NCBI GenBank assembly: GCA_001662655.1
Contig: KV460287.1
DNA: 64,000 nucleotides
Reading direction: 5' to 3' (one strand)
Source: Pseudogymnoascus verrucosus
Taxonomy: Eukaryota
The notes below the pieces were generated by a model. It was not told where the DNA came from and searched no databases. It was given only the letters and a program-made list of their open reading frames with translations. Both the position numbers and the translations under genes were made by a program. This document shows, piece by piece, positions 1-64,000 of this stretch; within the stretch, counting starts at the first letter, position 1, and each line of letters opens with the position of its first letter.

Positions 1-147
1 CCGCTTCTTGGCTATCTTGGCAACTACTCGAGTACTACTCGAGTACTACTCGAGTAGTACTCGAGTAGTTCAGATTTCTTCGAGTCGAGTACTACTCGAG
101 TAATTACTCGAGTAGTACTCGCAACGAGTAGTACTCGGGCAACACTG
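1..147. mobile_element. Probable end of a DNA transposon (hAT-like terminal inverted repeat with subterminal TACTACTCGAG repeats)
   Basis: Dense direct and inverted copies of TACTACTCGAG/CTCGAGTAGTA at 23-140, ending in GGGCAACACTG at 147 (reverse complement CAGTGTTGCCC, a CAG-start terminus typical of hAT elements). The other end is not in the window. Confidence 0.5.
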
Positions 148-397
148 TTAAACCTCCACTTTAGTTATTAGCTACGCACAGCCGAAGATCGGACCAGATA
201 TGTATAAAAAGTATATACAAATTCAAATTATATTTCATGGCAAGCGGCGCGCCCTCATGGAGCACTTATAGTCTAGTCTCACCAATGACAAATGGAAAAT
301 GTAAAGTGGGTTGCTAATTGCCATCTCATAAACCTACGCGCTGCATTCTCTCAAATATATTACGTGGATGCCATCACAACGGTTAATCAAATCCACC

Positions 398-1257
398 TCA
401 CAACCCCACCCTCTCTCTCACCGATCCCCCACCCACAAACCCCTTCACAGCCTCCTTCTCCCCCCCACCCCCTTGCTCTCTAGCCCCTCCCTCCCATCCA
501 ACCTCCACCACCGCCTCCACAAGCCCCAACACAACCCTCCTCCCCCTCTCCACATCCACCTCGTTCACCCCAGCAGGAACATGCAAAAACAGACACTTCC
601 CCTCCCTCTCCCCCCCCCTCAAAAACCCCAAACTCTCATGCAAAATATACTCACAAAGATACCTCCCCGCATCCTCCGAAGCCCTCACATCCGCCCCCCC
701 AACCCTCCCCTTCCACACCCCCACCACATCCTCAACCTCAATCCCCGGCTCCAACACATCCCCTTCCGTCCCCGCCTTGTCAGGTAAACACCCCTCCACA
801 TCCCCTACCTTATACCCGAACCCCGCAGCCCGCTTCTCGAGACAGTAGAATTCCCGCCCGGCTGCCATACCGATATGCACTCCCCAATCAGGGCGCCACC
901 CGTCTTCTCCCTCCCATAGCCCTGGGACTACAGATTCCACGACTGCGTATGCGACGCGGATTGCGCGCGGGTGCACGCGGAGATTCACCTTTGTTCCGCC
1001 AGGTGCGTGGGGTGAGGGCGGGAGATGCAGGGTTGAGGGGAGGGAGCGCGCGATTTCCCAGGAGGGGTTGATGGGGTATTGGGCTTTGAAGGGCTGGGAG
1101 GGGGTTAGCGGGGCACTGTTGTACGGGGAGGGGTTGGGAGAGTGAGACGTACGCCGAAGCCGGTGATGAGGACGTTAATTTCTTGTTCAGGGTGCTGGAC
1201 AGTGTCGGAGGTGGATGTGTCGGCTGAGCCGGAGGAGCTGGCGCTGTTGTCGCCCAT
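398..1257 (-). CDS. Pyroglutamyl-peptidase I (peptidase C15 family)
   Basis: Exon 1 1257-1153 (MGDNS...NVLITGFG), intron 1152-1094 (GTACGT...CTAAC...CAG), exon 2 PFKAQYPINPSWEIA...HIGMA...LEKRA...DAGRYLCEYI...LFLHVP, containing the C15 motifs TGFGPF, Glu, Cys and His. Confidence 0.9.
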
Positions 1258-4048
1258 AGCTGTGGTGGTTGTACGGCTTCGAAGGCGCGGGGTGCGCTCT
1301 GAGGGAATGTATGGATGATGAGCTGAGCACTGTTTCAACTCTGTCTCACAAAGGCGTGTCTCGTAAAATCAATACAAATAAAAAATCGATTTATGGGTTG
1401 CTTTGTTGAGCTACGTGAGTCTGTAGATCGAGATATGCAGGTGGGAATGTTGGTTGACGTCGTGTGCTCCTGCCACAAAATGCGGGGAAGCGCATGTGCC
1501 TGCCGTGGTGGGGTGGTGGCGGCAGGGGGGCGGCACGACGATACGAGAGCCCGTGATAGGTCCACGCAACTATAAAAGCACCATCGTCACTACCAAAACT
1601 CACTTCAGCTGTGTGCAGCCTGAACAAAATAGACGGCGCCTATTAGAGTCCCAGTCTAATAGCACCGGTTCGTAACGAGTCGAGGCAATTGATAGGTTTA
1701 CAGGGTTTGTACCAAGAAATTATGTGACGAATGGATCGACAAGAGGATTAGCTAACGACAGCAAAACTCAAACAACGAGAACCCCCAAACAACAGCAATA
1801 TCCCCACTCCCCACGGAGACCTTGCTCCAACTGGCCGCGGCTATATTGATCCTAGTTCATGTAGCAAACACTTCTTTGAACCCCCGCCCCAACGCCTTCG
1901 TGGCGGCCATTTTTCCATTTTGGCGTGCACCTGGCAACGATGAAGGAGGTGCCCAAAGTAGGTTTTTTATTATTTCTGACAAGGCTGTATCGGCGGGTCA
2001 ATATATCGCTATCATAGTCTTGTGTGTATTAAGTGCTGTCCGTGGTCAGAGACTACTTTTGTTGGGGAGCTGTTTAAGTACCATTGTAAGTTGATCAATC
2101 CTGTATGACTATGGGCAAGGAGCGGTAGATATGTATGGACTGCTGAATACGGCTCTCAAGGATGGACTCAGGACTGAGGTGGGTGTTTACTGCTCACAGA
2201 GTGCCGTTCGGGGTGAATCGTATATCATAGCTTCATTTTTCTCACTTCCATACTCCGCGCCACTATATAAGGATCAAGTTGTGGCAAACCTCACTATCCA
2301 GCATCCCACTTCTCACATCTCAAATCCCCTCCACCTACCAACCTCCATACATCCCACCCATCCACTTCCCCCCGTTGCTCCGTAGTCCAACAACCCCTTC
2401 ACCTCCAGCACAGCCAAAGTGGCAAGGGGCTTACAATATATATACCCCCCAGCCACTCCACAACTTAGGAACCACCAAACGAATGGAGATAGAACATACC
2501 AACTCAGTTCACCATCAGCTAAACAAAGCGCTGCGACGGCAGAGACCACTGCCTCCTTATACTAGGAGATGAAGGAATCAAGGATAGACCAGCTGACAGG
2601 ACATCCACACCACCGGATCACCGTGCTGCGTAACTACGTGTATGGAAACCGACAGCGGGGTAGTTGGTGACGACCAGGATGTAACGGCGGCGAGAAGAAT
2701 AGGCGACAACAGCAACCCTTCGCGACGGTGACAGCGTCGCTTTCGCTGGTAATCTTTAAACAAAGGCAGACGCACCTTAAGTTTATATGATATACGGCTC
2801 TACGTACGGTGTCCCGGGCGGAACATGGATATTTCTTGTCCATCGTTGCTGTGTTGGTCGAGGATCTATAGCAACTCGAGGTAAGTATAAGTGTGAGTCT
2901 CGAAGGTTTGGAGAGCAAAAGGAGGCTGAGAGTAAGATGTTTATTTATATGCTTGCAGCAGGGTGGGTCGTTATTCCCGAGAACCTGGGTTTGGCTCGGG
3001 GGGGGGGGGGGGGTTAATGATGGGAGAAGCTCCATCTCCTCGGGTCTAGGCAAACAGGAAGTCCAGCAAGGTCACATCAAATCACATCACATCACATCAC
3101 TTGAAAACCAAATAATTGCTTGCACAGCTTTCCATTCATTCTCCCATGCTCCACACCATTCATTACCCCCCATCTCTATCCATCCTCGAGCAAGCACCCC
3201 CTCACAGCAAGTTCTAATCCCCCAATATCATCGCAGTATCTATCCACAACACCTCATCCCTCATAATCGTCATCAATCCCCCCAAACCTAACCTCCCCAT
3301 CCGAAAAAAAAACCACAACAAACCCCCCGCCAAAACAATCCCCATAAAACAGCCGACCGACCATCCCAGTCGGCAAAGAAGAAGAACAAAAAAAAAGAAG
3401 AAAATGGGTCCAGTGTTGGAAGTATAGCTTATTCATAGTTCGTTTCAGTCGTAGCATGGTTGTTGTTGTTATGGTGGTGGTCATCTAGTCGTCACATATT
3501 CTCGTTCGTCTCGGTGCGTCCGTCTCATGCAAAAATAAAATCATCGGTTCTCCTTTTTCTCAATGCTTCCCTCCTCCATCCCGCCAGTCCTCCTCATCAG
3601 CACCGCCCTCAGATGTCGAAAAAAGGAGAAGTGAAGAATTGTTGTGACATCTTTGGGTGGTGTGGAAGAAGGTGAGTGCGGTGGGGGGGAAGCACAATGC
3701 TGAACGCCGGTACAATGCAATGCGCGCAAAATCCTTCGCGATGCTGTTTTGCGTGTAGGTAGGTGGGTAGGTAGTTCGTATGCGTAAAAAAAAAACTCTC
3801 CGCCGCCGCGTCTGTCGCGTTCCGAGTCTGCAGGGGCGCTGGGCAGCTCGTTCTGTGGCTTCGTAGACGGGTGTCGACGGGAGGAATAAAGTAAAGAAAA
3901 GGTAATAAAATGGAAAATAGTATCCGGGGCTATCGTCGTAATGCGTGCCCTATTAGAACGCCACCGTTGTTGGGTCATTCATTCGTATCAAGAGTAAAAC
4001 ATATCCCACAATCCATCCAACAGCACACACTTCTTTGTGGCTTGGGAC

Positions 4049-6025
4049 TCAAAGACTCCGATCCCTCGCATCGATCCGTTCGCTCATCTCCTCAAGCCTC
4101 GCCCTCATCGGACTCGGCGCGAAGTCAAACGACTCAATCGAATGCCTCACCTGCCTGCCCGTATTCTGGAAAGTGCTCCACCTCACCCCACCCACAACAT
4201 CCATTTCAGTCACCCCATGCGCGCGGCGGGGGAACGTGCTATTCTCCTGCCTTCCCGTGCCATTGAGTCTGAACACCGGCGGTGGCAATAGCGCCGCAGC
4301 ACCAGCAACACGTGACCATGAGCTACGCTCTGATTGTGTGCGCGAGTGTGTGCGCGAGGTTGGGCCGGGAGAGGGCTCGGGGCCGAAGACATCGTTTGCT
4401 GGAGATGCGAAGTTGATCGAGCGCGGGGCAAAGAGGGCGTAGTCGCGGCTGCGGACCGAGGCATCGTTGACGGTGTATCCGCGGCTGCGGACACGGCGCT
4501 GGTCGTTCTCCTGCTGGCTCTCGGCTGTGGGCTCTGTTGGGGGTCCAAAGAAGTTCGCTGAGAGGATGGAGGGACGGGAGGAACGGGCGTCTTCGGGGTC
4601 GTGCATGGCGCGGCGCTTTTGCGTGCCTGTTAAGGTTGAGGGGCGAAGGGTAGAGGCGAGGGATTTGGAGGATGGAGGGGGAAGGAGAGGGCGCGAGGAT
4701 TGCGGGCCGTAGGTCTTCGCGGCGAAGGGGGAGCCGAGGCGGCGAGTGGGTGGGGTTGCGAAGTCCCTAATGCTTGTCGTGGTGTTGAGGGGTGGGGACA
4801 GGGCGAGGCGCGCAAGGGGTCCGCCGGGCTGCATGGTTTCCGAGGCGCTGGTGGCAAGGGAGAGCGCGATGGATTTGGTGGAGAAAGGTTGGGTGTCTGC
4901 GGGGGCGCGAGCCTCTCCAAGGAGGTAGGTGGTAGAGGGGTCTTCGCGGTGAGAGAAGGGGGTGGTAGCGCGACCTTGGAGGTACATGTACATCTGTGCC
5001 GACTGGTCATAGTTGTACTTGCACAGCTGGCGGAGGTGGCTGCGCGTTGCGGCTCCAGAGTGGGCCCACTTAATATAAGCCTTTGGCGCATCACCAGTAG
5101 GTGTTGGGCTGCGGCCGCGCGCAAAGTCCATGGCGTCCGAGTTTAACGGCGCCAGGTAAGCTGACTCAACAGTCAGGTTCGAGCCGGGGTATTGGCGCTC
5201 CTTGCCCTTTTCGAGCTTGGATTGCTTCTTGGGTTTCGGGCCTTTCCAGCTCCTCTTGGCCTCCTTGGAGACGCGGCGCACAATGCCTTCAGGTGGAATG
5301 CGGCTATTCTCCATGCGGAAGGGTGTAACTGTGGGATCTTGGAGGTAGATATGGTATGTGCGCAGGAGGTGATCGCTTTGGTCCTTGGTCCAGCGGCTCT
5401 CGACATACTTCTTGCCGCGAACTTGAGAATATTGATCACTTGTCGCATCGTAGACTTCGTTATAAGTCAAGGTGTGCTTGTTCTTGGCCTCCTTTTGGGG
5501 CGCTGAGATAAATGGATCTCCCATCTCGCTATCTGGGCTGGTGCAGATCGTGCCATTGGAGCGCATGGTGTTGTTGCCACTGAAGTAGGAGTCATCCGAC
5601 CAGTTCGACGGATCGGAGTGAGAGGATGAAGGCCTGTCTGGGGTGCCTGGTGTAGAAGCATACCAGTCTGTCCTTCTGTAGCCATCGCCGTGATATGGGC
5701 TTGACTGTCCTGGCATCGGGGTCTTTGGAGGCGACGGACGGGCCAGTGGGGATAGGCAACCCTGCGCGGCACCAGCATCGACCATTTCACAGTCTCCAGC
5801 TGCATCTGGGAACTCGATCGAGGGGATCGGCACATCTGCTGCAGCCACAGAGGCAAGGAAGGCATCGGTTGGTCCAGCAGCGTGTGAGATGTTGCGGCGC
5901 TTAATTCTCAATCTAGGCTGTGCGCGAGGCGCCGATGGCTCTGGGAGCTCGGCCATAGCCGTTGGCTCTGGGGTACAGTAGCGGGAGTTCCGCGAGAGCG
6001 CAGACACTTCTGATGGAAGCATCAT
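4049..6025 (-). CDS. Uncharacterised 658-aa S/P/R-rich fungal protein
   Basis: Long uninterrupted ORF with coding-like codon use; mostly low complexity with ordered blocks (WTKDQSDHLLRTYHIYLQDPTVTPF; WAHSGAATRSHLRQLC). No function recognised. Confidence 0.8.
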   Translation of the reverse strand: MMLPSEVSALSRNSRYCTPEPTAMAELPEPSAPRAQPRLRIKRRNISHAAGPTDAFLASVAAADVPIPSIEFPDAAGDCEMVDAGAAQGCLSPLARPSPPKTPMPGQSSPYHGDGYRRTDWYASTPGTPDRPSSSHSDPSNWSDDSYFSGNNTMRSNGTICTSPDSEMGDPFISAPQKEAKNKHTLTYNEVYDATSDQYSQVRGKKYVESRWTKDQSDHLLRTYHIYLQDPTVTPFRMENSRIPPEGIVRRVSKEAKRSWKGPKPKKQSKLEKGKERQYPGSNLTVESAYLAPLNSDAMDFARGRSPTPTGDAPKAYIKWAHSGAATRSHLRQLCKYNYDQSAQMYMYLQGRATTPFSHREDPSTTYLLGEARAPADTQPFSTKSIALSLATSASETMQPGGPLARLALSPPLNTTTSIRDFATPPTRRLGSPFAAKTYGPQSSRPLLPPPSSKSLASTLRPSTLTGTQKRRAMHDPEDARSSRPSILSANFFGPPTEPTAESQQENDQRRVRSRGYTVNDASVRSRDYALFAPRSINFASPANDVFGPEPSPGPTSRTHSRTQSERSSWSRVAGAAALLPPPVFRLNGTGRQENSTFPRRAHGVTEMDVVGGVRWSTFQNTGRQVRHSIESFDFAPSPMRARLEEMSERIDARDRSL

Positions 6026-7200
6026 GTTCGATTGTGGTAGATGGTCGCTTTCGGGAAAAGGTAGAAGGTTGGGAATAGAGGTTGGTGAGATTGAAGTGTA
6101 GATTTGTATAGGTGGCGGGAGAAACTTGTTCGTAATATGACAAAGGTTATCGAATTGAAGAGATGCGCCAGTATTAAAATTGAGAGGCTGTATATGCGCC
6201 GTCGTACGAGGTCATTCAGGATCGTTGGGGTCCAAGTGAGGTCACGACCTCCAATGGCGGTCGCCGCAACCGATCCGGCGTCGACCACGGTCAGCGCAGT
6301 GGCATGGACAGGAATGCAGAATGTCTCGTGCGCAATCCGTTAGCGGTCGCAGTGCAACATACAAGACAAAAGACCCGTGATATGCAGGTTCGGATATGTC
6401 GAGGTCGGTATTTTTGGTGGGTGTGAAAAATGGCGAGGTTGGGGGACCACGGCGAGCGCTTCGAATGAGACCAAAAGGGTCCTTGAGTTCTGGTCGCGGC
6501 AGGCCCTGGAATGCTGGGAGCAGCAAGCGCGTTCAACGAGCGGTTCCGGAAAATATCGCGACGGATTGAGAAATTGAAGATTGACGCGACTTGAATGTAA
6601 TATCTTATAGCATAATCCGACGTGATTTGGTGAGTTGACAAACAATCGCGCAGTTTTCGGTTGTTGGTCTGGACTGATTGTGAGGTGTGGTTTTGTCGCG
6701 TCGCAAAGTCAACCCGCGCTTCTTGGACGTGGACTTGTTGATTGAGCCGAGTCGAATCGATGGAATTGAAGAAAGGAGAAGGTAATAAAAAGACGTAGGA
6801 TGTAGAAGAGTAAGAGGTAACGAGTGAGAGGTCGTAAAGTACGTAATTGTTGTGTGGTTGGGGTAGAAGAGACGATCGAAGGGTGGGAGGTTGTAGGATG
6901 GATGGAGGGTAGGAGGAGGAGGAGGAGTATTGGAGTTGTGGAGCGAATTTTTGATGGGGGGATGGTGGGCAGCGGGCGGACGCAGAGTGTGGGAGGGAGG
7001 GCGGCGGTGGGCGTGTGGGCGTGTGCGTGCGTTTGGTGGGTGTTTGGTGGGTGTGATTGTGGGATTTGTGGGTGTGTGATGGGGGCCGAGAAGTGCTAAG
7101 AACGCCTAGCCGTGTCTTTTGGTCCTGTCTTTTGGTTTAGGCGCAAATCTGAGGGCGCGAGAGGCGTGAGCTACCGGAGAACTACTGTACACCAGTGGAT

Positions 7201-7255
7201 CTATTCACAGCTATTCGCAGCTATTCGCAGCTATGCGCAGCTATTCTCAGCTAAT
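7201..7255. repeat. 10-bp tandem repeat (CTATTCGCAG)x~5
   Basis: ctattcacag ctattcgcag ctattcgcag ctatgcgcag ctattctcag seen directly. Confidence 0.9.
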
Positions 7256-8551
7256 TCTCCTCTTTCACGTCGCATTTGGGATGAACCGGGCTTGAGCTTG
7301 AGGAGAGCTAGGCATGGACTGGCGATGGAGTGAGGGGGAACTCTGGGAACTCTCCACTCGAATGCATGTCTTGACACCTTGGGCTTGGATGCGACGTGAA
7401 GCTGAGCGGGATATGGTCATATGGGTCTCGAGGGCATCCGGGGATGTGGGTAGAGAGAGTACAGAAGAGGGGGCGACAGCGATATACTATAGTAGGTGCA
7501 AGGGGAGTTGCAGATGTAGATATAGAGTCGTATCTATGAATAACCCCCGGCCAGAGTACAGTAGTACGGAGTTGGAGTTCGCGATACTCGAGTATTTCGA
7601 GTATAATAGTACGGTGGGTCGTGATCATGGGATGAAGATGAAGGGACGAAGGGACGAAGGGACCACAACTACGACTACGCGAAGGGTTGCCCAACGGGTT
7701 TATTCAGGGCATACTAAATCCTTAGTATGTCTGCGTCTATAGACCAAAAGTAATTGAAGGCAATTAATTGCAATTGTACGCTCACAGTCGACAACATGCG
7801 CATTAACAACGTCGTCGTTGCAACTGTACCCCACGCCGGCGCCTGATCGACCTTCTATCACCATACATACATACATGCAGCAATGTACACCCACCCAAGA
7901 TGTGCGAACCTCTCCCCCGCCTCTCCCTCTGCGCGCTGAGCAAACGTGTTCTCTGTGCAGCATGTACGTCCGGAGCACAGTCTCGAACGTGGCAGCCCTC
8001 CGGTCCATCCATCACCGCTCTTTCGTCGCATTTTTCCCTGTTCCCTGACCTTGACGCGTCTCGCGCGCGACGCGACGCGTCAGGGTCGCGTTAAGTGCTG
8101 AAACATCAAACGGGGCTCGGGTAGGGCGCAAGGCATGGAAAGAACGGGTGCCGCTGTCTGGGGAAGAGGGGAACAAGAGGGCATTTAAGTCGGGTCTACT
8201 TGATAGTATGGTATGGCGCATGAGCTTGGCTATGCTTTATTTCGTGGAGCGGTAGAGTTTGATTATACTTATGCTGTATAACTGTTGAGGTTAGTTTATT
8301 CAATCTCCATACGTACGTACGTACCGCCGTACGTTTATTAGCGTTTGCTAGAGTATGGCCATTACATGCCGAATGAGTTACGGAGGTGCACCGTCATTGC
8401 CAAACCCAACAGCCAAGCCACTGACAGACAATCCCGTCAATCCAGTCAATCCAAGCACAGCTGCAAGTACCACTCCTCGCGCTCGACGCGTCTTCACCGA
8501 CCAATTGACTCTGTCAAACAGCTACATGAACTGCTCATCCACCAAGGTTAG

Positions 8552-8590
8552 GGCAAGACCTTGCAAGACCTGGCAAGACCTTGCAAGACA
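8552..8590. repeat. 10-bp tandem repeat ((T/G)GCAAGACCT)x4
   Basis: ggcaagacc ttgcaagacc tggcaagacc ttgcaagaca seen directly. Confidence 0.85.
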
Positions 8591-9777
8591 GACAACAATC
8601 GTATCTCACGCTCGGCCGACCGACCGCGTTATCCTTACGGACGTATGCACTTCTTACTCAATCGGGGTTCAGTAGGGCTCGGTCTCAGAGAACGTGCAGA
8701 TACAGGGTATCATCGTTTGGTGACGACGACACTTTGATGAGCATGGACATGGGATACCATGGACACCACACTCCATTGACACAACGCTATGGACACCGCG
8801 GTACGTGCGGCAAGCTCCCGATTTGCGCACAGCGTACAGCGAGCGTACAGAAGAGATCATGAGAGGCTGGGAGCTCCGAGTTGTCTGACTGGCCACTCGT
8901 GGTATTTCCATGTTAGTAGCCGTGGCGGCTGAAGTGGTCGTCGCTGGCGCCGCCCATACCCCGAGATACTCTCCTCCGGCAGACACTCTTACTCCACTCA
9001 AATGAATGAATGAATGAATGAATATCACTTGAATTGCCAAACTGGACCTTCCCCTCTGTGCCTGGCTACGGCGTCAATTGGCGATTGAGCGGCTCTTGTC
9101 GGAAGGGGTCCACCCCCAAAAGAAGCATAGCCACACCGAATACGATGGTCCAACTCAGGACAAGCTTTCTATAAAGCCAAATCAAGCACTCTTCTCTTCC
9201 TTTCACAATTTTTCCGTGATTTTTGACCAATCTTCACCGATTCTTGGCCAATTCTTCAGCAAATTCTTCGTCGTTCCCTCAAAATGCCACATGATACACA
9301 ATTTATGCTTGGTCTGCCTACCCAGCACTATGTTATCCACGTGTGGGGCTCCCGTTCTCAGGTACCTACTTTTTCGTACCAAACCAACACCAAATCCAGT
9401 TCAGTTACGCGCGGATTACATCTTTGCCAAGAATCGAAATCTTGTCTGAAAGCACGCCAAGGGGCAATTCAACGGATCTGATTGCCGCTATTCCCCCCCA
9501 TTGTCTACGACAATTTCGATAAGGTCTCCATCGGCAATGTAGCTATCGACTTCTTCTCTCTCTCTTCTTTTTGTACATATGTATATACACCATCTCGAGA
9601 CATCTCATTTGCGCGACAGGACCGAGACAAGCGCGTGGTCAAATTCCCAACCAACAACTGCCGATCTCCACTACTTCTAGTACGTAGCCTCGTCGCCTCG
9701 CGGCGCCACGAAAAAGTTATATAGATTGTCGTGCGCCGACAAGCGCAGTACGACAACAACCGCGGCGCCAGCGAGCT

Positions 9778-11162
9778 ATGCTACCCTTCAAGCCGCCCCT
9801 GCGAGCGTTGATGCTCTTCGTCGCCGTCTCGACTGCCTTCCTCTACTTCGCCCTCTACCGCCACGACTTAGATTACATCACGGCCAAGATCCTCCCCCTT
9901 GGGAAGACAGATAAGCTTCCCGAGGGCACCAACCTCGACGACAAGGCGTCGTTCATTCAGGCCTTCCTTGAGCATGAGATTGATGGCCCCTTCGACCCGG
10001 CGCCGATACAGAAGGTCTGCGCGAGCAAGAAATGGAATGACAACTTGACTATTGTCTGTGGCGCGCCCCAGGGGGGAATTGGCAACGTCAGGAACGTCTT
10101 CCTGACCTGTTTGCGTTATGCCATTGAAGCAGGAGGTTGGTCCCCTAATCACAACCCTTAGCCAAACTAACCGTCCTAGGCGCTTTCGTAGTCCCGGAGA
10201 TAGTAGGGCGCGACGCCGACGACCTCTCCAAGCTCACAACAAACAACACCGTCCCCTTCGACTACTTCTTCGACCTCGAACACTTCAAGGCCTCCCTCGC
10301 ACTAGCCTGCCCTCAAATGGCCCTCCACACCACCGCCCCAGGCGACCTCTCTCTCAACCCCCCCATCCACCTCTCCCCCCAACACCTCCTGTCCGAAACC
10401 TTCGCCGCGACCGTGATCCTCCGCCCCGAGAAATGGCGCCCCGCCTTCGACGACTGGCTCTCCGAGCACCCCCCTATCTCCCCCGGCCGCTCCACCATCT
10501 CCCTCGCAACCCCCCTCCTCAACTACCCCATCTACTCCGACCCCGCCCCATTCATGACCTCCTTCGGGCGCCTCCTCCGCATCCGCGAGCCGTCGCGCCG
10601 CCTCGCCGCTGCAGCCGTCCACGCCTTACGCACTAAACACAATATCCCCATAACCCCCATCGGCATCACGTCCTCCGCCTTCTTCGGCGCGCACCTCCGC
10701 GTCGCCGCTGACGCCACAAAGGCCGGCTGGACGGGCTACGACCAGCAAGCTGCCTTCCTCCTCGACTTCGCGGAGGAGGTCAAGCTGAAGACGCTATACG
10801 TCACGTCTGAGTCCAAACCCGCTGAGACGTTCCGCGCGGACGCCACGAAGCGCGGCGCGGTCGCCCTGGCGAAGGAAGACCTCCTCGATGAGGCGGAGAC
10901 GAAGGCGCTGCGCGCTATGACGTGGGACCAGCAGGCGCTGGTGGATTACGAGGTCCTCCTCCGCGCGTCTTCGTTTGGGGGCATTGAGCTGAGCAGTTTT
11001 GCGTGGAATGTGGCGCTGAGACGGCATGTGGTTAGTAGGAGCGGGAGGAAGGCGTGGGAGGGCGTTAAAGAAGGGGGGGGGATGAATTTTAAGGATGAGT
11101 ATAGTAGGTTGAGGGGGGAGAAGGGGGCGCATCAGCTGTTTGTGGAGGCGATGTGGCCGTGA
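9778..11162 (+). CDS. Type II membrane O-fucosyltransferase-like (GT-B) glycosyltransferase
   Basis: N-terminal signal anchor; intron 10136-10179 (GTTGGT...CTAAC...TAG) joins the two ORFs in frame; motifs GGIGNVRN, FFGAHLR, LYVTS, ALVDYEVLLRASSFGG..SSF resemble POFUT/O-FucT-like enzymes. Confidence 0.7.
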
Positions 11163-12424
11163 GTGATTTTGTTTGGGATATAGGGATATGATCATATACA
11201 TTGGGTGTGGGTTAGGTAATGCCCATGAGGCGTTTTTTTATTTTCGTTTTTATTTTTGGGAGGGAGGGGATAGGAGGATGGAGAGGTTGGGGGGATGATG
11301 GGGTGTGGGTGGGTGGTGATGATGACTGTTATGTTGAGATGCCTGTCCTACAGGGCGATTTTTATATCACTATTTTGTGTGTACTATATCATTATACCGC
11401 TATATATATCACCATATATATATTCATATATAAGAAGGAATAGAAGCAAGCCGGTTTTGGTTACAGAACCCCTCGAAATTGAGGTATTGATGGGTTCACA
11501 TGGACTGAATTTGGCTGAGCACACGATGTTGGGGGGCATACGTTTTCCTCGATTGAAGGGGCGCACTTGAGCACATTGACGCGCGGCGCTCCACTTGACG
11601 GGAAATCGTTTAAAGCAAACAGCACGAAGAGGCATACGTACGTATTACAATATTATTTGCTCCCTCTTGCAAAGTTCCAAAACGAAATATTCCCGTGCTA
11701 TTCCATTACATGCCCTTGGTCGCCGAGCGTCATGGTGGTCTCGATCCCCCTCCGATTTCGGATTCTCACCTACCATGCACAGGTTGTAGTCACTAATTGC
11801 GGGTTTTCACCGATTGTGGGTTCTCGCCGATTAACGATTCTTGTCACTCAAATTTCTTGCTCCAGACATCCGCTTAGAACGTACCGAAGGATATTCGTTT
11901 AGTTTGCAAGGAGCGTCCTTGCGTTGGTCCAGGAAAACCGGCTGGATTCACATGCGATCTTCTTCTGTGTTTTTTCTGATACAACCCATTGTCTCCACTG
12001 CTGTCCTGCTGTAGTATCTTATATGGAACGCCGGTGGTCATTTTCGTCTTGTTGAATTTAATTCTTAATTTTACCCTTAACCTTTACATATTTATGGCCT
12101 TCCTAGGTTCTGCTCTGCACCGTGCCTGTCCTTTACATGCCGGGCTTTCACAGCATGCTTATCATTCTCGTGCTTCATTTCGGCGGCTATGATCTTGATG
12201 GTCTTGAGCTTCACAAGTTTATACTGAATCAATAGGAAAGATTATGAAGGTGGGTATTTAGCCATACATCCTTGTTCCTATACTGTCTGTTTAATCTGCT
12301 CGAGGCTCAATGATAATGAGATCCAACCCCCCCCCCAAATGCGCCATAACGCCGCCGCCTCATCCCCAACCAAATCAGTTACAAACATCCCTCCAAACGC
12401 CATCTCATTCCCAGCCCCATCCCA

Positions 12425-13000
12425 TCACAATCCAAACTTCCCAAGCACCCAAAGCGACACCTTCCGAGAAGCCACAGCCTGTAACTGTATCACCGTCATC
12501 AGCGCGAAGAATCCCGGGATGACACACGACGCCAGCACCACCACTGCCGCCCCAACCGCCACCATTTCCCACAGCTCCGCATTCCCATCTTTCCAAGTCG
12601 GCGCGCTGCACCGCTTCTTGGCCATCTGATCAATCTTCTCGCGGACTAGGTTGGCTTGGAAAGATTGGAGGTTGCGTCTCTCGCGTTTCGTAATCTCCTG
12701 CTCTTGCTCAAGCGCTGCTTTTTCTTGTGCTACTTGTGCTCTCTCGGATTCGAGCTCTTGGAGGGCCTGCAAGAGAGCGGATTCGCGGTCGAGGAGGCTG
12801 GCTAGGCCGTTGTGCTCGAAGGGGGTGGAGAAGACGTCGGAGGGGGTGGGGGGGAGGAGGGAGGAGGCCCAGCTGATGGTCGAGGAGGCGGGGCTGCTGG
12901 GGCGTTCGGGGGGGGTGGGTGGTGGTGGGTTATAAGGCGAGGGTATTATTGGTAGTGGGTTGTCAGACAAGGGCGTGGGTGGTGGTGGGTTTTCAGACAT
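12425..13000 (-). CDS. Array member 1: P/S-rich N-terminus, coiled coil, C-terminal TM (191 aa)
   Basis: ATG ORF; heptad-rich LLDRESALLQALQELESERAQVAQEKAALEQEQ; hydrophobic tail MVAVGAAVVVLASCVIPGFFALMTVI. Confidence 0.8.
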   Translation of the reverse strand: MSENPPPPTPLSDNPLPIIPSPYNPPPPTPPERPSSPASSTISWASSLLPPTPSDVFSTPFEHNGLASLLDRESALLQALQELESERAQVAQEKAALEQEQEITKRERRNLQSFQANLVREKIDQMAKKRCSAPTWKDGNAELWEMVAVGAAVVVLASCVIPGFFALMTVIQLQAVASRKVSLWVLGKFGL

Positions 13001-13180
13001 AGCTGCAATAGTTGTATTTGCGCTTTAGTATGTCTGTGTTTAATTCTTGATGTGGAGTTTTGATATGGCAGTGTTCTGGGCGGTATTCCAGGCGGTATTT
13101 TAACGGAAAAGGGAGGGATACGTCCCGGAAATGGAGGTGGGGTGATATAGAAACAAAATGAGAACGGAAGATATGATGGG

Positions 13181-13250
13181 CTCATTCACTAGTACGACGC
13201 ATTTATTAAGTTTGACAGCTACTGCATTTAGTCTTATAACCTCGTACCTA
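13181..13250. promoter_or_regulatory. Conserved intergenic element of the array (reference copy)
   Basis: ATTCACTAGTACGACGCATTTATTAAGTTTGACAGCTACTGCATTTAGTCTTATAA; related copies near 14011, 14931, 15711, 16061, 16731, 17871, 18711, 19451, 20031, 20141, 20411, 22761 and 23271. Confidence 0.65.
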
Positions 13251-13344
13251 GCCAGCAACTATTCCTCGTCTCCGTAATATATTATGGTTAGCCAAAAACA
13301 GGCCTCCCGTGCCCCTTAACGCCACATCATGCCTTTCCCCATCA

Positions 13345-13797
13345 TCAACCCACCACCTGGACAGCCCATCTCAGCATTCTCATACACGCCACCCATTGTG
13401 CAGAGAACAACGAGAGGGCTATGAATATCGCCGGCATGATGAACAATACGAATGCCGCCGCACCCATCGCGCTGTATATCTCCTTGCGCTGGCGCTCCGC
13501 CTCCGTGGCCTTCTTTTGCTCCGTTGCTAGTTTGGCTTTGTTGCATGCGGACGCGAGCTCGTCACGTTCCTTCTGCAGCTCGTCCTTCTCGCGCTGTAGC
13601 TCAGCCTTTTCGCGCTCGAGCTTGGCGATTTCCCGTGCGAATTCCTGAGAGCCTTTTGAGAGCGCTGTTTCGGGCTGGTCTGGGCTGGTACTGGTTTCCT
13701 CGGTGCTGAGGGCGGGGGAGGTGGTGCGAGGGGTGGCGGGGATAGTGAAGGAGTTGTAACTGGAACTGGAGCTGCTGCTGGAGCTGGTTGGAGACAT
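13345..13797 (-). CDS. Array member 2: S/T-rich, coiled coil, C-terminal TM
   Basis: First ATG at 13797; ETALSKGSQEFAREIAKLEREKAELQREKDEL; TM AAAFVLFIMPAIFIALSLF; clear similarity to member 4. Confidence 0.8.
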   Translation of the reverse strand: MSPTSSSSSSSSSYNSFTIPATPRTTSPALSTEETSTSPDQPETALSKGSQEFAREIAKLEREKAELQREKDELQKERDELASACNKAKLATEQKKATEAERQRKEIYSAMGAAAFVLFIMPAIFIALSLFSAQWVACMRMLRWAVQVVG

Positions 13798-14192
13798 GGT
13801 CCTGCTGGGCCGCAAAGAAGCCGAGGTTGGTGGGAGGCGAAGAGACAGGGTAGTTGATATTATTTATTTGGGGGTTTGAGTGTTTGTGGTCTACTGAGAT
13901 GCTACGTTGGTATTCCGGGTCGGCATTTAAGTATGAAAAAAGAGGAAGAGGGGGAAAGAAATGTATAGGGGATATAATAATGGAATGAGAATATAAGATG
14001 TGATAGACTAAATTAATTCACTAGAACGACGCTTTTATTGTAGTTTGACAGCTACTGCATTTAGTCTCATAAGCTCATACTATAGTCGGTAGGCGTTTCG
14101 CATCTTGGATCTGCTCTATGATAAGTGATAGCGGGCTAAAAACATCGTCTCTTCCGTGTCCCTGGCGCCATGCATGTCCACCTTCTTCTCGA

Positions 14193-14753
14193 TCACCGGC
14201 TGACCGCGGCGACTCCCCAAGACACCATCCTCCAACCTATCGCCACTTCCGTCGCGACCACTGTAACTCCGAGCGATACCAACGGGATGTAAAGCAACGC
14301 AGCTGTTACGGCCTTCATCACTGCACCCTTGCTGTGAGAATATAGCTCTTTGAGGTTCTCCATCAACAATTCCAACTTCTTCTCCCATTCTTCCAGACAA
14401 GCACGTTCTTCCTTGCATTTCTCTGCGGCCTTTTTCTCCGCTGCATTCAGCGCCACCATATCGCGCTTCAGCTCCTCTATCTTCAGCTCCAGCTCGGCCT
14501 TCTTGCTCTTGAGGTCTGCGTAGTCTCGCTCCAGTTGGGAAATTTCGCCCACGATGTCTTTGGTGGCCTCGTCTAGGGCAATTGTTTTGTGGTAGAGGCT
14601 AGTGGGGGTTGCCTCATTGCCGGGAGTTGGAGAAGCGCCGCCGGGGGTGAGGAGGGTGGTGGAGTGGATGGAGCTGGAGGAGGTGGAGCGGGATGAAGTG
14701 GTGTGGCCGGTGGGTGATGGAGAACTCGGGTTTGGTGGTGGGTGTGGAGACAT
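14193..14753 (-). CDS. Array member 3: S/P/T-rich, coiled coil, C-terminal TM
   Basis: ATG at 14753 (MSPHPPP); long coiled coil; TM ALLYIPLVSLGVTVVATEVAIGWRMVSW, similar to member 4's FLAIPVVALGSTLISVEAVGAWRMFVW. Confidence 0.8.
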   Translation of the reverse strand: MSPHPPPNPSSPSPTGHTTSSRSTSSSSIHSTTLLTPGGASPTPGNEATPTSLYHKTIALDEATKDIVGEISQLERDYADLKSKKAELELKIEELKRDMVALNAAEKKAAEKCKEERACLEEWEKKLELLMENLKELYSHSKGAVMKAVTAALLYIPLVSLGVTVVATEVAIGWRMVSWGVAAVSR

Positions 14754-15084
14754 GGTGCTCAAATTTGTGTGTTTGTGTGGTTTGTGGTTGGTATGGCTGT
14801 AATCTAATGAACTGATATGTTGGTATTCTAGGGCGATGTCTAGGTACGTAAAAAGACAAAGAGAAAGAGGGCAATCAGAAATTGGGGACGGAAATATTGG
14901 AACAGAGTGAGAACGGAAGGTACGATGGACTAATTCTGCAGTACGACGTTTTTAATAAATTTGGCAGCTACTGCATTTAGTCTAACAATCTGGTACTATA
15001 GTCGGCTCCAGTTTCGCATCTTAGATCTTCTCAGTAACACACGATTATGGCTCCAAAAACAAATCCTTAATGCCATCTTATGCC

Positions 15085-15556
15085 CTAATGACCGGCCGCC
15101 GCCGCTATAGCCCAAACAAACATTCTCCAGGCCCCCACCGCCTCCACCGATATCAATGTGGAGCCCAGGGCCACTACCGGGATGGCAAGGAAGACGATCG
15201 CCGCTATGAACACGCCCTCCCATAGACGTTCCATCTCCTTGGTCCTCTTCTGCTTAACCGCCAGAGTTACCTTGTCCGTTGCGGCTGCGAACTCGTCTTT
15301 CTCGCGCTGAAACTCAGCCTTCTTGAGAAAGAAGGCCGCTTTTTCGATCGCGAGCTCCTTGGAAGCCTTGGAGAGCGCTGTTTCGCGTTGGCGAAGCTTG
15401 ATTTGGGCCATCTCGTAGCTGGGGGTTGGAGAGGTATCGCGGGGGGTGAACGGGCTGGTGTTAAACCGGGTAGAGCTGGTGGAGCTGGTGGACGTGGAGC
15501 GGCAGGTGCGGCTGCTTGGACTTGGGCTTGGGGAGCGAATGAGGGTGAGGAGACAT
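15085..15556 (-). pseudogene. Array member 4, frameshifted near the N-terminus (or N-terminally shortened gene 15411-15085)
   Basis: ATG at 15556 reads MSPHP (identical to the start of member 3) but is 1 nt out of frame with IRSPSPSPSSRTCRSTST...YEMAQIKLRQRETALSK. Confidence 0.65.
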
Positions 15557-15762
15557 GGATGTGGTGATTTTATATGTTGGATGAGATGTTGAGATGGTGA
15601 TATGGTGTTGAAACGTTCGTAGTTGGTATTCCAGATCTGTACGGGTAGTAGAGAACGAAAGGGGAGAGAAGGGAATATATATACAAAACGAAAATGGAAG
15701 GTGCGATGGGTTTGTTCTCTAGTATGATACTTTTATTAGAGTTTGACAGTTACTCCATTTGG

Positions 15763-15942
15763 CTAGTGGCGGACCGCCCCTTCCTTAGCAGCCATGTCCG
15801 TGTGTATCGCACTTTCCATTCGTCGCCCCTTTCCTGTCACAATCATCTCCATACGCCATCGCCCCATCAATTAATAATTAATTTCTGGGTTTTCCACTGG
15901 TAGGTTTGGGTCGGAGTGTGGCGGAGGAGGCGGTTGCGCCAT
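15763..15942 (-). pseudogene. Array relic 5
   Basis: ACCATGG start, MAQPPPPPHSDPNLPVENPEINY then TAA (15873-15871); has its own copy of the conserved element (16061-16130) and the TTGGTATT motif. Confidence 0.5.
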
Positions 15943-16189
15943 GGTGGCAGGGTTGTGTTGAATTGGCGAATTGGTATTTTCAGGGGGTGTGTAGATGGAT
16001 AGTGAGAGAATCGAAGCAGCGAGAGCAATAGAGAGGGTTGTAGAAATGGAATGGTGGCGTGAAATGGACTGATTTCATGATATTATTAATATTTGATTAT
16101 ACTGCGCCTAGTCTCAAACCCTCACGCCACATAGAACTCCCCAAACGTCCGGCCATCTCGAATTATCCGCGATGCAACAAGCTGTCTTC

Positions 16190-16612
16190 CTCGTCACCAC
16201 CGCCACAAATCAACAACAAGTCGTGGACCGCATCGCCGCAGCTGCAGCCACAGTCCCAGTCCATACCGCCGTCAAGAACCAAACTAGACAGCCCAGCAGA
16301 AACTCACTCGCGGCTTATTACCCCACTTCTTCCCCATCTCCTTCCCCCTCTCATTTTCCAACTTCCTAATTTCCTTCTCAATCTTCTTCATCTCCTTCTT
16401 GCTCTCTTTCTCCCTCTTGTCGCCCTTTTTTTCTCTATCTTCTTCTCCTCGTCTATCTCCTCGTTGAGCTCCCTCTCCTTTCGGATGCGATTAATCTCAT
16501 GCACAGATAGATTGCTTTTATATATGAGCTCCTCGCTCTCTAACTGCATTTCGAGACGGCGGAGATTGAGTTGGGTGGAGATTGAAATGGTGGTTCGAGG
16601 TTCAGATTCCAT
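16190..16612 (-). pseudogene. Array member 6, multiply frameshifted
   Basis: QLNLRRLEMQLESEEL signature; the coiled coil continues in another frame after an A7 run at 16426-16432 (GDKREKESKKEMKKIEKEIRKLENE); the TM-like EFLLGCLVWFLTAVW is in a third frame. Confidence 0.6.
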
Positions 16613-16799
16613 GATGACAATGATTTTGTGTTGTTTAATGAGTTTCTGGGTTGCTGGTTCGATATTCTCGAGCGTTATATAGATATGAAGGTAAACAGGT
16701 CGTGGGTGAAAGTAATGTAAAGGGATGACACGGGCTTATTTGTAGTACGAATCTTTCATTAGCAACTTTATTTAGTCGCAAAACCTCACACCATGAAGA

Positions 16800-16940
16800 A
16801 ATAGGCCGCCAAGTATCGTACCAGAGCGATGGGGGCCGACTAGCAGTCCTTCTATACCCCCCAAGAATCCAAAGACCACACCGTTGATTAGGTTGTGGGT
16901 TTGATGGCTGGGATGATGGTTTAAATGGTTCAGAAATCAT
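16800..16940 (-). pseudogene. Possible array relic 7
   Basis: MISEPFKPSSQPSNPQPN start typical of the family; TTGGTATT motif near 16995 and a weak element copy at 17091-17156; no recognisable coiled coil. Confidence 0.35.
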
Positions 16941-17207
16941 TATGGGGAGTTGTGCGTTGTAGGTAACAAAAGAATTGCTTGATAGGTTGATCTGTTGGTA
17001 TTATATAGTAGCACCTAGACAATGAAAATAAAATGGAGGGTTGCAAAGGTAATTTGACAATGAAAACCGAATTGGGGGTGATGACATGTGAGAAAATGGG
17101 CTGATATTCCTACACAACACTCTCACTGCTACTTTAAATCTTAAAATCTCGTAGTCAGGTTACTCATTCCCTATGAGCGACCTAGACTGTACATCCTCTC
17201 TAATAAA

Positions 17208-17727
17208 CTAGATAACATTCTTCATAAACCAGATCAACACTATGACCAAAACACTGTGAAGGAAAATAACCACGAAAAGAGCAGCAATATCAATATCCCC
17301 TCGCCTATACCCATCGCAACTTCCATGCCCGCAATTTCTCCATCAGTTGGGGCCTCGTCCTCGGCGTCTGGTTTCCGAACTCAGACTTAAGGTCAGTTGA
17401 AAACTTCTGGTACTTGAGTTCGAGATCGTCTCTTCGCCGCTCGGCTTCGAGGGCCATTTTTCGCTGCATAATCTCAAAATCAGTCTTCTGTTTCTCTCGC
17501 TTGGCCTCAATATCTGCCTTGCGGCGCTCATATTTCATCTCCGCTTTATCGAGATTATGCTTGGCTCTGTAGAACTTGCACTTTAGTAGGGCCTCCTTGC
17601 TCTTGGACTTCAGCTCGGTTTTCTCAAGATCCAACTCGCGGTTGCGTAGGTTGATTTGGGCGTCATTAAGTGATGGCGGGGTTATAGGGGAGCTGGAGGT
17701 ACCAGGAGTGTGGGTGTAAGGGGCCAT
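17208..17727 (-). CDS. Array member 8: coiled-coil ORF 17727-17305 with its TM tail displaced out of frame
   Basis: AQINLRNRELDLEKTEL signature; the hydrophobic DIDIAALFVVIFLHSVLVIVLIWFMKNVI* lies just past the stop in another frame (ends 17208). Confidence 0.65.
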
Positions 17728-17996
17728 TGTGGTGGTGATCGTGTATTTGTAGTTTGTAGTTTAGTAATTTAGTGAGGTTGTTGGTCGGTCTGTTGTTATA
17801 TTCTGCGGTATCTAGATGGGAAGACGAGAAATGGGGCAAGGGCAGATATAAGAAAATAATGAAATCGAAAATGAGCTAATATTTAGCACACCGCGTTATT
17901 AAGTTTAGTCACTATTGCGCTTAGTCTTAAAACCACACGCTATGAGAAACTACGTTTTTACAAAGAATCCATAGATTTTCCATTTCTAAAAAAAAC

Positions 17997-18587
17997 TCAG
18001 TTACAACCAACAATCCAACATTCCATCATACCTATTGGAATAGTCATCACCATTGCGAAAGCCACGAAAAGAAGAACAATTGCGGAAAAAGCTAAAATCA
18101 CTAGTATTATCACACCCACGACATTCCCTATATCACTCCACTTCCAACCCTTGGATAGACTGTGCTGTGGTACACTATGCGTGTGTGTATGGTCGGTGGC
18201 TTTGTGCTTCGTCTCAAGCTGGACCTTCTTACGTCCAATCTCAATATCTATCTTCTCCTTCTGTAGCCTGAGATCAAACTCCTGTTTGTATTGTTTAAGC
18301 TCGAGTTCGGCTTTCTCGGCCTTGAACTTGATCTCTGCTTTTTCTAGCTCCATCTCGTGGTAGCGGAGGGTTATTTGGTGGTCTCGTTTCGAGCATTCAC
18401 AAGAAGACATGGAGGGCGCGCCAGAAATAGTTTCCGAGCTGGTAGAACTATTGTAGTCGGTGTATATGCTGGAGCTGCTAAGGCTGGCGGTAATGTTTCC
18501 TAAGGCGTTGCTATGAGATGAGGGTTGTTCCTAGGATGTTGGGTTTGGTGATGGGTGAAATGGGTTTGTTAAAGGGCGAGGACTCAT
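17997..18587 (-). pseudogene. Array member 9 with an in-frame TAG in the N-terminal part (downstream ORF 18410-17997 intact)
   Basis: ATG 18587 is in frame with 18410; TAG at 18533-18531; QITLRYHEMELEKAEI signature; long TM VVGVIILVILAFSAIVLLFVAFAMVM. Confidence 0.65.
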
Positions 18588-18885
18588 AGTAGTAGATACT
18601 ATGTTCGCAGTGTAATGTGTTAAAGGATTTATATGTCAATCTATGAGTATTATAGAGTGGTATGTTATTAGTGTGAGAAGAATATTAGGAATATATGAGA
18701 CAGGAGGAAGTAAGCTAGTCATTAGCCGGCTTATTAAAGTTTAGCTAATGAAGCACTTAGTCTCAAAATACTCACGCCATTATAAAGGCAGACATATGGC
18801 AAATCAAATCTAATTCATCTTTCATTTTCCCTTCTAGGCAACTCACTTAGCCTACTCATTAGCTCCCACCAGTTCAATACGGCAT

Positions 18886-19347
18886 CTACTTAGGCGCAGC
18901 TGCAGCCGACAGCGCCTTGCTCACCATAAAGAGCACAGCGAGCATAAAACACCCTATGCCTCCTATCAATTGACCCGCACCATCCGAAATCCCCTCATTG
19001 TGTACCTTGAGCTCACGCTCGCTTTTATGATAGATGCCCTCTGACCGGATCTTCTGGGGCCTGTGCTCGAGCTCGGCCTTATTAAAGCTGGACCGGAGCT
19101 GAAATATCTGAAGCTTGTGGTCAAGCTCTGCCTTTCCGAGAGCCATCTCCTTGCAGCGAAGCATGATTTTGGATCTGTCATTTTTATTTTCTGAGTTAGA
19201 GAGGCGAGTCTTGTGATTGGGCCCAGAGACACTAGAGCTGTTGGAGTCCGTGGTACTACTAGGACTTCTAGGCTGTGGATCAGCGGCATAACCGATAGGA
19301 GATTGGCTTGATAGGCGGTGCGAGGTTGTTAAGGGTTGATCAGCCAT
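18886..19347 (-). CDS. Array member 10 (153 aa)
   Basis: KIMLRCKEMALGKAEL signature; C-terminal TM LIGGIGCFMLAVLFMV; N-terminus similar to member 9 (QPLT/RPLT, TDSNSS/TDYNSS). Confidence 0.75.
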   Translation of the reverse strand: MADQPLTTSHRLSSQSPIGYAADPQPRSPSSTTDSNSSSVSGPNHKTRLSNSENKNDRSKIMLRCKEMALGKAELDHKLQIFQLRSSFNKAELEHRPQKIRSEGIYHKSERELKVHNEGISDGAGQLIGGIGCFMLAVLFMVSKALSAAAAPK

Positions 19348-19542
19348 GGTGGTGGGTATTCCTTCTGTAACTCAGTAAGCTAATGGGTTGAGTGTTTAAA
19401 ATCGTATGCGAAGAGGCCGATAAGGCGAGTGTATGATATGAGAAACGCGGAATGGGGCTAATTTTAGCCTACTTACTAAAGTTTGACAGCTCATTGTCAA
19501 GCCATGCAAGTCACGCACATCTGTCATCGAACATCCTGTTCA

Positions 19543-19890
19543 TCAGGCCTCACAAAACAACTCTCTAGTTCCATAATTAACATAAAGCCGTCCTATGCAA
19601 AATCCTTTAACGTTTCCACCAATAGATAATTGCGAACACCACAATGAGTGCAGCAAGGACAACGCTAGCACTTTCCTCGCGCTCTTTTTTTTCCCTCGCT
19701 GTCTGGATTTCCTGCTTTCGTATCTGGAGACTAAGTTCGTCATTCTGTAGCCGGTATATTCCCGACGAAGGCGGATCCCATCGTGTGTGAGACCGTATGG
19801 AGGCGATGTCCTCGGTGTTTGAAGGGCTGCTGCTGAGTGGACTGGTGACAACTGTAGCGTAGACTTGTTCGTACTTCTAGGAGTACTCAT
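19543..19890 (-). CDS. Array member 11, degenerate (115 aa)
   Basis: S/T/P-rich start, GIRLRRE at the signature position, short hydrophobic VLALSLLHSLW; element copy at 20031-20090. Confidence 0.5.
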   Translation of the reverse strand: MSTPRSTNKSTLQLSPVHSAAALQTPRTSPPYGLTHDGIRLRREYTGYRMTNLVSRYESRKSRQRGKKKSARKVLALSLLHSLWCSQLSIGGNVKGFCIGRLYVNYGTRELFCEA

Positions 19891-20608
19891 GGTGAATAGT
19901 CAGAAGATTTAGCAAGTTGCAATTCCGTATGGAGTTTTGGAATGTTGCAGTTTTTCGTTTCTTGTTGCTAGAGGGAAGCGGGGTAGAATAAGGAAGTGAG
20001 AGAAAGCAACAGAAACAAAATGGGGATGTGGCGTTAAATTCTCATTGGTTTATTAGCATTTGACAGTTGTATTATCTTACACTGCCAACCTATAGTAGTA
20101 TTTCCTATTTTAATAGGAAATTATCTGATCTTTGCGCTTTTATTGAAGCGTGACCACTGCCGCACTTGGTCTCAAAACCTCATGCCACGAAGAAATTATA
20201 TACGTTGCTCATTCCTTCCAAACTTATTTACGCCCGGGCCCAATAATCTATCATTCTATCCACCGGAATAGTTATGACGAGCAATATTGGGAAGTCGCAC
20301 TAAATTCTCACTCGTTCATCAAAACATTTTGGCAGAGCGCAACTCCAAATTTCGAGCTATATACACCACGACATTAAAATGTAAATCCACACCCACATGC
20401 GCGTATAGCCATTTATTTGTCTAGCAGCAGTTACGTTCATTCAGTCTTACAATGTCAAGCTATAATAGTATTTCCTTTTATACACTCCGCTTTATCAAAC
20501 TCCCATTGAAATCAAACCCCATCACATGAATCGAATTTACCCCATCTATATAATCAAGACCTCAACCAATCCAAGGAGGTCTATTAACGGAATTTACCTC
20601 TTCTACCT

Positions 20609-21217
20609 TTACGTTACCGACATCATCCAGAGTGCAAGCGAAACAAAGGCAGCTAATATTGTGGCGTCGGTATTCCCCGACAGGGCCGCACGACTGTATC
20701 TCACGTCTTTTCCTGGGTAGGGATGTATAGTCTCTTTCACGTTCTCTCGCAAGGGCACATCAGGGCGCCTCTTATCCCCATTTCCTTTCTCGTTCTCATT
20801 CAATGGTGTATATGAGTGCGCCCCATCCTCCTTTGTCTTCGTTCTCATATCGTCCTTTGCCTTCTCCCATTTTCGTTTCATATCAGCTTTTTTCGTCGCC
20901 CATTTCCGTTTGATGTCCCCCTTTTTTGTCTTCCATTTCCATTCCCCGTCTTCCTTGCAAATCTCGCGTTTTGGTGTCAGGAGATTCAGCTCTTCTGTTT
21001 CCTTTATGTGACGTTCACACTGACAGTTGAGCTTTTCGTCGTCGTATGTAGACTGTCTTGGGTTGATGCCGGGCTTGTCCTTTTCCAGTGCGGTATGTTT
21101 GCACTGAAGGGTGGCCCCATCGTATTGGAGGCACGACGAGGGTGTCTGTGCTGTGGCGGGTGTGGAGTATGGGGGAGGTGGAGACTGTGGTCCAGATTCG
21201 GGTTTGCTTTGAGACAT
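20609..21217 (-). CDS. Array member 12 (202 aa) with PPPY motif
   Basis: SPPPPYS N-terminus; K/W-rich repeated helix (KWKTKKGDIKR/KWATKKADMKR/KWEKAKDDMRT); terminal TM ILAAFVSLALWMMSV. Confidence 0.7.
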   Translation of the reverse strand: MSQSKPESGPQSPPPPYSTPATAQTPSSCLQYDGATLQCKHTALEKDKPGINPRQSTYDDEKLNCQCERHIKETEELNLLTPKREICKEDGEWKWKTKKGDIKRKWATKKADMKRKWEKAKDDMRTKTKEDGAHSYTPLNENEKGNGDKRRPDVPLRENVKETIHPYPGKDVRYSRAALSGNTDATILAAFVSLALWMMSVT

Positions 21218-21614
21218 GGCAATAGTGATGGGTTTGCCGTTTAAGCGGCGTTTATAGCACTTTGAGTGTGGTTGTTTTTGAGATTGTGTATTGAGATTGC
21301 GTATGGAGACAAAAGTAAGGGAAAGGAAGAAAGGGAACGCGAGAGAACAGCAAGGGATAGAGCGAAAAGGCGACGAAAGTGAAACTACAAAGGGGCCAAT
21401 CTTAAGTATATTGTCAAAACTTGGCCATTGTAATTAATATTATCATATCAGACCATGCATCATGAGATTCAATCGTACATCTCGTTTGCCAAACTCCCAC
21501 TAAGAAAAATTCCACTAGAAGAGTCCAGTTAAATCCAGTTAAATCCTGCCTACGTCAAAGTTTGCCTCAACCAATCCAAGATGATCGAATGATAGTATGA
21601 CCCACGATCCACGA

Positions 21615-22121
21615 CTAAATAAACAGTATTTTGAAGGTAACGACAACCACAAATCCCATTAACAGCCATACACCCGTCTCTAGTTTATCTGCCAGTCGTT
21701 TCCGGCACGCAAGTCCAAGCTCCGCACGCTCAAGGTCAACCTGTGATCGTCGGACAGCAATATTCTTGTAGATTTCCTTGGTTGATGGCTGATTTTCAGT
21801 CTGGGTAGTTGATGGGTTGACAGTAGTGGGCTGTGGTGACTGCGGTGTTGGATGTAGTGGACGCTGTGATGTGGTTTGCGGCAGTATAGTCTCCGCTGTA
21901 GTCTGCGGTGCAGTCGGTGGTGCGGTCCGTGGTACAAATGGCGGGATATGCTGCGGTACAAACACAAATCTATAATCCCCTGTGGGCTGTAGTGTGGGAG
22001 GAGGTGTAGACACGGGTGTATTCTCAGGTGTAGACTGCGGTGTAAGCATCGGTGTGGATGCCAGAGACGACTCAGGCATGGACTCCGGTGATGGTTCAAA
22101 TGGGCTTCGGTAGACGGCCAT
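21615..22121 (-). CDS. Array member 13 (168 aa)
   Basis: Long P/T/Q-rich region, NIAVRRSQVDLERAEL signature, terminal TM VWLLMGFVVVVTFKILFI. Confidence 0.75.
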   Translation of the reverse strand: MAVYRSPFEPSPESMPESSLASTPMLTPQSTPENTPVSTPPPTLQPTGDYRFVFVPQHIPPFVPRTAPPTAPQTTAETILPQTTSQRPLHPTPQSPQPTTVNPSTTQTENQPSTKEIYKNIAVRRSQVDLERAELGLACRKRLADKLETGVWLLMGFVVVVTFKILFI

Positions 22122-22393
22122 GGCGGAGAGTTTGAAGCGCTGTCAATTTTTGTGAAGCAAAGGAGATTTGAGGTATTGTATGAGCGATATCACAGAAGAG
22201 ACGGGAAGGACGAGGTGAAGAAAGATGAAGAGGAAGGGTAATGAAATGGGAATGTGGAAAGAGTCTTATTTCTAATACCAGAAAGCCTCAGAGTATCAGA
22301 CCATGAACAGGGCATATAATTTATAGTTCTTACCCCATGCACTTTCAAATCAAAATCTCCCAAACAACCCCTGCCTATTCATTGATACAAATA

Positions 22394-22693
22394 TTAAGCC
22401 CTTGTCCCAAAAACCGTGTTGCCCACCCAGGCCACAAATATCATGAAAAGGACCCCGCTAAAACTAAATAAGGACAAAACTAACACACGAACAATACTAT
22501 TTTCGATTATGCGCGCCCATCCTGTTCTTGGGGGAGCCTCGTTCTGGTCGAGCTGTAGTTGTACTTGTTGGAGCTGGATCTCTTCTGGTGTAGGGGCTAG
22601 TCTAATGGTTCCTGCTGTATGGGGTGTTGCTGGCTGGGTGGCTGTGGAGTTTGCTGACTCGTTTGTTCTTTGAGGGGTTGACATGTCTTCCAT
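22394..22693 (-). CDS. Array member 14 (99 aa)
   Basis: EIQLQQVQLQLDQNE; TM VLVLSLFSFSGVLFMIFVAWVG. Confidence 0.7.
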   Translation of the reverse strand: MEDMSTPQRTNESANSTATQPATPHTAGTIRLAPTPEEIQLQQVQLQLDQNEAPPRTGWARIIENSIVRVLVLSLFSFSGVLFMIFVAWVGNTVFGTRA

Positions 22694-22890
22694 ATATGGC
22701 CTAGGTTTGCCTCATGCAGTGGAATAAGAGTGGTGTGAAGAGAATTGAAGGCGGGAGTGGGCTCATTTCTCAGGTCTTCAATAATTTAGTAGCTTCGTTT
22801 TAGTCTCAATAAGCAATAAGTCACACCATATGAATGGTGGTCAAAAAAATTGTATTATGGTCTATGAAGCACAAACTAAAAGAAGTTGGT

Positions 22891-23187
22891 TCAATCCTCG
22901 TGTGCTTTCGAACCCCCTGGTCTGATCATGTCGAAATAGAACCCCACGGCTCCTAGCGTGACTAAAGTAAGAACGAACAGGCACGCTAATCCCACAGTAC
23001 AGAGCGTCAAACGGTTCCGCCAAGGCTGGTCTCGGGGCGTGCGCTCAGCTTTCTCGAGGTCAAGTTCCCTGTTGCGAAGATCGATCGGCTCATGTGGGTA
23101 GTTTATCTCGTCTTGTGTAGGGGCGGGTTCACATGGCATGTAGTCCGACTGTGGATCGGCGCTCCTTGACCATTTGGAGGAAGCCAT
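22891..23187 (-). CDS. Array member 15
   Basis: ACCATGG start (MASSKW); PIDLRNRELDLEKAER (LRNRELDLEK identical to member 8); TM LCTVGLACLFVLTLVTLGAVGFYF. Confidence 0.75.
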   Translation of the reverse strand: MASSKWSRSADPQSDYMPCEPAPTQDEINYPHEPIDLRNRELDLEKAERTPRDQPWRNRLTLCTVGLACLFVLTLVTLGAVGFYFDMIRPGGSKAHED

Positions 23188-23405
23188 GGTGAAAAGGCGC
23201 ATGATTAGAGGGCTCTGTATTGTTCTGTGAAAACGACTATGAGAGGGAGAACGTCGAGAAAGGGCAGGTAGTAAGCTTAGTGTATTGTGCTTTCACTAAA
23301 TTAGCAACTTGTTTTAGTCCGGGTCCAAATAAGTCACACCATGTGAACAGCTTTCAATTGTTTATATACTTTAGGTAATTAAAATATAAAAACTCGATGC
23401 GTCAT

Positions 23406-23822
23406 TTATGTTCGGCCTGAGACAGTGTTCGGCACAGATCGTAGATGACCCGACCCGATCCGGATCATGATCCGGATCACGATCCGCCGAACACTGGCCT
23501 GAGAAGTCCTTTTTGTACTCAAATCATTATAACAACATACGCCGATGACCCCAAATATAAAGGCAACAGACAGCGTCATCGTGCCCAAGACAGCGACATG
23601 ACTAATATCCCACCAACGCTGCTCTCGAAATTGACGCTCGGCTTTCGCAAGCTCGATTTCCTGGTGTCGAAGATAGATCTGCGTCTGTCGATAGTGCATC
23701 TCATTGTACGTGAGATCACGTTCAGCGTGCTTTACTAGTTGGATAGTCGTACATTGAGACTGTGGAGGGTCGTCAGGGACTGGCTGCGGGGGTGTTTTAT
23801 GGGTGCTTTTGGAGGGAGCCAT
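23406..23822 (-). CDS. Array member 16
   Basis: ACCATGG start (MAPSKS); QIYLRHQEIELAKAER; TM VAVLGTMTLSVAFIFGVIGVCCY; close relative of member 15. Confidence 0.75.
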   Translation of the reverse strand: MAPSKSTHKTPPQPVPDDPPQSQCTTIQLVKHAERDLTYNEMHYRQTQIYLRHQEIELAKAERQFREQRWWDISHVAVLGTMTLSVAFIFGVIGVCCYNDLSTKRTSQASVRRIVIRIMIRIGSGHLRSVPNTVSGRT

Positions 23823-24194
23823 GGTGAAGGTGTTGGTGAGCAGAAGGTCTAGAATACTTCGTTTAGGAGATAAAGATAGGGTAAACAAAAGAGACAATAT
23901 AACAGGTGCAAGGAGGAGATACTGGGGAGATAGGAGAGGAGTATATGGGCTGATACCATCCACCCAAGCTAGCCTAGCCTCGAACCCTTACGCCATATGT
24001 ATCGAGGGTGGATGGGGAATGCTGCGTGCTTTTAAGAGTACACTTTCAGGGTTTGCTTGTTCTAGCATTGTGGCTAACCTAGATAGAGGAACTTGAGACC
24101 CTCTAGAGTAATTCTGATATAGTAATCTATATTTTTGATGCGGTGTCCGCGTATATATGTATAGCTTTATAAACCATATAGAAGCCCATGTGGA

Positions 24195-24650
24195 CTAACC
24201 ACTCTTATGGCAAGACTTAGTGCGGTTTACTACCACATAAACGATCAAATCCCACGCCAAAACTGCGCCCACAACGATGGCGGTGACACCAGCTAAACAT
24301 AACAGAAGCGTTCCGAAGAACTTGAAAATATTTTCGGGTGTTATGCAAGCGATAATCTGTTTGAATGGGATGCGATTGCAATGTTTTTTGACTGAGATGC
24401 GATTGCAGATCCCCTCATACCAGCTTAAAGAAGGCCTCACGGGCTGGATCAGGCCATTCTCTACATCGATCTCGAGCTGCTCCTGTAAATTTTCCCGTCT
24501 GAGTGCATCGTTACTCCCGGACCCAACATTATCGACCATTCGTAGGGACGAGTATTTTGGTGGGGGTGTAGTGGTTTTGTTTGTTGTTTCCGAACCGCAG
24601 GATTCCCAGTCTTCCTCTGCCGTTGGTTGGTGCCAGTTGGAGGATGACAT
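24195..24650 (-). CDS. Array member 17 (151 aa), PPKY motif, C-terminal TM
   Basis: EEDWES...TTTPPPKYSS...EIDVENG...TPENIFKFFG + TM; paralogous to member 18. Confidence 0.8.
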   Translation of the reverse strand: MSSSNWHQPTAEEDWESCGSETTNKTTTPPPKYSSLRMVDNVGSGSNDALRRENLQEQLEIDVENGLIQPVRPSLSWYEGICNRISVKKHCNRIPFKQIIACITPENIFKFFGTLLLCLAGVTAIVVGAVLAWDLIVYVVVNRTKSCHKSG

Positions 24651-25242
24651 GGAGTTTGGTGGATGAGCTTGGTTATGAGGAGAGCTTCAAGTGAGAGATT
24701 TGAATGACTTGTCAGGTAGGAGAAGGTTTAAGTGGTGCTAGGTGCTGGGTGCTTCCATTGAGGAAGGGCAGTCGAGTCAAGGAAGGAGAAGAAAGAAAGG
24801 AGAGAGCACAAATATGCAAACCAGAATATTATCATCGTTCGACGTTTACAGCATATGTTTAGAGCCGAAACTATGTTCTACGATTATATCATTAGATAGG
24901 TCGTAGTCGGCTGGTACCTGCTAGTTATCTGTCAATCTGTGGAAGTGCGACATTACGCCGCTCTCCCCCTAGCTTTGAACTAATGTACCAAACGCCCGCT
25001 TGCCCGCATCTTTGTGTGAACTTCAAAGGCAGCATCTTCACAATACCAATGTGTTGTATCCCGAAAACTTCAAGCCGCTTGTACCTAGGATGGACAGTAA
25101 ATGGTGTAGGCTTCATTTATGTGTGGTCTAGGAGTGAAATTTCAGGACTTGATTGTTATAGTATTGTAGCTACTCTAGATAGATTCTCATTGCGTTGGTT
25201 GTGCAAACATGGCAATATACAACAATGGATACCCTAAGTTCT

Positions 25243-25737
25243 CTAATCATTAATTCTCTGGCGGCTTTTTATCATCATAACTATACCATTCCACAAAAGC
25301 ATTCCTAGCATAATAGCGAGACTAAGGGCAACGACAAATAGGATGATTATTCCGAAGCTCTTGCAAATATTTTCAAGTGTGAGCACCCTGCCAATTTTAT
25401 GGATCCAGTTTTCACGAGGCTTTTTGAACATGCTCCAGCCGCTTTCGAGATCAATCTCGCGCTGTCGCCGTACCATATTCCCTCGGAGTTCGTAGCTGCT
25501 CCCGGTCTCGATATCCGCTGCTGTTTGAACGGAGGAGTATTCTGGAGGGGCTGTAGTGGGCTCTAAGTCTTCGTTTGGTGTTTCTGAGAGCTGGTCAGAG
25601 GACCCCGAATCATCATTTTGTGTTTCTGCGAGCTGATCGGAGGATTCTGCGCCTTCGTCTGTTGTTGCCATGAGCTGGTCAGAGGATTCCCAGTCTTGCT
25701 CCACCGTCGCCAAAGAAGGCCACTTAGAGGATGGCAT
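25243..25737 (-). CDS. Array member 18, PPEY motif, 3x14-aa acidic repeat, C-terminal TM
   Basis: ATG 25737 (MPSSKW); EQDWES...TTAPPEYSS...RRQREIDLESG...TLENICKSFG + TM. Confidence 0.8.
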   Translation of the reverse strand: MPSSKWPSLATVEQDWESSDQLMATTDEGAESSDQLAETQNDDSGSSDQLSETPNEDLEPTTAPPEYSSVQTAADIETGSSYELRGNMVRRQREIDLESGWSMFKKPRENWIHKIGRVLTLENICKSFGIIILFVVALSLAIMLGMLLWNGIVMMIKSRQRIND

Positions 25738-26263
25738 TTTGTTCGATGAAATAAGCTCGGCTGTTGAAAATGGATTCAAGTAAGAGCTTTGGGTGGCGTG
25801 GCTGGTGAGATGAGAACATTCGGGTGGTGCTGGGGTACTCTCGCTGAGGGTAGACAGCGAAGTAGATTATGGGTAGAGAAAAAATAAAGGACAAAAACGG
25901 GCACCATTGCAGGCCAATATTACCATCGTTTGATGCATACATAATGTGTTTAGCGTTGAAATTATATTTTTTATCACTTTATCATCTCATGACTTGATAG
26001 ATCATCGTTGGTCGGCTGTCAAAGATAAGGAACTAAGACGCTAGTTTGAACCAGCACCACTCGCGTCCCAATGGCGTCCAAAATTCCCGCCTTCCCGTAT
26101 CTCCGTGCACTACAGTAAATCGAGTTACACGGTTCAACCTCCACCTCAGTTCCCTTCTCGCTCAACATCTTCGCAATACCAACGCGTTTCATCACCAACG
26201 ACAACTGCAATACACGCAGTCTACTATCCTCGACAACAGATATATTCAAGTTGAATAGAAGCA

Positions 26264-26634
26264 ATGTGTCTCTCCGCCACCTGTGGAACCTGTCGTGAGT
26301 GCCATCTCCGGATCTCAATATCTGTTGGACACAGAACCATTACTTAAATAAGGGTTGAACTAGTAAACTAACTTTCCCAGAAAAGAAGACATGGTGGGGC
26401 TGTGGCTCGCATATCCCTTCCGTCATGGACAGCGTCCCTGAGACTGATCGCTGCAGTTGCGAGCCCAAGGGTTAGTTCAGCCTCCTCCCATACTCCCGTC
26501 TCCGACGTCTCTCTTCGTTCTCTGTCTCCTCTTTCATTCCTCGTTTCAATGAACAATAGCACCCGACAAAGCTAACACAGGCAGTCGATGTCGATGGGGC
26601 GAAATATCCCCCAAAAGCGGCGAGTAAGAACTGA
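26264..26634 (+). CDS. 56-aa Cys/His-rich microprotein (3 exons)
   Basis: Exons 26264-26294, 26381-26470, 26585-26634 with GTGAGT/GTTAGT donors, CTAAC branch points and CAG acceptors; MCLSATCGTCQKKTWWGCGSHIPSVMDSVPETDRCSCEPKVDVDGAKYPPKAASKN*. Confidence 0.85.
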
Positions 26635-27289
26635 TTCCCTGGTTGAGCTGGCATGGCATGGCGCTCATAGTGGGCATAGCGTTCTGGAGGGTGGTGAGGG
26701 GCGCGGTGGGGCTATAGAAACCAGCTGATACTGAGTGAAGGGGGCTATGGGTGGTGATGGTACCTTACCCACGGTCTGGTGTCATGTTCATATGGAGAAG
26801 TGCAGAGGGACAGTTATGTGAGGATTGGACGCGATGACGATGGAAACAATTCAACTCTACCCGAATACACTCTCTCTTCTCTGTCTCTATTGTGAGGATA
26901 CTCATATCCTATATGGGCGCAAATGAGGCAATGGTGGACGCCGGCAGCGTCGGATCTAACATATATGGTCATCACCATGACGGGCGCGAATTCAAGAGCC
27001 CCTAAAGAAGGGCAGCGACCCCAAGAAACCCGCGACACCCTACCCGCATACACAACCCCGCTCCTCTAAGAACCTCGATACTTCACCATATCCCATTCCA
27101 AATGTGACACAACCCAAGCCCATCATCAATTCTCCCCCGCATTCTGCCCCTCACCGCCCCACCATTCTGCCCTCTTCCACCGCCTTCACCCCCACCAAAT
27201 CCGTAAATTTCCACCAGGACCCCTCCAACCAGCCTCCCATACCAGCCATTTCAAAGCCCATCTCTCTGCAAAGAAACTCACGCGCGATC

Positions 27290-28633
27290 ATGGCAGACGT
27301 CGACCCCCTCGCCACCCCCGAAACGGACATAACGACGCAGACTATCCTCCTGCACGCCGCAAACCACGACATCCCAGCCCTCAAACCCTTCCTGCGCGTG
27401 CCGGGCGCAGCGTCGGCCCAGGATCCAGAGACAGGATTTACGCCGCTGCATGCAGCTATTGCAGCCTGTGGGCCTGTATCTGAGGGGGCGGCAGGGTCTG
27501 AGGCGCCTGCCGGCGAGCCGGCTGCCGCAACGCCTGCTTCCGGAGAGGAGAAGGGTTCTGGTGACGACGCCAGCGCGATCGAAGACATTGAGGCGTCTGC
27601 TATAGCAACGGTCACGGAACTGTTCCTCTCGGGCGCTATCTGGAATGATCTTGATGCGAGTGGTGAGACACCGGGGTGCCTCGCGTGGCGTCTAGGGAGG
27701 AAGGGGGTGTATGAGGCAGTTGTTCAGGCGGGGGTGCGGGCCGAAGTTCTGCTGGGGATGATGGGGGGTTACGACCCTTTGTCTAGCGGGGGAGAGTCCG
27801 AAGCCGAGGAAGAAGATACCACAGATCCCGCTACTGAAGCAGAGCCACAGCCAGAGGCCACAGATGAGGCGAAAGAAGCCACCGACACAAAAGCTCCCGC
27901 GCCCTTCGACCCGCAAGATCCCACGGATGTGAACTCCCGCGACTATCTCGCTTCGGAGCTCACCTCCACCTCCACCGCGCTCCTCGACTCCGACGCTAAC
28001 GCCGTCATGATGGAGTGGGAAACAGACATCATGAAGCTCTCTGCAGCCCTCCTCGCGCCCGCCCCCGGCCTGCGCGTCCTCAACATCGGCTTCGGGATGG
28101 GCATAGTGGACCGCTTCTTCGCTGCTGAGACACCGAGCACACATCATATCATCGAGGCACACCCTGGTGTTCTTGCATCGCTGGGCGCGCCCGACCACGA
28201 GTTCGGGGCGAAGTGGGAGGCGAAAGGGGGGGAGGGAAGGAATAAGGTTTGGGCAGGCAGGTGGCAGGATATCGCGCCTGCACTGCTAATGGGGGGGGAG
28301 ATGTATGATGCGATTTACTTCGATACCTTTGGGGAGGACTATGGGGCACTGAAGATGTTCTTCGAGGATTATGTGCCTGGGCTGCTGGCAGAGGGTGGGA
28401 GGTTTGGATTTTTCAATGGACTGGGGGCGGATCGGAGGGTATGCTACGATGTTTACACGCGTGTGGCGGAGATGGATCTTGAGGGGGTGGGCATGGAAGT
28501 GCAGTGGGTGGATGTCGAGGTGCCTATCGAGGAGGGGCTCGGGAAAGAGGGCGAGGGAGAGTGGGAGGGTGTTAAGAGGAGGTATTGGACATTGGATACG
28601 TATCGCCTACCTATTTGTACGTTTATGGGTTGA
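27290..28633 (+). CDS. RMT2: Protein arginine N-methyltransferase 2 (ankyrin-like N-terminus plus RMT2/GAMT domain)
   Basis: TGFTPLHAA ankyrin-like motif, NAVMMEWETDIM, VLNIGFGMGIVD, IIEAHP, YDAIYFDTF, FFNGLGADRRVCYDVY, RRYW. Confidence 0.93.
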   Translation: MADVDPLATPETDITTQTILLHAANHDIPALKPFLRVPGAASAQDPETGFTPLHAAIAACGPVSEGAAGSEAPAGEPAAATPASGEEKGSGDDASAIEDIEASAIATVTELFLSGAIWNDLDASGETPGCLAWRLGRKGVYEAVVQAGVRAEVLLGMMGGYDPLSSGGESEAEEEDTTDPATEAEPQPEATDEAKEATDTKAPAPFDPQDPTDVNSRDYLASELTSTSTALLDSDANAVMMEWETDIMKLSAALLAPAPGLRVLNIGFGMGIVDRFFAAETPSTHHIIEAHPGVLASLGAPDHEFGAKWEAKGGEGRNKVWAGRWQDIAPALLMGGEMYDAIYFDTFGEDYGALKMFFEDYVPGLLAEGGRFGFFNGLGADRRVCYDVYTRVAEMDLEGVGMEVQWVDVEVPIEEGLGKEGEGEWEGVKRRYWTLDTYRLPICTFMG

Positions 28634-29012
28634 ACGGACGTCTAGGTGATTGATTAAGTGGGGATGGGAAATCAATAATCGTTTACCAGTTCAGGGCGTG
28701 AGAATCTCGTCGCTGCGTTTGGATGTTGAGAACTGCACGGTGGTGGGAAGAAGAGTGGCGTTTGTGGCTTGAAAAAAAGTAGATTCTTCAACTTATCTGC
28801 TATGTAGCCAGACAATACCAAGCATTCTCTAATCTTTTCTTATTATATAGCCTGACAATAACGAACATCCCGTGTTTTTTTGGTCATGTAGCCCCAAGGT
28901 GCCAACGTCCCCTTGTATTCCAGCAAATCTGCTATTTACAAGTGGGCTATGCCACGAAGCTAAAATTCAAGCAATTTCGTTGAAACGACACTTGCTAGGC
29001 GTCTAAAGGCGC

Positions 29013-31039
29013 TCATTTGTAGTTCTCCGGGTGCTGGATTCCAGCCATGTTGCCAGCCTTGACCCTCTTGAGAGTCAGTGCGGCGATGAGGGCAGCTCCA
29101 ACACCACTTCCATCCTCAGCAGCAAGGATCTCAATCGGGTCCCTCTCGCCTGCCTTCTTCTCAGGCCAGTCGAGGATCTCACGCAGAGCCTGCGCACCGC
29201 GCTCCTTGAAGTGGGGGTACTTGTTGAAGACAGATCCGTCAGCACCGACGTGGCACGTCTCGTAGCCCTTCTTCTTGCAAATGGCAGCGACACCGCAGGC
29301 CGAGAGGCGGGCGGCGCGCGTGCCGATCAGCTCGGCGAGGCGGCGGATGAGCTCGAGCTCGGCCATCGAGGGCGCGAGGTTGAGTCTTGCTTGGAAGAGC
29401 TCTGCGGTCTCAGACAAGTTCTCAAATGGATCTTCCTCGATGGCAGAGAGGAATGAGGAGTCCAAAGTGTATGCCTTGCGGAGCTTGTCGATGTTCTGTT
29501 GGTCGAAAATGTTCACGTGCTTGTTGTCGTGCAGGTCAACAAGGACAGTGCGGAAGATCTCGCCGAGGTAGAGGCCAGCGATCATCTTTTCGAAGGCTTG
29601 TTGGTCAGGGCGTGGCGATGCCTTGTCAATGACAACATCGTATGGCGTACGGGGCAGGACAACATGCTCGTTGTCGAAGGCACCCCACTCGCAGTTAATG
29701 CCCATGAGCGTGTCCGCGGGGAGGTTCATGTGAGCAAGCTTAGGGATGGATCCACAGTCCTCCATGTATGCGGCGTTGCATCCAGTGCCGAAAATGCAGC
29801 CAATCTTCATCGTGGTGTCAGTGTATGCTGAGGCAACCAATGTTCCAGTGGTATCATTGATCAAGGCGGCAAGATTAATCGGAACACCCTATACAGTTAT
29901 TAGCTGATGCAAGAAGGGACAATGTGATCGACTTACTCTCTTCTTCAACGCATCCAAAAATGGAGGGACCACATCCTTTCCCTCTACTCCATCGATGTCA
30001 AAACCTTTAGTCCAGCGCTGGAGGATACCGTGGTCAATATAGTTTTGTGTTGCCGGGTATGAGAATGTGAATCCGAGAGGCAAAGTCTCCAAATTTTCCT
30101 CTCCATGATGGGTTTGAATAAATTGCTGCAGGCAGTCGGCAATGTACTCCCACAGCTCATCAGCCTCGCCTGTCTTCAACTCTTCCGGCATCCTGTACTT
30201 AGACTGGATTATATCGAATTCGGACTTCTTCTCGGTCAAAGTGATCTCGCAAACTCGCAGGTTGGTTCCTCCCATGTCCAGTGCCAAGTAGCGGCCTTGT
30301 TCATTTCCATCTGGCATTCCCATACACCATGTTGGGTTCATTGGCTGCGATAAATTAGCCTATATCATACGTATAACAGGTTCAATGCAGCATACAATAC
30401 TTCCACCCTCTACGGTAAGGCCCTTGGCTAACTCCTTCACAAAATGATCGGTGATCTCCTTGAGCTTCTCTTGCGGCACAGTAAACATGCCCTCGAGGCG
30501 CTTAACCTCTTGGGCTAGATCCTTGGGTAGATCGGTGCTCGACCCTATTACGCGTTAGACTCCATTCGACCTCTAAAGATGCACTGCTTCGCTATAGACA
30601 CATGGAAAACATTGAATCTATCACTACTATCCACAATGGCCGCACGGATTGGTTGGCAATGGGTTATACATGATTTGCTTCGGGGCCAAATGATGCCATG
30701 TATCATGCCATCGCTGAGGGAGAAGCTGAATGGGAACAGTATTGAGCAATAGAAGAAACATGGCTGTTCCTTCTGTTGATTTAAATTGCTTTCAGATCCG
30801 AGCGAAGTCGCTCTACTGTTGCATTTCATTTCAACCCCGCACCCCACGAGATTGATCAAATCATGACCTTAGCCCCGTACGCTCGATCTTTGCAATGGGC
30901 TTGGTCCAAAATGCTAAGTTCCTTCCAAAGCTATATCACATTGCATTTGGCTTTCCCCGAGCACGCTGTAAAGACAAAGAGCGAAATTCGGAGGCATACC
31001 TTGGCGAGACGGCGGCTTCTTTGGTCCAAGGCCAACCAT
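29013..31039 (-). CDS. HXK: Hexokinase
   Basis: Exons 31039-31000 (MVGLGPKKPPSRQ), 30544-30396, 30344-29937, 29888-29013; LALDMGGTNLRV, LGFTFSYP, WTKGF, INDTTGT, IFGTGCNAAY, NCEWGAF, EDGSGVGAA. Confidence 0.97.
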
Positions 31040-31493
31040 GATTACAGGATTTTAGGGTAAAGGTATGATAGAAAAAGGTATATGTGTGTAAATTCACAAA
31101 CTCGGCCTGAGTTCAAATCGCGAGGGACCTGGCTGCTTATATATGGGCAGCTCAACAAAAATCGATTGTTATGTCTTGGGTTTTGTTTTGTTTTGTTGGA
31201 TCTTGCCCCTCTTCTTGCCGTCATAGGGCCCAGCCTTGGCCAGATAAGCTAAGGTGCGGGTCTGACTCAGCAAGCGTCTTCAGCGCGGGTAACTCCAAAT
31301 TGAGATAAGCGCACGGTAGCTTGCGCGTCCGTACGCGGCTAATTCTAAACTGTAAGGACACCTTGAAAGTACCACCAAGCTTGGGACGAGAGCTTCAGGC
31401 AAATCTTCTGGGCGGCCTCGACAACGATCATCCACCCTTCTCTTCCGAACGATATTATTTGAGACGACTGTATATATCTAGCCGTCTGTCGGC

Positions 31494-33088
31494 ATGGTTA
31501 ACATAAAGGCATTGTCGCTTGCGACTGCCGTCCTCTCCTTCGCTGGAGCAGCTCTCTCCAAGTCAACTGTAACGAAACCGGCCTCGTCACAAAACATCCT
31601 CCCGTCGACATTCACGCCGCCCCAAGTATTCAAAAATATAAATATCCAACGATCAATCAACCTCGAAAAGAGCTACCCTAGGAACGTTGTCAATGTTGTC
31701 ATAGAGAACGTCTCTCCTGAGGCACAAAATGAATACTACATCCCATTCACAACCTCGCAAGCGGAGAAGCTTGGCAACTTGGAAGTGAAGGACAATAAGG
31801 ACTTGACAAGTCCACCATTTAGCTTCGAGGCTGTTTCAATCGATGGTTCAAGGTATGCTTATCCGACCGCGCGCGTTCGTCGACTCTGGCTAATCTTCAT
31901 AGCGAAACCCAATTCTACAAGGTCCAACTGCCCCAGCCATTGGCGCCAAAGGGAAAACAGACTATCCAAATCAGCTACTCGTTCCTCTCCTCTCTGCGCC
32001 CTCTACCAGCAGCCATTGCTCAACAAGACCCACAATTCCTTGTCTATGAGTTCTCCGCATACTGGCCATCCTCGTACATCACCAGACACCAGGAGACCGA
32101 AATCAAGTTCCCGGGCGCCAGCGTCCCAGAATACACCGGTGGCATTGGGGGCAAGGAAGAGTCTGCCCAAAAGGCTGGCTCGAAGCTTACTTACGGACCG
32201 TTCAAGGACGTGACGGCAGGAACCACCCAGCCCGTCCGTGTCCGTTTCCAGCACACTCAACCGCTGATCCACGTCTCAAGGCTAGAGAGAGATATCGAGG
32301 TCAGCCATTGGGGTGGCAACATCGCCTTTGAGGAACGCTACACTATCGTCAACAAGGCCGCGAACCTCTCTTCCCAGTTCAACCGTGTTGAGTGGGCGCA
32401 CCAGCAATACCGTACCCCCGAGACGACCGCGATCAAGGCGCTCCACATCCCTCTACGCGTCGGCTCGCTCACTCCTTACTACACGGACGTCATTGGGAAC
32501 ATCTCGACCAGCCGCTTCAGGAGCAACAAGCGCGAGGCAAATTTGGAGCTCAAGCCCCGTTATCCTATCTTTGGTGGATGGAACTACCCCTTCCGCATCG
32601 GATGGGATGCGAACTTGGCGACTTTCTTGAGGACCGTCAAGTCTTCCGATAGCTACGTCTTGAACGTCCCCTTCCTCGAGGGTCCCAAGCAACATGAGGG
32701 TATCTCATACGAATTCGTCGAGCTCCGTGTCATTCTTCCAGAGGGCGCTACGTAAGATATCACCCCACACTACTCCTGAGATAAACCACTAACACTACTC
32801 AGGAACGTCAAGTACGAGACCTTAGTCCCCATTGTCTCCGCCACAATCTCCACCCACGTCACCTTCATGGACACCATCGGCCGCACCGCTCTTACCCTGC
32901 AGGCACGCAACCTCGTCGACGCGGTCCGCGACCGCGAGCTCATCGTCACCTACGAATACCCTCTTTCAGCGGCTCTCAGGAAGCCAGTTGTGATCATCGT
33001 TAGCGTTCTGGGTCTGTTTGTTGCCGTGTACCTCCTCGGAAGCCTGAACACGGGCATTTCCTCGAAGAGGGTGGGGAAGAAGGCTTAG
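31494..33088 (+). CDS. OST1: Oligosaccharyltransferase subunit 1 (ribophorin I)
   Basis: Signal peptide; introns 31853-31902 and 32752-32802; LERDIEVSHWGGNIAFEE, YYTDVIGNISTSRFR, PRYPIFGGW, VILPEGA; C-terminal TM. Confidence 0.95.
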
Positions 33089-33385
33089 AAGCGAAGTGGT
33101 GGCATGCAGGGGATAAAATGTGAAATGTATGCTTATGTAGAATACTCATAAAGATTATTGCTGTTTTTTGGTCGAGCTATGGGATTGTTTGAACCTTGAG
33201 TGATTTATGGCGTAACTTCAGTGCATTGGTTTATATGTGAAAACGTAGGGCATAGATGTTCATTAACTCGAATCAAAGCTATGCACACTCAAAATTGCCA
33301 TCAAAACCAAAAAACACTAACAATCTGTCCAAAACCGACAGTAACTATTTCATCCATCCATCCATCCATCCATCACCGCGCATCT

Positions 33386-36300
33386 CTATTCCTTCGCCGC
33401 TCCAGCATGACTCTGGCACCAATTCACCCAATCCACAAACAACCCCGCCGCCACCTTCTTCTCCCCCATCACCCACTGCACCTGCGTATCCCTATACACA
33501 CCCGCCACCTTCTTCACAAGCCTCTTATCAACCCTATAAAGACTACTCGCGACCAGCAAGCTCGCCGTGCTCGCCGCCTTCGCAAACGCATGACTCGCGT
33601 CCCTAGCAGCCTCCTCATGAATCTCCTTCAACAGCTCAATCCGCTCCAGGATATCGAAATCAGCCTTTTCCTCTCCCTCTTCCTCATCCCCATCTGCCTT
33701 ACCCCCCTTGGTCGCCTTCTTGAAGGCCGCGAGCACAGAGTGCGCACGCTCGCCAACCTGCTTCGTACCAGTCTCGCGCATGCATCTAAGAAGCGGCAGA
33801 ATGAGACCGTATGCCTCCACCTTCTCGGGTACGCGACGCACGTAGATCTCTAGCAGGTCCAGGATGCGGTTCTTAAGGTTGACGACCGTAGCGCGCGCGT
33901 CCTTGGCTTCTTGCTTCTTGTTCGGGACCTTCTTGCGCGCAGCGAAGATCTCAACTAGCTTCTCATCCAGCTGCAGCATCTCAGAGTCAGACATGTCGGA
34001 ATCGGATTCCGATTCCGCGGCAGCGTCTTCGTCGAGACGGTGCGTGTCCAGCGCGGCGGCGAGGGCTTTGTCGAGGGCTGCCATGTCGGCGTCCTCTCCG
34101 TCATCGGCGGCGTCGTCAGCATCGTCGCCGTTTGCGGAGATCATTTCCACGTCGGAGTCAAGCTCGTCGGAGTCAGAGCCTTCCTCGTCATCGTGGTCGT
34201 GTTCCTCATCGTCGTTCTGGTCGAAGAGTGCTTGCTGGCCCTTTGCGCTCTCGGCCGCGCCGAGGACATCTGTCATCAGGGCCAGTCCTTCGGCGGTGAT
34301 TTCGGTGGCGAAGGCTGTGAAGACGTGTTGTGCGACTTTGCGGAGGAGAAGGGATGATCTCGACATCAGGGATAGAAGGATTTCGACGAGCACCTGGGAC
34401 ACGTCCTGGCCCTCCTCGTCCTCCTTGCCGCGGATCAGCTTGTCGTAGCAGAGCTTGAGCTCGTCCAGAACGGACGCGGCGTCGGATTCGCCGTTGAGAA
34501 GCTGGAAGACTACCAAGGCGTAAAGGAGCGCCAGGGCCTCAAGCGAGACCTTCTCCTTCTCGGAAGCCTTCTTTGTCTTCTTGAGCAACTTCTCCATTGT
34601 GGCCAGAGCCTTGTCCTTAGCTGCCTCGACCTCGTCCTCCATCTCGACGGCATCGGTTTTCACGGACTGAAGTAGCTCAATCGGGTATGGGAAGCCCTTT
34701 GGATCGGAGATGAGGTGGGCGAAAGCGGACGTCAGGCGGCCGCGGAACATGGTCCTTGATGCCTCGGACAACTCCGGCTTGCACTTGAGGTGCTTCTTGG
34801 AGTATGAGAGTTTGCCGAGAGTGGGTAGACCAGTGGTCTTGACCCAGGTGGCATCAACGGACTCATCAGTGACGTTAACGCGGCGGATCATGGAGAGCAA
34901 GTAGTCTCCGAAGCACTGGCGGCGGGTCTCGGCGTCCTTGTCGCTCTCGCATCCCTCGATTTTCAGCGCTGGCTTGAGCAGAATGTCGACAACGGCCTCT
35001 GCATCCTTGCCAGAAGCCCAGCCGAGCATCTTATCAATGGTCTTCGTCTTCGTAACTTGGTCGAAGTTGTAGAATCCATTGCCGCCAATCAGTTTTGGCA
35101 GAACTGTAGGGATAGTATGAGGGTGGGCCTCGGCCATCTGTTGGACAGCTCTCAGACTCTTCTCAGCAGCGCGGTGCAAGAAGCGATCTTCTTGCGACAT
35201 GTGGTTGATAAGGCAGCGGACCAGGTTCGGGCTGAAAACGCTAACAAGGAGCTCCTTATAATCCGATGAGTCTGTAAGCATCTTCTGGAAAAGAAGGAAT
35301 CCCCAGAACTTGCGCTCTCGGGAAGCAGATGCCGAAAATAGATTCTCTGTTCAATCATTAGCATGGGTTTTGAATTAAGACATGGAAATTATTACCATCA
35401 ACAGCAACCTTCCAGAACTTCTCAAACTCATCCGCGACATCCTCGTCACCGGCCCTCGCACCAGCCACATACTGATCGACGATCATACCCCACACAAAGT
35501 GCAACTGCGGATTCCAGTTCCCAGTCTGCTTTGCCTGGCCCTCTCCCTCCGGCGACGAGCTCTCCTTCAGCGCCTTCCCCAGCGACTTCAGGTGCTCAAG
35601 CGGGTTCCCGCTGCTCCCCCACGGCTTCGGCGGGAACTTCATGTCCGGAAACTGACGACGCGCTGCGATCCAGATTCCGACACCCTCGGGCGACGCAGCC
35701 AAACCCGCCTCAAACAGTCTCTGCAGCGTCGTCTCGGCTTGGCTCTGAGACATTTGCGCTAGGGCTTCGACAACCACCCATCCGACTTCCTCTCTCAACC
35801 ATGGCTTCTTACCGCAAAGGTATATGAGCGAATCAAACACGACCTCCCATCTCTTCTCCTCGCCCGAGAAGAGGATCTTAGCTCTCACAAAGCATTGTAA
35901 TCCAAACAGCAGACCAAGCGCATGATCCTTCTCCTCCTGTCCACTCAGATCACCCTCCGGCTTCGTCTTCAGCTTCAGAATCTCAAGAACCTTATCAAAT
36001 CCCAATCCAGGATATTTATCCTCTTTCCCAAACATCTGTCCCAGCACCTCCGTCAACACAATACTAAATCCCAACCTCGCGCCCTTCCTCCCACTCGCCA
36101 ACCCTCTAAAAAGTCTCCTCTCCAAATGCCTCTGCATCGTCGTCTCCGACGCTCCCTCCCCCATCAAAAGCCCCGAAACAACCGCATCCGCAGCAGCGAG
36201 TCGCTCAGCCGCATCCTCGCTCGAGAGCTGATCATACAGCTGCACTTCGCGCTTAAGCTCTGGTCCCTTCGCATTGTCCACAAAGGGGAGTATGGGCAGC

Positions 36301-36452
36301 GGCTCGGCCTCGATTGCGGCTCTCTTCGCAGCGGCAGCTGATTTTCTCGTCTCCTTCTTGTTCGGGTCCTTCTTTGCCTCTTTGGCCTGTTTTTTAGCTG
36401 CAGGTGCACCAGCGGGTGCGTCCTGCGCTTGTCTCTTGTGTTTGCCGCCCAT
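33386..36452 (-). CDS. POL5: DNA polymerase phi / MYBBP1A-like rRNA biogenesis protein
   Basis: Intron 35395-35347; RRLFRGLASGRKGARLGFSIVLTE, LHFVW, NLVRCLINH, FDQVTKTKT, acidic tract, MLQLDEKLVEIF, KNRILDLLEIY. Confidence 0.9.
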
Positions 36453-37921
36453 TGTTGTTGCGTTTTTGCGTGGTGGTTGGTGGGCTGGATTGGCTTTCTG
36501 GTTTTAATCAAGTAGCGATTTATTTTGGTTTATCTTTTTTGGTGAGCTTTCTGCTAGCGGTTACCGCCTCGATTGGCGCCGGTTTAGGCGTAGCGTACAA
36601 GTCCTAAGTTTTAGACCCTTGTCTGCGAACTGGGTGGAGGCAACATCCGTTCGACCCACCAAATATTGTAAGTACCTTTATATAGTAAATTATATGTAAT
36701 GTGACTTGATGTAACAAGAAGATAGAAATGTAATAAAAACACATTAGACAACTACCTCAAACGCTCTATTAGTGTTCTTAAAATTCAATGGATAATATAT
36801 ATATATTCATACTATTTACGCTAGAAATATTTAAATTTTGTAGTATTATAAAGTTGTCAAGTACTAAAAAGGTTGTAAAATCGTCGCGATATTATAGATG
36901 TGAAGTTGTTGTATTTACTGTGCAAAATGACCCCAACGCACTTTCCTTCTACCCACGATTAATTGTAACTACAGTTAAGATGGAAGGCATAATAATTTCA
37001 ATCACGTTCCAAAGTAAAAGACAAGATGCTTCGAAAGTTTTCTCTCCTAAGTATCTCAACAACTAATGCTTCTCAATCCGACCCCTTCATATGATTTATC
37101 CCCACATGTACCGCCCCCCCCCCAAGGAGGGCCAATTTCTACAAAGATACATGGTTCAATACAGAGTAGTCGCTCTTCGCCCTCTGCAATAATCGCACAG
37201 CCCGTCTGAAATCTAAAAACTCGCCGACGGCTAAAAAACACAGCCCTATAGAACTTCCCCATCACTATAGAGGGAAAAGTAGAAAAGCTATGCAGTGTGG
37301 TGCAATGCAGATGTCAAAAGCGAACGCAAAAACAGGATCAAGAAGGGCCTCAAGTGAGACATCGTAGTTGGTGTGAGAGAACAAGGTGTGAGTGCGAGAG
37401 CTGGATGGTCTCATCCAGTATGTGCTCGCTTGGTCTGTTTTGAGAAACAAGTCGAGTCTTTAGACGTCAAGGAAATAGGTTTGTGGCCGACACGATGGTT
37501 GCGGCTATAGTATGGTGTATGGTGGAGAAGATAATTGCTGGAAATACCTAATCCGGGTGTGTTGGTTGGATAATGGCCATTGGCCATTGCGTGGTCGCGT
37601 ATAAAAGATCCACGGCGGGATTTAGAGTATGCAAATAAGATATTTGCAGAGCAGCTCCATAATGAAGTGCTGGTGGGGTATGGTAGAGTAGTCGTGGCGG
37701 ACAATGCAGCAGATGCAGAAGGTTGATAAGCTGGAGCAAAAGACGCAATAGTCGCTCAAATGCCATAAAGTCCATGTAAGGTTGTCATGTGCGCCATGCG
37801 AAGAAGGATGAATGAAACGCGGCTCGCTCAGTCGCTGAAAATGTGTTGAAGTCATATACCGGAACGCCAAAAGGAAAAAATATCAAAACTCCGGCCAATA
37901 AGAAACGAAGTCATGAGGAAA

Positions 37922-39731
37922 TTAATATGATGCCAAACGGCGACCATGGACGCGATTATCGTTCGGTATGGGGGATGAATCGAGCATCATAGTGTCGAAT
38001 GCTCTGCCTGATCGGCTCGGTCCTGTGGGGCTATCCTCGACGCCGCCATGCTGGCCGAAAGCAAAAGTTTGGGCACGGCTAAGCTTTCCTCTGTTCTGAC
38101 GAAGCCTGCCCATCTCACGCTCGCACGTGAACGCATGCTCCTTATCATCCATCTCAACGTAGTTTTGTGGGTAGCATCGGTCACGATGGTCGGAGAAGAA
38201 GGCGCTGTAGCCTCCGTCAAGGATGTAGACCTCGGGATAAGTTAACCTAGGATAATGCTCAATGTTTGTCGTGCGATCTTGCTGGCGAACATGGCGCGCC
38301 ATGATCGGAGCCCGATGGGCAGAGTATTCGCAGTGGAATATTAGGAGCGTGTTCTCGGTCGTGTTGGCGAATAGTTCGCCTGTCAACATCTCTTTATCAT
38401 TATAGTTGACAGCGCCATTGATATGACCGCCGTTGTATTCATACTCGAATCGACAGTCAATAACCATTCGCTTCTTGTAATTGTTGTCGAACTTTCCCTC
38501 CAGAATATCGACAAGGGTATCCTTCGTAATTCTTGGGATGCTGTCCGGTTGTCCCTCCTGGAAGAAATGGGGTAGCACTGGCTGGTGCTGCTCGTCAACG
38601 TCCATGACAGATTGAAGGGCGGTGGATGAGCATGTGGGCGGCTCTTTCCTTTGGGTCATGATATCCGCTGGGTTCTCAAACATGCTCAAAGACCGACGAA
38701 ACTGCTTCCTAGGGCGAAAGAGGGGGTTTGACGGGCGGCGTGCATGGCTGATAGGTGAGCCGTTGCGAACAACAGATATGCTTAATGATGACTGCTTTGT
38801 TCTCTGGGGAGGGATAACTGCGATTGTAGGATTACTTGAAACCGCCATTCTCTTCTCCTGGGGAGGGGACTCCATGAAGCACTCTCCAAGCGACATGGAG
38901 GTCGACGTTGACAGCTTGCTGCTTCCTGCACCAAAGCGGAAAGGAGGCAGCTGCATCTCAGGGCGTGATCGTTGTGGTACGGCACCTGTTGAGTGTCCCT
39001 TTGTCCTCGCTAGTCCTGGTCGTAGCAATATCGATTTCCTCCTCCTATAACAATGATCAGAAACTTGCACCGTGGATGTATGAGATGAGAACTTACTCGG
39101 GCATGAACGGAGCTGGCTTGGGAAGCTCTGCTACATTCGGACGCGGGGGAGACGATCGAAGGGTCATCTCATGTTCGTTTGTCTGAGGTGGGCATGGAGA
39201 CTGGGCCTCGATCTGGACTGAGTAAGGAGCTTTATGAGGCAACGGAGACACGTCCATAGATTCGTAGAATGGCCCCGGAGACGACGATTGCAGTGGGGGC
39301 GTGGTAACGCTCTCTGCTAGTTGTTAGCAGCTTCCCCATACTGTCTCACGGACCTATCTTACCACGGCTATCCAGTGTACCAAAGATGTTTGCTGTGAAC
39401 AGAGACCGACGGGGAGTTGGCAGCTGAGGGCTGGGAAACGGTTAGCACAGATACGCCTGGGTGTATAGAATTGAACATGCCTCATATCAATATGAAAGTT
39501 CTGGGACAAATCGGCTGCCAGGCTGGTCGTAGGGGAGGAGCCTCGAATGGTCTTCAGGGAGAAGTACTCCGGGGTAGGCCTCTTCATGCTCAGATCTCTA
39601 AAATTGAATGCTCCTGGACCAAAGCTATTGGTTGCCGACAGATTGGAATTGCCACGGCTGTACATGTCTCTGCAGTTCCATGGCATGAGGGAGGGAGGCT
39701 GCATTGCAGCCAAAGGTGAGGAGGCTTCCAT
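37922..39731 (-). CDS. CDC25: M-phase inducer phosphatase (Cdc25/Mih1/NimT)
   Basis: IDCRFEYEYNGGHINGAVN, catalytic FHCEYSAHRAP, YPEVYILDGGYSAFF; N-terminal MEASSPLAAM and SLAADLSQNFHID; about three short introns between 39050 and 39480 (boundaries approximate). Confidence 0.95.
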
Positions 39732-42700
39732 GATGGCAGCAAATTGTAACACGGCTCCCACAATTGTGTCGGGGCCGGATTGCAATATATATGGAGAAGT
39801 AGTATATGGGCGTTATTCGAATGTTCTGACGACAGACGAATGTAATCGTTACAAGCCAATTAACTATGAACGCTGCGTAGGAAAAAGTGCAGGACAGGAG
39901 CAAGAGATGCAATGCCAAGGTACGTTCGACGTATCCTGTAGTTATATAGAATGCCAGGCCGGGTGGAGGTATGGACGAAGCTATATTTTATTATTGAATC
40001 AACGTCTCAGACATTGATTGATGCTTGTGGGTAGGTCGTTGAGCTGGATAACTGTGGGGAAGGTCGGGGACGGGTTTCGGGGTCGTATATCGTAGGAATT
40101 GGTCGTGGTGGTTGATGTACGGGGTCGTTCTGACGGTCGGTCCGGTGGGTGGTCTTTTGTCGAATTTGATGGTCCTCGCTGTCGGTCGGTCTTGTCGGTC
40201 GGTGATTGTCGTCGTCGATATTGAAGTTCCCACTAGGAAGGTTGGGAGGAGACCTTCGAAGTGGTATCCTTCGTCGTCGATTGAGAGGTTGACGAGGACT
40301 GGCTGGCGGTGGAAAGAAGAGAGGGAAAGGGAAAGGGAAGGATTGAGGTGAGGAGACGGAGGAGTTTTGAATGGGACCAGGTCGGCCGTCCGTCTCCAAG
40401 TCGACGAGAGGAGTGGGTAAGGATGCAGCGAACAAAGGACTGGCACTGGACGACAGGAAGTCGGCGACGGTGCCTGTCCCTGTCGAGTTTGTGTTGTCAG
40501 GGCAATTATTCGGTCTAGGGTACTTCCTTGCATCAAAGTTGCATCAAAGGCTGAGGTACTCTTACTCTAGCGTGGGTTGGGGATGGGAATGGAAGGAAGG
40601 TAGTGGGTGAGTACCTGTGTGAATGGATTGGTAGGAATTCATATGATTGTGCCATGCATTATGCTAGGATAACTAGACCAGGGGTACATCAGCGTGACCA
40701 CAACCAACCATGTTTCCCAGCTGGAGATCGCTGCACAAGTACATAACATGCATACGTGCATATTGTATACATGCACAGAGCATTTTACAGCGTCTCAGCG
40801 TCTCATACAGGGCAATTGTACAGGGCATCACAGGGCATGTTACAGGGCACTCACCACTCACAGACTCACACTCTCTCACTAAACTACTACTATACCACTC
40901 TAGCGCCCTCGTCGTCGTCGATTTTATCTTCGTTGCTCAGCTGAAAAATGCACCGCCGCCGCCTGTACCTTAGCTTCTTTAAGCGCCGCCTGTCTTTCTC
41001 TCCCAGCAAAAACCCACTTGGTCTGTTGTTATCACGTCTGACTGGCTGTTTGGTGGGCACCCGGACATTTCGATGTACTCTCCAGACTCCTTCTGTCTTC
41101 ACAAAAGTGAACAAACGTGGATCGATGGATCGATGGAGCGATGGAACCATGAGGCGCCGTTGCTAAGGGGAATCGGGAGGGGAATCGGAAAGGGAATCAC
41201 AGCCTTGTACGGCCAAGAAACGTGGTGACATACTAAACAGTGTACAGTGCAGTACAGACTATACTCTATACTCTATACGCTCTACTCTACTCTGCTGCAG
41301 TAGCTGGAGTGCGTAGCTTGGGGTACGTACGACATCATCAGCAACGGCCTCTCCGATGAAACTACTCTCCGATCTTGGCTGACTGTCTGTCCGTCTTGTC
41401 TGTCTGTGCCGTATGCTACAACGAGTACATACACAACTGTACTGCTCTCCATGACCACAAGAACTTCAAAATCGAAATTAATCTGTTCCATCGCGTTTGC
41501 ATCTTCCCCATATTCGCCCCATCAAAAAGATCTCTGAGGGCCTGCAACGCACTGGCCCGTTGAGATTGAACGAACGCAGCTCTGAGACCCCCAAGACCCA
41601 AGAGTTCCCATCATGCGCTCCACGATGGTCTTACTTCTCATGTTTCAACGCTTTGATGCCCACCGGGTTCTGTCTACAAGAATAGAGTTACAATCATGGG
41701 GTATTCCATGGGCCAGACGAAACAATGTCCCGGAATGAGCTGCTCTATGGAGTGCGCTGATAAGCCTTATGGAACTGCCCCATGGAACTGCCCCATGCTC
41801 AAGCTCAGAGGTTGCAAAGCTACAAACCTGTTCCAGAGCTGTGATTTGCCCGTCTTCTTTGGGCAAAATAGATTGCTGATGTGATCAACACCCCCGAGAT
41901 TCCGTCCACAAGCGGTTATAATATTGCTAACTGAAATAATACTCCGAATGGGCTGATAGTGGAGGATCGTGAGGAACGCCAATTCGCAGCCCGCGCTTCC
42001 CAAACATCTCTCTCCCAATCGATCAACACCATGTGCATCTGACGCCTGTTGGTTTCTGAGATGAGCAGAGACCACCCAGAACGATCATTTCGCGTCATGC
42101 CACATTGCCAATGGACTAAGCGCCGATCAGCCCTCGAGTGGGATCTGGCTCTAACGCGAATCTTGGAATTTAGTTTCTTTCGGCCTAGGATGCAAATACT
42201 ACACTGGGGTTCTCGCATGATTCAATCGAGCCCAGCTCCGTCCCTGCGACGATTCTCGACGAAACCGGACAGCGCGTGGCGCCTCGAAGGGACAGCGCCC
42301 TTTCGAGCTTCCTTTTCCTTTTCCCATCTATACACCATCGCCGTCGCGCCCGCTTTTTCTCCCGTAAGTGAGACACATCCAGCAATGCCAGCATTGCCCA
42401 TTTTGCGCCACGAACCGCAAGACATGCGGCTTACGGAGTAGCTCGTCTCGTCATCCGTGCCAAACACCAATGGCGAGCTGCGTCACGTCCAAGCAACCGC
42501 TTACCCTCCCTGATTTAGACACAGCTTCCTGAACTGCCAATATTTACCCGGACCACCACAACCCCTCCAACCGACGCGCCGTGACTCCCACCACCCAGGA
42601 CGATGATCAAACCCCGATAAGTGAGGGGAAATCGAAACATGCCTGCTCACCGCTGTATTCCCTGTGTTGCACTATTTCAATAGAGCCGCTGTGCCACCGT

Positions 42701-44040
42701 CGCTGCTGCTGCCAGCGGCCCTGCTGTGGCCACGCGCGGGCAGTAAAAGAAGTTGCTCACCCTCGGTTAGACGTGTCACGAAAAATGTAAACAAAACATT
42801 GCAGGGGTAAGTCTCAGTCGCGCCCAGTCGCCAAATCTCGCGCAATCACGGGACTTTGAACCACCTTAAACCACCCAAAAAGGTTCCAACGATTAATTAA
42901 CTCCGAGACCGCGGTAGGCGACCTGTTCGATTTGGAGCTCTCCCCTCTCTCTCACCTTCCAAATCAGCCCGGTCTCAGAGGCCCCCGCGCGACCCTCTCC
43001 GAGTAAACGGGACTGTCGCAGAGCATGCGATTACTGTAAGTCAAAAGTCAAACCTCCACTCTCTTCCCTCGCGTCGATCCGCACGCCGCCACACACCCAG
43101 CCTGGCCGCAGCGGTCCGAATTCCCACCCTCGTTGCCATAGCATCCTCGATCTGCAGCCTCTGCAGCGCAACAGCACGGCAACCACGTCGCATCCACTCT
43201 CGCTCCTTCGGGCTGCTGCAGCCTCCAGCGCCCGCAGTAGACTGCTGCGTGACCCGATTGCGATTACAAGCTATGTACTCTATCCGCCGCAATCTGGGTG
43301 GTGGGCGAAAATGAATGTAACCTTGGGACAGCGCCTGCTTGCGGCAGATATACGATGCACATGTTTCATGCATTTCCTTCGCATGCAGCTGTGGCGTGCA
43401 TAGGGCGAATGCTTCGACGGGACCCTTTAAAATTCTCACGATTCCATTTCCCTCAATTCAAGGTCTCCTGATATGCGTCGCAGTCCCCTTCCTAACAGTT
43501 TCCGGCTTGCTCGTGACATTTTCCAAGGGGAAGGGTGGTGATTCCACGCCGTCAGACGGGTACGTGAGACGTGGAATGGCCCTCCCGCGCTGCTTCCGGC
43601 GTTATCCTGCTTATCGGGTGAGACAATCCGCTGAATGCGGCCGCACGGCACGTGTTTTTCGACGGGTTGGGAGGTTAAGGGCTTCGCGTTTTTGCAGGAA
43701 CAGGGACGATATAGATCACGCGTTTGGGAAGGCAGGGACGATATAGATCATGCTTTTCCTGAAAACGGTGGGAAGGGTGCGCGTTTTTGTATGCAGGGCT
43801 TCGTGTTTGTTTGGTGGCTTGGAATAAACATGGAACACGCGTGAGCCCTTATGATATGACGCCGTGGACGTGAATAGCTTTTCGATGGTATACAGAGTGC
43901 TCTCATTCTACCCCCCCTAAGTTTGCAAACCTCCTTTCAAGCATCTAGATATAAAAGTTACAATCTCCTAGCCAAGCCTACAGCACCACCATTCCAAAAC
44001 CACCACCTAGCCATGAACCCTATAAACCCCCTTTAGAGTA

Positions 44041-46354
44041 TTACATCCCACCCCCCTCCCCCTGACCCTCCTCCTGCCCACCCTCAACCCCATGAAACGC
44101 CTCCCCAAACGCGCTGTCATCAACCAAATCCATCCCTCCCTCCATCTCCTCAAACTCCCCGAGCTCCCCAGCCGTATCCAGATCATCTAGACCCGAGAAA
44201 TCCACCGGCTCAGCCGCCTCACTAACCCTCGGCGTAGAAGCAGCTGTCACCCCCAGCGCGGCGGGCGTGCCCACCTGCGCGCCTCCAGTAGCAGCTGGTG
44301 GAGCGAGTGCGGGTGCTGTAGGCGTAGCTGCCGCTGATTGGGGGGCGCTTTGGGGAGCGTAGGTTTGTTCCCCAGCCGGTGCAGGTGCAGATGGCGCAGG
44401 AACAGGGACAGGGGTAGGAGCCTGGCTCTGTGCCTGGGCAACTGGTGGTGCAACCCCCGTCGGCGACACGCCGCCTGGGGGCACGACGACCCAGTCGCCC
44501 GCCTCAGACTTCTCTGCCTCCTGTGCCGTGCCGCCCATCTCCACATCCGGCTGCTGCTGCGCCGGACTAGGGGCGGAGGAGTTCACAGTCGACAACCCCT
44601 GGATGTGATGCGGTGTGTAGCTATTCCCGGGCGTGGTAGCGGCGCTAAAGCCGGTGTGGAATTGATCCAGCAGACCGGCCGCGGATCCCATATCCAGCTC
44701 GTGGTCCGCGGCGAGGAGGCTGCTGTGCGCGCTGCGTGGGCTAGGGGCTTGTGGCGAAGCGACCTCGCTGGGGACGTAGGGCGCGGGTTCGGGGGATGGC
44801 TGGCGCTCTTGGAGACCGCCGTCGTGGAGGCGGCGGAGCTCTTTGACAGCTGCGGTGTGGAGTCCGAGGGAGGCTTCGAGCTGTGCGACGATGTTGTCGA
44901 CTTTTGCGGCTGTGGAGAGCGCGGGGGCGGGCTCTTCAGAGTCGGAGTCGTCGTTGGAGGGGAGCTTGCCCTCGAGACGCCAGTACTCGGTGCCGACGTC
45001 AGATGGGTCGTTAACGGCGGTTCGTAGGGCCTTCTCGGCTTCAGTTACAGTGCCGTTCTTGGCGAGCTTTGCCATACGCCTCGCGTGACGTCTCTTGAGC
45101 TTCTCAATCTCCTTGTTGTCTGCCTCAATCTTCTCAGCGGCCCTCTTTCTAAATTCATCCGCCTTGCCGGGATCTAGACGACCAATGTACTCGTTCTCGC
45201 CGCCTTTTCCTTCCTCAATATACTTTGCAGAGTTGTATGTCTCGAAGATGCCATTGGTGACCTTCTTCAACTCGCCGCCAAGGCCGAGGCCAAGGTCCAC
45301 GGGCACAAGATGGTGGATGGGGATGGGCGAGTTGATAACCTCCTCCATCCACTCGTGGTTCTGGATGTACCTGCTCTGGCTCACTTCCCTTGGTGTCATA
45401 TGATCAAACATATCACCTCGGGACGTATCCTCCTCATCATCCATCATCTCCACAGGCGCAGCCTGAGCAGCCGCATGCTGCTGGTTTGGCTGGGTGCGCG
45501 CGCGCTTTGGTGCTGGCCCTGGCGTCATGTGCTGAGCCGGGTATGCCATCTGCTGCGGCGTGCGTGTCTGCATAGGGCTGAAGTACGCAGGTGCTCGCTG
45601 TGGTGCCCTGCCTGGGAACTGGATCTGCGGCCACTTGCTGCGGTCGTGGAGCATGAACTCCTTCTGCTGGATCTGTCCCTGGCTCTGGAGATAGGCGCGC
45701 GTCTGCATCATAGACTGGATGCGCATGTCGGTGGGGATGACATTGGTAGGCACACGGTCTCCAGGGCTGGCTGGGTAGTAATGTGTAACCCAGAGACTTG
45801 GGTCTGGTGCTGGGCCGCCTGGGTTTGGGAATTTCCCAGGGACTAGTCTGTATCGTCTTCTAGCATGTGTCGCGACCGCATCGCCAGGCGCAAATCCTGC
45901 CTTGTGCTGATATATCTCGAGCACCTAAAGCTGTTAGTACTCGCAAGTAAATGCTGTAGAGGGCAACATACAAAGTTATCCACGGGCATCGCATAAACCG
46001 TCTCGGCCCCCGCCCAAATGTAACCATCGCTTGCGAAGTTGGTCCCCGCCTGTGCCTCCGGCTGCCACGTCAAGAGGATCAGTCCATCCTGAGGGCGCTC
46101 CAGATATGTCCAGTAGAATGGTGCGCTCGAGTTAGCAATCTTGGGCGCGGAAAGCAGCCAGTCGGCGATCTTGCTCTGGTGAACCGTTTGGAGTGTCGGA
46201 AAACGATAGACGGAGAGACAGTGGACATGGGGGAGCTGTGGAATATATCAGCCACATGGTTCAGCCACGGGAGGATGGTGATGGGAGTGAAGTAAGTTGA
46301 TTGGCAAAGGGGACTTACGAGCTCAGGAGCGATCCCCTGGGCCGGATTCTGCAT
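44041..46354 (-). CDS. SSR4: SWI/SNF and RSC subunit Ssr4-like protein
   Basis: Starts MQNPAQGIAPEL with several short introns between 45925 and 46320 (approximate); HARRRYRL, LWVTHY, EEDTSRGDMFDHMTPREVS..RYIQNHEWMEE are recalled from the Ssr4/DUF1750 family. Confidence 0.75.
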
Positions 46355-47138
46355 CGCGGCAAATCAATTCGGTAGATGCTTAATTGTGGGAGCCTGTTGA
46401 TTCTAATTAAATGGGCTTGGATAATAACAATCGTGGGATAAAGCGGGCGCGATTGTGAACGATTGTCAACGATTGTCGATAACTTGCCCCAGACGCGAGG
46501 CTCGAGGTTTCGCGACAACTTCAACTTCAAATGCACGGATCAACTTTTAGCGTATATGTCACGTGGTCAATATCAGGATGCTACCGGCGGCTGGCTAGCC
46601 TCCAAATTTATCCAGGACAAGCTCAAGCTTAATTTTGACGAGTGTATATAACATCTCTATTGCTTCCAGATGTCCTTTGCCCCATAGGTGTCTAGTTGGG
46701 CGCGATGGATTACAGTATGGTGGAAGCCGATGGCTTTTCTCGCAGGGTTTACTAGTATGATATTATGGATCCACGACAACCATGGGGACAGTATTTCTAC
46801 CGAACAGGATATTGAGATTTCTTAAAGAGGACTTTAATTACATAAACTTATATGGTTTAGTGGTAAATTTTCAGTCGTAGTTGGTATGGGTAGGTTAAGG
46901 GATGTAGAGTTGATTAATTTAAAAAGATTATATGAAATAAAAATGAAATTCCAAAATAGCTGGGATTTTAAAACAATTTATATATCTTCAACCCCTCAAA
47001 ATAAAATTGTACCAATATGACGCACAAGCGAGCATTGTTCATTTGGCGGCATCCAGCTTAGGCGGCCGTGTTAGATCTTTCATTAGACGCATGATCTCTA
47101 AATCCGGCGTACATCTGCATATAACTCCATCAAAGTCT

Positions 47139-48565
47139 CTAAAGCGCCCGGGACAGCCTATAACATTTTGGCAGCCACTCATCAACCTCCTTCTCCCTGC
47201 CCGTGACAAGTCCAACCAGCGCCTCCGCAGACTGAAATGCGAGTCCCATGCCTGGATACGTCAGTTAAAAACTCCCATAAAACAGTCAACCAACTCACCA
47301 TGTCCATTAAACCCCGCACAAATCCAAAGCCCCTCCTTTCCAGGTGCCTCACCGACCAAAGGATGATGATCAGTAGTCGTCCCCATAATCCCCGTCCACT
47401 CCTGCAGCACCGCACCCTTCTCACCCCAAGTCTCCTCGCCGAATAAATTCGTCGCTGCATTGGTCAGATACTCCGATATCTCAGGATGGAGCGTGGTGTC
47501 ATCAAAGGTCCTCTGAATCCCAACCTTTCCATGCCAGCTGCCGACGCCTTTAGGTCCTGTTAGTGGACGTATCCATCCAGAGCGCTAAGGGGCACACTTA
47601 CCAAATATGAGATCTCCATCACCAGAGACACCGTCGGCTCGGGACTGGAAATAGGGGTAACCCTCAGTAGTATGGATTGCGGCAGTCCGCCTGAGAGCCG
47701 GGTTACCTTCTATCTTCGACCCAGGGCGCACGGTAGCCATCTGGCCTCTTGCGGGCTTAATGAAATCTGCTAGCGGGGGATACAGGGCCGCTGTATACGC
47801 ATTCGTAGCCAGGATGACCTTCTCGGCCTTGATCTCACCACGATCCGTTCGAACCGTCCACAGCTTCGAGTTTGGATCTTGCGAGACCTCAAGAGCCGCT
47901 GTGTTCGTCTGGAGATTCATCCCCTTCTTAAGACTAATCTCCAGCAGCGCGCACACAAGCTTATACGGCGAGAGTATGTATGCCAGGTAAGAAATCGCAC
48001 CAACTCCATCAGGAAACAAAAGTTCCTCTCTCGTCTCCTTCTCACTCCAAACCTTGTGCTCTCTCAATCCTGGCACACCGACCTCTTCACGCGCCTTTAA
48101 TGCCGCCAGCGCCGCCTCCCACTGCTTCGGATCCACAAACACATCCAACGACTCTCGCGCCCTAAAATCACAATCGATACTATGTTCGTCCACCAACGCC
48201 GCTACAGCGCGCACATTCGTCTCCTCGAGGTTCTCTACACGCAGAGCTTCCTCAACGCCAATGAGATCCAAATTATTCTTGAACTCCAAGTAATCACCCG
48301 GCCGACAATGCCCGCCGTTGCGTCCCGTGGCGCCGCTGGAGGCTTGTCGGGCTTCGAGGAGGACCACGGAGGCGGAGGGCTCGGCGAGGAGGAGCTTATG
48401 AGCTATGCTGGCGCCGGTGATGCCGGAGCCGACAATTAGGTATTTGGTGGAGGGGGGGAGGGAGGGGGTGGTGCGGTGGTCGGAGATGGGGAGGGGAGGG
48501 GTTTGCCAGTATGATTTTGTGGGGTTGGGGAAGGGGAGGCTGGTGAGGGGAGTGGTGGAGGCCAT
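47139..48565 (-). CDS. FAD-dependent oxidoreductase (DAO-like family)
   Basis: IVGSGITG, LLEAR..SGATGRNGGH, VILATNAY; downstream exons give EWTGIMG..D..PLVG, WICAGFNGHGMG; two introns near 47548-47601 and 47252-47298. Confidence 0.9.
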
Positions 48566-49333
48566 TGTGAGTGTTTGGGTTGGAATGTGAGTTTGGGATT
48601 GATAGATGATGGGCGATAATGTATAACAAGGTGGTGTAATGTATCACAGAGGGAAGCTGGATATAAAGTGAGGCGCTTTATACACGGTTGAGTATCGAGA
48701 AGATGGAATATAAAGTTATTTGATTATGAAGCAAATAGAGCCCGCGTCACATACACGCGTAGACCAAAGGGAACGATGAGTCAAATTGAACTTCCTTGCC
48801 TGTTGAGATCCTCGCTATACTTGTTTAGTTGCTGACGCGCGGTGGTTCGCGGTGCCATTAAAGATGAAATCTTGCTATAGAACGTGCTATGGCCAGAGGA
48901 TGGATAGGATTCGTGGAGATCAAATCCTTCTAGAAACCCACATGATAGTAATATTTCAAAATATTCAAGTTCTGCACACCAGTCGTAAGCTCGACGCGCT
49001 CAATGCTGTCCCAGGAAGGTGACGTTGTGTTTGGCAGGAGCGATCGTGCTAGCACGTGACATCAAGTCTAAATTTCAGCCTTGCGCCAACAAACACCTTG
49101 AAGGAATTTGAGCTTCACCTTCCCCATCAGATCGTCACGACCACAACACCACGTCCTCCACCACGTAATCATCACTCACGCCGATTCACACCACCTCACC
49201 TGTGTCACGCATCTCAAACCATCCACCGCTTCACCAAACTTCGCCTTGCGCGGTCCATTTGCCACTGCACCTACCCAGGCGCAAGAGGTACGTCTAACCA
49301 CCACACAAAGGTCTACAGACACAGTCATTCATC

Positions 49334-50416
49334 ATGTCCTACCCGCCTCCTCCAGGCCTTAGCTCCTACTCCAAATCAACCTCTCAACCATCTTCTCTCC
49401 CCGCGCGCCCTCCCCCCTCCGCCGTCCCCGCCGCAGCATTCAAACCGAACTACGCCAACCCGCCCTCCAACTATGCCGCCGCGCCCTACCAATCCCAGGG
49501 CTTCGTGCCCCGCGGCGTCCAGCCGCCCGCCATGAGCGCGCCAGCGTACGGCGCACAGCCATCATACAATTCCTCATACCAGTCCAGCAACTACGGCGGG
49601 CAACAGGGCTACCAAGCTGAACAACAACAAGACGCATACGGCACGCCGCAAATCAGAAACCCCTTCCCTCTCCCCGGCCAGCCCGGCGCAGCAGGCCACT
49701 ACGACGCCGCAGCCGACCCAGAGATGGAAGCGCAGATCGCACAATGGCAGTCCGCATACTCGAAAGACAACAGCGCCTCCACGCAGCCCACAGGGCGTCC
49801 GACATACGCCACAAACCCCAGCGCAGGAGGCGGCACCAGCGGCGCCGCGACGAGTGCGAATGCCGCGCCGCTGGGCGGGCGCGAGGTTAGTTCCGCGGTC
49901 AACGCCGACACGGGCGTAGCGACTGTGGTGGGTGGGAAAGACGGGAAACAAGCTACGGTTGTGCGCTCGGGTGGTGGTACGCAGTGGACGGATTCCTCGC
50001 TACTCGAGTGGGACCCCGCGCACTTCCGGATCTTCGTCGGCAACCTCGCCGGCGAGGTGACGGATGAGAGTCTCCTGAAAGCCTTCGCGAGGTGGCCATC
50101 CGTGCAGAAGGCGCGCGTGGTGCGCGACAAGCGGACGACGAAGAGTAAGGGGTTTGGGTTTGTGAGTTTTGCGGACGGGGATGATTTTTTTCAGGCCGCG
50201 AGGGAGATGCAGGGAAAGTATATTGGGAGTCATCCTGTGCTGATTAAGAGGAGCACGACGGAGATCAAGGCGGTGGTGCCGAGGGATAATAAGAGGGGGA
50301 GGGGGGGGAGGAATAATAGGGATAAGGATAGGGGGAAGGGGGGGCAGGGGGTGAAGGAGGGGGGGGTGCAGAAGGCGGGGCAGAAGACGAAGGGGGGGTT
50401 GAAGATTCTGGGGTAG
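49334..50416 (+). CDS. RRM RNA-binding protein, RBM42-like
   Basis: WTDSSLLEWDPAHFRIFVGNLAGEVTD, RDKRTTKSKGFGFVSF (RNP1), MQGKYIGSHP. Confidence 0.88.
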   Translation: MSYPPPPGLSSYSKSTSQPSSLPARPPPSAVPAAAFKPNYANPPSNYAAAPYQSQGFVPRGVQPPAMSAPAYGAQPSYNSSYQSSNYGGQQGYQAEQQQDAYGTPQIRNPFPLPGQPGAAGHYDAAADPEMEAQIAQWQSAYSKDNSASTQPTGRPTYATNPSAGGGTSGAATSANAAPLGGREVSSAVNADTGVATVVGGKDGKQATVVRSGGGTQWTDSSLLEWDPAHFRIFVGNLAGEVTDESLLKAFARWPSVQKARVVRDKRTTKSKGFGFVSFADGDDFFQAAREMQGKYIGSHPVLIKRSTTEIKAVVPRDNKRGRGGRNNRDKDRGKGGQGVKEGGVQKAGQKTKGGLKILG

Positions 50417-50609
50417 ACTGGGGGGTCTGTTGTGATGGGAGTTGGGGAGTCGTGGGAGTTGGAGGGGGGATTATCTTGGGAGTTGTTGTTTGTAGACGGA
50501 GGGTTCTCAGCGAACGGAAGGGCTTGTGGTGGAAGAGGGTGAGGAGTCATGCAGATGTCCGATAGTTGTTTGGTGGTTAATAGCATGGACTTTGTTCAAG
50601 ATACTGTTC

Positions 50610-51180
50610 GCACTCCCACTCAGCACTGTTGTCATGACAAACAGCATCAAGTCTGCCCTCGTTCGCAGTCAGCATTGAAGCGTGACAGATAGGATCACTA
50701 CCTTTGTTCACACACTCAGCATTGAAGCGTGACAAACAGTACCAGTATGTTCACACTCAGCATGGAAACAGTGACAAACAGCATCACTCACCTCCGCCAC
50801 AAACGGGCTGGTGAGACGAGTGAACAGACATCTGCTAGCTTGGTTTTTGACAGCATCAATCCGTCCACCCGTTTGTCCCAGCAACAGCCAGACACCTCCC
50901 TCCTCGCCCAGCTCTGGCCGCCACAAACGCGTTAGTGAAACACGTGAACAGACATCTGATAGCTTGGATTTTGACAGCATCAACCCGTCCACCCGTTTGT
51001 CCCATCAACCGACAGACTCCTCCCACCTCGCCCAGCTCTGGCCCTCACAAACGCGTTAATGAAACACGTGAACACACATCCAACAGCTTGAGCTTGGTCT
51101 TTGACAGCATCAACCCATCCACCCGTTTGTCCCCCACAATCCACAATCGACAGACATCTCCCTTTCTGCCCAGCCCCCCT
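50610..51180. repeat. Composite non-coding tandem repeat: about four 40-55 bp units followed by three 124-bp units
   Basis: CACTCAGCAT...GTGACA(A)ACAG units at 50610-50790; 124-bp units start at 50794, 50918 and 51042 (CACAAACG...TTTGACAGCATCAA.CC.TCCACCCGTTTGTCCC...GCCCAGC). Confidence 0.9.
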
Positions 51181-52951
51181 GCCCAGCACCATCAAACCCC
51201 CCCTCCAACCCGTCCCGTGACACTGAAACACGTGACCAGCCTACCTGTGCCGTGACATCATGCATCCTCAAACTCTATGCGTCAGCTCGGACGGATGCAG
51301 ACCGAGCGTACAACCCGCGCCGTAGTACAAGTCCGTGTTAAGGGAGAAAGAAATGGGATGGGATGGGATGGGATGGCATGAGTGGAATTGGCGCATCACA
51401 TCAGGAGGAATGATGGTGGAACGTCGGAGCGGTGGCCGCCCAGACTGTCTGTGACTGTGGTTTGAGGGTTGAGGGCTTTTGTCTTGGCTGGCGGGGTTGG
51501 CGGCAGGAAGGGGAGGGAGGGGTGAAGTAGGTGGGTGAGGTGAAGGTGAGGGTGAGCAAGGGAGGGGTGAGTAAGCTGTGTGCGTTTGGGGTAATCAGCG
51601 TGCAGTTTGGGTTTGGCATGGCATGTCATTGAATGGATTCGTCTAATGGCCGTCTGTCTATGTAATGGTTGATAATGGCGGGGAGATGGTATTACTACAG
51701 TCCTTCCATAAGACGAGTGAACGAGTTAAGTAAGAGTGCGATAAGAAGTTGTCAATCAATCAATCAAACAAGAAAAATCACGGCTGGCTGGCCGCCTGTT
51801 ACCCTGCGCCGTTGTACGTATTGTAATTGCCCCTCCCCCTCCTCTCCTCTCCGTATCGCTCGTTCGTTCGTTCGCTCCTGCGCGATAAAAAAGCCACACT
51901 AACCCTACACCAACCCCCACTACGAGGGGCAACAGTACTCCTCCGATGTACATACCCGCCGCGCTCTGCACCGGAGAAATTACGAGTCTACCATAGTACT
52001 CCGTACTACTGTTGGGATCGTACTATCTCGCCGGCCGCGGCGCTGTTGCTCGCGTTTGATTTACCCGGTGCCGGCGCTTGGTACGCTTTTTTTTTGCTTT
52101 GGTGGGGGGTGGGTGAGGGGTTCCTGAGGCCGGTGTTCTGAAGCCTGCCCTGCTTCACCTGTGTTTCCTTTTTTTGTGTGTGGAGGGGTTCGGTGGGAAT
52201 GTGGTGTGACTTTTGTTAATGGGGGTTGACGAGGCTGAATGAGGGGTGTTAGAGGGTGGTGGGATGGTTGGGATGATGGTTGGTGATGCATTGGGATGGT
52301 TGTTTGAGGGTGGGATGTGGTGGGATTTGGTGGGATGGTATGTATGGCATGTATGGTAGTATGTATGGAGATAATAGTAGTATGGCAGTAGTATGGAGTG
52401 GCATAAGTCTGGTAAACAAAGACAAGACAACACGGCGAGTTACAGCTATGTACTGTAACTTCAATTGCTGCGTTTGAGGTCTGAGGGCCGGTTTGAGTGA
52501 CTCTACCACGGACCATCCTACGGACAATTCTACCAATTCTACCAGCAATTCTAACAGCAAATACTACAAACTATACTGATTAATTGATTGAGCATAAAAC
52601 ACAAATTCCTTCTTTCTGCCAATTAACTGCTCCATTGCCTGATTGACTGACTGACTCCTCCTCCTACTGGTCAATATGGGAAAAGTGTACAAACACCCCA
52701 AAGAAAGTACTCTGCTTAAATAACGAGGTCGCCGTACTATTTCCCTGCCCCACTAAGCAGTAATCAATCATTCCCCCTCATCGCTCATCGTCACTACCAT
52801 CCCTCTCTCTCTCCCTCTCTTCCATCCACAGCTTCAAACTTCTTTTACCTTTCTGAAATAGAAATCCAATTCTGTGAATCGGATTCTCTCTCTTCTATTC
52901 CATCTAACTACAAATACCAACCACACATCTTCGCTCTTCCAATCCCTCAAC

Positions 52952-54815
52952 ATGAGCGGTCCAGTGTAAGTACAAAAAGCTCCCTCCTCACTGCCCCGCT
53001 ATCGCTTTCGTCATGGCTCAGAGCTCAACGAATTCTGCCTGCCATGCCATCCCAAAGCACTCCCACGCCCTGAATACCCTCCAAAAAAATACCCCTCTCT
53101 CCAGTTCCCTTTCACTCTTCAAAAAGATCAGGACAAAGATTCCAAAAAGTTGACTTGCGTTCTTTTTGCTGACTTTAGCGCACGTCTTGCTGGCATTAAT
53201 GTCGGCGAGGATGCGCGTATTCCCAGCGGCGATTTCGGCCTCATCGGCCTGGCTGTCATGGGACAGAACCTGATCCTCAATGCTGCTGATAACGGATTCA
53301 CCGTTGTGGCCTTCAACCGTACCGTCAGCAAGGTCGACCACTTCCTCGAGAACGAGGCCAAGGGTGAGTGAATGAACCCCCACCACAACCTGCACCGGAC
53401 AACCGGAGAGAGCATAGACTGACAAATGACATCCAGGAAAGTCAATCGTCGGTGCTCACTCCATCGAGGAGTTCTGCTCCAAGCTTAAGTCTCCCCGCCG
53501 CATCATGCTCCTCGTCATGGCCGGCAAGCCCGTCGATGACTTCATCGAGACTCTCCTCCCCCACCTCGAGAAGGGCGACATCATCATTGATGGCGGCAAC
53601 TCGCATTTCCCAGACACCACCCGCCGCACAAAGTACCTCGACACCAAGGGTATCCGCTTCGTCGGCTCCGGTGTCTCTGGTGGTGAGGAGGGTGCCCGCT
53701 ACGGCCCCTCGCTGATGCCCGGTGGTAACGAGGAGGCGTGGCCTTTCATCAAGGACGTCTTCCAGTCCATTGCTGCCAAGTCTGATGGCGAGCCTTGCTG
53801 CGAGTGGGTTGGTGATGAGGGTGCTGGCCACTACGTCAAGATGGTCCACAACGGTATTGAGTACGGTGACATGCAGTTGATCTGCGAGGTGAGTTTATCA
53901 AATTGTGTGTAGTTAAAAAAATACTAACCCCTGCAGGCCTACGATATCATGAAGCGCGCTCTTGGAATGTCGAACAAGGAGATCGGTGACGTTTTCACCA
54001 CCTGGAACAAGGGCGTCCTCGACTCCTTCCTGATCGAGATCACCCGCGACATCATGTACTTCAACGACGAGACCGACGGCCAGCCCCTCCTCGAGAAGAT
54101 CCTCGATTCCGCCGGCCAGAAGGGAACCGGCAAGTGGACCGCCATCAACGCTCTCGACCTCGGCATGCCCGTCACCCTGATCGCCGAGTCCGTCCTCGCC
54201 CGCTGCCTCTCCTCCATCAAGGGCGAGCGCACCCGCGCCTCCGAGAAGCTGCAGTTCGTCGGCCGCTCGACCAAGTTCGAGGGCAACAAGGAGCAGTTCC
54301 TCGCCGATCTCGAGCAGGCCCTCTACGCCTCCAAGATCATCTCCTACGCCCAGGGCTTCATGCTCATGCAGGAGGCCGCCAAGGAGTACAAGTGGAAGCT
54401 CAACAAGCCATCCATCGCCCTCATGTGGCGCGGAGGATGCATCATCCGCTCCGTCTTCCTCAAGGATATCACCGACGCCTACCGCACCAACCCAGACCTC
54501 GAGAACCTCCTCTTCTCCGACTTCTTCAACAAGGCTATCCACACCGCCCAGCCCGGATGGAGAGACGTCGTCTCCAAGACTGCCCTTCTCGGTATCCCAA
54601 CTCCTTGCTTCAGCACTGCGCTGTCGTGGTTCGATGGTTACCGCACTAAGGATCTCCCCGCCAACCTGCTCCAGGCCCAGCGTGATTACTTCGGTGCCCA
54701 CACCTTCAAGATGAAGCCAGAGGCTGCCAATGAGAAGTACCCCGCTGACACTAACATCCACGTTAACTGGACTGGACGTGGAGGAAACGTGTCGGCGTCG
54801 ACGTACCAGGCTTAG
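52952..54815 (+). CDS. GND1: 6-phosphogluconate dehydrogenase, decarboxylating
   Basis: Exons 52952-52965, 53179-53363, 53437-53888, 53937-54815; [63 protein letters not shown]. Confidence 0.98.
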
Positions 54816-55219
54816 AGGGATTGCTTGCTAGGGTGACTTAAGTTGGGTCGTTCGGATAATGAGGGGAAAGGAGGCAAAAGTATTGTGCCTTCTGGAGGAA
54901 AATACTGAAGACTGAATGATGGAAAAAGGGAAAAATTTAGATTGTGAAGATGTGAGAGTGGAGGGAATGATGAAAGTTTTAACAATTAACTTTTTTTTGA
55001 TCTTGAATTGAATTAAATTGAATGCAATGAGTGGTACGGGATTAATTCGGTGCGATGTCTTCTCTGTGATGCGTGAAGTTATAAGTGGACTGGGCGTGTT
55101 TAAAAGAGGGTTGGAGCTCACCTGGATTGGGATGGGTGATAGGTGAGGTGAGGCACCCTCTTTTTATACTTCGCTGGTCAGCGGTTTAAGATAATGAAGA
55201 TGAAGACTGTTGATGGGTA

Positions 55220-56630
55220 ACTGAACGACCGACCTATGAAAATAGCGAAATAGAGAAGGATCGACTCAAAAGATATTTTAATAGGGCAAGAACGACCAGC
55301 TCAAAGAAGGAAAGAGCGACCGGCTTTAGAGAGAGGTGGGGAAGGAACGACCGACTACATGAGGAAGGAATGACTAGCTATTAAGGAAACGAACGACCGT
55401 GTAAGTGAGGAAGGAACGACTGTGTAAAAAGGGAAGGAACGAGTCGTGTGTGTAAAAAACAGCGGGAGGAAGGACTGGCTCAAAGCAAAGAAAAGAGCGA
55501 CGAACTGTTACGAAACTGATTTCAGTAGCAAAAGTGAATAAGTGCAGGCCAACGAAAATCTAGCTATAAGCTCAACATGACCCATTCATCTCTCAGCAAC
55601 CATCGCCTTTCTGTCTCTTAGGAGCTGTCCTATAATCTTCTCCACTCACGCACGTTATCCTCTCGGCTTCTCTTTCCCCCCTTGCCTCCCTTCTCTCCCT
55701 CTCCGCCAGCCGGGACATCTGTAGCAGCCTGGTTTTCCTGCACAGCCTACGCAGGTACAGTCCGGCCAGCTCAACCACCCCCCCTATAATAATATAATCC
55801 CCCTCCTCAATCTGTCCTCTTAAATAATCTGCCTCTCTCGCCGTCATCTATTTTCATGTCACCGTTTCATTCCCTGTCGCCGCACCAGCCCCTGTTCTCA
55901 CCAACCCCTTTTCTCACCGACTTTCTTTTCTCACCAACCACATCTTGATATTCTCGAAATTAAGACATCATGGCATCTCCTCGCCAACTTCAAACAGCTC
56001 AATACCCAAAATCGACTTTGGTGCTTGGGCTGCTGAATGCACCCAGAATCATCTTTCGATGTGCCGGATCTTTTATCGGCGTAATTGAGGAAGGGACGGA
56101 CGACTCGTGTAAAAAAGGGAAGGAACGACGGCCAACTGTTGAAGGAAGGAACGACCCATGCAATATTCGCAACAGGGGAAGGAACGACCGACTGTCCGTA
56201 ACGTCGCTAGTTATAATGACTATAAGTAAAATAGATGCCCAGAATCACTAGTAACTAACTATAACAGCACCGTTTATAGTAACTGTAAGAAAAATGCATT
56301 CGCTAGGGAAGGGACGACCGACTAAGGAAGGAAGGAGCGACTGAGTCAAAAAGGAAGGAACGACCATGTAAGAATGGAAGGAACGATCGTCTAAGAGGGG
56401 AAGGAACGACTATGTAAAAATGGAAGGAACGGCCAAGTATTAAGGGAAGGAACGACCCTTGAAATATCTCAATAGGGGAAGGAACGACTGACTAAGTGAG
56501 GAAGGAACGACCAACTACTGAGGGAAAGAATGACCGACTAAGTGAGGAAGGAGCGGCGGTGTCAAAAAGGGAAGGAACGAACAACTAAGGAGGGAAAGAA
56601 CGACCGTATTTTGCATTTTTCGTTCCTTCT
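55220..56630 (+). repeat. Dispersed GGAAGGAACGAC minisatellite in two clusters
   Basis: Roughly twenty or more copies by eye at 55220-55450 and 56085-56610, spacing mostly 20-35 bp; one inverted copy (TCGTTCCTTC) near 56620. Confidence 0.85.
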
Positions 56631-56813
56631 TTATATGGATGAAAAGGCTAGATTTTATTGATATGTCTCCCCTAAGCCACATCCCCTAGTCCATTATTGC
56701 TGCACCCCTTCCCCCCCCCATCGCCGCCATCGTTGAAGCTCCTTCGCTATCTTCCTACCCCACGGCGCCCATGCCAGCTCACAAAAGTACCAAGTCTACA
56801 CAAACGGAGAAGA

Positions 56814-57900
56814 CTAGTAACTTTTGCCCGTGATTCCTTTGATTTCTCCGAGAATATGTGCCCATAAACTCTCTTCAGCGCCATCAGCTTTTGCCTTAGC
56901 AAGGTGCTCATATACTCTATCCGACACATTCTCAGCGTCGAAGTTGATAGTGTAACTACCACTTCCTAGCTGTCCATCTGAGCCTTTAGCAACAGGAATG
57001 CCATCCGCGAGGGGAACACCAGCAGCGCTACCCTCAGCTGGCGGGAACCTCGCGCTAGTAGCGCCGTACACCTGCCTTATTCCGCATTCCGTAGAAGAAA
57101 TATGCTTCAAAAAGATGGGACCAATCAAGCCGAACACTGCTCTAGCTGGGATTGTCCAACTCCCAAGATCCTTGCCAAAGTTTGTCTTGACACCCGCTGG
57201 GTAGTTGTGGATGAAGGTAACGTCGGGTGCCTGTCGTGCCATCGAATTGTGTGCCATGGTAATCATCGACGCTATGTGAGCTCGGGATTTCAAGGGGTGT
57301 TTAATTGGGTATTCGGTCCATTCTTTGTCGTTGAATGGCCCTTCGAAACCGCCTGCGAAGACTGAGATGACGCGTTTGAGGGAATTTGCTTTCTGGAGAG
57401 CGGGCAGGAGATTGAGGGTGAAGAGAATGCGTGATGTGACTGGAAGGACATAGGACTTGGCGAGCCCTTCTGACGTTTCTAATAAAAGCAAATGAGTTAG
57501 CTTTGACAAAATTTGAAGAGATTGATCAATGATAACATAGATGTGTCTTACTTTCCATAAGTAGGGTACCCTGAGTCTGAAATAGAAGATTGATAGAATC
57601 TTCCTTGGCGAGGATCTGTTGGCACACCTTGTCGACGTTCTTGAGAAGACTAATGTCCGATTTAATAAATGTGTACTGCCCAGTGGGATTTAAGTCCCTA
57701 GACTCGGCAATGATACGATTCGCTGCATCCTCAGAACGGCCTACAAGATATATCTTCGGGTCCTTGGCTTGTTGGGCAAATTCCTTGAGAGCATACTCCC
57801 CAATGCCGCTCGTGGCGCCGACAAAGACCGCCACCAAACCAGCAGGAAGGGCGGTGGAGATTCTCGAGTTGGATGCCTCGACGGCGGATAAAGTGACCAT
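56814..57900 (-). CDS. Short-chain dehydrogenase/reductase-like oxidoreductase
   Basis: AVFVGATSGIG Rossmann motif, YLVGRS, FIKSDISLLKNVD; intron 57551-57479; FIHNYPAGVKT. Confidence 0.88.
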
Positions 57901-58494
57901 GGCTGAATTAGAAAGGGTTCTTCGAGGTACGAGGATAATTTGATGTCAAGAAATAGATGCGTAATCCCAGGTGTCGAGCATAAGACGATGCGTCTTAACG
58001 GTTATCAAGCCCGAATTAATACGCAGAAGTTCTCTCTTTGAGGAAACAACGTCCCTATAAGTAGTCTTTCTCTTTACTTAAGCCCGCACACGAGAATCTC
58101 ATAGAGCTGACCCCCGACTTATTACTACTTAGTTCGCATGCTTCAAAAGTAGGCCTTCACCAGACATCTCAATGACATTTTCGCCATTTACAGTTAGATC
58201 GTACACAGACCCTTACCTTAAAAGTAGGCCAACGTCATGCATTTTGATGACATTTTTGCCATTTACGGTTAGACCACACACGGACCCGTTGCTTAAATCC
58301 GGCCCTAGCTCCGCCTCATTTATCATTCTTGAAGCACTTGGATGACATTTTCTCCTTACGCCGCTTAGTTCCAACCTGTATTTCAACTACAAGTCTAATC
58401 CGAGCAACGACTCGATGAAACCTAGGGCCATCAGCTCCCATTCTTTATTTGGGGATGTGTTGCTGAATCACCTAAGAGACTCGGTACCCACTCG

Positions 58495-59518
58495 ATGATG
58501 GCGACCGAGCGAGTCGAAACTCAAGGGCAACGGAGGAAAATACAAAATCGGATTAACCAGAGAGCACGAAGTAAGTATCCAGAATTATCACACTTATCTG
58601 CCTTCCCTCTCGGGCCGTGAAACTGACTGTGCAGGGCTGCGCATGAGAGATGCAGGCGACGTAGGCAAGACTGCCAGCCAGAATCAATATCAAATTGAGT
58701 GCTGGCGCCTAGACGAACACAATAATACCTGTGTTCAAATCGAGACCCCCTTGGATCCTTCCCCACGATTGGGAAATCGCCAACAAGATCACAGCCAAGA
58801 CGATAGCAATGGCAATCGCTTCTCAATCACTAAGATAGAGCTCGATACGATGAATTGCGACAACATAAGGAGCGCAGCTCAGCTATTCCACCTAAAGCTG
58901 TCACCATTACAGGATCACTTATTGAGTCTTATACAATTCAATGTCCTACGTGCTATCTTTAGCAATAAATCTACGCTCATGAGTTCAGCGGCATATTTTA
59001 AGATGGTTAATATATCGAATAAGCCACAAATTGAACGCATTCAGGATTGTTATCCTACCCGAGCAATAGTCGTCTCAGCATCAAGTGGAATTCCCGTCTC
59101 GCTTCTTCCAACACAGCTACAAGCAACTGTCGAGCACTCGACATGGATCGATCTGATACCATTCCCAAGAATGCGGGATAACCTGATCAAACCCAAGGCC
59201 GAGTATGATCCCGTTGAGCTCGCTCGTGATATCATTGGCGACCTCGTCGACTTTGCAAGCGCCTACGACCTTAGTCGTCCATCGGATACAGATGATGCAG
59301 AGAATGCATTAGATTGGTCAAAGCGCGAGAACGAAAGCACTGCTGGTCGAAACGGACTTGTGATATGGGGGGAACCGCACTGCCCGGAGAACTGGGAAGT
59401 TACTCCTGGTTTTCTGCAGAAGTGGCGCTGGACTCTTGAAGGTTGCCAAGACGTGTTGGACTCAAGCAACCGTTGGAGGCTGCTTCGGGACGAGGAGCCT
59501 CTCACTACGATTGACTAA
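58495..59518 (+). CDS. bZIP-like basic region plus DUF3425-type domain protein (putative transcription factor)
   Basis: Exon 1 RRKIQNRINQRARR, intron 58571-58634; DHLLSLIQFNVLRA, SLLPTQLQATVEHSTWIDLIPFPRMRDNLI, IWGEP...WEVTPGFLQKW. Confidence 0.85.
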
Positions 59519-60275
59519 ATGTTATGGAATTAGTAATGCAGAGAGTTGCATCCGCTGGTGAATCCCTCACCTGGCCCCATTCCCTTTTATCACGGCGGCA
59601 GCGGATGCATACAATGTGTCCGGGGACACAACAGCAGCCGCAGATGAAGCTCACGCCGAGCGATGGCCAGTGCACACTGTTTGCGGGCCGGGCCCGTGGG
59701 GCACAGCCATAGGGCCCACAGGCTAGGATCAGTGGATGCCCAGATGTCCACTGCAATATTACACAAAGCTTGGGATACCTTACCTCTCTTGGCGCAACAA
59801 GACTTCCAAATAGTAATTTACATTGTCAAAGGCCCCCATGAAAATGAAATGCTAGTAATAGTCGATAATTATCCATTTTTTTAAACCATAGCTCTAATTA
59901 GAAGAGACATAATCCATTCCAACATGACCAACGTACAGAAACGCCAAAGCCAGAATGAACCTAGAAGGAGAGGCTCTTTAACCAAAATGGTATACGAGTA
60001 CAGCGAATTATACGGCGCAGACGTAGCTCGTGCGCGCCGTTATTGAGTACGTTAACTAATGTAGATGCTCCTTCTGGCGCTTAATAACAGGGGTAAAAGA
60101 CGACTCTGCGAATCTCTTCGCTAAATGATGGGAAGAACAACCAATCCCTGACTTATGGGTAATTACCCTGCATAATAGATAGTATGAGAGATAAATAACC
60201 TGAAACCTCCCAACCCTTTGTATGTACTCCTTCCATTTCCATCCTCAGCTTCACACCCGGACTCCCATCATAGAA

Positions 60276-60860
60276 ATGGCAACGTCGCAATCCAACCATC
60301 AAGATGAGGCACAGGCGCCTCCTTACCCCTCCTACGAGGAGATTCGGAGTGATATTTCACTTGTTCAGCCCACTGTCGATGGCACCCCTGTATCGAAGAT
60401 GCCACTTTACGAGCCCAAGGTTTCGTCAATCACCGTATCTGTCTGGGACCTTGACCTTTGGGAGAATGATTGGCTCGACGAACATGACCAACACTCCTCG
60501 CCAAGTGGAGGTGAGGGTGAGCCAAACGCTCGGTATGGGCGACTACCCGATCTCGGACTAGAAGGTGGAGAAAGAGAAGAGGAGGAGGAAGAGGATGAAG
60601 ACTATGATCCAAATATACAGCTGTTGATATGCTGTGGCGAAATACGACCACATGGGAAAGATGTGAAATTGGTGGTAAAGCCTGCTACTGGAGGAGAGGG
60701 GTTTGTCACTGTTCACGACTATGTATCAGCATTGCACCCTTGGCTCATGAACATGAAGGAAGACATAGTGAATGCTAAAGGTGTACTAGACCAGCCTGTG
60801 CCACCGGTGACGGAACTACTTGTTGATTGTACTCCACTGGAGCATGTAGTTATTAACTAG
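60276..60860 (+). CDS. Hypothetical acidic fungal protein
   Basis: ATG in AAATGG context; ordered blocks LLICCGEIRP and FVTVHDYVSALHPWL; no function recognised. Confidence 0.6.
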   Translation: MATSQSNHQDEAQAPPYPSYEEIRSDISLVQPTVDGTPVSKMPLYEPKVSSITVSVWDLDLWENDWLDEHDQHSSPSGGEGEPNARYGRLPDLGLEGGEREEEEEEDEDYDPNIQLLICCGEIRPHGKDVKLVVKPATGGEGFVTVHDYVSALHPWLMNMKEDIVNAKGVLDQPVPPVTELLVDCTPLEHVVIN

Positions 60861-61273
60861 CGCAACACAATTTTCTTCCCCTGGCTGAAGAATATACTAG
60901 ATATAGTTTTCGATTTGTCAAATGCTGGTATATGTAGCCTTACAAACCAAAACGTTTGTAGAACCTTGCGGCTATGTCTCGATGTTCAAGCTAGTTTTTT
61001 AATACTCGCATTTCTTTAACATCCGAAATCTCTTCATCGATTACAGTAGAGGCCAATCCCAAAACATACGTCTTGTAAAAGAAATACCCAATGAGTTATC
61101 TGAAGAGTAGACTGTGGAGGTTTGTCTCATCCGTCTCATATAAAACGAAGTATCTACAATCATAGTACTCTACTCAAGAATGTCTTCGTTTGCAAGTTAA
61201 AAATTAGAAAGCCAACACCTCAAATGTCATAACAAGTTAATTTTTCAACTCGAAATGCAGTGACATATATAAC

Positions 61274-62239
61274 CTATGTATTGCAGCTTAACTTCCCACA
61301 TGTGAAACATGCGGCATCATAGAAATCATATAGGGGATTTCCAATGGCATGGAAACCGTCTGATCCATAGTGCAAGTTGCAAGATTGGCCTTGGATGAAA
61401 TAGATATTTGTACAGCACGATGTTGCCAAGCACTGTGCGCTACAGGCAGCAAGACTTCCAACATAGCTGCTGCCAGCACTATACCCAATAATAGTTCCGG
61501 CGCCTGTGGCGGCAAATGAGGTCCCCTTCGATCCACAAATCGCACCCGAAGGCACTGGGCTGGCCAATCCCGAAACGACCTGACAAGCAGTCGACGTAGG
61601 AGAAACAGTTTGCGAGGCAGTCGCAGACCCACAGTACGAGCTCCCGAAGGCTATAACAGTGCTCGCGACATCAGTACCGCAAGCACCATTAGAGCAATCA
61701 CGAAGACCATAGCCAAAGTTGACATTGCTGCAAACGCACTTTGGATCAGGACTGGTACATCCTAAAGCCGAGTATTGAGCAAGCATATTATTGAAGCAGA
61801 GTTGGCCACAGGAAGGTAGAGCAGCCACTCCCGTAGTTGTTACTGTTCCCGTGTGGGTAGCAGAAGCAGCGGAGCAGTATGCGCTCCCAAAGGTTATAAC
61901 AGTACTCGCGACATCAGTGCCGCAAGCACCATTAGAACAATCACGAAGGCCATAGCCGAAATTGACATTGTTGAAAATGCAGTATGGATCAGGGCTTGTA
62001 CATCCAAAGTCTGTGTATTGAGCAAGCATATTGTTGAAACAGAGTTGGCCACAAGAAGGTAGAGCAGCCACGCCTGTGATTGTAGAGCTACTGGTTGTCG
62101 ATGATGCGGAGGTGGACGTTGGTCGGCTTGTTGTGGTTGTTGGCGGTGTAGTCGATGAACCGCTAGATGCTGTTACTGAGGACAATGAGGTCGATGAGGA
62201 AATCTGAGTCGAAGAAGGAGGCGTGGCTATAGAGCTACA
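61274..62239 (-). pseudogene. 5'-truncated multi-CFEM extracellular protein with a Cys-rich C-terminal domain
   Basis: Two near-identical CFEM-like domains (LPSCGQLCFNNM...GCTSPDP.C..NVNFGYGLRDCSNGAC) and S/T linkers; the frame stays open to about 62239 with no ATG or signal peptide and abuts the retroelement. Confidence 0.75.
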
Positions 62240-63366
62240 ATCCCCCCATTGATTAGTTATAGTTATTATATACTACCCTTAAAGCCTTAGGGCTATTATA
62301 GTTTAATTATAACTATAAGCCTTAAGTATATAGTATAAGGAAGCCTTAGGTAAATAGAGAGTTAGCTAAGATAGAGGCGTTTTAGTATTTAAAGGAATAG
62401 AAACTAAGGGTTCACCCTTTATCTTTTTTATATCTTTTATAGTAGACCTATAGGATTATACTAACTTCTATCTAACTTATACTCCTATATACTACTTCTT
62501 ATAATATAGTACCCTATGTCCTTATATATAGTTAGTAGTAGAAAATAGCATAGAGAGAGGCTATGAACTTATTAAGTTTCTAGGTAGAATTACCCTTATA
62601 TACCTTAGGTTCCTTAACCCTACCTATTAGCCTATAGGCTAGCATTACCTCTTTAGATATAGTAGAGGTAGTCTTATAGTTATCCTCTATTTAGGGTCTT
62701 ACCTATTCTTCTTTAATCTCTTAGTATTGCCTTTTCTAACAACTTTCTTCTTAGATCTAGGCTTACTTCTCTATAAAAGCCCTTACTTCCTTAGGGTAGG
62801 AGCTATAGTCTTTACTATATAACTATTAGAATAGCTATATAGCTTCTTCTATAGTATTAATCTAGGCCCTCTCTTCGTCTATCTTTTTCTAAAGGTTAGC
62901 TAGCTTTAAGGCTATATCCTAGGGCTTACCTGTTATAGAGTGGTTAACTTCTATAGTAGTAGGCCTTAAGTCTAGCTTAACAGCCTCTATACTTAGCGTT
63001 ACTCCTCCTAAGGTCGCCTAGGTGATCCTTCTTTCCTAGCTAGCCATTCTGAACTAGTAGGCTAGATATAGGTTGAGCTAATAGAATTGTAAAGCGTAGC
63101 CCCTTAGGTCTTACGGGAGTCTAGAGAATCAGGTTAGAAGGCAGGAAGGTATGGTATTCTGTAAGCACTGTAGGTCTACGTACGTATATCGACTATCGGC
63201 TAAAGGCCTCCTTCTAAGGCCTCCAGCTCCTTATATCCTACGTTCCCTCATACCCTAGCTTACCGAGCCCTAGTGGCTCTACTGCCGAGCAGCCCCTGAG
63301 TTTAGGGTGGCCTCACGTAATAGGCCGCCTTACACAGGGTGAGTGGGTGAGTGAGGCGAAGCAACA
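62240..63366 (-). mobile_element. RIP-degraded LTR retrotransposon fragment (5' LTR plus truncated gag-like region)
   Basis: Candidate LTR 63366-63088 with TG...CA ends and internal TATAA; the interior is AT-rich with a large excess of TA/TAG; decayed frame GRVKEPKVYKGNST*KLNKFIASL resembles a gypsy-type gag. Confidence 0.75.
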
Positions 63367-64000
63367 TTTCGTGTCAGTTTGGCGTCATTTTCGTATCAAC
63401 TCTGAAGTTTGACCGTCTTAGCTTACATACCATATTAAGTTTGAAGGTAATTTCCCATTTGTGAGTCATGACTCTGTTGATGCCCGAAAGTGTGAGGTGC
63501 AACATCAAAACCACAAGAGGCTAAGATGATGGCAGAATGTACGGAGCGGTGACTACTTGAAGCTCACGAGATTTTTTTAGAGATTTGCAGAAGGAACCAA
63601 ATCTCCAAACCAACGACCTTAAAACCACTCACGGACATGCCAACTCCTTTTACTCACTAATATTGATATCATTATGGCCTTTGTCCTCCATCGGTGAATC
63701 TTTACTCAATCTATCAGAAACCTTACGTTCCACCGCTTGCATCACAGCGCAACTAGGAGATTCATCACCATTAGCTCCCATGGAACGTCAGTCGCCCGTC
63801 CAGTTGATGTCTGGCTGGGAGACTAAGGGAATGCATATGTCATTCTCGATCCTGAGATTAGCCAGGCTTTCCAAACACAGTACTATGCTGCAGGACGGCT
63901 GCTCGCTTCACAAGACCAGGAGTTATTCCGCTCACTTTCAACCACGAAACACGGCACTTGGAGCTAAATATTATTATCTATAATCGTCCTTTTATCCCCG

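Follow-up and report, generated by a model that had tools for sequence, protein, structure and literature searches.

The window, that is, the whole stretch of 64,000 nucleotides of Pseudogymnoascus verrucosus DNA that was analysed, harbors a head-to-tail array of 18 units. With confidence that is about evenly balanced, we propose that these units form a family of small tail-anchored membrane proteins found only in Pseudogymnoascus, which multiplied in place and evolves by birth and death. What characterizes the family is a helix-start motif (I-x-L-R-x-x-E-x-x-L-E-K-A-E), together with a charged helix and a single transmembrane segment (TM) at the C-terminus.

Organization of the array

ORF calling on the window identified 16 minus-strand ORFs starting with ATG, of 74–202 aa, between positions 12425 and 25737. 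Together with two remnants, each made of a promoter element and a short N-terminal ORF, they amount to 18 units, which share one orientation and are each formed of one exon, as the original prediction of about 18 minus-strand units in tandem had it; the spacing it described was measured at 509–1327 nt from start to start. The units are the following.

m01, 12425–13000, minus strand: intact, 191 aa; the S/T/P-rich N-terminus leads to the motif and the charged helix, and the TM, which has a conserved I-P, is followed by a hydrophobic tail; the exact ORF is recorded as a protein from the same contig
m02, 13345–13797, minus strand: intact, 150 aa; the relative P0001 is 61% identical
m03, 14193–14753, minus strand: intact, 186 aa; sole member with a clear heptad pattern; the orthologue P0008 is 91% identical
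m04, 15085–15560, minus strand: core ORF at 15085–15411, 108 aa, starting at the Met that precedes the motif; the ancestral S/T/P N-terminus lies out of frame upstream
remnant 1, 15871–15942, minus strand: 23-codon ORF (MAQPPPPP...), preceded by a copy of the upstream element at 16047–16124; body deleted
m05, 16388–16612, minus strand: degenerate, with motif and charged helix, TM not in frame
remnant 2, 16635–16940, minus strand: a copy of the element stands above its S/P-rich start (MISEPFKPSSQPSNP...), and the ORF continues through the promoter element of m05
m06, 17232–17727, minus strand: broken; N-terminus, motif and helix share one frame, the TM is divided between two other frames
m07, 17997–18587, minus strand: core ORF at 17997–18410, 137 aa; ancestral start at 18587, then an in-frame stop at 18531–18533
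m08, 18886–19347, minus strand: intact, 153 aa; P0027, recorded from the same contig, is identical
m09, 19604–19890, minus strand: broken; the frame of the N-terminus differs from that of the motif-like stretch and TM (SASVVLAALIVVFAIIYWW)
m10, 20609–21217, minus strand: atypical, 202 aa; it has a motif-like stretch, a K/E/W-rich region of considerable length that includes 17 Pro+Gly, and a weak hydrophobic end (Kyte-Doolittle (KD) mean 1.62)
m11, 21615–22121, minus strand: 168 aa; the N-terminus is long and P/T-rich, the motif is present, and the TM lies at the extreme end
m12, 22394–22693, minus strand: 99 aa, short-linker type
m13, 22891–23202, minus strand: 103 aa, short-linker type with canonical motif (LRNRELDLEKAE)
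m14, 23406–23822, minus strand: 138 aa, short-linker type; a 74-nt inverted-repeat insertion (23423–23496) codes for the final residues
m15, 24195–24650, minus strand: 151 aa, array architecture; orthologues 85–89% identical
m16, 25243–25737, minus strand: 164 aa, paralogue of m15 (BLASTP E 1e-14); N-terminus with three 42-nt tandem repeats

The array is flanked by an O-FucT-like glycosyltransferase gene on one side and by RMT2 on the other, and a scan of the neighbouring ORFs indicated genes of housekeeping type. No unit was found beyond 12425–25737, and when all 907 stop-to-stop ORFs in the window were searched with the family profiles, matches were confined to array ORFs. In relatives, DNA comparison of the array region showed a collinear unit order. 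In sp. 05NY08 an m01-like gene and RMT2 share one contig at a distance of 11 locus tags, and in VKM F-4519 the order by locus tag is RMT2, m16, an m10-like gene, m03. The proposed check of synteny and copy number in relatives thus found the order preserved and the unit content variable.

Family relationships and taxonomic range

The m01–m04 profile finds m07, m08, m06 and m14, and the m07 profile finds m06, m14, m04 and m13, m06 being matched by the m07-clade profile at 1e-17; similarly, hhalign gave 99% for A3 against A5 and 93% for A5 against A6. Judged by these cross-profile and hhalign matches, m01–m04, m06–m08 and m11–m14 are one paralogous family. The idea of a single family across the array is supported for these members and not for m15/m16, m10, m09 and m05, which sequence statistics do not link to it: m15/m16 gave no cross matches by profile and 23% in the profile comparison with the rest, with which they have architecture alone in common, and m10 matched no clade profile and is connected only weakly by BLASTP (E 3e-4 to 4e-3). 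Paralogues are highly divergent in primary sequence, as had been noticed, with 14–28% identity to m01.

An HMMER scan of 1.84 billion protein representatives retrieved 23 relatives at E ≤0.001, all of 77–219 aa and of the same layout, and the named ones are all "hypothetical protein" of Pseudogymnoascus species; the m16 cluster comprises 12 proteins of at least 90% identity from several species of the genus. None of the 16 proteins reached a Pfam gathering cut-off (the best was APG6_N, with 22.1 bits where 45 are required); the matches below cut-off were all to generic coiled-coil models, and 7 of the 16 had no match at E ≤1. The best matches of a PDB profile search had E values of 0.087 or worse, the ESM Atlas yielded no relatives, metagenome scans no matches and an Rfam search no family. 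The original prediction recognized no named family, and this was borne out by the HMM search of proteomes and Pfam, with no Pfam, PDB or Rfam family obtained. As far as these searches reach, the family is new and restricted to the genus Pseudogymnoascus, and it is probably young.

Protein architecture

A hydrophobic N-terminus is absent in all 16 ORFs (top 8-aa KD mean over the first 35 aa at most 1.26), in agreement with the predicted lack of a signal peptide. One strong hydrophobic segment per ORF was found in 12 of the 16 as read (19-aa KD mean 2.06–3.32), with 0–21 residues behind it in 11 of these 12 and 42 in m14, because of the inserted element. As tail anchors are defined by a single transmembrane domain (TMD) with about 30 residues or fewer behind it, the single C-terminal segment and the lack of an N-terminal signal support a tail-anchor-type topology, as originally suggested. 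The C-terminal hydrophobic helix expected of nearly all units is thus present in 12 ORFs, and not in m05 (without TM), m06 and m09 (out of frame) or m10 (weak, 1.62).

The charged coiled coil that had been attributed to nearly all members fared less well. A long charged helix (63–119 aa) is limited to m01–m08, the distance from motif to TM being 28–64 aa in m11–m16. In a heptad a/d test against 500 shuffles, which considers a single register and ignores register shifts, m03 was clear (0/500), m01 and m02 were marginal (21/500 and 40/500), and the other 12 tested gave 103–500/500. Coiled coil and self-assembly are therefore putative, since heptad periodicity is absent in most members. The helix begins at the motif, including in the AF2 model of m03, where residues 1–50 are disordered and a single helix spans residues 51–185 (mean pLDDT 82). 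For m07, AF2 predicted helices at 3–78 and 87–134, corresponding to helical stalk, linker and membrane helix. To judge from the ORFs, the N-terminus is dispensable, as m04 and m07 lost it yet keep a core ORF, and in several relatives the ORF opens at the Met that precedes the motif.

Upstream element

A recurrent element precedes the proximal units at the following positions.

13146–13247, minus strand: upstream element of m01, about 100 nt, containing TAATAAA, about 200 nt ahead of the ATG
13974–14080, 14895–14996, 15679–15762, 16047–16124, 16715–16790: other copies of the element
17080–17153, 17859–17934, 18730–18768, 19456–19491, 20135–20184: other copies, continued

It was found ahead of 11 units, namely m01–m09 and the two remnants (7 copies significant by nhmmer and 4 weak, among them 17080–17153 of remnant 2, with E 0.39), and nhmmer did not find it ahead of m10–m16. 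The retention of a spacer element, initially described for the whole array, consequently applies to the 11 proximal units and not to m10–m16. Among m01–m04 the element is conserved at 71–81%, versus 58–67% for coding sequence, which fits a common regulation.

Damaged copies and divergence

Seven of the 18 units are damaged: m04, m05, m06, m07, m09 and the two remnants. The lesions of m04 (a frameshift) and m07 (an in-frame stop) both lie within the ancestral N-terminus; for m04, the relatives P0002 and P0010 have it in frame, and for m07, the relative P0005 reads through it. All four compared runs carry 2 extra letters at 15535 (m04), and three of four carry 1 extra letter at 16415 and 21 at 16368, in the m05 region. 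At 15875–15883 (remnant 1), three relatives have 373 letters versus 7 in the window, a 366-nt difference, and in the X6 run one contig joins 13227 to 14525 (m02 region) by 243 letters versus 1297 in the window. Frame-changing indels between relatives are located at 15535, 16415 and 13730/13754. Tandem birth-and-death evolution appears to be the best reading of these damaged units and differences in unit content.

The predicted fast evolution of the proteins is apparent against neighbouring RMT2: in the same genome pairs, identity was 91% for an array member versus 96% for RMT2, and 85% versus 94%, so that amino-acid divergence is 9–15% versus 4–6%, about twice. On account of this divergence and of the many broken copies, constraint per copy is low, as far as sequence comparison can tell. 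Constraint is nevertheless indicated by relatives at 40–65% identity, which keep open frames, the motif, an invariant P and near-invariant I and W. Among the differences listed in the X2 comparison, a hand count gave at least 9 in 1590 coding nt versus at least 11 in 739 intergenic nt; those listed in m01–m03 coding sequence are 6 nonsynonymous and 3 synonymous, and with so few differences weak constraint cannot be told apart from a lack of constraint.

RIP composition is recognized by a TpA/ApT ratio above 0.89 and a (CpA+TpG)/(ApC+GpT) ratio below 1.03. It is absent here, with 0.82 and 1.22 in the array and 0.76 and 1.20 in the rest of the window. The argument that such arrays are uncommon since RIP attacks duplications does not apply, because the paralogues are far too diverged for RIP targeting.

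Alternative explanations

The array could be largely functionless, a family of young orphan ORFs that was duplicated by unequal crossing-over and now decays by near-neutral drift, its architecture inherited and not selected. We consider this doubtful, even if the 7 damaged units, the differences in unit content and frames between close relatives, the 6:3 ratio of listed coding differences, the divergence relative to RMT2 and the lack of a known Pfam domain all speak for it. Indeed, neutral drift to 40–65% identity would destroy frames, but frames, motif, invariant Pro and near-invariant Trp survive at that distance, m16 is retained at 90% identity or more in several species, the upstream element outconserves the coding sequence, and the listed X2 differences are sparser in coding than in intergenic DNA. 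Tandem expansion, quick protein divergence, variable copy content and frequent pseudogenes would also be compatible with a genetic-conflict system (het allorecognition, toxin-antidote/killer or defence), in which these small, charged, one-TM proteins would be pore-forming or membrane-disturbing effectors diversifying under conflict. Such a role seems very improbable, and the allorecognition originally envisaged is disfavoured: in three relatives DNA differs by 1.0–3.9% in array-internal pieces versus 0.36–5.6% in pieces holding flanks, a range that includes the former, so that there is no hyper-polymorphism. Moreover, neither the members nor the scanned neighbouring ORFs contain a domain of conflict type (HET, NLR, gasdermin-like or other), the locus sits among housekeeping genes, and unit order is collinear in relatives.

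The topology itself may be read differently. The hydrophobic C-terminus reaches 30–41 aa in m01–m04, m07, m15 and m16, and in the m01–m04 clade it presents an invariant Pro and a conserved polar E/Q followed by a W-R-M-x-x-W segment; with such a length, it could form a hairpin, or combine a TM with an in-plane helix, instead of being a classical tail anchor. The proteins would then be monotopic, of the lipid-droplet or ER-shaping type, with a C-terminus dipping into one leaflet and both ends cytosolic. This is unlikely, given that AF2 draws one straight helix across the C-terminal region, the hydrophobic stretch of m08, m11 and m12 is only about 19–30 residues, the first 19–20 residues are enough for a TM (KD means 2.1–3.3), and no Pfam hairpin family was matched.

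Proposed explanation

Under the preferred reading of a tail-anchored family, the units would have multiplied in place, with unequal crossing-over between them as the simplest mechanism, and the element of about 100 nt would be the core promoter of the 11 proximal units, with TAATAAA as a TATA-like box. Each protein would consist of a disordered, dispensable S/T/P-rich N-terminus, a long helix starting at the motif and a very hydrophobic C-terminal segment, 0–21 residues from the end, which in the m01–m04 clade has an invariant I-P and W. Lacking a signal peptide, it would be released from the ribosome and then inserted post-translationally into ER-derived membranes by a GET/EMC-type route, as is general for tail-anchored proteins, the helix and the disordered tail facing the cytosol. 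The helix-start motif may be the site of a shared interaction, with a common partner or as a nucleus of self-assembly, and stalk length and N-terminus would be free to vary.

As to origin, we suggest, as a rather unlikely and tentative scenario, that the family arose in the Pseudogymnoascus lineage by de novo birth, or by divergence beyond recognition, with a C-terminal TMD acceptable to tail-anchor insertion pathways, and was then amplified to the array of 18 units, among which selection is now sorting the copies. That would make it a naturally occurring example of a membrane protein of de novo origin turned multigene family, where intact, N-terminally truncated and dead copies adjoin and with which a conserved promoter module travelled.

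Comparison with known systems

SNAREs and other tail-anchored coiled-coil proteins (syntaxins, Mff, SLMAP/Far10) have a cytosolic N-terminal region, a helical or coiled-coil segment, a single C-terminal anchor and no signal peptide, a layout that the array proteins match. Unlike SNAREs, the latter reach the cut-off of no SNARE Pfam model (syntaxin-12 gave E 0.52 in the PDB search) and their heptad pattern is clear only in m03. Known families of this type are conserved single genes and not genus-specific arrays. A second likeness is to young or de novo yeast proteins which are described as taxonomically restricted, small, domain-free and provided with a single C-terminal TMD (Houghton et al., bioRxiv 10.1101/2024.08.28.610198 = PMC11384008). 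As such, they resemble the array family, which is restricted, small, without known domain and with one C-terminal TMD. Unlike the yeast proteins as described there (PMC11384008), the array family, for which de novo origin is only putative, has a conserved helix motif, a long helical stalk, a genus-wide distribution and 18 tandem units.

Organization of the Array and Anatomy of its Members

The array lies between an O-FucT-like glycosyltransferase gene and RMT2 and comprises the following features:

12425-25737, minus strand: 16 ATG-ORFs of 74-202 aa, named m01 to m16 from 12425 upward
15871-15942, minus strand: remnant 1, a 23-codon ORF beneath its own upstream element
start at 16940, minus strand: remnant 2, an S/P-rich start beneath a weak copy of that element

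Start-to-start distances of the ORFs range from 509 to 1327 nt, and the 16 ORFs and two remnants together give the approximately 18 units of the original prediction. No further similar unit was found past either end of the array, and HMMs built from its members and run against the 907 stop-to-stop ORFs of the window matched array ORFs exclusively.

A hydrophobic N-terminus is missing in all 16 ORFs, in agreement with the proposed absence of signal peptides. Read by eye, the motif I-x-L-R-x-x-E-x-x-L-E-K-A-E precedes the helix in all units, and a search with the strict pattern matched m06, m07, m08 and m13. Between this motif and the C-terminal hydrophobic segment (TM), a charged helix extends over 63-119 residues in m01-m08, the motif-to-TM distance being merely 28-64 residues in m11-m16. 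The charged coiled coil predicted earlier was thus recovered as a long charged helix in m01-m08, but heptads were clear in m03 only, in a single-register test scored against shuffles. Similarly, the single C-terminal hydrophobic helix was retrieved as a strong segment in 12 of the 16 ORFs, though not in the other four; it is located 0-21 residues before the C-terminus, or 42 in m14. Across the m01-m04 clade and 17 relatives, the invariant or near-invariant positions comprise I-P within the TM and one Trp of the hydrophobic tail.

AlphaFold2, run with family alignments, predicted for m03 a disordered N-terminus followed by a single helix at 51-185 (mean pLDDT 82), and for m07 two helices (3-78 and 87-134) with a linker of low confidence between them. 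A complex prediction that paired residues 50-186 of m03 with themselves, run without controls, scored 0.02. The N-terminus of m16 harbors three tandem 42-nt repeats (25562-25695) that encode a repeated acidic peptide of the S-S-D-Q-L type. On the plus strand, a 201-aa ORF antisense to m05 (16077-16682) sits in a CT-rich low-complexity stretch and is probably spurious.

Kinship and Taxonomic Range

Profiles excluding the target linked m01-m04 to m07, m08, m06 and m14, and the m07 clade to m06, m14, m04 and m13. Comparison of clade profiles with hhalign gave a probability of 99% for A3 vs. A5 (E 8e-18) and 93% for A5 vs. A6 (E 3e-7), and a non-significant 23% for A6 vs. A7, the profile of m15/m16. 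These last two units are mutually paralogous (BLASTP E 1e-14) and are tied to the others by position, orientation and layout only. Units m05, m09 and m10 could not be scored, being too decayed or unusual.

When 1.84 billion representatives were scanned with a family profile in filter-only HMMER mode, 23 proteins reached E 0.001 or better; each measures 77-219 aa and has the same layout. The named relatives are all hypothetical proteins of Pseudogymnoascus, and the automatic name given to one JGI record among the relatives is clearly wrong. Metagenome scans with m15 and the relative protein P0030 as queries yielded no relative. As anticipated, no named family emerged from Pfam (no match reaching cut-off), PDB profiles (nothing below E 0.087), the ESM Atlas (no usable match to m07) or Rfam. 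Coiled-coil Pfam families such as APG6_N, ATG16 and FBF1 were rejected, every score being below cut-off. None of the titles listed by literature searches concerns this family, which might be undescribed.

Across many Pseudogymnoascus species, among them the bat white-nose pathogen P. destructans, RMT2 is 89-100% identical to that of the window, which places the window in this genus. No family member of P. destructans appeared among the named relatives, though its RMT2 is listed; a member may have escaped annotation, as small genes often do. Gene order relative to RMT2 is preserved in at least two named species, as judged from locus tags, and the neighbors of the array are housekeeping genes (O-FucT-like glycosyltransferase, RMT2, hexokinase, ribophorin I, Pol5, a rhodanese protein and Ssr4).

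The Upstream Element

In m01-m09 and in the two remnants, the ATG is preceded at a distance of approximately 200 nt by an element some 100 nt long with an invariant TAATAAA-like core. The retained spacer element of the original prediction therefore holds for these 11 proximal units but is absent before m10-m16, where pairs of units have shorter upstream and start-context pieces in common. Seven copies were significant with nhmmer and four weak, with no significant copy elsewhere in the window. Among m01-m04, the element is 71-81% identical, vs. 58-67% for coding and 59-66% for other non-coding sequence. Rfam had zero matches over 11000-27000, so the element is not a known RNA; it may represent a core promoter module that was duplicated along with the units and kept by selection.

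Damaged Units and Divergence

Seven of the 18 units are damaged, namely both remnants and the following ORFs:

m04: N-terminus lost through a frameshift
m05: TM missing
m06: TM split across two other frames
m07: in-frame stop 18 codons past the ancestral start
m09: N-terminus out of frame with motif and TM

At 15535, in the m04 N-terminus, all four aligned relatives carry two extra letters, and the relative proteins P0002 and P0010 read through; P0005 does so at the m07 stop. Both m04 and m07 retain a core ORF starting at a Met just ahead of the motif, as do several relatives, which suggests that the S/T/P-rich N-terminus can be dispensed with.

A further unit may have been lost from the long spacer above m09 (19900-20520), which contains duplicated pieces (20016-20053/20282-20319 and 20075-20112/20445-20482) and a second weak element copy (20427-20456).

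Identity to the window reaches 91% for m03 vs. 96% for RMT2 in VKM F-4519, 85% for m15 vs. 94% in one JGI contig and 99% for m08 vs. 99.6% in VKM F-103; in remoter relatives array members fall to 40-65%, while RMT2 remains at 89% or above. DNA from three relatives is collinear across the entire locus. Structural variation includes 15875-15883, where the window has 7 letters and three relatives 373, a contig of sequencing run X6 in which 243 letters replace 1297 at 13227-14525 (m02 and part of m03), and 144 nt missing in run X4 at 20366-20511, within the spacer above m09. Frame-changing indels occur among relatives at 15535, 16415 and 13730/13754. In run X2, where counts rest on 40 of about 1320 differences listed, the nine in the coding sequence of m01-m03 are six nonsynonymous and three synonymous, and a hand count of the listed differences gives a lower density in coding (9 in 1590 nt) than in intergenic sequence (11 in 739 nt). 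Run X10 provided eight contigs (233-437 nt, depth 2-6), in pieces within 12332-22952, on or beside m01, m03, m04, m05, m07 and m12-m13, which may represent either RNA or thin DNA coverage.

RIP and Possible Mobile Elements

RIP was rejected as the source of paralog divergence, since the indices of the array (TpA/ApT 0.82; (CpA+TpG)/(ApC+GpT) 1.22) are about the same as elsewhere in the window. The sole part with RIP-like composition is 62001-64000 (1.57 and 0.80, respectively; GC 0.37 at 62001-63000), which may be a transposon relic adjoining a CFEM-domain ORF (61277-62272).

The 3' end of m14 contains a 74-nt element (23423-23496) that codes for the unusual C-terminal extension of the protein; the element is bounded by perfect 11-nt inverted repeats (CAGTGTTCGGC) and has a palindrome inside. 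It looks like a multi-copy MITE-like element, because 23422/23423 and 23478/23479 are points at which several contigs of three relatives stop or fork, with a summed depth of 132 vs. about 50. One further arm of its repeat lies at 57129-57139.

Discussion

The sequence reveals a genuine family of helical membrane proteins of the tail-anchor type, confined to the genus and evolving by birth and death. The damage to its units invites a rival reading as a near-neutral, decaying array; nevertheless, constraint on the family seems weak but real, because frames, motif, Pro and Trp survive at 40-65% identity. Hairpin or monotopic proteins are the rival to a tail-anchored topology. A conflict system, including the allorecognition role suggested originally for such fast-evolving genes, is the least supported idea: in three relatives, array-internal pieces differ by 1.0-3.9% and flank-holding pieces by 0.36-5.6%, so the array is without excess polymorphism.

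If tail-anchored, the proteins would be inserted post-translationally into ER-derived membranes, with the stalk and disordered tail in the cytosol, and the helix-start motif could mediate an interaction common to the members or act as a site of nucleation. A single 13-kb locus holds 18 units of one lineage-restricted, putatively tail-anchored family, and many sequenced species of Pseudogymnoascus carry orthologous arrays; if expressed, the genes would form a compact natural series on the origin, integration and diversification of orphan membrane proteins. The locus also shows that old, strongly diverged tandem arrays can persist in a Pezizomycotina genome without RIP trace, and whether P. destructans has the array or not could be a straightforward marker for gene loss in comparisons. 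The mechanism proposed here for the array proteins would parallel what is reported for young yeast proteins with C-terminal TMDs (Houghton et al., PMC11384008).
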